Assembly (NCBI GenBank): GCA_016748015.1
Contig: JAAOMT010000760.1
Coordinates: forward strand, 124,001-188,000
Length of the DNA: 64,000 nucleotides
Direction of reading: 5' to 3'
Source of the DNA: Geosiphon pyriformis uo1
Lineage: Eukaryota > Fungi > Glomeromycota
Numbering within the stretch: position 1 is the stretch's first letter; each line of letters opens with the position of its first letter. A program made the translations under genes and the position numbers. Shown piece after piece: positions 1-64,000 of the stretch. Below the pieces are notes generated by a model, which was given only the letters and a program-made list of their open reading frames with translations, had not been told where the DNA came from and did no database searches.

Positions 1-37
1 ATTAAGCTCGGATGGTATTTAATAAGTATAATAATTA

Positions 38-955
38 CTAAGTTAAAGCTTCCTTTTTAATATATTCCACATCTAGATATGTGACCACAATATTTGTCAA
101 GGTATCCAAGGAACCATCAACCTTTGTGTATTCAGGTTTACTTCTCAATAAGAAATGTGCAAGTCCCCAAGGATGAAATCTACTTTTTCCAAACAGTAAA
201 AAGTATATAGTTAACAGAACACTAGTTGCGAAAGTGAGTGCCTCAGTAATTATTGAGAATGTTGTAAAAGCTTGGAATTCTTTCGTTCGTTCGATGAGGA
301 ATTGGTTTGGTCGAACTTCAATAGTGCTGGTTCCGTTTTGTGGGTTTGGATCATAGGCTTGTTCAATGAGCTGGTCTTTGAAAAAAGTCTGACTTTTGCC
401 GTTGAGATAGGTTCGTCTCTCAACTAAATAGGAAATGTGAATTTTGTTCCCAGATCCGGTGTAAATCCACGGCAAGTCCTGCATGTCTGGATTATCAAGT
501 GGTTCGAACAAGACGATGGCAAATGAAGCTTTGGGAAATATTGTCTGGTATTTTTTGTCGATAAAATAGCTGATCACAATTTCTAAGTTCCCCCACTGGG
601 GGAGATGGCCATTTTCCATGGGTTGATGTGGGTACACTATTGGATCAGTGGTATTGATGGTCCAGCAATTGTTCAAAGCCCCTGCAACTCCCAATTTGCT
701 CTCAGGCATGGAAAAGTTTGTATTGCTCTGTGGCCACATTGGGCCCGAGGTAATTTGGGCTTTGACATACGCACCGTCCAAGCATATTAGGAGTCCGGGC
801 ATTGAAAGTTTCGGTGAGTTTTCAGGTTTTAAATATTGTATAAGGGTCGGCTGGTTTTTAAACCTATCATATTTGTAGAGGATGTATTCAACTAGCACAA
901 AGGCAAGTACTCCTATGGTAATAAACTGGGCAAAAATAATTCGATTAAAGAGCAT
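38..955 (-). CDS. Two-transmembrane protein (305 aa) with DEG/ENaC-like extracellular motifs
   Basis: Intact single-exon ORF. Hydrophobic helix at residues ~6-27 and a second near the C-terminus (FSIITEALTFATSVLLTIYFLLFG) followed by PWG. Motifs LSMPGLLIC, NNCWTIN, GNLEIVI and ERRTYL occur in DEG/ENaC order. The CDS is solid; the channel call is inference. Confidence 0.8.
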   Translation of the reverse strand: MLFNRIIFAQFITIGVLAFVLVEYILYKYDRFKNQPTLIQYLKPENSPKLSMPGLLICLDGAYVKAQITSGPMWPQSNTNFSMPESKLGVAGALNNCWTINTTDPIVYPHQPMENGHLPQWGNLEIVISYFIDKKYQTIFPKASFAIVLFEPLDNPDMQDLPWIYTGSGNKIHISYLVERRTYLNGKSQTFFKDQLIEQAYDPNPQNGTSTIEVRPNQFLIERTKEFQAFTTFSIITEALTFATSVLLTIYFLLFGKSRFHPWGLAHFLLRSKPEYTKVDGSLDTLTNIVVTYLDVEYIKKEALT

Positions 956-3132
956 CTTTTACTTTTTTTCGTTTGGGTATGATATCTTTTATACAAAATC
1001 AAAAGAATATCATGCTAATGCACCTCATAATGGTTGATCCTGTCTTAAATTTGGTAATCTTTGGCAAATAAAAGACGAAAAAGGAAATGGCTTACTAAGT
1101 ATGGCATCAAGAGGTAACGGATGCAGAAAAGCGGCCGTGAAATTGTTTTTGTTTTAGAAAATTTATCATACTAGTAATTTGCTGGTTAATAAAATTTTCT
1201 AACTTTTAAATTACCAATTTCATAATTTATTATATCTTTGTGTCGTTAAATTCAAACATTTAATTTTAAGAAATTTTAATGGTCATTATTAAAAATTTAA
1301 ATTAAATTAATTAATTCAAATATAAAAGAATCCAATTTAGGTAGGGATTATACAATTTTGTTCTGCGTTATGTAAAAACAATTATTAGAAAACTAAAGAA
1401 CAATACAAATACCTTATTTAGTCTAAAAAAGAATCTATATTTAAATTTGAATCTTAAAATATGGAAAAACATTTGATTTTAAAAGATATTAATTATATAT
1501 GTAGTTTCGTTTTCTTAATACTCTTTAATGATAGCTTGGAACATAATTCTCACTTTATTCTGGTTTTATAACCTCTTTTAAAAAATTTGGATAATAAAAA
1601 ATAATATGCAAGAAATCTTTATAAAAATAGAGTTACAAAATATAATTCCTTGGCATAAACTTTAAAAGATAGACAATGTCAATATTTTTGTATTATTTTT
1701 CCAAGAGTTAATATTCATCTTATAAAAAATTATAAGAATCTAGTGCAAGAATTCACATTTTCTTATCGGATTAATTTTTTAAATTTTTAAATTTTAATCG
1801 TTTAAGAATACATCTACTTTGTAATTATTTCACCTTCTAAATATTTGCTTAAAAGCTTAATATGAAAGAGGGGAAATCTTTATTTCGCTTAGGCTATTAA
1901 TTATAACTTATTCAGATTGTTAAAAAAAATATAAAATTGAAAAACAAAAAATCGCCACTTTAATACCTTCTGACATACCAATAACTTATCTCCATCTAAA
2001 ATTCTGGTAAAACATTCATAATTACAGCATGTTTCAGTTATTATTAAGAGAAATTTAAACATGACAAAAATATTATAAAAATAAAAATATTGAGAAACTA
2101 AAAAGAAAATCAATCTCAAATACTTTTCCAAAAAATAAAATTATTTTTTGAAATTTGAGAAAAAACATAATTTTATTATATAATAATATAAATAAGCCTT
2201 GGAGCTATTTTATAAATATAAATCATTTAAACAAAATTGTAGCAACTTTTTAAATTACACTGGTTTTTGTATTTCAATTCACCCCAAAATTAAGAAAATA
2301 AATTTTGGTTGTTATATTTTTTTAAATTAATATGAATACTTTTGTAATTAAAAATAGTTAAGTGTTATTTTTATGCACCCTTTCTTGTTAATTCTTCAGA
2401 CATTTTTACAATGTCTTTATTGCTTGTTTTATTAGAATTCAATAGTTCATAAGCTAAGTTATTCTCTAGCTGACAAAGTTAATTTTGGGGAATCAAAAAT
2501 ATTACCTTAGAATACAAAATTCGATTATTTAATGAGGTCACAGTAATCAAGCAAATTAATGTGTCCTATTTGTGGGGCAACCCCATTCTTGTTAAGAAGC
2601 AGAATAATTCTAGGTTAGATGCTTTTCGAAGCTTAAGAGCTCCGAAGGAGAAAAAATACGGTCAAATGGTGTGCAACTCTTTTTATTATCAAGCCCTTTT
2701 TGTTTCACGAAATCTTGGAATTATAAATTGATCATCTATTTTTTTATTAATAGAAAAATTTGCAACATGCTCCAAGCTAATGCTTTCTTTTATCATTATA
2801 ATATATCGCAATTAAAAGGGATTTTTTATATATCAACTCCATTAGGAATGTGTTGTAGTACCCATATAGAGCTCAAAAGTGTTAATCACAAAGAGAATGG
2901 AAATTACAATGTATACAAATGGATTAATGAGCCAGCATTTGCATGGATTCAGTACTTATTGGATGGTGAAACGTTAAGACATACCTTGTTTATAATCCTT
3001 TATTGGGGTTATCCTTTTTATCTATTTTTAATTGTTAACTTCCAAACAAAGGTTTCTGAGTAGTTTATTTCATTTATAGTAACCATGAGAATGCACATTT
3101 TATTAGTCATTAAATAACAGAAAATAACTCAA

Positions 3133-4590
3133 ACTCCAGTAAATTATCAATTAGCTATTTGTGATCTAAAAATATTGACTTTGGCTAAATTTTTCGCTAA
3201 AGTTTCTTGCGCTCGCTATTGAAATTTCAAAAGTAGCTTGCTTTTGAAAAATAGATCCCTTTCTCTTTAAGTTTGGATATATTTTTAAATCTAAAAACTC
3301 TCCCTGTTTCATAGATTACAATAACCTCATGTCGATAGGTTAAAATATTTTATTATTCTCTTAAAATGAAAATGAAATTCTTATTCTAATAGAAAAAAAC
3401 GACTATTTGATTGGATTTAATTCCCTGCTGTTTTGCTCAATAATCATCTCAAAATTGTAAATAGTTTGTTTGTTTTCAAAAATTCTGAATTAATTCCTCA
3501 TAATAATCTTGTAAAATATATTGCCATGTATTATTTTGTTTTGTGAATGAAACTCTCGGATTTTTAATATAACAAGTTAGGAAGGGGACTATTTCGGTGA
3601 CCCAATTACTTTTCATGGATTTGAGACTATGACAAAATTAGGACAATTTTCCCAAGCCATAAAGAATTTTAAAGATTACAGCAATACTAAAGGCCTTAAA
3701 ATTGTACCCGCGTGGTTACTTTTAACAATAAAAGACATTCGTCTCTGTTTAATTTATTATTTAGTTAAAGAGCGACTTGAAAATTTGAGATGTATACAAA
3801 AATGGATAGTCAAAAAGATCTTACTAAAAATGATTGTAATTTAGTTGTCGAAAATCGATTATTAAAATGTTCTGAACGTCAAATTCTCAGGGAAATTCAA
3901 AAAGAAAGATGCCAAAACATCTGCTTACTGCCGAAATCACGAATTTCTATCTTCATTAGAATTTAATGAAAACTCTGAAAAAAAACAATGTTAAATCCTA
4001 TGTAATGCGCAATAAACTAATAATTAACGAATTAAACGTTTAAACCTACAAGCATTGGATCAAAGAGGAAAATCTCGCACATAGTGTCGTAAAAGTGAGC
4101 TTCACAGCCCTGATCATACACAAGCAAACGTTAAAAGTGGACGTAAATCGATAATGGTACGGGGATGTATCTCCTCACGTATGACTGGTGAAGCATATGA
4201 TTATGACCGCCAAAGAAGGAAGATAACGTTCCAATTCACAATTACAAGCTTGTGAAAGAACTCAAAGATGATCTTGGAATGGCCTTCACAATCACCCGAT
4301 CTTAGCCCAATAGAAAATATATGGAAGGAACTTAAAAATTATATTCACCAAAACCAAAAATCATGAGCAGAAGAAGACATACTGAATGGAATGCTATTCC
4401 ATTAAAGACAATTCTTTAATTTATTGACTCGATGCTAAAAACGTGTTAAAGAAATTGCAAAAAGAAATGATTATTCAACCTATTAGTAGACGTTTGTTTT
4501 CCAATACTCTTTATCAGGTAAAAATAACCGTTATCATTTAGAAAATAGGATTGGGTGAATATTTGGATAAAAACATATTTTACTGGGGTA
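3133..4590 (+). mobile_element. Degenerate Tc1/mariner DNA transposon (transposase pseudogene ending at 4486)
   Basis: Manual translation gives KSIMVRGCIS (~4150; normally VWGCIS), EDNVPIH (~4220), [21 protein letters not shown] (4274-4336) and EWNAIP...DSM...STY* (to 4486). Possible TIR pair 3133-3147 / 4575-4589 (13/15 match); the ends are less certain than the transposase. Confidence 0.8.
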
Positions 4591-4884
4591 AGTTAAAAGT
4601 TACATCATTGGCAGCATTTTTTTTGAATGACAAAATCCTAGATATTTGATGTGAAAATTCTTTCTACAAAGTATTAATATGATTTCATATATAATTTTTT
4701 TTTGAGCTTGGAGTTTAGTCTCAACTTATGATCTTTTATTAATATATTTATACAAGAAATATTACAAATTAAAGCTGTTATTCTCTCACGAACATAATTA
4801 TATTATATATTAATTTTTTACACATGGTCCGCAATCGGCTTTAGTTTCTGAAATTCACACTATTGGAATAAGATTCTGCAAGTG

Positions 4885-7669
4885 CTATGATCCAGGTGTA
4901 CAATGTTCAACATCTTGATTCGAATTTCCCCACCAAATGGGGAAAGATTTCTTCGGGAATCCTGTAACCGTAGCGAAAATAAACATACCACATATTGCCG
5001 TACCAGAATCTAATGCTGCTGCCAGCACATAATTATATTTTCGGAACCAGCTCACTTGATATCTCGCTGCGTAGAATTGTGATAAAGCACTAGCTATTAG
5101 ACCTGAAATTATTACGTTTGTAGGAACTTGTGGGACAATATAAGCACCAGCCGCGATGATCGGAACATTGATTAAATCAAATCCGGCATTTGGAAATTTT
5201 TTGGCCAATAGGTAAAACGGAATTGGAAGGAAGAAACCAATGGCGAATCCAAAGAGACAACTATAATATATAGATCCTGGACCGAAAAATCTAGCAGGAC
5301 CTATTAGTCCCCATACAATCGAAGCAGAATTGAAAACCGCGGGAGCTCGACCAGTCCATTGGCCAGTGGGGTCAAGCTCAGTGCCATCGAGATAGGAACG
5401 TTTGGCGTCAATGACAGCGTTAAGTACGAAATAATTAACAAATGCCCCGATCACAGTTCCATAAATCTGTGTGATGAACATGGCACGTGGTGGTATTTTC
5501 ATGTAGTGTCCAAGTTTTAGGTCTCGAACCATTACCAAACATTGTACTACTGTCATATACCCATAGGTTTTAAATATGACATTAGCGATTGGACGACCAG
5601 GTAAAATATAGCCGCATATCAATTCCGTTAAAACGTTTAATCCTATTTGAGTGTTCGAGATAGCTTGAATGATTCCGATCGGTAATACCATGATACAAGC
5701 AATGAAAATGGCCAGCGGGATACCCCACCAAGGTAAATTTACAGGATAAACCTGGCTAAGGATGATAGCGATAATTGTCATTGATATACCGATAAATCCA
5801 TACCACAAATTTGGTACTTCGGGATAAACCTCCATCAGCTTAGTATGAATATCCGGTTCGTCCTTACGTGAATCTCGAAATCGATCCAAAATCTCTTTCC
5901 CATAATAGAGATAAACGTGTGTGATGAGAGCCGTCAGTGCAGCAAATGAAATTGCATAACAGAAGGCAAAATACGGCGAGATGTACAATCTTCCGTAAGT
6001 TTCATATTTGACCGGGTCGAACTGATTATTTGTGATAATAGCATTTTGATCATACAAGGCTCCGCTTTTTTGATAAATACCGTGTCCTACTGGCGGATAA
6101 TTTTGGGCGTTCCAAAAATTACCATAATAAATAATTGGACCGATGAACCAAGCCATTAGCACTATTCCAAAATACCAATTCGCTGTAGCCCACCATGGTG
6201 AATAGAGAGGTCCAAAGGCACCCATGACGTTCCAGTCAAATGAAATGTTCAAAAATCCAAAGCCACCCCCAAGGGCTGACCCCAAAGTTGTCAAGACCAT
6301 ATTATGATTATCAAATAAGCAAAGAATCGCTAAACTACTTAAGGTAGGAAAGAAAAGTGTTGGGACAAGTTCCCAGAGAAATGTCAAAATGAGAGCTATC
6401 ACGAAAAATTTGGATTTGGAACCGGATGCCAGCCCAGTGTTTTCATGTAATGTATTGAATAGGGCCACTTGTAACAAGTTGATTGGCCAAACCATGGAAG
6501 CTGGATAGACCAAAAATTTTCTCATCGCCCCGGCCAATCCATATCCAAGTAATTGTGTTGAACATAGTAAAAGAAGACTACCGACTACCCCAATACTTTG
6601 ATGATAAAATAAAGTCTGTATTGCTAAAAAATCAGTTGCGTATGCTGAGACACCACCTGCACTTGCTGCCACACTAATGAGCACATGTTCTTTGATATTG
6701 AAGGGACCCGGATTCAGTGTCCATTGCCAACCAAAAATGGTACTTTTGATTTCAATTTCAATTATCATTTTAATTAGCTTGAAGTAAATTCAGAGTGAAA
6801 TTCAACATTATTCATAAAATAAAAACTTACAAATATCGGGTCGGTAAAATAGACGCCATAAAGTTTCCCATTGGATAGGTTGCCAATTGAACAAACGGTA
6901 TAGAAAAACTTAGCGAATTCGATCGAAACCAATAATACTGTGAAATTGCCGCACCTAAAGTAGTAAATAGTGTGCTCAAAATCCAAAATCGAAATGTCAG
7001 GGAAGGTAATGAAGAGTTATCGGTTGATGAAACAATAGCATTCACTATTGCCGTTGATGAATTCTTTCGGTTCCTTTTGTTGCCAATTGCAGATGCTCTG
7101 TCCGATAAATTAGCTGGTAAGCCTTTATCAGAAGTTCCATCATATTCAACTTCCGTGTGATCATCATCGTCGCCGTAAGATGCTGACTCACTTATCTCGT
7201 CAGGGTAAGTTTGTTTTTCTAAGTCTGAACTGCCATCATTTGAATTAAGTTCTAATTCCAATTCTGGTGTTGGTGGATATACTGGTATATCAAAGTAATC
7301 ATTGGAATAAATGTCCGAGTCAGCTGTTTCACTATTCCCTCGCAAGACTGTTTGTGTCAACTGATTTGGATTAGCTCTTGATTCACTACTTCCTTGCGAA
7401 ACCGTTTCAATTGACTTTGAATATGGTCCTCTTTGTCTTGATAATGAAGAGGATTTTATCGATGACGGTGTATCTGAAGCCTTTGAAAATCTTGATTGAT
7501 CTGGGGAAAGTATAACTTCTTCTGAAAATCTCACATGTTGTGAAAATTTTCGCTGCATTTGGGGCAGTTCAGTATTTCCATCGTCTTCAATTTCTCGCGT
7601 TCCCGATGTTGAATTGGTTAAGATTGAAATAGGTCTTGTCTCTTTTTTTCTTTGGAAATATGGGTCCAT
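4885..7669 (-). CDS. OPT-family oligopeptide transporter (~898 aa, 2 exons: 7669-6831, 6742-4885)
   Basis: LTFRFW, NPGPFNIKEH and KLGHYMKIPPR signature motifs; many TM helices. An 88-nt GTAAG..CTAAT..AAAG intron (6830-6743) joins the two ORFs in frame (PTRYF|TIFGW). Confidence 0.95.
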
Positions 7670-10133
7670 TATTTTAATGAAATTGTCTTTGTAATGAAGA
7701 TTTTTTCCGAGAACTATATCGTTTCTTCCAAAAATTATGGATCAATAATGATAGAAAGTAGCAATATTTTCTCCTTAGATGTTGGAAATATTGAAAAAGT
7801 GGGAAATATACAGTGTAGTGGTCGATAAAGAACCAAACTCGTTAGTGGCTACAAACAGTTTTTGTTAGACCAAAAAGGACAAGTTAGTTATATGTTTGCT
7901 TTGCCAGACAAGGAGAAAGAAGAGGTAAAAAAAGGGCCGAAACAAAAATGGCCTGAAAAAGAACACGAGAGAAATCAACCAATCTTTTGGTAGTGGGTTT
8001 GAAAAGTCATGTGTTTTATTGAAGCAATTCAAAAATACGTACTTTAAAAAGCGTGCTAACAGTAAATACTTTTTGATTAATCGAGAGAATGAGGCAGAAT
8101 GGAACAACTAAATTCAAAATTAAAATGTAGGAGCTCGGCGTTATAGTGCGGTGTTTTAGTTAGCTGACAGACAAATAACAGTTGCTCTCTGAACCCTAAA
8201 AGTTTTTGTAAAAAATTAAAAAACTAGTTCTAATTTAAAAATTGAGGTGCCCTCTCCTCAGTTAATATATGATTTTGGTTTTGAGGGTAATTTTTAGTGT
8301 AACATTTTCTTTGCTTAAAATATTAAAAGTCAAATGCAATGTACGTAGAACGAAATTTATAAAGCCCGAGCTGAAACGCGATATTTTGACGATCCTATTT
8401 TTACACAATAAATGGCGGGTATTTAAACTGGAATGACTAGCTGCTGATATCCGTTAGTATTTTCGTGATACTCTGTAAGGCACTAAGCTTTTCCCCGGCC
8501 ATTGTTTTAATGAGAACTGCGGATTGACTAATAAAATTACATTTATTGTATTGTTGTTCACATTTAAAAAATGTATTGTTTTATGTACTAGTGCAACTTC
8601 AAAGTTGAAACTTGTGGATCAAAAAGAATGAAAGAAATAACGAACTTTATTATGAGTTTCAAAATATTTCCCCCAAGTTTCAAAATTATTAATATTATAT
8701 ATAATATTTTATTAAATTTAAAGTTAGATCCGGTTCTCAAAGTTTTCCTTCCCAGTGAAAAAAACTTTAAAAGATAGTTGTGTTTTCAAGACTAAGCAGG
8801 TATATTCAAAGTTCTAGAAGTTTTCATAGCAATCAACTGGTTTTAATTTCTGGTTATTCATATTTTGTGAAAGCTTGAAATATAGATTAAAGATTTTTAG
8901 TTTCAAAAAAATGAAAATTGAAAGCCTTCAAATATTTTTCAAAAATCTATAAATTTTCAATATTATCTATAGGAGAAATACGTTTTTCTGGTTTGAATAT
9001 TTTTGAACTTTCGTGCCTTACCATGAAATCAAAAAATTAGTTTCTATTATTTCAATAAATAAATGTTGAAAAAATCTTTTTTCCGATAGTTTAAAATCCC
9101 TGATTCTTAAAACTTTATATAGTGTAATAAGAAAACTCTAGCTTCAAACTTTTATAATTTCTTTGAGTTAAAATTTTGATTGCAGAGAAGGATTTGAAAT
9201 ATTCCAAATATTGGATCATATATTGGATGATGATGAAAAGATTTGCTATTTATTAACATGGATAAAGTCATGTTTTGGTTAAAACTCTAACTTGTTTTTG
9301 GACTAATATAAGTTCTATTTATTTTATAATTTTTAAATTTTTAGCAATATGTTTAAAAGATCAACTTACTTTACAAACACAATAAAAAAGGAAAATTGGT
9401 TTTTTTAATAAGAATAATAAACAAACGGGAAAAGAAGGCTTTCATCCCTACAATGATCTGCATAGACTTTCTAGGGATCTTTGTGCAACCGAATGTTTTT
9501 TTGCTTATAAAACTCTTTTTAGCTAATCTTTATAATTCAAGGCCCAACAAGTCAAACAAAAGACAATAAATTTTTTTAGCTTATTAAGAGAGATTTCCTA
9601 CTGTCACCTTTTAGTATAACAAAGTAAGTGACGTAAACTTCATTTGGGAATATTGTACAAACATCTAAAAAGATAACAATGCATAGCAGATCATATTATA
9701 ATTAATTTAATTAATAAACTGGGGACACCAAATTAGCTGCATTTTTTTTGGCTAATGAGATATAAATAGGGTAAGCCTTTTTAATCGTGCCATTAAAAGA
9801 AATTCTTTAACCAACTGGTGATGTCTAAATTAAATAATTGCATACGCAAAAAATTATTTTGAAAAAAATGGTTTTTTTTTAATATGTAGGCAACCAAAAT
9901 GTTTTTTACTTGCATGTAAAATATGAGTTTTTGAATTAATATTATCCTTCACATTTTTAAGCATTGTGTAAATACAATATTAATATAGGAAAAAAACTCA
10001 AAAATATCAATATTGTGTAAAAAATTCGAGCTCTTCAAAATGAAAGGAGAATTCTGTTCAGATGTCCCATTTTGATAAGAAAAAAAAAGGATCAGGAAAA
10101 AATTTCTTCGTGTGAATTATCTTTAAGTCATAA

Positions 10134-10184
<51 letters not shown>
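10134..10184. repeat. (AAT)11(ATT)6 microsatellite forming a palindrome
   Basis: Read directly; the repeat switches strand at AATATT (10164-10169). Confidence 0.9.
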
Positions 10185-10185
<1 letters not shown>

Positions 10186-13100
10186 AGCTCTTCTGAACTT
10201 GGATAATCGAATAAAAATTATATTTACATGCAATAGTCTTTTAAATCTTAAGACGTTTAAACCATTGAAACCATGTTTAATTATTCAAGATCTCAAAGAT
10301 GACCCATTACATCATATTTAGAACCTTGAATATTTTATTTATTGATATGGTAATCCTGAATTTGTCCCTCAGATAATAAACTCTCTTAATTATTTCTTGG
10401 GGAATTGGGAAATAACTTTCTGAGGTTTACAATGAAGATGCGTTTTACTTTCAAACGCCCAATATTTTGGGTATTTACCTTTTCAAGTTTCTGGGATGAA
10501 ATAAAATCAAAAAGACATTCAAATCTTTTTATGATACTCGAAATTTTAATATAAAAATACAACAATTTACGTAGAAATGTCGATGAATTTAATAATATAA
10601 ATTTTCCATTTTGCAAATTTATTCCCTCTTACCACCACCATTACCAATATATTTTGGCGGCTGAAATTAGCGTAATTTTAATAATAATTTCAAGCTCTCG
10701 ACATAAATTAAAATTTTAAATTTCACTTATGTTTTGAAATATTAAATGAGAAAATCAAAAACCTTTTTAGCATTTATTTTGGAAAATTGCTCAATAAAAA
10801 GGATTTTTTCGAGATCCTGGGTATGTGACCTCAGAGCTCTAAGTTAATCGAAACCAAATAAGTTAATTTTCTAAACAACTATTGCAACTCAATAAACTTG
10901 ATAAGTCTTTAAGATTCGGGATCAGATTTTGAAGTTGATTCGGGCAAATAAGAGAAATAATTTAAAAAACTTTGTGCATTATTTGAAAAGATTAATTTTG
11001 AATATTTAAAAAAATCCATACTTTGGTAAAGCTCATAAAATAAAATTCTAAGTTCATGTAAGCTGAAGTTGTATGAGCTCAGTGTTCAATCATTTTTAAT
11101 AAAGATAAATTTTTTTGCAAGAATAAAGAAATCTTATTTTCTAAATCTAAAATTTTATTCTCAATTTCAAAATTTGAAAAGTATTTCCAAAGTTTATTTT
11201 CTTTACCTTATTTCCCAATATTTTTTTTATGCATTTAGTTTAAAATAACTAATTTTGAAATTAATTTAATCTTGAATTTTTAATTATTTTTATAAACATT
11301 TATTCAAACATGCTAGTAGAATCAATAAACCTTTTTCCTGAGAAATTTCTGCTAAAAATTATGGCTATAAAAATAGTATTCACTTTGAAAATATTTTACA
11401 TATGCAGACTAATTAAAAATTAATAAAAGAGAGCTCTTAGCTTGTCGTTTGTCAATAAATTTTCACCAGCCTATTATTTTTGATTGCTTTAGTCAACTTA
11501 GAAATGAGGCTCGAAGGCTTTGAAATTACTAGCCAACTGACTGAATATTTTCTTGCTTAAAGAATTTTTATGAGAGTCAATATTTAAAAATGAAATTGAC
11601 TTGAAATCGAAGAGAGGGGAATCATCAAATTCAAATTGGAAAGTGGTTTTCTTGTGTGAAAATTCTTTTTAGTACCTGCAAAGATTACATAAAACTTGCT
11701 GCAAATTCTAGGAGCAAATGGAAAGGAATAAAATTTTTATCTTGATTCTAAAATTTATTTTCAACTTGGCAACTTTTTAATTGAATTAAATATATCATCT
11801 TAAATTATAATCTGGCTCAATTGATGAATATTCAAATCTATTATTTAAAATGCAAGACCTGGAAATTAAGCACAGACCTAAAAAAATTTTGCAATTTTAA
11901 TATAATTTAGTGAGTTCTTTATACACCCAGATTTTGAATCTTGATTATTGATCAAATTTTGTGTCTTGTAGATTCAATAAACATTTTTGTCTCTAAATTC
12001 CATTTCAAATTTTATTGATTAGTGTTCTGGTTACCTTCAAAATGGTCTTGATTACTTTGAAGAGAATCCAGTGGGGTTACCTCTCTGCATTACGGAAGTC
12101 ATTTGACGGGAATAATTTGGATATTGATTTAAAGCCATATTGAAACTAGGTGTTTAAAATTATTTTTCAAAATTGCAATAGTTGAAAATAGTTTTTGTTG
12201 AAATAAAAATTTATTAAATTCATTCTCATCATTATTTGTTTGCGATGGGAAAATTGAAATTTATATAATTTAAATTACACTTTTTTATTTTTCATCAAAG
12301 CTATCTTTTCTTTAAGTAATAAAATTAATATAACCAAGAATTTTACTAAAAGTTTTATATATTCATCTATTTGTTTCTAAGAAATTATGAGGTTTTTTTT
12401 TTAATTAAAAATATTTGTAAATCTTACAATATTTAATTTATCAATTGGATTCTTTATACGATATTTTTTTTGCATTTATTTTATTAATTAGATAAATAAT
12501 AGCAAAAATTCTAGAAAATTTTCAACAAAAATGTTTATTGTACAAACTCGCTTTATGAATAACTTATATTGCATTCCAAATTTTTGTCTCAAGATTTTTA
12601 TTTTTTTAAATAATAATTTGCCATTTTCAATCTTGAACATAATTATTTTAGTCAATTATTTTTTTCAAACTGTATTATGCAAACAAAACTAATTAATCTT
12701 TTGGTTCAAATATTACCAACTTAATGTTAAGTCATATGTCCAACAATTTGCATACATTTTATTAAGCATTTTTTCTGCTTTATACATATTTTACTAATCA
12801 AAATATCTGCGACTAATTTACAAAGTTATGTTACTATTAACACTAAAAATTTTATATCTTAATGACTTACATTCAAATTTAAACAAAAAATGTTAAGAAA
12901 AAAACAGTCCTTTCGAAAATATGAAAAAATCATTGCGATACACATATATATTTTTTTCTTTGGCAAATTTAAAGATATTTGAAAAATTTATTCCTAAGGA
13001 GACAAAATTAACCTCTTTGCCTTTTCAACTTTGTTTTAAAAACAAATTTTCATATCAACTGCAGAAGAATATTATCCTCTCTGCAAGAGAAACAAGGGCA

Positions 13101-13432
13101 TATTTTTGATAAGTTTGTTATTGAGTTGCTAATTGTTTATCCTACCCAACAGACTGTTTAGGACCCGCCGGAACATAGGAGATATTTTTGTTTATATTGA
13201 TTATAAAGAAGGAGACCAATTTGAATTGTTTTCACCGAGGTATATTGAACGGAAAAAACAACATACTAACCTTGTCATAAAAAGGGTACAGAAAAAGGAT
13301 AGGTTGAAATCAAAAAATTTCTCCTGTATCATTTGACTGGCTGCTTTGATTGATTTTTAAAGGGTAAGATTTGTTTATTTAGATTCCATTTCTCTTTGTT
13401 AAAGTTTAACGTTTAACGTTTATGACATTTGA

Positions 13433-13477
13433 TCTTTGCATCATTGTTACGTTATTTCTTTGCATCATTGTTACGTT
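13433..13477. repeat. Direct duplication of TCTTTGCATCATTGTTACGTT upstream of the kinase
   Basis: Identical 21-mers at 13433-13453 and 13457-13477; a GTTTAAC tandem lies at 13404-13422. Confidence 0.85.
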
Positions 13478-13679
13478 GTTTCACAATTCACAATGATGCA
13501 TTCATTCATGATTTGTGGATAAGAGGATAAGATAGCATATATAACGTACTCATGGTTCTATATACATATTTTCATTAGCGTTTTTTCATACGTATTATTA
13601 AAAATTATTGGATCCTTGGAAATAAACATTCCCTACTTTTAATACGCATATATTTCAAACAACAAAAAATTTTCAAAAG

Positions 13680-15231
13680 ATGCAAAATGTTTTCAAAATA
13701 TTTACCTCTCGAAAAAATGCCACTTCTTTAAAAAGTCCAATCCCAAATTGCAATGGCTGTGAAGGAAAAAATTGCCTCAACTGTGAACGAGAAAGAGTTA
13801 AAAGATATATAAAAATAGATAAACACTTTGAAACATGGACTTGCGGGGACGCCAAAATTGATCATTATCTTAGATTTCAGCTAAAATCCAGTGCGATCTC
13901 AAAAATGCATTGGATCGAATGGATTGATTGGAATGAGTTTGAAGATGTGGAAAAGTTGAAAGAAGGAGGTGAAGGGATAGTGTATAAAGGTGTTTGGAGG
14001 AAAGGACGGATAGGTTTGGGACCGATGAAGGTTATAATGAAAGGTCCTAAAGACCCTCCGTTTGATACTGAAAAATTTTTGAGAGAGGTGAGATGATTGA
14101 GAAAACTTTATTCAAGAATTTCAATATATTGTGTTCTTCAGATTCAAGTTTCAATTTAATCTAATCTATCACACTTCACTTTCACAACTTAATTAGGTAG
14201 ATCTCATGTTAAGGTTTCATTTTACAAATGTCACAGCAATCCAGGGAATTACTAAAAGACCTTCGGCTCCCGACGATCCTCATTCACCAGATTTCAATCA
14301 ATATCTAATGGTATGTGACTATGCCGAAGCGGAAGATCTCAAAAGTTATCTTGAAAAATATTCATCACAAATAAATTGGTACAAGAGATTAGTTATTGTT
14401 TACAATATCGCTTGCGCTTTAAGCTCTTTTCATAAAGTTGGATACATACATGGGGATTTGCATTATGGCAATATTTTAAGTCAGCGAGAACATGAAGGTT
14501 CTTTCTTCATTAATGATTTCGGCCTAACTAGATTAGCTGATACTGTTACGAACGGTGAAAATGAATCTGAGACTCAAAATTTACCCAAGTATTTCCTAGA
14601 AAGTGAAAACCAAGTCAAAGAGGTTGGAGAACAAATTGGATTAAAATATAATGTGAAACAATTATCTGTCAGTCAATCTTATTCGGGACCAACTGGGATT
14701 TTACCGTTTATATCGCCAGAAGTCTTAAAACAACAAAACCCAACTCTCAAGTCTGACATCTTTTGTTTTGGAATGTTAATGTGGCAAATTGCAACCGGAA
14801 AAGTCCCATTTCAGGGAGAAGATCGACAATATCAAATGATAAAATTAGTAGATGGTGGACGACCTGATTATTTGCCACCTGGAACTCCGAAATGTTATGA
14901 GATGATGATGAAACGGTGTTGGGATGATAATCCAAATCAGAGACCGACAGCCCTTGAACTTGAAGAGACATTTTTTGATTGGCGAATTAAAAAGTTATAT
15001 TTAGAATGGGACAAAGAATGCATGAAAATAGAAGAAAAGATGAAGGCGGACCCTCTGCTGTGTGAAGCCTCAAAGGATGAACCGCTTCTAAGCCATGAAA
15101 CCGTACTTATAGATAACTTGGTAAGGGATCGAAATTTAGATCGGACCATTACGTTTGAGTTTGGAACCGATTTTGACGATGCTTATGGTAATATAGTTAG
15201 TTCGATGAAAATAACGGCGCATGATGATTAG
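13680..15231 (+). CDS. Tyrosine-kinase-like (TKL) protein kinase, ~480 aa, 2 exons (13680-14087, 14197-15231)
   Basis: N-terminal CxxC..CxxC, EWIDWNEF, Gly loop EGGEGIVYKG, VIMK, HGDLHYGNIL, DFG, GILPFISPE, SDIFCFG, CWDDNPNQRPTA. Phase-0 GTGAG..TTAG intron 14088-14196 gives FLRE|VDLML. Confidence 0.93.
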
Positions 15232-17415
15232 AATTTTAATGGAAAGATTTAGATGTATATAAAGGCATATATTTACAAAAAAATTCAAAATTTTAGAATT
15301 AAAATATATTTATTTAAATATCTATGGGGCTTGGTGTAAACACAAAGTTTTTCCCTTATTTTCCTTTGGTATTTATGCAACAGATTTTTTTTGCTCACAC
15401 GATCGTTAAAATCGTACGATTTCGTTAAAGTGAAAAGAAAATTTATAAACATAAATCCAATAGCTCTCATGGCGAATTTACAATGCTACTCAAAACTTAT
15501 GTCCTAAGCCACGCAATACACCGAACCGCTTTCGTCTTTTGACAGAGACTACGGGCAAACCAAGACTTTACAGACGTAGCATACGACCATCACTCTGTCC
15601 ACAAGCCATCTATGCTCTCCTTCTCTATTATTAATATAATGCCTATGTTAAGTCTTTAATATAGATGTTGCTATTTTTGAACGGCATAAAATGATCATGC
15701 CCAAATTTTTAAATAAAAGATTGTCTTTTTTGCAAAGATATTTTTTGTTGTTTTGATAGAAATATTGTTCCGTATGTCAAATTTTGAAACAATATTATTA
15801 CATATACAATAACAGACTTTGAAAAATAAATGAGTAGAAATGGCAAAACCTCAGAGCGATTAGTGTTGACCTCTTTATTGTAAGTCTCACTCGACCACCC
15901 AAGACCTGTTTGACAGAATCTGCTTTTGTGATGCCTGTATTTTATTTTAATCGATTTTATTTTGTGGAACTGTTTTTAGGTCAATTCACAAGTTGCCATT
16001 CTTTTATAAAGTGCATAAAATTATCTGTATTAAGTATTACTATGGTTAGTTTTAAAATTGCTATGCTAGATTATCTTATGGCTGTTTTTCATTTTTTTAG
16101 CCCATAATTTAGGTCATTTTAATTAAATTAGTGAGTAGATTATTAAATTTTTTTTTAGATAAACAAAATAAATTTATAATTATATATTATCAAAAAAGAA
16201 AATAAGCAGTAATAACTTTTTATTTTGATTATAATAAATACATATTTATAAAATTTAAAATTTTTTAGCAGAGAAATAAAATATAATTTAACTTGATTTT
16301 TATTTTTAAACAGATTTTTAAATTATTAAAAAACTCATTTATGATTTTAAATTGTTATTTTTATATTGTTCATTTTTTAAAATATTTTTTATATTGATTC
16401 ATTTTAGTCTGCTTTTCTTTTTTGAAATTACTTTAATCTGTTTTATTATAATTATAATTATAATTATTATTATTATTAATATAAGTAATTTATTTTTAAT
16501 TAAATTAATTATTAACTTGAAATTAACAAAAAGTATGCTAAAATTCAAATAATATCTTAAAAGTATTAACATAATTTTATTATATTAATTAGAATCTTAA
16601 TAATACAAAATAAATTGTACAAATTCAATTTATATTTCAATTTATTGCTATTAAAATAAATTATTTATTACTTTTGAAAAAATTTATACCACTTAATTTC
16701 ATATTAAAATATATATAAAAAAACTAGTTAATAAAGTGAAATATATATGTTATTAATATTAATAAGTTGACTAATATTAATAAGTTGATTAATATTGAAA
16801 ATTTTTCATTTTGCAAGTAAAGAAAGTAATAAATTAGATCAAAATAAATTCTAAAAGTAAAGAATATTCAAAAATTTATATTATGTTCTTTAAAAATTTT
16901 CAAATATATAATATATAAATTTTTTGTATCGGACTGTATTAAAGAGCATTTCATTTAGGATATAAATTTATCACAATGAAAAATCTTAACCAAGGTCACT
17001 ATCCCACAATTAATATGGTAGGCTCCGGATTTTTCAAAGTAAAAAAAAAGAACTGCTCCTCAGGATGAATTATCAATCCGATGATTACAAAACAGCTAAT
17101 AATAATAATAATATTTTGTCAATTTGCAAGCCTCAAAGATTTCAGCCGAAAAGTTTATTTTGATTATCAATTTCACTAATTTAGGTAAATAGTCTCATAT
17201 TTTATTTTATCAGTTCCGTTTCAATGTTTCATAAATAGTCATGATAAATATATAAATGAAAAGCCTCGCGGGAATGATAATTTTAGAGAAAACTTTCATC
17301 AAATATTCTTTTAACAAGAGGTAAAGATACACGCCCCATTTCATTTCATATCATACAAATCCTTTTTCGAGCGAAAATTTTTTCAAGTTTACATTCGGAG
17401 CTAAAAGAATAAAAA

Positions 17416-18399
17416 ATGAGACATCCTATTATTGCTTCACTTATTCTCTTGGTCGCTTTTATGGCGTTCGCAAGTGCAGGTACAAGATGTGATGAATTTT
17501 TGGTTAATATTTTTGAGTTAGTGTTATTTAGAAAGTTGCAAAAAAATTTGAAGGTTGAGGAGGAAGAGTTTTCGATTTCTTGTTACTTTCTTTTTGGGGA
17601 TCTTAAGAACTTCATTAGAGATTGTTCTTCATTCGCTTAATTTTTTTTTAGAGTTTGAGGAAGTTTAGGTTTATCCAAACATAATGCATAATGCATAATG
17701 CATATGGATAATGAAAAAATATCTCGTATTTTATTTTATTATAGATTTTATAATCAATACACCTTTTAATCAACCACGTGGAAGTAGAGTGGCAATCACG
17801 TGGGAATGGGATGGCGATTCAGACTCCACAGGAACACTACTTTTAGTTAACAAAATAACCGGCGACAGCATTCAACTCTTACAAAACGTCAAGCTCTCTG
17901 AACAATCATATCAATGGATCGTTAATGCTGATGAGGGTACTTATTATTTAGTTTTACAAGGTCCTACTAGAAATATATCCTCTGGTCAATTTGATATTAC
18001 CTCGGGATCAAAGCCACCTTCATCATCCAGCAGTTCTAGAATCATTGTGTCATCTACGACCCCTAGTTTGACTGCTACTAAGCCTGTACCTACTTTGAGT
18101 GCTACTAAGCCTGTAAACACTTCTACTACTCGTTCTGGAACATCCTCATCAACTACTACCATTTCAACTTCTACCACTACTTCTGACAACGGGTAAGGTT
18201 AAAATGGTTAATATCTTGGGAATATTAATTTCCTAAAATGCTAATAATCCTTCTCACTCTTTCCTCTCTCAATAGAACCACTACTTCTAGCGATACGACT
18301 TCAACTCAGGAAAGCAATACTTCAAATTCTATTACCCTTGGTTATAGTCTAATAACTTCTCTCGTTTCACTCGTGATCGCACTCTTCTGTATTGTATAA
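17416..18399 (+). CDS. Secreted Ser/Thr-rich, probably GPI-anchored surface protein (~211 aa, 3 exons: 17416-17479, 17745-18192, 18276-18399)
   Basis: Signal peptide MRHPIIASLILLVAFMAFASA, a beta-rich Kre9/Knh1-like domain (ITWEW..YQWIV..GTYYLVL..SSGQFDI), an S/T stalk and a hydrophobic tail SNSITLGYSLITSLVSLVIALFCIV*. Both introns are GT-AG and phase-compatible. Confidence 0.88.
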
Positions 18400-19066
18400 G
18401 TGGCAAGAAAATTGAAGGAAAGGCCCTTTAAAACTGTTTACAGCCTATCTTGATCACAGAAATCTTCTTCCAACGAAATTTTTAATGGCTCTGTAATTTT
18501 TATAAAGAAGAATTAAAAAATTCTCAGCCTTTTAAATATCATTCGGAATTTTTCTTTCAATTTGTATCAAATAATTTTATTTTTCATATTTGTTTGTGCA
18601 TATTTATTTATTAATTTGAAATAAAGAAAACTTACCCCTGCAATTATCTAATTATATTGAGTAACTGCACTGAATTTATTTTTGATTCTGAAATTTATAT
18701 CATATATCCCATCTTTTATCAACATTATTATATGAATAATATTAAATTTTAATTTGATGTATAATTATTTAAATTTGTGAGTTAAAATTTTTTTTCTATT
18801 AAAGCTTGACTTTGATTTATTAAATACGAATAAAAATAATACCTTATAAACTGCAATTTTAAAACGATAAATTGATAATTAAACCATTTTTAAAGCCAAA
18901 TAGATATATATATAGTACAATTATTTTTATCATTTTATTTGAAATTTTTTTGATTTTTGCAAATGTTTTTTATATTGAATTTAAAAAAAATTATATATTT
19001 ATATTTTATTAAGAAAAGTTTTGATATATATAGCAAAAAATATTTATAAATTTATAATTGCAATAT

Positions 19067-19076
19067 AATAATAATG

Positions 19077-19123
<47 letters not shown>
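19067..19123. repeat. (AAT)n microsatellite
   Basis: About 15 perfect units at 19079-19123 plus an imperfect lead-in. Confidence 0.9.
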
Positions 19124-19553
19124 CTGTTTGTTTGTTTGTTAAAAATTAAAAATTTACAATTTATTACCTTTTTTTTGTTGTTGTTGTATTACAAATAAAA
19201 ATTTTCAATTTTCCAATTTTTTTTTATTAGATGAATCAAAACTTATTTAAAAAATTTTAATCTGTATTAATAAATAAAAAATTTAATACAATTTTAAAGT
19301 TTATAAAAAAGTAAAATTAAAAAAAAATATAAAAAAACTTACAAAGCTTGATTTTAAATTTAAATTTTATTTCTTTTCTCGCATATCATCGTCCTCAACT
19401 ATTAAAACTTTTTGTTGGAAGCGAATTTCTAATTTGAAAAAATTTGGCTGCTAAAGAAAACAATAATATCTATATATTTCCTCTTTACCTGCTCTTGGCT
19501 TCGTTATCCAAGTGGAGAGGGAGCCCTTGTTTGATATAGTGTAAAGTAAAAGC

Positions 19554-20694
19554 CTACTGACAAAAATGAACCCCATTAATCTTTTTTGTCCATTCAAGTA
19601 GCCCCGCGTACTTTTTGTTGATGGGAGGTGGAGTACAGAAAAAGTTTTGTTGAACCTCAACATGGACCGAAGTGAGACAGGGAAATTCGGCCGAATAAAG
19701 TGCTTTAAGCAAATCATCATCAAAATTTAAACAAAATTTAAATGTTAACTTTTGTAATTTTTTGCATTTAGTGAGTAGTTCAAGTGAAGGGGTGTTAACA
19801 AAATTCATTTGATGGAATTCTAAGGAGCAAAGGGTCTTGTATTGTTGACTCAAAGCATAGATAATCTCTGTGTAGTCTTGTGGATAATGAAAGGGATGAA
19901 AATTAAATGACTTTAAATTTTTCTGGGCTGCAATAAATCTTGCAGTATACGCAAGCTGTTCAGGGAGAATTGCAGCTTTAATGGTGGTAGACAAGGATAC
20001 GGTCAATTTTAAATGCTCCTTGATATTAAGAGAAATTCAAGAAATTTTTAATATTGAAAATTGACAGTAAAAATAATTCAGAAAAACTTACAATATTTGT
20101 CCAGACCTCGGCAAATTTTGAAAAGTATTCTCGATGAAAAATATCCACGGAAAATTCTTTGATCTCATTAATTCGAGAGCGTAGCGAAGCAGCGTCCGGG
20201 GTAAGAAGCAATTGAGTATAAACAAACGTATTTTCATAATACAATCTATCAATTGTAGCTGATCGCATTCCAAGTGAATAGGTTGTAAACATATTCAGTA
20301 AAGCCTGAATAATTATTGTATCTTGTTTGCGATCTCGAATTACTTTGGTATCATGCTGCTTTTGACAAAACTTTTTTATCAAATGAGTAATTTTCCCAAA
20401 CTCGAGTGTTTTTAGAAAGGATGCATATTGAAAGGTAGCTGTTTTGAATATTTGTGAAAGGTTGATACCCGTTTCGATTATCTTTTGTTTTTCCACTTCT
20501 GCGAGGCAGCTAAGATAAACTTCTAAAATAATGGAAGCTTTATAGACGGAAAATTGGACATTGAATGGGTTTGACCACAAGGATTGGGCGGCAATACTAG
20601 CCCAATGGTGATTCACAAAAAGAAGTTGATAGAGTTGTTTGTCTTCGGAGTAAGAAAAAATCTCTGCCAGGACATCATATGATAAATTTGGCAT
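19554..20694 (-). CDS. F-box protein with RNI-like/LRR C-terminus (~355 aa, 2 exons: 20694-20092, 20018-19554)
   Basis: F-box-like MPNLSYDVLAEIFSY...LLFVNHHWASIAAQSLWSNPF, TFQYASFLKTL, and LxxLxF repeats (LCSLEF, LQKLTFKFC). A 73-nt GTAAG..CAAG intron (20091-20019) joins the ORFs in frame (WTNI|EHLKL). Confidence 0.88.
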
Positions 20695-20874
20695 CTTATA
20701 GGAAAAAGTTGAGACAAAAAATTTAAAAGTGCTTTCTCGACCTAACTTATGTTTTGAATGAAATGTGGACAACATATTAAATCATGTGATTTCAACCCAT
20801 ATATGGATAATATGAAGTGATCTTCGGATTAAATAGACTAGTAGATGACCCCTTATAATTTATAGCAACATTTA

Positions 20875-20925
<51 letters not shown>
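20875..20925. repeat. (ATT)17 microsatellite
   Basis: Read directly. Confidence 0.9.
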
Positions 20926-21031
20926 TGTAAGATTCTTTATACTTTCACGAGCACATAAACTACGGCAAACTTTTATTGGTAAAACAGCTTCCATTTTGTG
21001 GCTTAGATACGGTGTAGAGAAAAGCTCGCAG

Positions 21032-21176
21032 TAGAGATATTAATTGGTCCGTCTAGTCCAAGGACCGCTGATCCTAGGCAGGACCAAAGATCCAAGGACT
21101 TTGGATCATTCTTGGGTAGGACTGGGTCCCATGCTTGGTCACATGGCTAAAAGAACCATAAGACTGACAATCTTTA
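21032..21176. repeat. GGACC/GGTCC motif cluster, possible decayed hAT-type MITE
   Basis: Locally GC-rich patch with repeated GGTCC/GGACC/GATCC words, starting TAGAGATATTAAT. The far end is only a weak inverted match and no TSD was found. Confidence 0.3.
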
Positions 21177-21888
21177 AAGTTAAAGTTGGCAGATTTTAAT
21201 TGTTACACTGATTATCACGTGCATTAAAATGCTGTAAACCGATTATCGAAAATTGGGATTACCGTCTACCCAAACAGATTGTGATATGTATCAATTACTT
21301 GGAACATAAATCTTTTTTGTTTATATTAAAGATAATGAAGGACAGTGAACAGAATTGTTTCTTCAAGGTGAATAAGGCCCATTTGACTTTGACAGTGAAT
21401 AAAGTCTCATATATAGATTGTAGTTAAATCGATGGTTTTATACTGTATCTGTAAAAGCATAATAAACCTATCCTATCTTAAGTATAAAGAATATTAAGAT
21501 TCGCTTTTTTTTTTTTTGAAAAAGTTTAATGTTGGAATTATTCAAACCAAACTATTTAAATGATTGAAAATTTTTAAAAGTAGCAAGCAAAAATTTCAAT
21601 ATATTAATGTATTTTCAAAAATTTAATTAGATTTAAAAATTCGAATTATTTCCAAATACAATTAGTTGTCAAAAATCTACAAGAGTTTTCTCTTCTTAAC
21701 GACTTTGAGTTGAAATTGTTTTACCAATTATGCCTCCCAAAACTTAAAATTCAAAATTTTATATGTTAAAATATTTTTTTCAGGATTTAAAATGAAATTT
21801 CAAATTTCAAAATATTTTCTATACGAAATTTAACTTTTTGTGTGTGCCAAATTTTAACAATTTTTCACTTGATAAAATATTTTCCCAC

Positions 21889-23197
21889 TTAAATTAAAAG
21901 TTCACCCGGATTCTCAAGACAAATTCCCATATGGAATCCAAAGTAAGGACCAAGCCGATGAATAGCTTGCATATTTCGTTTCAAACTTGCGACCATATTA
22001 CAATTCTCAAATAAAAAAACTTTTATAAACCCGGGATTATTAATCGTAAAACGATATTTAACTCTTTTCTTACCTCAGGTTCATCCATATATTTAGGTTC
22101 GGTTTCTACTCCAGAACATAAAAAAACAGTTTCGTTATCACCAGTACAATCACAATCAAATGGGGAAATCCATAATTCCATTGAGTTATGCATATATCCT
22201 AGGTATCCTTTTTTTCGTGGCATTTGTGATACCGTATCATCATCGTAAGTAACACGGTAGTACGATCGGTACATTTTCCCTTGCGGGCCGTACAACGTGA
22301 ATAGTTGATCAAGACTTTGTCCAAATTCCCAATTACCGATTCTTGGAGATCCGTATGAGAATACTTGAATTTCGAGAGGTCGTATAACCCCAGATGTTAA
22401 GAGCCCTTTTCCATTAAGCCTTTTTAATTGAATTCCCGCTAATGTTGAGAAGACTAAGTAAAATAATGATTGATGATTGATGATTGATGAGATTAAGAGG
22501 ATTTTTCACTTTTCATGTAAAAATAAAATGAATTCATAATATCTTTTTTACAAACCACCACCCAAAAAATGTCCGGTCAATCGAATCTTTTCAATCTTTG
22601 GATTCTGAGCTAAAATTTTTGTCACTCTCTGTATTAATTCTTTGTTGATTGTCAAATATTCTTCCATCAAATGACCATCAACCCAAGCATTCTTAATATT
22701 TGGGAAAGCTTTTCTTTGATTAAAGCCCGAAGAAAGCCAATCTGATCGCACCCTTCGAAAATTTATGATTAACTTTGTGAAATCTAAGTAGAATCCGGCT
22801 AAATAATTTAAATTTAACAAACATAATAAATTTTTAAAAGTTAATATTTTAATTTCCAAATATTTCTTGAATTAGGATTTGATACAATACCATAGATAAT
22901 ATTGCTAGTTGTATTCAGACTGTTTTTGATGCTGTTCAAACAATAGGCTTCACTTGCGTATCTCGCGTATTTTTTGAGTTTATTAACTAATAGTTCATTT
23001 CCTTTTCTTTTATTAATGTCTCTATGCACTAAATGTTTAAATGAATTCTTATCTTTTGGATCATTTGAAAAATGATTTTCGACGCTTTTTAACTTTGTAA
23101 ATTCATTCAACTTATTCTTGTAATCGAAATCATGAATATCGATGGTCTTCAATGGTGATGGAAAATTTAAAGAGTTACTATTTTGGGAAGCTTTATT

Positions 23198-23228
<31 letters not shown>

Positions 23229-23404
23229 TTATAATAATTAATTTCTGATATATTTGAAATAGAACTCTCTTCTGTTTGAAAATGTAATAAAGATAAATGA
23301 AGAGAAATTTTTGATAAATAGGAAATTAAAATTAAAATTAAAAAATACAATATTATTTTATATAAAAAAGATCCAAAAATTTCCTTTACTGTTCGAAAAG
23401 CCAT
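21889..23404 (-). CDS. Class-3 lipase-like protein A, predicted inactive (~417 aa; exons 23404-22891, 22798-22556, 22453-22074, 22005-21889)
   Basis: N-terminal TM segment, poly-Asn, YARYASEAYC, LIINFRR, GHFLGG, FSYGSPRIGN, RVTYDDDTVSQMP, HRLGPYFG. Three phase-compatible GT-AG introns. Confidence 0.88.
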
Positions 23405-23609
23405 TTTTCGAAAAAAAAAATTGCACAAAAAAAAATTGTGATGAGGTAACGTTTGATGATCTGATTATTTGAAACATTCATTTCTTTTACTTTCAAAAAG
23501 GAAAATATCAAGAAGAATTCGGAGTAATGTAACATAATTTTTGACAATTTTTGATGTATTTCGAATAGGGAACTTATTTGAATTGAGATCATCCGCTAGT
23601 CACTTGTTT

Positions 23610-24050
23610 TTATCAGATTCTTGGTCGACCATCACAATGTCCATGAGATATCTGAAATACGGGTCAAATCTTTGTATTAAGTTACATTCTGGTCGTGGTT
23701 TGCTTTCTTGTTGCATTTCTAAAATCTCGAAAATTTCAAACTTGATCAATTTCATAAAAATTCAAATTCAATTAGCAATATTTTTTATCTCATTTTGATA
23801 ATTTCTTTATAACTCTTTTGATCTATCGAGGAATAATCCTCATACAAAGCTGTTTCAACCTTTTTTTCTCAACATTTGGATATGATTTGAGATATTTTCG
23901 GATCTGCCAATGCCAATCGATTCTAATTCTCCTAGAAGTAAATTATGAGAAAATTTGATTCCGCCAGATTTTATTGACCGAGTGAAACAAAGAAATAGAT
24001 TCTCTTTGATTAGCTGAGGTAATTCAGCAAATGTTCTGGCTTGATCTCAT
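23610..24050 (-). pseudogene. Collapsed relic of a fourth lipase-like paralog
   Basis: Frameshifted fragments LIIYF/RRIRIDW...SYPNVE/KVETALYEDY (23949-23830) match exon 2 of gene A. After an AG acceptor at 23719, KCNKK.../IQRFDPYFRYLM matches the last exon. The exon-3 equivalent is missing. Confidence 0.75.
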
Positions 24051-26794
24051 ATAGCATAATTGATAGACATTTAAAAGCAGAAATGTGTTCAATGGGTCAA
24101 ATCTCATATTAACAACGATTGGACATTGATACAAGGACAAGCAGCCAGTTCATTTAAGACCCATTAAAGCCTAAACACTATTGTCTATTAATAATAAAAA
24201 CTTTTGGTGCTGAATTATTAGAAATGATGTACAAGGAAGTCATGCAAAGACTTATCATGCAAGAGACAGAGTAAGATGTTTAAATATTGATAAAGCTTAT
24301 TCAAATTATCAAGATATGCTTTATAGATCTGATACTTTCTTAGCAATTTTTGTTAATCAAAAAAAATTTAGGATCTTTTATAAAAATTGAACCTGATTTG
24401 AGTTGTTCGATTATTTGGGTGTTAATATTTTTAATAAATAGATTTCAAGTTCTTTTGCGTTTTATAAAAAATATTGAGAATCTCTTCCCATTTTTTCAAA
24501 ATTTACAGCAGCATTTATGAACTTAGAACTACTTTTATTTTAGGGATAAAAATTTTAAATGCATCAAGTAGAGAAAAACTATTTTTATCTGATTAAAACA
24601 CAAAATTAACCAACTCTTAATATCAAAGTGATACAAAATTTTAAGACCTAAATATTAAATCAGAAGAATGAACACTTGTTGGAGTAAAAAGACTTTTCAG
24701 ATTGAATTATGATTTTGAATTCCAATAAAGAATTTTTATTCACCAACTTTTTTTTAATTAATGCACTATTATTTTCATATATCTAGATCGAAAATATAAG
24801 TGGAAAATTTGATACCTAAATTCAAGTTTACAATCATAAATGAATATTTCATATTATGTGACTTTAAATTCTCGATTTATTTTATTAATTTTTTGATCTA
24901 CAATTATTTAATCTGATACCAAGTTTTTTTGTTGCAATATAAAAAGTATCTACTTTTTAAAAAATTTGTTACCAAAATTTTTTCTGCTATTTAATTGTTA
25001 TTGAATATCTTTTTTCTTTCATTTAATGTTTGCTGAAAATTTTTCAGTGTTTCATTTCCAATAATGAGAAAGAATTACTTTTGTTTTCTAATATTTGTAT
25101 TTGTAAGATTAACCAATTTCATTATTTAATTTGTTATAATGTTTTAAATTCTTTTATAGACTTGTTTTTAAATAACAACTTTCTTCTGCAAACTTTTTAT
25201 TATTATTGATATATTAGCAAAATTTTTATTCAGTATTATGATGGCTAATTAATTTTTGTTTTTAAATCACTTTTTAAAAAGTTGTAATTAGTTTAAGCTA
25301 TTTATAATAATTTTTAAAAGGTTATATTTTTGTATAAAAGTTTAATTTCAAAAATTTTAAATTAAACAACTTATACTTCTTATATGTGTTTATAAAAAAT
25401 TTTTTTTACATAGTATTTAAGAATGAATTTAATAAATTGTTTTCTTCAAATTTAAAAGATAATAAACTAATTAATTTCTTAAAAATTATTAAATTATTAA
25501 TTATTGTTAAAGTAAATTTGTTTGAAAAAAAAATTTGTTTTTAATACATTTTTAAGTAATATTATTTTTAAGTTTTAGCATTAATATTTTTATAAAAATA
25601 TTATATAATCTAATTATAGTATTCAGTTATATTTGTATTTGGTTATTAATAAAATGAAAATTATGAACAATTTGAATAAAAATAAATTATGCATTTTATT
25701 TTTTTAGAGATATACATAAAATTTTTTATTAAATTTTTTAAAGTTTTAATTACGCAAAAATAATTTAAAAAATAAGATCTTAAAATATCACTAAAACAAA
25801 AATAAAATGTAAAAATATTCAAAATATTTTTAAAACAAGTTGTTTATTTATTTAATAGTTCTAATTTTATATTATTAAAATATTTTGTAAATGCATTTTT
25901 GTTGATTTATATATATGCTAGTATTTTAGTGTAATGTGTTAAATGATTTATTATTAACTGTTTTGTTAAATATGATTTGGGAATAGAAAAAAATGTATTT
26001 TTGTTCATAAATTTACAGTAAATTGTATGTTAACAAATAGTTTGTATTTCAATAAACCAATTTTTATTATAAGAGAATGATTGTGTTTTTATTTATTGTT
26101 TTAAACTGGTTATATGTTTTTTTTTGTATTAATTATTAATTTTAATATGTTTTTTTTAGAATTTATAAACAAAAAATCAAAACAAAACAAATTATTTTAA
26201 AAAAAAGTTTAGCTATGATAGGTAGATAAATTTATTAAATATTTAATAGTTTATTGTTTTCACAACATTAATATAATTTGAAAAAAATAAATTAAAAGAC
26301 TAAATATATGTTGAACAGATTAGTATGTTAGCTTAAGACTTAATTGCATTATTTTAAATCTTTATATACTAAAAGATGTATTACATATTGAGAATTTGGA
26401 ACCTCTTACAGGAAAAAAGCGATCTTACAAATAAGAGCTGCCTTCAAAACCACTGAATAAGGTCAGAATATGTTTTATATTTAGTTTTTACAACCAATTT
26501 TAAACATTTTTGCTATTTTCTAAATGTGTATACAGATCAGAACTATCAGTATTAATAGTAATCTAAGTAATAAAAAATTTCTCTCTATCAATGATGTTGT
26601 GGGACTGCAATCATTAAAATTGGCAAAGGAAGAAGGTCTTTTTGTGGAAAGCCATTTACAGGAGATATTGTATCTTTTCAATTTTTCATTCTGTGTAAAC
26701 TAATTGCTATTATCTTATACTGTAGATCCTTATTTTACAAAGTTTTTGTATGAAGGAAAAACTAGCCTATTTTCTTTTCGATATTAGGTTTTAC

Positions 26795-26965
26795 GGGGAA
26801 GAAGTGGCGTTTTCAAGAAAATAACAATCACAAGCATAAATTTCGACTTGCCGTTGTGAAGTCCGGTTCTATTGAAAATCTATAGGTGATCATTAAATTT
26901 GATTTATGATTAAGGAGTGGAATAATTTGCCAAAAAACTATGTTAATTCATTTAATAAATTCGAT
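26795..26965 (+). mobile_element. Second Tc1/mariner transposase relic, heavily deleted
   Basis: GKKWRFQENNNHKH (cf. WRFQQDNDPKH), SIENL*VIIK (26868-26897; cf. PIENLW) and KEWNNLPKNYVN..HLINS occur in the expected order but compressed. Confidence 0.65.
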
Positions 26966-28118
26966 AAATCTTTTGCTTTCGGCCTTTTCGTGGAACTGTG
27001 ATCGATTTGTAAAAAAAAAGTTTATGATTAAAATCTTTTTTAACTTCGATTTCCCCAAAGATTCATCTTGATTATCTTGTTTAGTCATTTATTTATTTAT
27101 TGTTTGTTGAATCAAAAGTAGATACCCAATTATTTTCGCATCAACTTCAAACCGTAATAAGTCTTGGAAATTTAAAATACTCTACAGTAAGTTTTTGAAC
27201 GAGAATTTTGCGGTTCCAATTTTCGTAAATATTGTATTGGAATCCAATCCAAGTTATTGGGCTCACAAAATTTGGACAGTATTTGCTAGGAAACTATGGC
27301 TGTTTAACAATATGATAAGCTTAAGTGAATTAGATTTCTTCAATTTTTTTAGTTGTGTAAATAGGCCTTTGCTGTAGAAAGCGCAAAGATCCTCCTTTAC
27401 TTTAGAGCATTTATATGATCTATATATGTATATAGTGGTTGGACTGTACACATCTTATGATAATAAAGCAATTGAAACAAAATTCAAATTGTTGTTAATC
27501 ATTTGCGAATCTTTAGACTCTTCAAAGTTGAAAGCAAAAAAACCAAGAGGTTCAAATTTTCTAATGGCTATTAAATTACGCGCGCTTAAAATAAGCAGAA
27601 AATTTTTAGCCATTCTATTTACAAAAATGATTTTAAATAGGAAAGCCACAAGCTTGAAGAACTAAAAAATTTTCAGATCGAATATTGGTTGTCTAAATTG
27701 AATACAAAAGTTCGAGCCTCATACATGTAAATGTTGTTTTTAAATGACATTGATGATATATTTTTCATTGAAAGGAAAGCTTTTCAAGTTTAAAAGCATC
27801 AAAAATTTTTCAAAAGGTTAAACCTTAATTTTACAAAATGACTAATTCAAACAAGGTAAAAATGATAGGCATTACTGTTTTTTCTTGTCTAATAAAAGAA
27901 CCATTTTTCACCTATTTGAAAGCATCAAGTGTTCACTCTAATTGATTTGTTTTGCAAAGAATAGAAATGATAACGATTAAGCTAACGGGCTCTTTAATAT
28001 GAATTAAAAATGGTCTTTTTTCAAGAGCTAGTCGCGATTAAAATAGACTTATGTTTACTTTATATTTAATATCACAATCAACTTATATTTATCAATTTTG
28101 CTTATTTTAAAATGAAAT

Positions 28119-29739
28119 CTACCAAAAGTCTGGTTTTACAGCTGGACATTTTCTCATATCAAATCCTAAATATGGACCCATTCGTTGTTTCAAGGAACCC
28201 GTCTGCTGTTGTCTCCATTTATTGCAATCCTAGTCACAGAATTGAGATTAGTGTTTTTCATAATTTTAAAAATTTTTTGGGTCAAAATTCCCGATGAATA
28301 TTATCACTAAGTTTATCAATGACTCACCTGTGGTTCAGTGATTCGTTCAGATTGTTGGTTTAAAACTCCTAGACATTCATATATAGGTGGGAAATCGATG
28401 ACCTGATTACCTTCTCCTTCTTCTTCCCTAACCACAGAACTAGCGCAATTACAGTCATCATCAATCCAATACTCTTTTATATGATGAAAATAACCGAGCT
28501 CATCGGATGGCGTTTGAGGTATGTAATCATCAGAGAGCGTGACTCGAAAGACCATATTCGTTGATCCGGTTAACGCGGATGGATTGTTTAATTCATTATT
28601 CACGTATTGAGCAAATTCCCAGTTTCCGAAACGAGGTGCGCCATAGGTGTATACTTTCAGATCGAGTGTTGATGGGATTCGAGTATCAGATTGAAATTGT
28701 TTTATTAAGAGGGCTGTAAATATGGCTAAAACTAAAAATTATTGAGCCATTTTAAATTTAGATTAGAGGAATCAAAACGTAAAATACACTATTCAAAAAA
28801 ATTTCTATTTTAAATATCTTAAATCAACTTTGAAACTTACCACCACCAATATTAAACCCAGTCAGCCTAACTCGTGTTATTCCCGGATTATCTTTAAAAT
28901 AAATCAGAATCATCTCCATTATTCTCGCCCGAATACTTTTAAATTTCATATATATAAACTCGTTGACTTGGATATTATTTCTTTGAATTTCAAAATAAGA
29001 AATCATTTTGGGGTTTTTAGAAGGTTCTCTATTGTAATGTAACGTTAATACAAATGTTTCCGAGTTGAGTTTCGTAATTCGAGCTTCAAAAGAGAGGGTT
29101 TATGAGATTAATTAATAATTAAAAATTTTATAGTTTCAATTGTTGCCAATTAATTTTCCAAATACCATAAAGACCAGTGTCAAATCTGTCCTTTCTTGCT
29201 CGAAGGCAATTTCCAAGACTTGCAAATTGTGCAAACATTTGTAATTCAATGATACTTGGAAAATTTTCGTCCCCCATAATTAGTCTACGTTTTGTGATCG
29301 GGTTCGGGTCACCAGGTGCTACTCGTGGCAGTCCTGAATCTGGTGAATTTATTGCTATACTGGGTTTATTTCCTTGTTTTTTCATAATCAGTTCAATTTT
29401 ATTTCGTTGATGATTTAATAAATATAAATTTGTTGAATCTCTTTTGTTGCGAAGTTGATTTCTTTGAATTAACTTGTTTGGTTTTTTATATGTTTTTGTA
29501 TTTTGTAAGTTAATAAAAGTGTTTGAAAATTGGTTTTTTGAACTATCGTTTAAAGGAGAAAATATATTATTAAACTTAATTTCGTTTTTAAAAATTGGAT
29601 CAGTTTTAACATTTTCAAGTGAATATTCAATACTCAATTTTAACGATGAAAATTTGTAGGCTATAAATACAAGAAAAAAAAAGATAATTGAAACGCCGCC
29701 ATTGATTCTGCAGAAATTTGACTTCAAATTTAGGAACAT
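28119..29739 (-). CDS. Class-3 lipase-like protein B, predicted inactive (~443 aa; exons 29739-29166, 29083-28841, 28731-28328, 28229-28119)
   Basis: N-terminal TM, FAQFASLGNC, GFNIGG, YTYGAPRFGN, RVTLSDDYIPQTP, QRMGPYLG. Same three intron positions and phases as gene A; exon 2 is 243 nt in both. Confidence 0.88.
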
Positions 29740-30217
29740 TTTTCTTTCTTAATCAATCAGAATTTTTTTTTCTTAAAAATTCATTATTGTGTACGTATAG
29801 TTCTCAGATCATTTATTTTGTTTCAAGAATTCAAGGATTTAAATTGCTTAATCACCATTTTAATTAGTGCCAATAAATTCTTTAACCTTTAAGCGGCTAG
29901 ACCATTCTCAAATTTGAATTTTTTTTTTTGAAAACTCTTGGAAACGAACGATTTATTAATTTTAAAAGATTAATTTGCAAGTCAAATAAAATTTTTTTAT
30001 CATTAAGTATAAAAGCTTTCTCATTTTACATGTAATATATATTTTTTTCTTTTATAAACAAAATGAAAAAAAGATATAGCTACTAAATTGGAAATTTCAG
30101 TCAATTATAAACACTTTTGACGAAAAATTTATTTATATCGAGAATTTACAGATGAAATATATATAAAAAACTCCTCCCAATGATATTTATTTTCAATATT
30201 AAGCCAAATAGTTTTGT

Positions 30218-31733
30218 TTAAATTAATATTAAAGTGTCCGAAATTTTAAACTTGCCACAATATCCCATACCGTATCCAAAGTATGGTCCAAGACGTTGAA
30301 ATATTTTTTCGTTGGAGTCCATTTTTTTCTGTGATTTTTTATTACAGTCCTTTTTTTTAAGTAAGAATGAAAAAATTGGTTTTAAGGATTAAAATTTTTT
30401 TAAAATTAAAAAAATTTCAAACTTTTTCAACCAACCGACCTGGGGTTCACTTAGATATCCATCAGACATCCAAGTTCCAGAACATTCATAAAGAGGTTGG
30501 GAGCCAGAAGGACAATCACAATTAAGATCTAACCAATACTCTGATGAATGATGAAATATCCCAAATTTCCAAAGCTTCTTGGAATTTGTGGGATAAAATC
30601 ATCCCGATAGGTAACTCTAAATATTCCAGGAGTGCTGAAATTTTTTTTAGAAATTGGATCTAACTTTATTGTTATAAACACCAGTTCAATATGTTTCGCC
30701 AATACGTAATTGCCGAATCGAGGTGAACCATAGGTGAAAACCTCAATGTTCAATTTTTTTTGGTTCAATATATTTAATGGTTGGAAGGCGTAAAGTTGAT
30801 CTAAGTGTTGGCTTGTTTGCAATTTTTTTGAAGGATTTAAACGACTTGAAGATTTTAATTCTAGACCTGCGAATACTGCCATGACTTTTGAAAAAGGTCA
30901 AAAGTTTTTTAAAATATTATTTAAATAAAACTTAAAAACTTAAAAACTTTTTAAATTTTTAAATTAACATACCACCACCCAAATAATGTCCAATTAATCG
31001 AATCATCTCAATTTCAGATTTATTTAAGAGAAAATCGTTCAATTTTTCCATAAATTTGTTTTTTACTGTCAAAAATTCATTATAGAGTGTCGCATCTACA
31101 GTTGCTTCAGGAATATTTGGAAAGGGTTGTAGAATTTTTGGAGCATCTTTCCAAGATGAACTTGTTCATCTGAAGTAGATTACAAGTAATTTGTCAACTT
31201 TATCGAAATCAACTAGTTTTAAAAAAATATTAAAAGATTTAAAATTTTTTCACGTTAATGTTTAGAGTAAAACGATTTGACTGATTAAAAAAAATTTAAA
31301 GTGCTACCAAATGTATTTTCATCTAATTGATTTTTAGGTTCTACCAAACAATATGCATGTTTTGCCCAAAATGCATAAGTTTCAAGCTTTGCGATTATTA
31401 GACTTGGGATTGTGATGAAACGTTTTGTGATTGACTCTGAATTATCTTGTGAATTCAGGTCTCGCTTTGTTGACTATAAAAAGAAAGTTGAGAAAAAAAA
31501 TTATACATTTTTGTTTGAAATGTGTAAATAGGAATATATTTCTTGTGATAATTTATTTTCGTTGTATTATTCACCTTAAATCCTTTAGATTTTATTGAAT
31601 AGATATTTTGATATTCATTTTTCATTTGAAGTCCTTGAAGAAATGGATATACAAAAAGTAAGCAATATACAAAGATGAAAATGGGTATTTTCAAGGTTAG
31701 GAACAAATTTAAGTTCTTTGAAAAATTGAGCAT
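30218..31733 (-). pseudogene. Class-3 lipase-like pseudogene C (5 exons: 31733-31575, 31473-31308, 31212-30973, 30884-30440, 30349-30218)
   Basis: YAFWAKHAYC, GHYLGG, FTYGSPRFGN, RVTYRDDFIPQIP, QRLGPYFG. In-frame TGA in FR(G)T at 31166-31168 and a 1-nt frameshift near 30555. Confidence 0.82.
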
Positions 31734-31939
31734 ATTGAAATTTAAAGGTTAAAAAATTAATATATATATATTTATTAGATTTATATAAAGTGGATAAGCG
31801 ATCTATTCGATTTCATGAATTTTTTAAATTTTTTAAATCTAATCTCGGCAAAAATCATCACAAATGGTTAAATATAATCAGTTTCTCGATCTCTACTCAT
31901 TATTTATTTCGAGTAAGATAATTATTTGGGAAGATGATT

Positions 31940-31940
<1 letters not shown>

Positions 31941-32010
<70 letters not shown>

Positions 32011-32014
32011 AAAA

Positions 32015-32046
<32 letters not shown>
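31941..32046 (+). repeat. Poly(A) tract (A68-TAAAAAC-A31) at the gene/retroelement boundary
   Basis: Read directly. Confidence 0.9.
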
Positions 32047-32052
<6 letters not shown>

Positions 32053-32379
32053 TATTTTAAAAAAATTGCTATTAAATATAATAGATAATTAAAAAAGTTG
32101 TTTTTTGGTTATTTTGGCTTTTTTAATTATTTAAACAATAATAATAAAAAGAATAAAAAAAATAACTTGGTTATTGGCTTTTTATTAAAAACTTTAAAAC
32201 TTTTAAAAGAAATAATAATTATATTAAAATTATTTTAAATAAATTATTTTAAAAAAATTTTAAAAGAAAAAACTTTTAACTAAAAATAAAAAAAATGCTT
32301 TTAAAATAATAAAAAGCTATTTAATTATTATATTATTTAAAAAAAAACACTATTATAAAATAAATAAAAAGTTTTAAAA

Positions 32380-34700
32380 AAACTCTTTTTGTCTCCTTAA
32401 TTTTATGACCACGACCAGAGCAAAGAGTAAAAAAGCTGCACCTGATATCTGTCCTGAAATATCTAATAAAATTTCAACCAGAGGAGCTCTCTCTGTTGTA
32501 GAAGCAACTAGACAAAACGTTTTAAAAGCCTTTTCTTTACTCAGTAATCGTGATAAGCTGTCTTTGGTAACCACTGAAACAATTTTCTCATCTTTGGCTG
32601 GTTTTTCACCAGTCAAAGTTTTCTCAAAGAGACACACTTGAATTAGTTCTAGTGTTGCCTCCACCCCAACCAAGAGCCCAAAAGTTTTTAATAATAGACC
32701 AGTAAATAAGCTGGTTTTCTCCTCCATAAATTCAACACTTGGTGCTGCTAGCACTACCTCTTCAAAAAAAAAATGGTCAAAAAGACCAAAAGTTCAGAAA
32801 AGTAGGGACAGTCACTTGCCTCTGCTATTGTTACACCGAACTCCTTTGTGGTTCCCAATGAGATCTTAGATGAGATCTCCATAGCATCATCCAGCATGTT
32901 GTCTAAGATGGGCCAAGATCAACCACTGGCTGTGTTGCCAAATATGGTATCTTCCAGCAGATTATTGCTGGTTTTAGAAACAAAACAATCTTCTCCTATT
33001 GGGTTACCTATTCTTGGGAACTGGGCTGATCAAATAGAAATTGAATCATCTTCTCTTCTATTTCTGGTGCTACTTTTGATGGTGCTTGGGAAACTATTAC
33101 TAGTTGTCAAAGGTTTGCTGAATGGATGGCCTCCATTCTGGTGTTTGGTGCTACTTTTAAGATCAAATTGGCTTATGTTAAGGCTGTTTTTCAGTCTGTA
33201 CATGGTTTTTTGGGTGCTAAATCTGTTTCAAAAGACAATATAAAGCTTTTCTGTGTGGAGTTTGCTTCTCAACAGTTTTTGAAAGCTGTGTTTCTAGTTG
33301 AGCTTACAAGCTCTGTTCACTTGGCCACTTTCAAAATTACCAAGTCTTTGGTGGTTTCTGAATCTGGTTCCTCTTCTGTTACTGTTGCACTGTGTGATGT
33401 ACTTTTGGGTGTGTCAATTGCTAATATTAAGACAGCTTTTAGTATTTGGTGAAGTTGTCTGTGTTGTGCTAAAGTCTGCTGGTGTTTGGCAGTATGTGGT
33501 TGTTTACTTTAAGGAATTGGATGCTGCTACTGCTGCTCTCAATCATTGATTGATTTTGGTGGGCAAAGATAGTGTTAGGATCCTTCTAGTTATTAATCAG
33601 AATGAGGCCATTCTGTTTTGTGATAGGTTTAAGGCCAAGTTGGTCAATTTTCCTTCTGGCTGCACAGCTTTTGAAATTAGTGATATGATTTCTTGAGTTG
33701 GTGGGTAAACATGCTTCATCCCTTGGTCTCCTAATTCTGGTCATTGTTTCCAGTTTGCTTTGGTTATATTTGACTCTTAAAACGATTTGGATTCTGCTGT
33801 GGTCAAGACTAGTACTCTAAGGAAATGCCATATCTGGTGGGAAACTCCTGGCTGCCAGCACTGCTTTAGGTGTCAAAAAGTAGGCCATCTGGCTGCAAAT
33901 TGTAAGGTTTTTCTGCCTCTCTCTTCTAAGGCTCCTAAGATGTTTAATACACATTTTGTGAGTGGTGTTTCTTATACAAAAGCTTTTGTCTCTCTAAATG
34001 TTTCTGAATTTCTTCTTTTGGTGGCTTCTGATCTGCTAGCTCCTCCGCTTGCTGCATCTTTTGTTGCTCCTGTTGCTGACTCTACTGTTGAACTTAGATT
34101 GAATTCTATGGAAAAACAGATTTTAGATCTGACTGCTTTGGTTAAGTCTGTCATTAAGCCAATTAGTTCTTTGGTTATGTTGGTTACTACTCTTTTGAAT
34201 AATAATGTGGTCAAGGCTCTAAAGGTTGAGAAAGATCTCCTGACTATATGTAATGCCTCCAAGGGCTTTGTTGATTTTTTGGTTGGTGTGTCTAAGGATT
34301 TTGCCAGTCTTAAGGCTGAGGTGGAGTTTAGTAATCTTGATAATAATGATATTGATGCTGCTAAGGCTTCTCTATTGAGTGAGGACACAATTGATCATGC
34401 AGTTGCCTTGTGGCAAATGTGTGGTCCTAAAGTTAAAGGTAACAGTGAAAAAACTAGATTGTTTTTTAGTGAGTTTATTTTTGATTCTAGAAATTTGAAT
34501 GGTATTATTAAGAGACTTGGTGAGCTGGGTTTTCTCCCGGCTTTTTTTGATTCAGCTTAGTTGGTACTTTGACTAATTCAGGTGGTTGGTCATATGTAGA
34601 AAGAGTATGAAACACATCTAATTTGTAATTCCATAGTGACACAGTATATTAGATAGTATTTGGGCACACTTTTTTAAAACATTAATAAATAAAAAAATTA
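32380..34700 (+). mobile_element. ORF1-only non-LTR element (HAL1-like), degenerate
   Basis: One broken reading frame 32405-34560 (MTTTRAKSKK...PAFFDSA*) with the same RRM-like blocks as the LINE ORF1s (GVWQYVVVYF, LVGKDSVRI) and a CFRCQKVGHLAANC knuckle. It is followed directly by the LINE-type 3' tail (GGTGGTTGGTCATATGTAGAAA, 34581) and an A-rich end; no ORF2. Confidence 0.8.
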
Positions 34701-35569
34701 TAAAATATTATCAAATAGTTTTAATAGCTATTAGTATTTTATTAATAAAAAAACCACCAATTATTTTATGTAATAAAAAAAGTAAAAAAATATAGCTTTT
34801 TTATTTTTTGTTTTAATTATAATTATAAAAAATGAGAAAAAACAATTTTTTTTTAAATATTTATATGTAAAAACTAATAAATTTTAATTGTAATTAATAT
34901 AAAAATACTTATTAGTTATTTTTTATTGTATTTTTTATTTTTTAAATATTGTAAAATTATTAAATATAAATTTAATATGCTTTTTTAGTTATATTATTAA
35001 TTATTATTTAATAAAATATAATTTAATTACAATTTATTTTTAAAATTTAAAAATCTAAAATAAGATTAAAAATTTAATAAATTACTTTGTTATTTTTGTT
35101 TAATAAATTAAATATTAAAATTATACATAACAATATTTATCAATATAAATTATTTAAAAAAATTTTTAATTTTAAGAAAATTATTAAAATATCTATTTTT
35201 TAAATTAAAATTATTTTTTTTATATTTAAAAACTATTACTTATAAGCTAAAAAAACTTTTTTAAATTAACTTAATACAATTAAAAACATATTAAAAAAAC
35301 AATTTATACAGTTTTTAATTAGTATTTATTAAAATAAATATTATTAAACATAATATGCACAAAAAATATATAAAATTTTATTAATTAATTATTAATTTAT
35401 TTAAAAAAAAAGTTTAACAAATATTTTAACAATAGTTTTATTTAATTTTTAATAAATTCTGAATTTTTTTAATTGTTTTTGTTAAAAAAAAAGAAAATTA
35501 AATTTGTATTAATTATAAAAAATTTAATAATATTATAAAAAATGCTTAAAATTAATAATATAGTAAAAT

Positions 35570-38500
35570 TATTAGATTTAACAAGTGCAGCCCAACCACT
35601 ACTTAATTACATAAAATTAACAGATCTTATATTAAGTATGGCTCATACATTTTCCACACGTGACCAGCCACTTAAGCCAGTTAAGGCAATACTATACACC
35701 AAGAATACCAGCCATAAGAAAATCACATAGAAAACCAAACTGCACACTATTTAAGTAAGGATGGAAACCAAAACATGTATGTATACCTAACTTAATCCCA
35801 AAATTATGAACTATGTCACAGGACCAAACCAAAAACAAACCAGTCACTAACAGAACAATGGATCTATCACGTGGCAAAAGGCCATGTTTCTTATAATGGG
35901 CCCTCAGTTTGGCCCTTGGCAGCCATATACTAGACCTGTAATTCTCAGCAAAACGACAAACCAGGTCAACCATCAGGGATCCACTATTTGATTCAATCTT
36001 CAAAAACCACTTTGTTTCAGCCACCCAGTCTTTAAACACGAAACCTTTGGACAAAGACATGTACAGACTATTTAAGTCTGTAGCCTCATAAAGTGAGCAA
36101 ACCACTACATCACAGGTGGCACGCACATCTACTAAAATTGTTTAATCTTTGATGGCTTCTGATATTAAGTCATTACAAATATTGATATTGAAAACACAAA
36201 CAAATGTGTGATCTGAATCTTCTAAAAGTCCATAATAAATGCACAATACACTAGGATAACTTAGATTATATAATTTTTTTCTCTTGGCCACAGGCAACTG
36301 ATGGTGCAAGGCCTTTATAAAGTACAAACGGAGCATCACAGAAGCAAAACTTGTGTAACCAGACTTAACCAGACCATCTGCGTACCACACGTTAAAAGTA
36401 TGATGCTTGTCTATCAAACCACTGAGAGATTTATTAACTATGCCACTTGCATACCTGGATTCCCACCCAACAAGATTAACAGCTTCATAAAGTCTCCTAA
36501 CCACGTAACAAGTGTTGCCAAAAAGAATTCTGTCTTTTATACTAAGAAAGTGGTGCAACATTTTGACAGGAAAAATAAAACTAGAACCAGCAGCACTGGC
36601 AAAAAAGTCAGCATGTTTGTTGCCAATGACACCAGCATGGCCTTTTACCTTATTTGATGTACCAAAAAATTTTTTGACAGAATAGTATCACAAATAAATT
36701 CACATTCCATCCAGCATTTTCTTCTGAAGTCCAGTTTGGTGCTTACTAAGGTAGTCACACATAAGTCCAACAAAGCCTAACTATCAGTAAACAACACTAC
36801 TGAGCTATGACTAGGAACACAGTCCAAGGCTAGAGTAATTGTCTGTATTTTCACAAGTGTAGAAGACAGTAAACCAGAAACTTTAACACTAACACCAATG
36901 TCAGCACTAGGGAAATAAGCGGCAGCGCTACCACTAGCACCAAAGAAACCAAAATCTCTAACTGAACTGTCAGTATAAACAGGTATAACATCAGAACCCA
37001 TCCGTCTTAGATGATCCTTAACATAACCAGTGTTGTATGAGAAAAATTTGGAAAAGGGGAGATACGATAAGTTGCTACTACCAACCAGACCACCAGACTC
37101 AATAAATTCCACAAGAAAAACAAACCAACCAGGTATTAGTCTTCTAGAATTCAACTTTTTCCATCTATGAAACGTATTCCATGTAAAACACCTGTCACAA
37201 CAGTTTAAAAACTGGTTCACATAGATTATCCCAAATCTTCTGAGCAAACCTACCACTTTCATGTAAATGTCCAGTCCAAAGACATTAGCAGCAGCGACTT
37301 CACTGCTTGCATGAAACACATTAGTCACACTACTTCCTAAGGACAGACCACAAGATGAAAGTGTGTTTGTTATGCCAGCTAAAAAACAGTCTACAGGATC
37401 ACCCGGAAGCATCATTGGAAAATTGAAAGGGTTTCAGGACAGCCAACTAACGGCCTGCAGATCTATTGTATGGTGTTTGAACAAGTTGCCAAGTATGCCC
37501 ACAGAATTGGCAAAGAACACAAAATTGGCCAGTGAATTTTTGACTAGGAGCTGCCTAAATAGCACCATGTTATATAAATCTGGATAATAAAAAGCCTCTG
37601 TGGGAAAATTTTTAGGCAGATTAGCCTTGAGTTTCAGATCTTTTCTCAACAACTTGTTCCATTTTTCATACACACTAATAGGAACATGACTAAATTAGAG
37701 CCTATAATTAATGATAGGCTGTAAAACAGCAGAAACTAAATACAGAAATTGTTTATCAGAAACTGTTTTCCTTAGAACCAAGTTCGTAAAAAACTTCAAG
37801 TCCAAATATGCCTTAACAATACTAGGGTGAGAAAGTCCCTCAATTGATAAAAAAATGCCCAAGTATCTATGAGCCTCACATTTTTTCGCTATTGTAATGT
37901 TCAATTTACTGATTACCAATTGAAAATTGGCAGCTTTTTTGTTGATTGGTATCTACATTGATCGAAATGTCATTGACACAAAAAAACTTATTAGCAATAT
38001 TTAAAATACTTTAAATAGCAGTCAAGCTGTTCCCAATTCAGATTGTATCATCCACAAAGGCTCCAGCAGCCATAAAGAACACCTTGCTAGACCCAAAATC
38101 TAGTTTGCCAGTGCATGTAAAGAATCTGGATTCCATTCTATAACCATATGCATATCCAAACTTCTTGACCTCGCAAAGCAAAGGATCATAAAAGATTCTC
38201 TACAGTAATGGAGAGAAAACTTCTCCCTGGTTAAGTCCATCATAGACTGTGTATCCTGATGTCAACCCAAAATCTGTCATAACATGGTTTATCCAACCAT
38301 TGTGAATATTTTCAAAAAACTTAACAAAACGAGGACACATTTTGATCCTGTTCAGACTATTTTTCAAGTAATACCATCCAACAGAATTATATGCTTTTTG
38401 CATGTCCTGCAGCACCAATCACACTTCTCTGCTCTTTTTCAGAGCATCTTTGACCACCAAGCCAACAGCAAAAATTAGAGAAAAAGTAGACATGCCCCTC

Positions 38501-41500
38501 AAGACTAAAAAGTTGTCACCTTGGAGAACATCAAACTTGCTATATGCTAAAAAGATCTTATCTGAGAGCAGCTTAAAAAGCACTTTGCAAGCAGTCTTGA
38601 TCAGAGCAATAGGTCTTGTGTTGGTCAAAGTACCTTCCCATTCATACAGTTTGGGTATCATGGAAACTCAGGCTCTCTTTCATAGCATAGAAACTATTGT
38701 TAGAGTCAGACATGTTACAAATATCCAATAAACCACTCAAAACTCTCTTGTCACAATGTTTCCACAGTTAATTGGTAATACCAGAAAATCCAGCTGCTTT
38801 GCCATCTGGCAGGTTACTAACCACCACCCACAATTCATCCAAATTGAAATTGCTCATAACATTTGCAAAGACACTAGAGTCAACATGAACCAAGAGAGCA
38901 TATTGAGCTGACCAGCAATCTGGCAGAACTTTGGGCACCATATGTTTTTTTGTCCATCCTTCCATAATTGTATCAATGTTTGACTTGACATTACAAGGAT
39001 CCAGAATTAAATTATCATCTACTATCAGATGGTTGAGCACTACCTTTCGAACTGGCTGGTCTAACACATTTTGAATCATGCGCCTTTTATCAGAGCTAAA
39101 GTTCTCTATATGCTTGTTGATTGCTTTCCTGATGGAGTTGTCTCTTGCCATTCTGAATTCATAATACTTAGATTTGCAGTATTTTTTCCTCACACCTGCC
39201 AGATGCCAAAGAGCCATTTCGGTCCCAACATTGTTATTAATTAGGGCTTCAAACTCGGAAGCTTCTGTTTCATCAAGACCATACCAAGTGTGTAAAAAAC
39301 AAACAAAGTCAACAGTGCAATCCAAACTCAGACTCTTCACAATCTTTGCCACCAGAAGCTCTAACCTAAAAAACTTGGAAAAATATTTGTTCCTTATACA
39401 CTCAAAGTCACTGAACCAACATTTGGAGAAAATCTTATCAGCTGACATCACTACTGCTTCTCTTAGAATGTCCCACATTGTATCCAAATTCCCAAGGTCT
39501 TTTGTCATGTTGAATTTAGGCAAACTTATAGCAAATCTATCAGACAAGCATTTTCTAAAATGTAGCTATTTACCAGCATCAGCATCTTTGATCTTGAATT
39601 TCCACTTGTTCCTATTGGCTTGCTTACATAAACTATTTAGATTGGAATCCACAAGACCTCTCAACCCAATCAAAACTGAAACTGCTTGATGATTAGTGTT
39701 GAAAAATTCCACAATAGAGCCAACCTTGTGACCAGTAACAGTGAAAGACAAATTGCAACTAACAAAGATAAAATCAATAGTTCTCTCAATCTCTCACGAG
39801 TTGGACTATGTAGAAGCTTCAACTAGTACACAGCCAACAAATAAATTTATTAAACCCAAATCAGAACAAAACTTGACATTCGCACTCTTCCTTTTTCCAT
39901 TTTTATTGAAATTCCCATCCAAAACCACAAATGTGCTAGAATTAACTGCTTTGGCAATGAGAAAATTAATGGTAGAAGCTTGATTAAATCTTGATTCAAT
40001 AAAAGCACTGGCATACAACCCCATAATAGATATTGAAATCTTGCCCTTAAAAAGAAGTCTAATTGAAATAACCTGCCCAGGAATCTCTTCTACCTTAGAA
40101 ACGTGCCAAACCAGATATTCATTCATGATAACTGCCACACCAACTCCTAAAAAACTCTCCTTCAGCCCAGAAGTGAATATCCGCACACCATTAAATTTCT
40201 TTATAATTCATGGTCTTATGCTAGACCTTAATTTAATTTCAGTGATAAAGGAAACCATGTTACCCGAACTCATGTGCTACCATATGACATCATTCTACTT
40301 AGCTGGAACATTAAGGTCTCTAATATTGCATGTACCAAATTTCCAAATCAAGTTACTCATTAAGAAGTGAAGATACCCAAAAGCCTGAGTTAGCACACAA
40401 TTGATCTAACTTCACCAAAACTGAACCAATAGAGACCTCAAGAGCCACCAACTTAGACTCTAACAGCCCACCTTAGTTATCAAAATCTTTGAACTACTGG
40501 GTTCCAAAGCTGAAACAACAGGGGAATGTACAGACACCACTACAGAACTTTCCAGGACCATATCTGAATTTAAATCCAATTTGACATTTATCAATGTAAC
40601 TGGACTGTTAGAAGAAGATGGGGAAACTAAAGGCACCAAATCTATGCTGTCAAGTTTGTGCAAAATGCCAGACACTTGATCACCTAAGAGCTCCAAGGAG
40701 CATTCCAAAGATGACAAACAAGCATTTAAAGACAAATTATTAGTCAAAGCGAAAGGAGAACCACCACCCATATCTGAGGCACCAGAAGAAAAGGAACCAG
40801 AACCAAAACCAGACTCGAATAAAAGACCACCAGAAGAAGAGGCAGAAGAAACTATTTGAGCCCAAGATTTGCTGCCAAATGCAGCAGGGCAAAAAATAGG
40901 AACATTTTTTTTGGCATACAACCTAGCCAACTGAACATAAACCTCTTCAGAAGCAGTTTTTTTATAGGTTTTTTTAGATAGAACAGACACCAGAGTGTCA
41001 AAAGCATCACACTTCAAAGCTGAATGTTCAAACTTTCCATATTTCTCACACTAAACTAAGTCCAACCTAGCCCAAGAAAGTCTTATACCACCAAAAATCG
41101 GCTCTGTGTGAAACACACATTCAAGCTCATTTTCAGACTCAAAATTAACAATGGTGCAATGGGTCCAATTGCCAGTTTTCAGAGAATAATTGATTACACA
41201 AGTTTTCTTACCAGCTCTTTCTAAAAGAGCACCAAAATCATGAGCTGTTGTTCCTACTGGCAAAGTGCCTTAAAGCAATTTCTAGACATCCAAGTATTAC
41301 AATCTCCTACAGCCATAGCCACATGTACTGAATCCTTCTCAATGAGGAATGACCATCTTGATGCCAGTTGTTTAGCCTGTTCCAATTTGGCAAATTCCAC
41401 CACAGCCTTCTACCACATACCAATCAGTTGAATCTTGATTGACTTAATATTACCAAACTCAGATACTACAGCGACAATCATTTCCTTTGGCGTATTCATG

Positions 41501-42338
41501 GAAATTTTTTTGATTACTACAGTCCAATCTGAATGAATTTCTTGTTTTTTGAGATTGCTATTTACGATAATTACCTTCTCTCTGGCCAATGATGTAGTCT
41601 TAATTAAGCTTTCTTCAGAAGTAAACGTTGATTGGATGATCTCTTCAAATTTTGAAGAGGTGGTGACCCCCTCAAAACCATTGACTGTTGAAAAAATTTT
41701 CCTAATTAATTGAGTCTTTGCCGTTGCTGATTTACCTTCCACAGCTGAGAGATTAATATCCAAAGCAAATGACTTTCTAATTGACACTTCCACAGAAGTC
41801 TTGACAATTTTAAGATCAATCCACTTTTTTTTTAAAGAGATAGGCAATTGAGAAGAGAGCACAACTTCATTATCATCCATATGAAAATTAGGAGAGCTGA
41901 GTGAAGAACCAAAACCAGCACCAGTGTTGACTCATTTTGTCTTGGGTGTAATAGCAGCTGAACCCAAAAGAGACCCACCATTTGTTTCAGACATGCTAAC
42001 ATCTTCATCCTCATTAGATAGACTCTCCACATCAGAATAAACACTGCCATTAGATCCAAATTTGCTCAAGAATAAATTTTTTTCATTACCAGAATGTTTT
42101 ACATTACCAAGAACAACTTTTTTCTTCTGAGAAAAGAAGCCACCAGCAAGACCACAAAAGGCGCTTAGGAGCCTTCTTCTTAGGTGCAGTGCTACTAGCA
42201 GTAGCCTCCATATTCACAAAAAATGGGTTACTATTAGGTAAAGAAATATTGATATAGACTAAAAAAAACAAAAAAACTTCTTTTTCAGAAAATGCACTTT
42301 TTTGGGGATTTGTGGAGGTAAGAGAGAAAGAAGTTTTT
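35570..42338 (-). mobile_element. Full-length LINE copy 1 (ORF1 ~42211-40357; ORF2 40360-35692), many stops
   Basis: APE (VVLDGNFN), RT (RPIALI, LQDMQKAYNSV, GLNQGEVFSPLL, AFVDDT, YLGIFL), RNase H (VYTDSSV), C-terminal Zn-finger remnant, conserved 3' UTR. Confidence 0.93.
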
Positions 42339-42349
42339 TATAGTAAAAT

Positions 42350-45300
42350 TTTTTTATTATTACATTTAACGAGTAAGGTTCAAATGCGATCTAGGACTAT
42401 ACATCATATAAATGATCTAAACTAGAAGTGAATCATGTTTTTTCTACACGTGACCAGCCACTCAGGCCAATCAGAACAATACTATGCATCTATCTTAACA
42501 GAGACAAAATTCCCTATACCTAAGAAAAACAAACAAGGTTTACGAAAACTGAAACCAACACCAAAAGCCTTAACAACACCCAACAACCTGATCATACCAG
42601 CCAAAAGCACCATAGGTAAACCAGAAACCAGAGCAGGAATGGAACCATCATGAGGAATAAGTCTATTCCTCTCCATAAAAGCTTGGTGTTTGGCATGGAC
42701 CAGCCAAAATTTATCATAAAATGTGAAACAAAACTCATGCACAAAACACACAATATTTGAAGCTGCAACCTTAGCATCCTTAAAGACCAAAAAGAATTCA
42801 TAGTATCAATCATTGAAAACAAAACCCTTACACAGAGTAGTACTAATTGTAGCATTGGAAAAACAAGAGGCCAACAACTGCAAGACACATGAAGTAGATC
42901 AAGAGAAACCAGACTGCATTTTCCAAAAAAACACATGAGCATTCAACAACTGAGCATGACCAGCAGCATCAAAAGGACAAATGAAAACATGGTCTGAGAA
43001 TTCTACATCACCACAGAACAAACACACCACACTCAGGTAGCACTTATCATACAAATGCTTATGCACAGTAACAGAAAGCTAATGATGGAGAGATTTCATA
43101 AAGTATGTCTGAAGGCCAACAGTACATGCACTAGTAAAACCAGCAGCCAAGTGAGAATTAGGGTGCCAAACCAAAGTAGACTTAGACCAGTTAACACCAT
43201 TGTGCAAACCAGCTGCCAAGATCTGAGAACCAGAACCAACCTTTCAACGTGCACAAAGAATAGACTGAAACATATTACAAACAAAGTGCCTAGAATTTCC
43301 AGAAACCACATTGCTTTCAGCCTTCAAAAAACGTTTACTGACCAAATGTGGCAAATGCCAAGTAGAGAGCGCCACATCTTTAGCAAGCTCATCCACATGC
43401 TCATTGTCTGAAATGCCCAAATGACTCTTAACTTTAATCCAATTCACAGTTAAGTTCTTATGACAAATTACATTAGCAATATGATAACACTCTATTCAAC
43501 AATAATTCCTGAAGTCTGGACGAGCCAATAATGATTCTAACTTGCACACATCCAAAGCAACTTGGCTATCTAAGAACAAATCAACTGCACAAGAAGAAGG
43601 AACACACTCAAGAGCCAAAGCAATGGCCTGCAATTCAGACATAGTAGAAGAAACCAAACCAGATACCCCCACACCTAAACCAGAATTAATGTCTTCAAAA
43701 AAGACCACAGCCCCAGCTTTCATGACAACAATTCCCAAACCACTCAGAGACCCATCCGTGTACACAGAAAAGTGGGCAGTGTTAGTAGCCAACAGATTGT
43801 CACAGATAACACTAAAATCATAAGATTGATGAACATCAGACAAAATGGAATTTTTCACAAGAGAGGAGCATGCAAAAAAAGAAGCAACACCACCAAGAAA
43901 ACACACAGAAAGATCAAACCAGAAAGGAATCAGGCCATGGGGATCCAACCTCTTCCAATGCTTGAATGTCTGCCAACTAAAAACAACACCATTTCAATTA
44001 CGTAATTGTTCCACAAAAGCGATACCATATCACTTGAGTGAAGAAACACATTTTAGAAAATTGATTTTACCAAGAACAAGAGACATAGGAATACCACTTT
44101 AATGATGGAAAACACAGACCAGAGACCCACCCAGAGACAGATCACATCTGGAGAAAATACAAACCACATCTGCTAAGAAATTATTTGAAGAACTGATACT
44201 AACACGAGCCAGAAACAGCAAGAGGTGATGAGGATGCCAGCTGAGAACCTGGAGATCGTGAGATCTGTAAGAAAATAAGTGGCCCAAAATACCAACTGAA
44301 TTTGCAAAAGCAATGATGGAGACCAATTTGCTTTCTGCCTGAATTTGTTCAAAAGTCTTCAAACCATACAAAGAAGGATGATGAAGTGCATCATTGGAAA
44401 AATCAAGCAGCAGCTCAGACTTAGACTTCAAGCTTTTGTGAATCAGAGCATCCCATTTATTACATACACTAATAGGAACAAAACTGAACTGAGTCCTGTA
44501 GCTGACAATAAGAAACAGAACAGCAAAAACCAAATAACTGAATTGTTTATCCGAGATGGTCTTTTTCAGAACAAGATTGACAAAAAATTGGATGTCCGAG
44601 TGAGTCTTGGCCAAGCTGGACACCGAAAGACTATTAAAAGACAAAAGAATACCAAGATAATAATAAGGTTTACCCTTTTTGGCTATAGAAATAGATAAGC
44701 CACTGACAGTTAGGTAAGAGGTCTCAACCCGGCAGTTGATGGGAATAGCCACAGTTTTGTTATTGTTAATCGAAATGTCATTAATCCTGAAGAACTCACT
44801 AGCAATGTCCAAAATGTGTTGTGTAGTAGCCTGGCTGCTACCAACCCAGATGGTATCATCAACAAAAACACCAGCAGCAAAAAACAATGTCAACTCAGCC
44901 TAAGATTCCACACAGCCAGTATTGGAAATGAAATGTGAATTCAATCTGTAATCACACATCTCTCCTTGCCTCTTGACCTCACACATAAGCAAATCATAAA
45001 ATATGCACCAGAAAAGTGGTGAGAAAACTTCACCCTAATCCAAACCATCATAAACCACATACCTACTAGTTAAGCCAAAATCTGTTATTATTCTGTTCCT
45101 GCAATTATTGTGGATGCTACCAAAAAATTTAATGAATCTGGTACACATTTTAATCCTGATCAAACTTCTCTTGAGATGTTCCCAACCAACTGAATCATAT
45201 GCTTTGTGTATGTTCTATAAAACCAGCTACAGCTCTCTGTTTTTTTCTAAAGCATTCTTGACCACAGAACCAATGGCAAAAATGGGCGACTGCATTGTCG

Positions 45301-48300
45301 TACCCTTTAAAACAGAAAAATTGTCCTCTTGTAAAATGTTAAACTCACTGTAAGCTGAAGATATTCTGTCCAATAAGATTTTGGAAAGAATCTTGCAGGC
45401 TGTTTTAATCAAAGTGATAGGACAGGTGTTCATGAGAACACCCTTCTATTCATAGAGTTTAGGAATCATCGAAACCCAGGCTTCTCTCCAAGGTCCAAAC
45501 ACCGACTCACAAACCAGGCAGAGATTCAAAAGCACCAAAAGCATATCCAGAACCACTCTGTTGCAATGCTTCTATAATTCATTAGAGATGCCAGAAAGAC
45601 CAGCTGCTTTTTTATCAGGCAAGCTTGAAATGACACTGAACATCTTATCAAAACTAATTGATTTCATGACACCAGAGAAAACACCATCAAAAATGTAATC
45701 CAAAAGCCAAAATTGGCATTTCCAATTATCAGAAAAGTCCGAACCCACCAATCATCTCCTAGTCCATCCCTCTATAATTCCGTTCACTTTAGATTTAACC
45801 AGCTCAAGTTCCAAAACCAACTCACCATTTACTACCAAATGATCCAATACTACCTTGTGAAATGAATGCTCCAAAACACTTCTGATAGTACAACTCTTAT
45901 CCAACTCAAAACTCTCTATTCTATTCTCAATGGCCTGTCTTATATGAGATTCCTCAGCACACTTAGATTCCAGCATCTTAGAAGAGTGGTAAGACTTCCT
46001 TACCTTAGCCAGTTCAGAGCAAATACCATCAAAACCAGATCCTGAAAGGAAAAAAGACTTCACTAATGAAGTACCAACAGAGTCAAGTCTGTTCTACATA
46101 TCCAACAACAGAGCAAAATTACCCCCAAAAATCAAACAGGAGGCCTTTACCAGCTTAAAAACCAGCAACTCCAGCTTATGAAACCTAGAAGACACCTTAT
46201 TGAAAACATTGTTAAAATCTTTGAACCACTTTTTCATGAAAGTTCCACCTGCTGAAAGAATCATAATTTTGCGAATAATATTCCACATCACATCCAAATC
46301 TGAAAATTTCTCAGCCACAACAAATGCATCTGAGAACATAAAGGCATTGGCAGCCATATCATCCCTGAACTCAGCCCACTTCAACTCATTTGCATCCTTG
46401 ACATCAAACTTCCAGTAATCTTTGTTGGCCTGCTTATGTATCAAAGAAAGTCTTGTGTTCAACAAACCACCCAGACCCACAGAAATAGAAACAGCCTTAT
46501 GATCAGTGTCAAAAAAATTATCAACATTTAACACGCCACAATCCATGATTGCATTAATCAAGTTAGAAGAAATAAACACATAATTAATTGTCTTAGCAAC
46601 ACCATGAGAATTGTACCAAGTTGGTAACTTAGCAAGAGAGCTCCCACCCAAAGAGTTGACCAAACCCAAATCAAAGCACTTCTTGAAACTGGTGCACTTG
46701 TAAGATCCGTCTTCATTAAAGTTACCACCAAGAATAACAAAGGAAGATTCATTTACAGCTCTAGCAATGAGAGAATTAATTTCATTAGCCTAAAAAAAAC
46801 AAACTGTCAAAGAGGCACCAGCATACAGCCCCAAAATGGAAACAGAGAGTCTGTTCCTGAAAAGCAATTTTACTAACAGAAGCTAACCAGGCACCTCTAG
46901 AATCTTGCACACATGTTTCGCCAGAGATGAGTCCATAATAATTGCAACACTAGATCCCATGTGACCAAAATCCAGATCTGAAGTAAAAACACGAACACCA
47001 GCAAACCTATCCACAATCCAGGAGCAGATCTTTCCCTTCAATTTTGTTTCAGTAACAACAGAAATCAGATTGTTCATATTATTATGCCAACATACAATGT
47101 CTGCCTGTTTCACACAATTGTTCATTCTTCTAATATTGCATGTAGCAATCTTTCAAGTAAACTCACTCATTGAGAAGGAGATTGTGGAAGTATATCAGCA
47201 GCCAGAGCCAAACTGTCAAAACGAGCAGACAAATTCAGCACTGAAGCAGCAAGACCTTCTAACATATTTTTCAACTTGACAACATGGAGGGACATAGAAG
47301 AGTCCTTCGCAGTATAAGTAGCAGTAGCAGTAGCAGTAGTAGTCTCATTACAAGCAGACTCACCCGAACCCACTCCCATCACTATATCCTCCCCTTAATT
47401 CTGTGATAAGAGGGTCACTGGCAGCTGACATCTAGGGCTAGGCTGGGAAACTGCTGGCATAAGTAACTCCAATCTCTTAGCCAACTCACCAATTTGTCCC
47501 ATAAGGCTGACAAGACTGCTTTTAATGCTGACCAACTGTTTTTCCAAATTATTCACAACAAGAAAAAGAGGTTTACCATTATCAATGGAACCAGAAGAAA
47601 GAACCTGTCAATGAGAAGAAACATCAAGAGGAGTACCAACTACTGACACCCAAGTTCTTCCACCAAACGAAGCCAAGTGAGAGACAGGAGCTGATTTCCT
47701 CTTATAAATTACAGCCAAACAAACACAATTCTGATCAGAAACCACTCATCTCCTATGAACTCCAGAACTCCCATCCACAGAGCAATTGGCAGTGATATGA
47801 CCAAATTGTATATACTGTGTACAATATGCCAAGCAAAAACCAGCCCAGCACAAATTCACACTCTTGAAAACTGGAATCAAACCAACAGCAGCCAACTTGG
47901 ATGCCTCATTCTCAAAACAGATTACAGCACATTGATTATAAACATATGAGAAAGGATTATGGCCAATAAAACAAGTCTTCCCACCATATGATTCAAGTAA
48001 ACCAGAGAGATCATAAGCTGTAGTGTCAACAGGTAAAGTATACAACAATGCCCAATATTAATCCCTCAATACCCATGTTTGTTTATCCTCCACAGCCAAA
48101 GCCACATGCACAGAATCTTTTCCCACCAGAACAGACTACTTGGAAGCAACCTGGTTGGCAATTTCAGCTGACTCAAACTTTACTAGGGCCTTTTGCCAAA
48201 AACCAATTAACTACATCCTAACTGATTTGATTGCACCAAACTTGGAAAACACTGCCACAATTGCCGATTTGAAAAAATCTACTGAAATCTCCTTGATGAT

Positions 48301-49234
48301 CACTTCTTGATCTGATTGGTTGTTTATCTTTCTAAAATTATCATTCACCACAATATTTTCACAAATCACCAAATTTCTAGCCTTTTTTAGACTTGATTCA
48401 GATGTAAAAAAAGATCTGATGATCCCAAGAAATTTTGAGGGAGTAGAAGCTCCCCCAAAACCATCAATTTGATAGAAGATTTTTTTTATTGAAATTAACT
48501 TGTCACTAATTAATTTGCCAGGCACCACAGAAAGCTCAATATCAAGTGTGAAAAACTTTGTTGAATCAAAACTTTGCGTTTCCAGAGCACATGACATGAG
48601 TGGCAGCAATTGATTGAAACCACTAAGCATGTGAAAAGGGAGCTCCAGTGCACTATTATTGTCACTCACATTGTTGAAAAGGAGTTGCTTCATTGGGTTG
48701 CCTAAAGCATACGTTCTGGTGTATGTTTTTCTTGGCATAGCTTCATTCATGTCATCGTCCTCACCAGATTCTGCGTAGCTTGTTTCTTCAGTAACCAAGT
48801 TTGTCATATTTTCTATATTCAAAAGACTGCTCACACTGCTCGCTATATTACCGACATCACTACCCCAGAACACTGCAGGTTTGGCATCAGCTTTACCCAA
48901 ATCTTCCAAGCTGAGAGGACCAGCAAATGTATTGATCACACCGCTAATAGCAGCAGGCTTCTTAGGTTTTTTGTAAGATGCACCATATGAGTGAGCACTC
49001 GCCAAACGTTTAGATTTAACACTAGAATGAGTTCCCAAACCTGCCAAAACAGAACCTGAACCACCAGCAGAAAAGCCTGTCAGTTCTATATTAACAAAAA
49101 GAGGTGTACTGAGAGAAATAACTTTAAGACAAAAGGGGAAAAAGGAAAAAAGAAAAAGCTATTTTATCAATTTACTTCTTGCTCTTGCTATGATCAGAGG
49201 ATTAACAACAGAAAAAGTTTTTTTTTTTTTTTTT
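42350..49234 (-). mobile_element. Full-length LINE copy 2 (ORF1 ~49089-47167; ORF2 47170-42482), many stops
   Basis: TETKLK, FDTDH, VFVDDTIW, YLGILL, VYTDGSL, ELQAIALAL, WIKVKSHLGISDNEHVDELAK, CLFCGDVEFSDHVFIC; conserved 3' UTR and A tail. Confidence 0.93.
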
Positions 49235-49245
49235 TATAGTAAAAT

Positions 49246-52200
49246 TTTTTTTTTTTTAATTTAACGAATGAGATCTACACACAACCTAGCACTATACATC
49301 AAAGAAATGATCTAAACTAGGTGTGAATCATGCATTTTCTACATGTAACCAGCCACTCAGGCTAGTCAGAACAATACTACACAGCTATATAGATAGAAAC
49401 TGAATTACCAATGCTGAAGAAAAACATGCAAAACTTGCAAAAACCAAAATGCATACCAAAAGCTTCATCGATACCAAGCAAATCAATTACACCAGCAAAA
49501 AAACGCAAAGTCAAACCAGAGACCAAAGTAGGAGACAAGCCATCTAAAGGAATCAGTTCATGCTTTTCCATATAGGCACAATGTTTGGCATGAACCAACC
49601 ATATCTCATCTCTAAAAGCGAGGCCAAAAGAACGTGCAAAATTAACGATTTTCAAACATGCCACCTTGGGACAATGGAAGACGGAGACAGCTTCACAAAA
49701 CCAATTATCAAAAACAAAACTCTTATGAAGAGCCATGGACACTGAGGAACCTAAAACACAAGATGACAACAACTACAACAAACATAAAGAAGAGACAGAA
49801 GAACCAGAAAGCGTTTTCCAAGTGTCCATGTGAGAATCTAACAACCGATGCCAAGCAGAATCATTGACTTTACAAGAAAAAACATGATCCGACACCTCCA
49901 CATCACCACAATATAGACACAACACACTGGGATAAAGTCTATTATAAAGCCGTTTTTGAACAGCCACAGGCAACCGATGATGCAAAGCTTTCATAAAATA
50001 AGAGTGTGCATTAGCCGAAATCCTGCTAGTGAAACTGGTGGTCATATGCAAATTAGGATGCCACACCAAAGAAGAGTGAGACCAATCAACATCAGCCTGC
50101 AAGTTGTCAGGCAAAAACTTAGAACCAGACCCCACTTCCCAACATGCACAACACATGGCATGAAAAGTGTCATGGACAAAGTGCCTTGAATTGCCAGAGA
50201 CAATGTTGCCATCAGCCATCAAAAAGTGTTCGTCCAGGCAAAAAGGAAGAAACCAGTCAAAAACAGAATCAGTACTGGCAATCACATCAATATGCTTGTT
50301 TCCCAAAACCCCAGAATGACTTTTGACTTTGTGCCAAGCAACATTTAGAATCTTACTGGAAATGACATTGGCAATGTGTTGATGCTCAATCTAACATCAA
50401 TTCCAGAAATCAGGAGCCATCATACCCAATTCTGATTTGTAAGCATCCAAAGCAGACTGACTATCCAAAAACAAATAGACATTACTAAAAACAGGAACAC
50501 ACTCGAGAGCCAATGCAATTGCCTGTAACTCAGCCATGGTAGATGACATCAAGCCAGACACACCAACACCCAAACCCATACCAATGTTCTTGAAAAAAGC
50601 CACAGCACCTGCTTTACAGCCAACTGTACCCAAATTTCTCAATGACCTATTAGTATAGACAGACAACACTCTTGCATTGACCCGCGAAAGATGATCACAG
50701 ATAGACACAAAACCAGAAAAACCCAGAATGTCCAAAAGACCCATATTAGCAAGAACTGGGATGCAAGCAGGAGAGAAGTTCTTACCAGCAAGAAACACAG
50801 CAGAAAGCCTGAACCACTTAGGAATAAGGCCACGGGAGTCCAGTTTCTTTTATTACTTAAATGTGGACCAATCAAAGACTGTACCATAACGATCACAAAT
50901 TTGGTTTACAAAGGCCACACCATACCACTAAAGTGAGGAGAGACATTTGGAGAAAACTGATTTACCCAAAACAGTTGACATGGACATCCCACTATTGACA
51001 CAAAAGGAATTGGCAAAGGATCCACCCAGAGACAATTTGCAATTATAAAGCACATGAATCATACCTACCAAAAAATTATTAGAGGCACTAACACAAATGC
51101 GAACAGGAGAACTCAACAGATGAATAGGGCGCCAACACAAAACCTACAGATCATGAGACTTATGAAAGAACAAACATCCCACAATCCTACCAGAGTTGGC
51201 AAAATTAATAAGAGAAGCAATCTTGTTTTCAGATTGAATCTGCAGAAAAGATTTCAAACCATAAAAGGAGGAGTGGTGAATTGAATTACTAGAAAAGTTG
51301 AGTGGAAGTCCAGATTTGAGCTTCAGGCCCTTACGAATCATAGCATCCTACTTGTTGCAAATGCCAATAAGAACAAAGCTAAATTGTGTCCTGTAGCTAA
51401 TAATAGGCTGGAAAACCACTGAAACCAAATATAAGAACTGCTTATCTGAGATAGCCTTTTTTAGAACCAAATTTGTAAAGAAACAAATGTCCGAATGCAC
51501 TTTAACTAAATTAGGTCTGGAAAGACCCTCAGTTGACAGAAATATGCCCAGATACTAATAGGATTCACCTTTTTTGGCAACAGAGATAGGTGAACCACTA
51601 ATAAAAAGAGCGGAATTTCCAACTCTACAATTGATGGGAATAGCTACAGTCTTGTTATTGTTTATTGAAATGTTATTAATCCGGAAAAACTCACTAGCAA
51701 CATCCAAAATGTGTTGAGTAGTGTTCTGACTACTGCCAACCCAAATTGTATTATCAATAAAGGCGCCAGCAGCAAAACAGGAAGAAAGCCCAGCCTGCGA
51801 CTCGACATGACCACTCTTGGAAACGAAATGAGAAATTAGCCTGTACTCACACATACTCTCCTAACACTTGACTTCACACAAAAGGGGATCATAAAAAATG
51901 CACCACAGAAGAGGGAAAAAGACCTTTCCTTGATCTAAACCATCATGAATCCGATAACCATCTGTCAAACCAAAATCTGTCATGACTCGATTAGTGCAAT
52001 CTTTGTGAATGCTGCCAAAAAACCGAATGAACCTGTTGCACATTTTAATTCTGACCAGACACTTTTCCAAATGCTCCCAGCCAACCGAATCATATGCTTT
52101 CCTTATATCCTACAAGACCAGCCAAAGTTCTTAGTTCTTTTTCAGAGCATCCTCAACAACTGAACCAACTGCAAAAATAGGGAACTGTGTCGTCATATCT

Positions 52201-55200
52201 TTCAAAACCAAAAAATTGTCATCACGAAGGACATTATGAGTGCTGCATGCTGAAAAAATCTTGTCTGAGAGTATTTTGGAGAGAATTTTACAAGCCATCT
52301 CAATCAGTGCAATAGAATGAGTATTTGTAAGAACACTCTCCCATTCATATGGTTTGGGAATTATTGAAACCCAAGCTTCCCTCTAGGGGCCAAGGACAGA
52401 TTCTTCAGATAAGCAAGAGTTCAAAAGCACCAAGAGCATATTAAAGACCGAAATATTGCAATGTTTCCAAAGCTTATTTGAGATACCTGAAAGGCCAGCA
52501 GCTTTGCCATCTGGCAGGTTGGAGACAACCCCAAACAGTTCGTCAAAGTCAATCAAACTCATTACACCAGAAAAAGCTTCATTGAAAACATAACTTAGAG
52601 AATGATACTGGTGACTCATCATTAACGTCAAGCACCACCTTTCGCTTTCTAGTCCAACCTTCCATAATCTCATCCACCTTGGACTTTACTGGAGCAGGAT
52701 CTAACACCAGCTCATCTCCTACCACCAAATAGTCTAAAACCATCTTGCAGAAGGGTCATTCCAAAACACTACATACAATATGACTTTTGTTCAACTCAAA
52801 ACTCTTCATTCTTTTGTCAATCACCAACTTAATCTGGGATTCTTTGGCACAATTTGATTCTGACAACTTAAATGAATGGTAGGATTTCCTGATCTTGGCC
52901 AAAGCTGAATGAATGGTATCAAAATGGGAACCTGAAAGAAAAAGAGAATCTACAACAGAAGCGTTAGCAGAATCAATTCCTTTCCATGTATCAAGTAGAG
53001 AAACAAACTCCTCATGAGAAACCAGATAAGAGGCTTTGACAATTTTCGACACCAAAAGTTCTAATTTGTGAAATCTGGATAATACTTTATTATAGACACT
53101 ATCAAAATCTTTAAACTACTTTTTTTTGAAAACATTCTCAGCCGACAAACACACCACTTGGTGAAGGTGACCCCACATTGTGTTCAGGTCCAGACTCATC
53201 TTGGCAGCATAAAATTTATCATGGAACATGGCAGCATTCGCTGATGTATCTTCTTTAAACTTGATCTATTCAGTATCACCAGCATTCACAAAATTGTACT
53301 TCTAATGATCCTTATTTACTTGTTTGCGCAATGTGTTCAACTGCACATCCAGCAAACCACCAAGACCCACAGAAACAGAAACAGCTTTATGATCAGTATC
53401 AAAATACTCTTCAACACCAGACACATCATGATCCAGAATTGTATTAACTAGACTCGACAACACAAACACATAATCAATAATTTTAGCCACTCCATAAGAA
53501 TTGGCCCATGTAGCTTCCTTTCCAAACAAGCTTCCATTCAAGGAGTTGACCAAACCCAAATCAAAACATTTTCTGAAGCTGACACTTTTATGAGAACCAT
53601 CTTCATTGAAATCTCCACCCAAGATGATGAAAGAAGACTCATTTACTGCCCTCGCAACCAAAGAATTGACATCATTCACCTAAGAGAACCATACTGCTAA
53701 AGATGATCCAGCATACAGCCCCAAAACTAACACAGACAGTTTATTTTTGAAAAGAAGCTTGATAGAAAGAAACCGGCCAGGAATGTCCGAAACCTTACAC
53801 ACATGCTGAGCTAAGAAATTGTTCATAATGATTGTGATCCCAGAACCCATGTGACCAGAATTCAAACCAGAAGTAAAAACCCGAACACCAACAAACTTGT
53901 TCATGATCCAAGGGCGAATCCTATCTTTCAACTTAGTCTCAGTAATAATTGAAATCATATTGTTTATTTCTTTATGCCAATGAATAATATCCTCCTGTTT
54001 TGCAAGATTGTTTATTCTCCTAACATTGCACATAGCAATTTTCCAAATATAACTGGTCATTGAGACGAGGAGAGGACCTGAGGACCCGAACCAGCACACA
54101 TCTGCTCTAACTTCGCCAAAATCGAGCCAATGGAGGCATTGAGGGCAACCAACTTTAACTCTAAAATGCCAATTTTAGAAGTTAGCACCTTGGAACTACT
54201 CAGACCCAATTGAGAATTGTCATTGCTAGAAGAGAGAGAAATGGACTGAATTAAAGGAACATCTAACACCATGTTGGAACCCAAGTCAGAGTCATCAACT
54301 ATAAGAGAATCAGAAATGGATGGGTGAGGAGTATTCACAGAAGGAATTACACTAGAAGGAGGAGTTAAAGGCACCAAACTGAGATTGTTAAGACGAAGAA
54401 GAATGTTCGAAATTTAATTAGATAAAAGCTCTACAGAGTACTTAAGGGGGAATCAACCATAGAAAGAGGGGGAAGAGTACCACCTGAACTTGAAGCACCA
54501 AAGAACAGAGAACCAGAACCAGAGCCATCACGAAAACCATAAGAGACTGAAGCAACTGAGACCACTTGGGCTCAGGATTTGCCTCCAAAAGCAATAGGAC
54601 AAGAGATCGGAACTTTCTTTTTAGCATATAATTTGGCCAGTTGGAGATAAGTATTTAAGTTAGCAGGCCTTTTAAATGACTTGGGTGACTGAGAAGCTGA
54701 TGCAACCTCAGCATCACATTCCAAAGCAGAATAACCAAATTTCTCACACCATTCACAGCGAACTAAATCCAACCTAGCCCATAAGAGTTTCATACTACCA
54801 AAGATTGGCTCCATGCAAAAAGCTGACTCCATAGCTTCATTAGATTCAAAACAGACTACAGCACAGTGAGTTCTATTGCCAGTCTTTAATGAATGATTGA
54901 TAACACAAGTTTTCTCACCAGTCCCTTCCAAAAGAGTTCCAAAATCATGAGCTGTTGTTCCTACTGGCAATGTGAACAGAAGTGCCCTGAATTGATCCCT
55001 AAAAGCCCATGTCTCATGATCTCCCATGACTTTTGCCACATGCACAGAATCTTTTCCAATTAAGAAGAACCATTTTGAAGCCAATTGCTCTGCCTGTTCT
55101 GGTTCGGCAAATTCCACTACAGCTTTTTGCCACATGCTGATCAGCTGAATTTTGATTGATTTAATTTCCCCAAATTCAGACACTGCGGTGATGATCATAT

Positions 55201-56028
55201 CTTTTGGCGTGTCCATGGGAATTTTTTTGATCATCACAGCCCGATCTGACCTAATTTCTTGTTTCTTAAGATTGCTGTTTACTGTGATGTCATTTTTCTT
55301 GGCCAATAAAACAGTCTTTTCCATGCTTGCTTCAAAGGTGAAGGTAGATCTGATGATCCCTTCAAATTTTGAAAGAGTAGTGGCCCCCCAAAACCATTGA
55401 TTCTTGAAAATAATTTTCTTATGGTGTGAGTTTTGGCCATTGCCAATTTCTCTTCTATAGCCAAAAGATTGATGTCCAAAGCAAAAGATTTTTTTACAGC
55501 CACTTCCACCTGAGTTTTAATGATTTTGGGATCAATCAACACCTTATCCAAAGAAAAAAACTTATGGAGGGGAAGAGAAACCTCCTCTTCCTCCTCCATG
55601 TTGAAATTAATAGAGCCAAGAAGGGAGCCAACAATCGCACTATTATTGAAATGCTTGGCTTGAGGTGTATTCATCTTGGAATCAGATACTTTTTCACCTT
55701 CAGAAGCCTCTCCATCAGTATCCATGTTATTAAACTGCCTGACCACTTGACCAGATCCACTACCTTTGAGAGCCATATCACTACTTGATAGCTTAGCACC
55801 ACCAGGAGGTTTCTTGACCTTATGACTTGAATCACTACTAACTGAACCAGAAGTTAGAACTCTGGTCGACCTTTTTTTAGCACTAATACCACTCATAGGA
55901 GCAGTCAAGTCAACAACAAAAGGATTTGTTTCTTGTAAAATGATGGAAGACAGTATGAAATAGCAGAAAAAACTTCTTTCAAAATATGCTTTTTGAGGAT
56001 TTTAGGAGGTAAGAGAGAAAAAAGTTTT
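49246..56028 (-). mobile_element. Full-length LINE copy 3 (ORF1 ~55900-54057; ORF2 54060-49377), many stops
   Basis: WKIAMCNVR, ILGGDFN, IDYVFV, FDTDH, GLDQGKVF, AFIDNT, RNase H, CLYCGDVEVSDHVFSC; conserved 3' UTR and A tail. Confidence 0.93.
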
Positions 56029-56151
56029 AATTTATATAGTAAAATCTAAATAATTTTAATTTTAAACTTAATTAATAGTTATTTATAAATTAAAATAAAT
56101 TGAAAAAAACAGTATTTACTATGTAAAAAAATTATTGTGTTTTTTGTATTT

Positions 56152-59100
56152 TTATTTTTTTATTTTTTTATTTTATTTTAACGAGTAAAGTCCAAATGCA
56201 ACCTAGTGCTATACATTATACAAATGATCTAAACTAGGTGCGAATCATGCGCTTTCTACACATGACCAGCCACTTGGGCCAGTCAGAACTACACTATACA
56301 CCTATATGCACAGAAACTGGATCTCCAATACTTGAAAAAAATGGACAGAACTTATAAAACCTGAAACTAACTCCGAAAGCCTCAGCCACCCCCAGCAATC
56401 TGACCACACCAGCCAAAAACACCATAGGCAAACCAGAAACTGAAGCAGGAGCGGAGCCATCATGTGAAATCAAACCGTGTCTTTCTATAAACGCTTGATG
56501 TCTGGCCTGAACCAACCAAACATCATCCCGAAATGCTAGACAAAACTCACGCACAAAGCTCACAATCCTCCTAACACCCTCCTTAGAATCTTTAAAGACC
56601 AAAACAGACTCACAAAACCATTCATCAAAAACAAAGCCCTTACACAGAGCAACACCAACTCCAATCTCAGAAACACAAGAAGCCAAGGCCTATAAGACAC
56701 ATGAAGAAGAGTGAGAAAGACCAGAAAGAGCCTCCCAAGCTGAAGCATGTGCACCCAACAAACGAGCATGGCCAACGGCATCCTGAGGACACAAAAAGAC
56801 ATGATTCGAGGTCTCAACATTACCACAAAACAGACAGACCACACTGGGGTATCTCCTATCATATAAACGCTTGTGCACAGCAACAGGAAGCTGATGATGG
56901 AGAGCCTTCATAAAGTGAGTACGACAGCCTGCCGTGTGCATGCTGGTAAAACTGGATGCCAAGTGAAAATCAGGGTGCTACACCATAGAAGACTTAGACC
57001 AATTGATATCAGCACGTAAACTATCATCCACAACACAAGAACCAACTCCAATCTCCTAACGAGCTTGATGAACTGACTGGAAAACATTACAAACAAAGTG
57101 TCTAGAGTTACCAGAAATTGCCGTACCACCAGCACATAGAAAACGTTCACTGACTAAATGAGGTAGGCGCCAAGCAGAGAGAGCAGCACCTTTGGCAAGT
57201 GTATCAGCATGCTCATTGCCTAAGACACTTGAATGACCTTTCACCTTAACCCAATTCACATCCAAATTCTTTTGATGAATGATGGTGGCAATGTGACGAC
57301 GCTCAATCCAACAGTGGTTCCTGAAATCCGGATGAACCAGCAAAGACTCCGACCTACATGCATTCAAAGCAGCCTGGCTATCCGAGAACAAGTCAATTGA
57401 ACGAGAAAAAAGAACACACTCAAGGGCCAAAGCTATGGCTTGTAGTTCTGTCAGAGTAGAAGAAACCAAACCAGACACCCCAACACTCAAACCCAAATTA
57501 ATGTCCTTAAAAAAAACAGCAGTACCTGCTCTCATGTCAATAGTGCCCAGACCAGAAAGAGATCCATCCGTATACACAGAAAGGCAGGCAGCATCAATGG
57601 TTGGCAAAGTGTCATAAATCACACCAAAATCATGAGAAAGACGAATATCAGACACAGCATGACCATCCACCAAAGAAGAACTTGAGGAGAGAGGCACAAT
57701 GCTACCAAGAAAGCGAATGGAAAGATTAAACCAGAAAGGGACTGGGCCACAAGGGTCCAGTCTCTTCCAATGCTTGAAGGTCCCCCAACTGAAAACATCC
57801 CTATTATGGTCACAAAGCTGTTCCACGAAAGCAATTCCATAACACCTGAGTGAAGAAATGCACTTGAAAAAACAGGATTCACCAAGAACCAAAGACATAA
57901 GAGTACCGTACTGATGACGAAAAGCACAAGCTAGAGGGCTTTCCAAAGACAAATCACACCCAGAAAAAATGTGAACCACACCCACCAAAAAATTATCCGA
58001 GGGACTGATAACAACACAAGCCGGAAACAGCAAGGGATGACGAGGATGCCAGCTGAGAACCTGGAGGTCATGAGACCTATGAGAAAACAAGTGACCCAAG
58101 ACACCAGTAGAATTTGCAAAAGCAACAACGGAGGCCGATTTACTCTCAGCCTGGATCTGTTCGAAAGTTTTTAAATTGTACAAAGAGGGGTGATGAAATG
58201 CATCACTGGAGAAATCACGTGGCAATCCAGACTTGGACTTTAAGACCTTGCATACCAAAGCATCCTATTTATTACAAATACCAACAGAAACGAAACTGAA
58301 TTGAGTCCTGTAGCTAATGATAGAGAAAAGAACTGCAGACACCAAATATGCACACTGTTTGTCCAAAATTGCCTTTCTCAAAACAAGATTCACAAAAAAC
58401 CATACATCAGCCTGAGCTTTAGCCAAGCTAGGCTTCGAAAGACTCTCAGAAGACAAAAAAATACCCAAATAGTGATGAGATTCCCCTCTCTTGGCAATGG
58501 AAATAGGTGCACCACTGATAGTTAAATGAGGATCCAGCACCCGGCAATTAATGGGGATGGCCACTGTTTTGTCATTGTTAACAAAAATATTTTTAAACCT
58601 AAAAAACTCACTAGCAACATCAAGGATGCATTGTGTAGCAGCCTGGCTGCTACCAACCCAAATAGTATCATCGACAAAAGCGCCGGCAGCAAGAAACAAA
58701 GACAGCCCAGCTTGAGGATCCACCCAGCCAGTTCTTGATATGAAATGAGAATTCAACCTGTAGTCATACACACTATCCTGTCTCTTGACCTTGCACAAAA
58801 GTGAATCATAAAAAATATGCCAGAGAAAAGGCGAGAAGACTTCTCCCTGATCCAGCTCATTGTAGACACAATACCCATCAGTCAAGCCAAAGTCAGTCAT
58901 CACTTTATTGACGTGACCATTGTGAATACTGCCAAAAAATCTAATAAATCTGTCACATATTTTGATCCTGACTAGACTCTTCTTAAGATGTTCTCAACCA
59001 ACCGAGTCATAAGCCTTGCGCATGTCCTGTAAAACCAGCCAAAGTTCACGGTTCTTCTCCAAGACATCCTCAACCACAGAACCAATAGCAAAAATAGGAG

Positions 59101-62100
59101 ATTGCATCGTCGTACCCTTCAAAACCGAAAAATTATTCCCACAAAGAACATCAAAAGTGCTGCAAGCCAGAGAGATCCTATCTGAAAGGATCTTAGAGAG
59201 AATCTTGCGGGCCATTTCAATTAAAGCTATAAGACGGGTGTTTGTGAAAACACCTTCCTATTTATATGGTTTAGGAATTATTGAAACCCAAGCTTCTTTC
59301 CAAGGCCCAGAGACTGACTCGCCAACCAAACAGAAATTCAAGAGCACCAAAAGCATATTCAAAACAAATTTGTCACAATGTTTCCATAATTCATTGAAGA
59401 TACCAGAAAGACCAGCTGCTTTTCCATCAGGAAGATCCTTAACAACAGCTGACAATTCATCAAAACTAATCGAACACATGACATCAGAAAAAGCACCATC
59501 GAACACATAATCCAGAGGCCAATATTAACGAGCCCAATCCTCAGACAAGTTAGACACCATCTCACGTTTTCTGGTCCATCCCTCTATAATTTTGTCCACC
59601 TTAGACTTAACCAAAACAGGCTCTAAAATCAACTCATTATCTACAACCAAATGATCCAGGACCATCTTGTGAAAAAGATGCTCCAAAACACTCCTAATGG
59701 TGTGACTCTTGTTCAGCTCAAAACTTTCCATCTTCTTACCAATAGCCTGCTTGATCGAGGATTCCTCAGCGCACTTGGATTTCACTAATTTGAAGGAGCA
59801 GTATGATTTTCTTGCTTTGGCCAGCGCAGAACAAATAAGATTAAAATTAGAACCTGAAAGAAACAGAGACTTAACCACTGATGCACCAGGAGAGTCGAGT
59901 CTGTGCCACACCTCCAACAAAGAAGCAAAACCATCACTAGAAGCCTAACGCAAAGCCTTGACCAACTTAGAAACCAGCAGCTCCAGTTTGTGAAACCTAG
60001 AAGAGGTCTTGGTAAACACGCCATCAAAACCTTTGAACCATTTTTTCTTAAATGTACCACCTGCTAAAAGAACCATAATCTTGCGAACAATGTCCCACAT
60101 AGCGTCCAAATCTGAAAATCTTACTGCCACACCAAAAGCATCCGAGAACATAGAGACATTAGCAGCTGAGGCATCCCTGAACTCCAACCACTTAGCTTCA
60201 TTGGCATTTTTAACATCAAACTTCCAATGGTCTTTATTCGCTTGCTTGCAAAGAGAATTCAAACACGTATTCAAGAGCCCGCCCAAACCCAAATCCACTG
60301 AAACAGCTTGATGGTCTGTGTCAAAATGCTTACTGACATTCAAAACTTTATGATACACTATTGCATTGACAAGACTTGAGGAGACAAACATGTAATCAAT
60401 TGTTTTTTTAACACCCCTAAAATTTTTCCAAGTGGACATTTTTGCAGCCGAGCTACCAACTAAAGAATTAACTAAACCCAAATCAAAGCATCTTTTGAAA
60501 CTTGCACTTTTATGAGAGCCGTTTTCATTAAAATCGCCACTGAGAATGATGAAAGAAGATTCGTTGACAGTCTTCACAATGAGAGAATTGATTTCATTAG
60601 CCTGAGAAAACCAAATCACCGAAGAAGCACCAGCATAAAGCCCCAAAATTGACACAGAAAGTTTGCTCTTGAAAAGTAATTTAATGGAAAAGAGCCGACC
60701 AGGCACCTCAGAAACCTTGCACACATGATGAGCCAGAAATGTCTATGATAACAGCAACACCTGCACCCAAGTGACCGGAGTTCAAACCAGAAGAGAACAC
60801 TCGGACACCATCAAACTTGTTTGCAATCCATGGACGAACCCTACTTTTTAATTTCATTTCAGTAACAATAGAAACCAAATTGTTCATTTCCTTATGCCAC
60901 CTAATAATGTCCTCTTGCTTAGTGGGAATGTTCATGCTCCTGATGTTGCACATAGCAACTTTCCAGACTAAACTGCTCATTGAGTGAGGGGTAGAGACAC
61001 CGAAAGCACACCTATACTATTCACTTTGGCCGAAAGGCCCAGAACCATCTCCATTAGACACTTCATGCTGTCTTCCAGCTTAGACACCGAAGACATATCA
61101 AAAGACACTGCTCCTGCGACATTCCCACCACTAGTGGACACATCTGAACCCTCACTCATCACTACATCTGCCCCTTGATCCTGTGATGAAGGAGTCACCA
61201 ATGGCTGACATCCAGGGCTAGGCTGGGGAACCGTTGGCCCGAGTGCATCCAATCTCTTAGCCAGCTTACCAACTTGCTCCGCAAGGCTGGTGAGACTGCA
61301 CTCAAGAGCGGCGAACCTATTGTTGACTTCTATCACAACCGGTTGGGATGGCTTCATCTCCGAAGAGGAACCATTATTCACCACAATGTTTTGACCAGAA
61401 AGGGGGGGCGAAAAAGATCCGCGAGCAACCTCTGCTTAAGAGAGACCACCAAAAGAGACCGGATGGGCAACTGGAGCCAAGCGTTTGGCATAGATGGTTG
61501 CTAGCCTGCTTTTATTTGTATCTGAGAAAACTCTACACAGCAAACTACCAAAAAATAATTTCCCACCAACTGCACAACCCAATGACGTGTGACCCAATTT
61601 CTCACACTTGGCGCATTTAGCAGAAATGAGGCGAGACCAGTGAAGATTGGTGTTCCTGAGTACTGGCGTGGTTCCCACAGCAGCATCCAATGATTCAGCA
61701 GAGTCGAAACAAACAACAACACACCTGGCCTGAGCATACGTAACTGAATAACGATCAATGACACACGTTTTCCCACTCACAGATCTAACAAAGTCCCAGA
61801 TATCATGAGCGTTGGTCCCCATCAGCAATGTGTATAGCAGTGCCTTATGTTGGTCCCTTACATCCCATGCTTTCTTGTCTGAATCAGCCCTAGCCACATG
61901 CACAGCATCTTTCCCGATTAAGATGGACCACTCAGCTGCGACCAAATCAGCCTGATCCAATTGTTCGAATTCTACCATCGCCTTCTGCCACAGCCCGATT
62001 AACTGCATCTTAATTGCCTTAATAACTCCAAACTCGGATAGTGCAGTGCGCACAGCCTCAGCCGATGTTCCAATTGGAATTTTTTTCACGACCACAGCCT

Positions 62101-62911
62101 GATCTGATCGCCCAGATGATCTCTTAAGATCGGTGTTTACCATAATATTCGCACCAGTAGCCTTTTCAGTGGCCTTTATTAGACCCGATTCGGAAGTGAA
62201 TGTCACTCTGATGATCCCTGAGAATTTTGAGGGGGTAGATGCCCCCCCAAAACCATTAATTCCAGAAAATAATTTTCTCACCACCACAAGCTTTTCCTGA
62301 GAAGATTTGCCGGCCACTTTATCCAAGCCAATATTCAATGCAAATGACTTCCTGACTGGAATGTTGACCAAATTTTTCATAGAAGGAGGGAGCTCAAGAG
62401 GAGCATCCGAGAGAACACCATCATCACTACCATCTTTTGAGAAGTCAATCTTTCCCAACGGCTTGCCCAATGTCTTTTTGGTTCTAACCTTCGAACTCAT
62501 GGGCATCCAATCATAATTTCCACCAGCCAGAGCTCCACCTTCATCATAATCAAAGCTGGTTTTCTCTACCAGACACTCCTCTTCCATATTGACACTTTCA
62601 GACTCAGTAGTGTTCCCAGTCTCTGAACCCCATGAACAAACACCAGGAACTCCAGCAGCAACCTCTCCATTATCAACACCCTCTGCCAACGCACTTCTCT
62701 TCCTCTTCTTCTTTGATGCAACTGCCTTAAAACCACTCTCAGAACCAGAAACTTTAGCAGTTTTTTTCATAACAGCAATAACGGAGCCAACAGTAGCCTC
62801 GTAATCGAAGAATAGTTTTGATTTATCGTACTGAATAGTAAAAAACTTCTTTCAAAAAAACTTTTGACTCTTTTTTTGGGAATTTTGAACGAAGGAAAGA
62901 AAGAAGTTTTT
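56152..62911 (-). mobile_element. Full-length LINE copy 4 (ORF1 62770-60977; ORF2 60980-56294), best preserved
   Basis: ORF1 with CAKCEKLGHTSLGC knuckle. ORF2 APE (SGDFN, IDYMF, TDH), RT (LQDMRKAYDSV, AFVDDT), RNase H (VYTDGSL..ELQA..FSDSQAA..KVKGHSSVLGNEHADTLAK), CLFCGNVETSNHVFLC. Flanked by a 12-nt direct repeat TTTTTTGTATTT (56140-56151, 62912-62923). Confidence 0.95.
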
Positions 62912-63129
62912 TTTTTTGTATTTATTATTATACCAATAATATTATAATTATTAATAAATATTACATATTTAAAACTTTTATAAAAATTAGTTGTTTTTTA
63001 TTTAGACAATATTAATATTTATTCATTTATTTTAAAACTTATTTTTACTATTTGTAAAAATTAAAATTTAATATTAAAAAAATTATTTAACAAAAAAAAT
63101 TTAATATTTTTATTTATTTATTAAAGTTT

Positions 63130-64000
63130 AATAAATATGGTCTAACTATTACTTAGTACTTTAGAAAAAACTAAGTTTCAAACTAAATAAAGTTTATGTG
63201 TTTTCTATATATAACTAGCTACTTAAGTCAGTTTAAATTATACTATGCTGTTATTTTATAAGAAAACTTGTCCAAAGTAGATATTTTTTGAACAATATCA
63301 AACAAAATAAGACTATTAAAAAACCAATTTAATAAACCATTCAGCTGTTTTCATAAAACAGAATTTAACTTTAAAAGATTTAAATTCTTAGACTGCCATT
63401 AACTCATTAAATACTTTATCACTTATTTTAACTAGAATTTTAGAAACATCAGACATATCAATATTTTTTATGTTATACTCTGTTTTTAATACTACTATTT
63501 TTTTTCAGCTTATTAACAAATTTGCTAAAAGCACCCAAATACATTATAAGCTTATTGATCTTGTTTTTAAGCTTGTTGCTTAACACAAAATTACCCTTAA
63601 CAAATTGTTTAAAAGTAGTTACCAATGCACCAATAAACTTAATAATAAATTCAACCAAAGTTAACAACTTGGCCAAATTAGATACCAACTAAAACAGAAT
63701 CAAAAAATTATTTTTAACTTCAGAAAAAAAAATAAAAGTCACTAATAAAAAGAAATCAGAATAGCCCAAAGGAACAAACAATTTAACATAAAACAAACAT
63801 CTTAAAAGTTTTAAAAAAAAGAAGTAAAAAAATCATATAATCTACAGCCAAATAGTCTATTTTTTAACATCTGAAACAGCATCAACAACTGGAAGTTTTT
63901 TATTAAATATAACATTTTTTCAGTATACTAGTCTTAATAATAGCAGCATCCAAATTGACTGGAATCCAAACATAACCAAAACAAACCAGAAATAATAACC
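63130..64000 (-). mobile_element. 3' part of a second, heavily mutated ORF1-only element (runs off the window)
   Basis: Peptide LAKLLTLVEFIIKFIGALVTT resembles ILDLTALVKSVIKPISSLVMLVTT of the 32.4-kb element. The frame ends ..TA* (~63243; cf. DSA*) and is followed by a mutated 3' tail AAGTAGCTAGTTATATATAGAAAA. Confidence 0.65.

Follow-up and report, generated by a model that had tools for sequence, protein, structure and literature searches.

The window analysed here is a stretch of 64,000 nucleotides of contig C634 of Geosiphon pyriformis, a root-symbiont-related fungus whose assembly comprises 128 Mb in 792 contigs. It holds an array of three LINEs, about 160-180 kb into the contig, which runs beyond 245 kb. 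Ordinary genes lie to the left of the array, which is interstitial, and no telomere repeats were found in the 64-kb window. The genes of the window include those for an OPT oligopeptide transporter (4885-6768, minus strand) and a tyrosine-kinase-like protein (14206-15231, plus strand). A near-pure A run of 106 nt (31941-32046) may be what is left of a tail, or else a homopolymer artefact of long-read sequencing. The plus strand carries, at 32380-34700, an ORF1-only element that is HAL1-like and whose 3′ end is of the LINE type. It has a direct repeat of 11 nt (at 32352 and 34697), and its ORF matches ORF1 of the fourth LINE, LINE 4, at 26%. An old, AT-decayed LINE 3′ end is found at 63120-64000, about 200 nt past the head of LINE 4 and in the same orientation. 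The array and LINE 4 consist of the following features, in which TSD stands for target-site duplication:

35559-35569, minus strand: TSD copy 1 (outer), after the LINE 1 tail; 12 nt with position 35558
35570-42338, minus strand: LINE 1 (E1), full length, dead; ORF1 at about 42060-40643, ORF2 at about 40344-35743; very short tail
42339-42349, minus strand: TSD copy 2, flanked by the LINE 2 tail (A-rich) and the LINE 1 head (5 A)
42350-49234, minus strand: LINE 2 (E2), full length, dead; ORF1 at about 48981-47185, ORF2 ending at about 42491
49235-49245, minus strand: TSD copy 3, flanked by the LINE 3 tail (12 A) and the LINE 2 head (A-run)
49246-56034, minus strand: LINE 3 (E3), full length, dead; ORF1 with RRM, ORF2 at about 54053-49380
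56035-56045, minus strand: TSD copy 4 (outer), before the LINE 3 head; 12 nt with position 56034
56152-62911, minus strand: LINE 4 (E4); its own 12-nt TSD at 56140-56151 and 62912-62923

The three array LINEs are arranged head to tail, all on the minus strand, each 6.8-6.9 kb long and each filling one interval between copies of the 11-mer TATAGTAAAAT. The 11-mer is exact at 35559, 42339, 49235 and 56035, as the earlier note had reported, and occurs nowhere else in the window; the two outer copies have a 12th base in common. Allowing for the AT content of the flank, the same 11-mer would be met at three further junctions by chance with a probability of about 1e-11. Read in the sense of the elements, the array begins with flank, motif and LINE 3 head at the outer 5′ junction. 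It continues with the 12-A tail of LINE 3, the motif and the 17-A head of LINE 2, then with the A-rich LINE 2 tail, the motif and the 5-A head of LINE 1, and ends with the short LINE 1 tail, the motif and flank. A single A precedes the motif in LINE 1, and the head of LINE 3 begins with T. LINE 4 lies about 95 nt from the array, lacks the 11-mer and is a separate insertion outside the shared site; that it has its own direct repeat had already been pointed out.

Each array LINE is laid out as a 5′ A-run head, ORF1 (RRM), ORF2 (endonuclease, RT and RNase H) and an A-rich tail, with a 5′ UTR of a different type in LINE 2. Homologous ORFs are present in four of four elements of the window. ORF1 matches Pfam RRM_1, with a CCHC motif seen by eye in LINE 4; ORF2 matches RNase_H, and also Exo_endo_phos_2 and RVT_1, both under the curated cut-off. 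The hallmarks of LINEs, namely an A-rich 3′ tail, a TSD and absence of LTRs, are found in the window. Judged from these predicted proteins, an endonuclease/RT ORF2 and a nucleic-acid-binding ORF1, the elements fit the APE-type non-LTR retrotransposons (LINEs). Matches to R2 and L1 ORF2 in PDB were not significant, and the named homologues are all Geosiphon pyriformis proteins. The LINE 3′ UTRs (35575-35720, 42360-42505, 49258-49402 and 56178-56320, minus strand) are predicted to fold into one common multibranch RNA, with compensatory change in 6 of 38 pairs among four sequences only.

Pairwise identity of the three array LINEs over the ORF2 region is 54-66%, and each belongs to a subfamily of its own; the array is therefore not a tandem duplication of one element, in agreement with the divergence pointed out before. 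The LINE 1 subfamily is small, with about 5 relatives at 83-88% identity, and those of LINE 2 and LINE 3 have about 17 (86-89%) and about 32 (86-91%), all three counts being lower bounds, i.e. at least these numbers. All three elements are dead, with 15, 18 and 18 in-frame stops in ORF2 of LINE 1, 2 and 3 and CpG observed/expected ratios (O/E) of 0.18, 0.18 and 0.26, so that decay is equal within error. LINE 4 is younger than these (8 stops, CpG O/E 0.43). Among LINE copies L001-L030, C>T and G>A make up about 70-97% of changes, and CpG O/E is 0.17-0.56, against 0.84 in the gene-rich flank.

The LINE family is large and dispersed, with more than 1,200 copies in the genome. The 3′-end motif has 1,227 matches genome-wide, against 44 for a control, and one head type has 300. 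Many copies are full length with sharp 5′ ends, and at the sampled loci most are solo and lie in AT-rich DNA. Their 5′ ends carry a short run of about 4-17 A, and the bases immediately 5′ of 28 other heads have a strong A bias. A TSD of about 11-12 nt appears typical of the family, on the basis of the shared site, LINE 4 and the ORF1-only element.

Among other elements of the genome, the 11-mer was absent after 29 of 29 LINE 3′ ends and before 28 of 28 LINE 5′ ends sampled, and in the genome-wide search the exact 11-mer precedes a LINE head in this window only. As it is missing from these 57 element ends it is specific to the locus, and is thus a re-used TSD common to three insertions. The objection that had been foreseen, that the motif is an intrinsic end of these subfamilies, is thereby excluded, and the alternative that one motif marks many loci, which would have meant sequence-specific targeting, does not hold. 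A conserved target sequence of the R1 or Tx1 type was likewise not found, the flanks of the 57 other ends being unrelated. Searches of the window returned no tRNA or Rfam match and no tRNA, rRNA or other RNA-gene target. An 18-nt outer TSD, with LINE 3 inserted first, was also considered and rejected, as the likeness after the motif is at chance level and is equalled by 19% of random flank pieces.

Stacking elsewhere in the genome was assessed by counting tail-motif, gap and head-motif junctions in 31-nt gap bins. There are 13 head-to-tail junctions at 8-38 nt (one of them in this window) and 9 at 39-69 nt, against a background of 5 at 100-130 nt and 5 at 250-280 nt, an enrichment of about 2-fold (p about 0.03); T-rich sequence has probably contributed some of the matches by chance. 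Of 28 other heads sampled, 2 are seated on a tail, and none of 29 other 3′ ends carries a head. Exact repeats of the junction spacer were sought at six junctions. At C682 a second copy of the spacer stands 6,744 nt upstream, immediately in front of another LINE head; a downstream copy was searched for and not found. At C705 a LINE tail lying 8,766 nt downstream is directly followed by the first 7 nt of the spacer, a weaker case since the full 12-mer does not recur. No repeated spacer was found at C701, C423, C669 or C706 by this test, whose sensitivity is low because it demands exact matches and assumes a TSD of 13-15 nt or more at C669 and C706. Partial TSD sharing is therefore seen at one clear and one weaker locus among six, neither with both outer copies. 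Re-use of element boundaries recurs in a small minority of copies.

Three further loci were recorded in passing. At C669:2160649-2167526 two 3′ ends lie 6,823 nt apart, the second directly followed by a head and with differing spacers, and this is a probable LINE chain. C609 has, at about 254270-254600, a decayed mini-element in which a LINE head and a LINE 3′ end together span about 330 nt; another LINE head follows directly downstream of it. On C729 the same 13-mer is found at 948908 and 956248, 7,340 nt apart on one strand, possibly as the TSD of another insertion.

The array is best explained, with a probability that we put at roughly 0.55, by repeated target-primed reverse transcription at a site that renews itself. 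LINEs of this family enter AT-rich DNA, have an A-rich tail and an A-run head and produce a TSD of about 11-12 nt, as seen at this site and for LINE 4. In the array one copy of the target stands beside an A-tail and another beside an A-head. A later element, of any subfamily, would nick within 0-2 bases of the old boundary and duplicate the TSD again. The tail would put a T-run on the strand from which reverse transcription is primed, and an A-run in the head would serve the second nick or the pairing of the 5′ end, in line with proposals made for Zorro3 (PMC1965478) and Alu (PMC2836564). The inner junction of a pair would then read tail-A(n)/TSD/A(m)-head, where a first nick anywhere in the T-run and a second in the head A-run would leave the visible 11-mer unchanged. 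As nick positions would be free within the A-runs, a third insertion could do without an exact cut and so be easier than the second. LINE 2, in the middle with A-runs on both sides, is consistent with such a third insertion. Stacking would on this account be a by-product of an A/T-tract preference that is modest genome-wide, rather than of dedicated homing.

Several observations support re-cutting, namely the locus-specific motif, the three subfamilies, the A-runs at the junctions, the A-biased bases before heads, the enrichment near tails and the loci C682 and C705. Published precedents speak for it as well (PMC2718515, PMC5932611, PMC1965478, PMC2836564). Other observations count against it. 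Near-exact re-use of both nicks is still required in at least one step, because only one A precedes the motif in LINE 1 and LINE 3 has a T at the start of its head. Re-cutting allows, but does not predict, that the three copies are equally decayed, and the lack of a repeated spacer at four of six junctions, with no positive showing both outer copies, also weighs on the negative side. If the 1,500-2,600 copies include 8-30 shared-site pairs, which are rough inputs, the expectation is 0.03-0.6 triples; with an expected number below one, a triple by independent re-use is uncommon, and possible. Nearest-relative identity and CpG decay point faintly to LINE 1 as the oldest and LINE 3 as the youngest, both measures being confounded by subfamily size and composition. 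The claim that three independent insertions used one site thus stands as regards the locus-specific TSD common to all three and is weaker as regards their separate timing: decay is equal within error, and no intermediate allele was seen.

Separate timing is dispensed with if the elements were primed serially within one event, the main rival reading, which we consider unlikely. Here the reverse transcriptase, having copied the first RNA, would go on to copy the 11-nt single-stranded overhang of the target, which brings the 3′-OH back to exactly the original nick, and the next RNPs would prime from this unligated nick before repair, in the order LINE 1, 2, 3. Both boundaries would be re-used exactly without re-cutting, and equal decay (CpG O/E and stops) beside a younger LINE 4 is what this model predicts. 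That evidence discriminates weakly, however, because most copies of the LINE 2 subfamily are similarly decayed (9-12%), and decay also varies with local methylation. Common structured 3′ ends could permit trans-priming, and template jumping by R2 and endonuclease-independent head-to-tail tandems are on record (PMC11371274), although the passages describing them mention no TSD between units and our literature search turned up no example of serially primed templates separated by a TSD. Three subfamilies would have to be expressed in one nucleus at once, and the 12th base common to the outer copies only and six extra bases at the LINE 3 head are left unexplained. That all three elements were written in one event, with the nick regenerated at each copying of the overhang and RNPs of different subfamilies priming in turn, is a rather doubtful proposition. 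It is improbable, in our judgement, that the site itself is easily cut owing to DNA shape or chromatin, with resident copies playing no part. LINE 4, the ORF1-only element and the old LINE end are all found no more than about 1 kb from the edges of the array or of LINE 4, junctions are already numerous in the background bins (100-280 nt), and Zorro3 re-hit the same sites in 3 pairs of 30 insertions (PMC1965478). Yet a first insertion replaces one side of the site and the 11-mer was nonetheless kept, all three LINEs share one orientation, and the 11-mer is not a preferred target elsewhere.

The earlier note had suggested a dedicated system, in which related LINEs would home to the boundary of a copy already in place and stack up there in safe-haven arrays. 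The triple itself, the partial recurrences at C682 and C705 and the chain at C669 speak for it, but most copies are solo in AT-rich DNA, no target sequence is conserved, the head-on-tail counts in the samples are those given above, and the 22 junctions within 69 nt stand against at least 1,227 3′ ends, with enrichment only about 2-fold. Homing of this kind is therefore very improbable; as the main mode of the family it is largely refuted, and it could survive as a property of one rare subfamily only. It is scarcely credible that the array is an assembly artefact or a recombination product. None of the contigs listed bridges the tested junction; on the other hand, short-read contigs, from one run that may be the assembly's own sample, cover 30 of 30 bins of 39400-45300, with no joint at the motif and no loose end there among those listed. 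Each element is unique, its nearest relative being at most 91% identical, so there is nothing for an assembler to collapse, and neither an assembler nor unequal exchange would set one locus-specific 11-mer between elements of 54-66% identity.

As it stands, the array widens the known range of double insertion with a re-used TSD, which now includes a fungal LINE family whose copies are dispersed, and three subfamilies at a single site. We found no description of mixed-subfamily TSD re-use in Glomeromycotina in the literature searched, and a survey of transposable elements in arbuscular mycorrhizal fungi contains neither "tandem" nor "nested" as a whole word (PMC11952901). Because many copies are full length with sharp 5′ ends, this genome would allow shared-TSD pairs to be counted and their ages estimated. 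Such a census could decide between re-cutting and serial priming, and would inform models of how 5′ junctions form. The second-strand or 5′-joining step of target-primed reverse transcription is still poorly understood, and if the one-event reading were true the array would be a fossil of that step. The array does not reveal a usable safe-harbour targeting system.

Among known systems, Zepp of Chlorella and Cnl1 of Cryptococcus are LINEs that build arrays by inserting into, or beside, copies of themselves; these arrays are subtelomeric, and much of the family is found in them. The present array resembles these in that LINE copies are stacked on their own kind, but it is interstitial beside ordinary genes, and most copies of the family are solo rather than in arrays of their own kind. 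Insertion of Alu and L1 into the A-tracts of resident elements was reportedly described by El-Sawy and Deininger in 2005. A-tracts of resident elements are hot spots for Alu/L1, and the visible TSD there equals the nick spacing minus the A-run (Levy et al., PMC2836564). Alu and L1 depend on the mammalian L1 machinery with its TTTT/AA nick, a consensus that the empty site of the array does not fit. Zorro3 of Candida albicans has A-runs at both ends and targets A-tracts, with a proposed pairing of its ends with the target (Goodwin et al. 2007, PMC1965478). Like the array LINEs it is a fungal LINE with a 5′ A-run that uses the same sites repeatedly; it differs in its pure poly-A insertion without a mixed-sequence TSD, whereas the array LINEs have a short head A-run, mixed TSDs of 11-12 nt and an RNase H domain.

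Two further parallels are R1 tandems and the dimers produced by double insertion. R1 of Drosophila, which is sequence-specific for 28S rDNA, forms tandem arrays with a 14-bp TSD between units, a new element entering the TSD of one already in place (Stage & Eickbush 2009, PMC2718515). In some species there are as many as 2-3 of these tandems per inserted unit, and in D. ananassae R1A tandems lie upstream of R1B, a different lineage (PMC2718515). As in the present array, head-to-tail non-LTR units are split by a TSD, but the Geosiphon family is dispersed and seldom forms tandems, and the array occupies a unique AT-rich target. The dispersed elements jockey and P form head-to-tail dimers by a second insertion, with the TSD kept in the junction (McGurk & Barbash 2018, PMC5932611). 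The dimers reported from double insertion are of one family, and LINE ones are mostly 5′-truncated (PMC5932611). The array shares with them dispersed elements and a TSD in the junction, and differs in consisting of three full-length copies of three subfamilies. Its units are separate insertions, each with its own subfamily, and its junctions hold a copy of the flanking target duplication, in four exact copies. As the tested defining features of the sequence-specific R1 type and of the Zepp/Cnl1 type were not found, the array belongs to neither; by analogy, it appears to work like R1 tandems and jockey or P dimers. It is a real, clean and somewhat unusual case of the known double insertion, in a triple, mixed-subfamily form.
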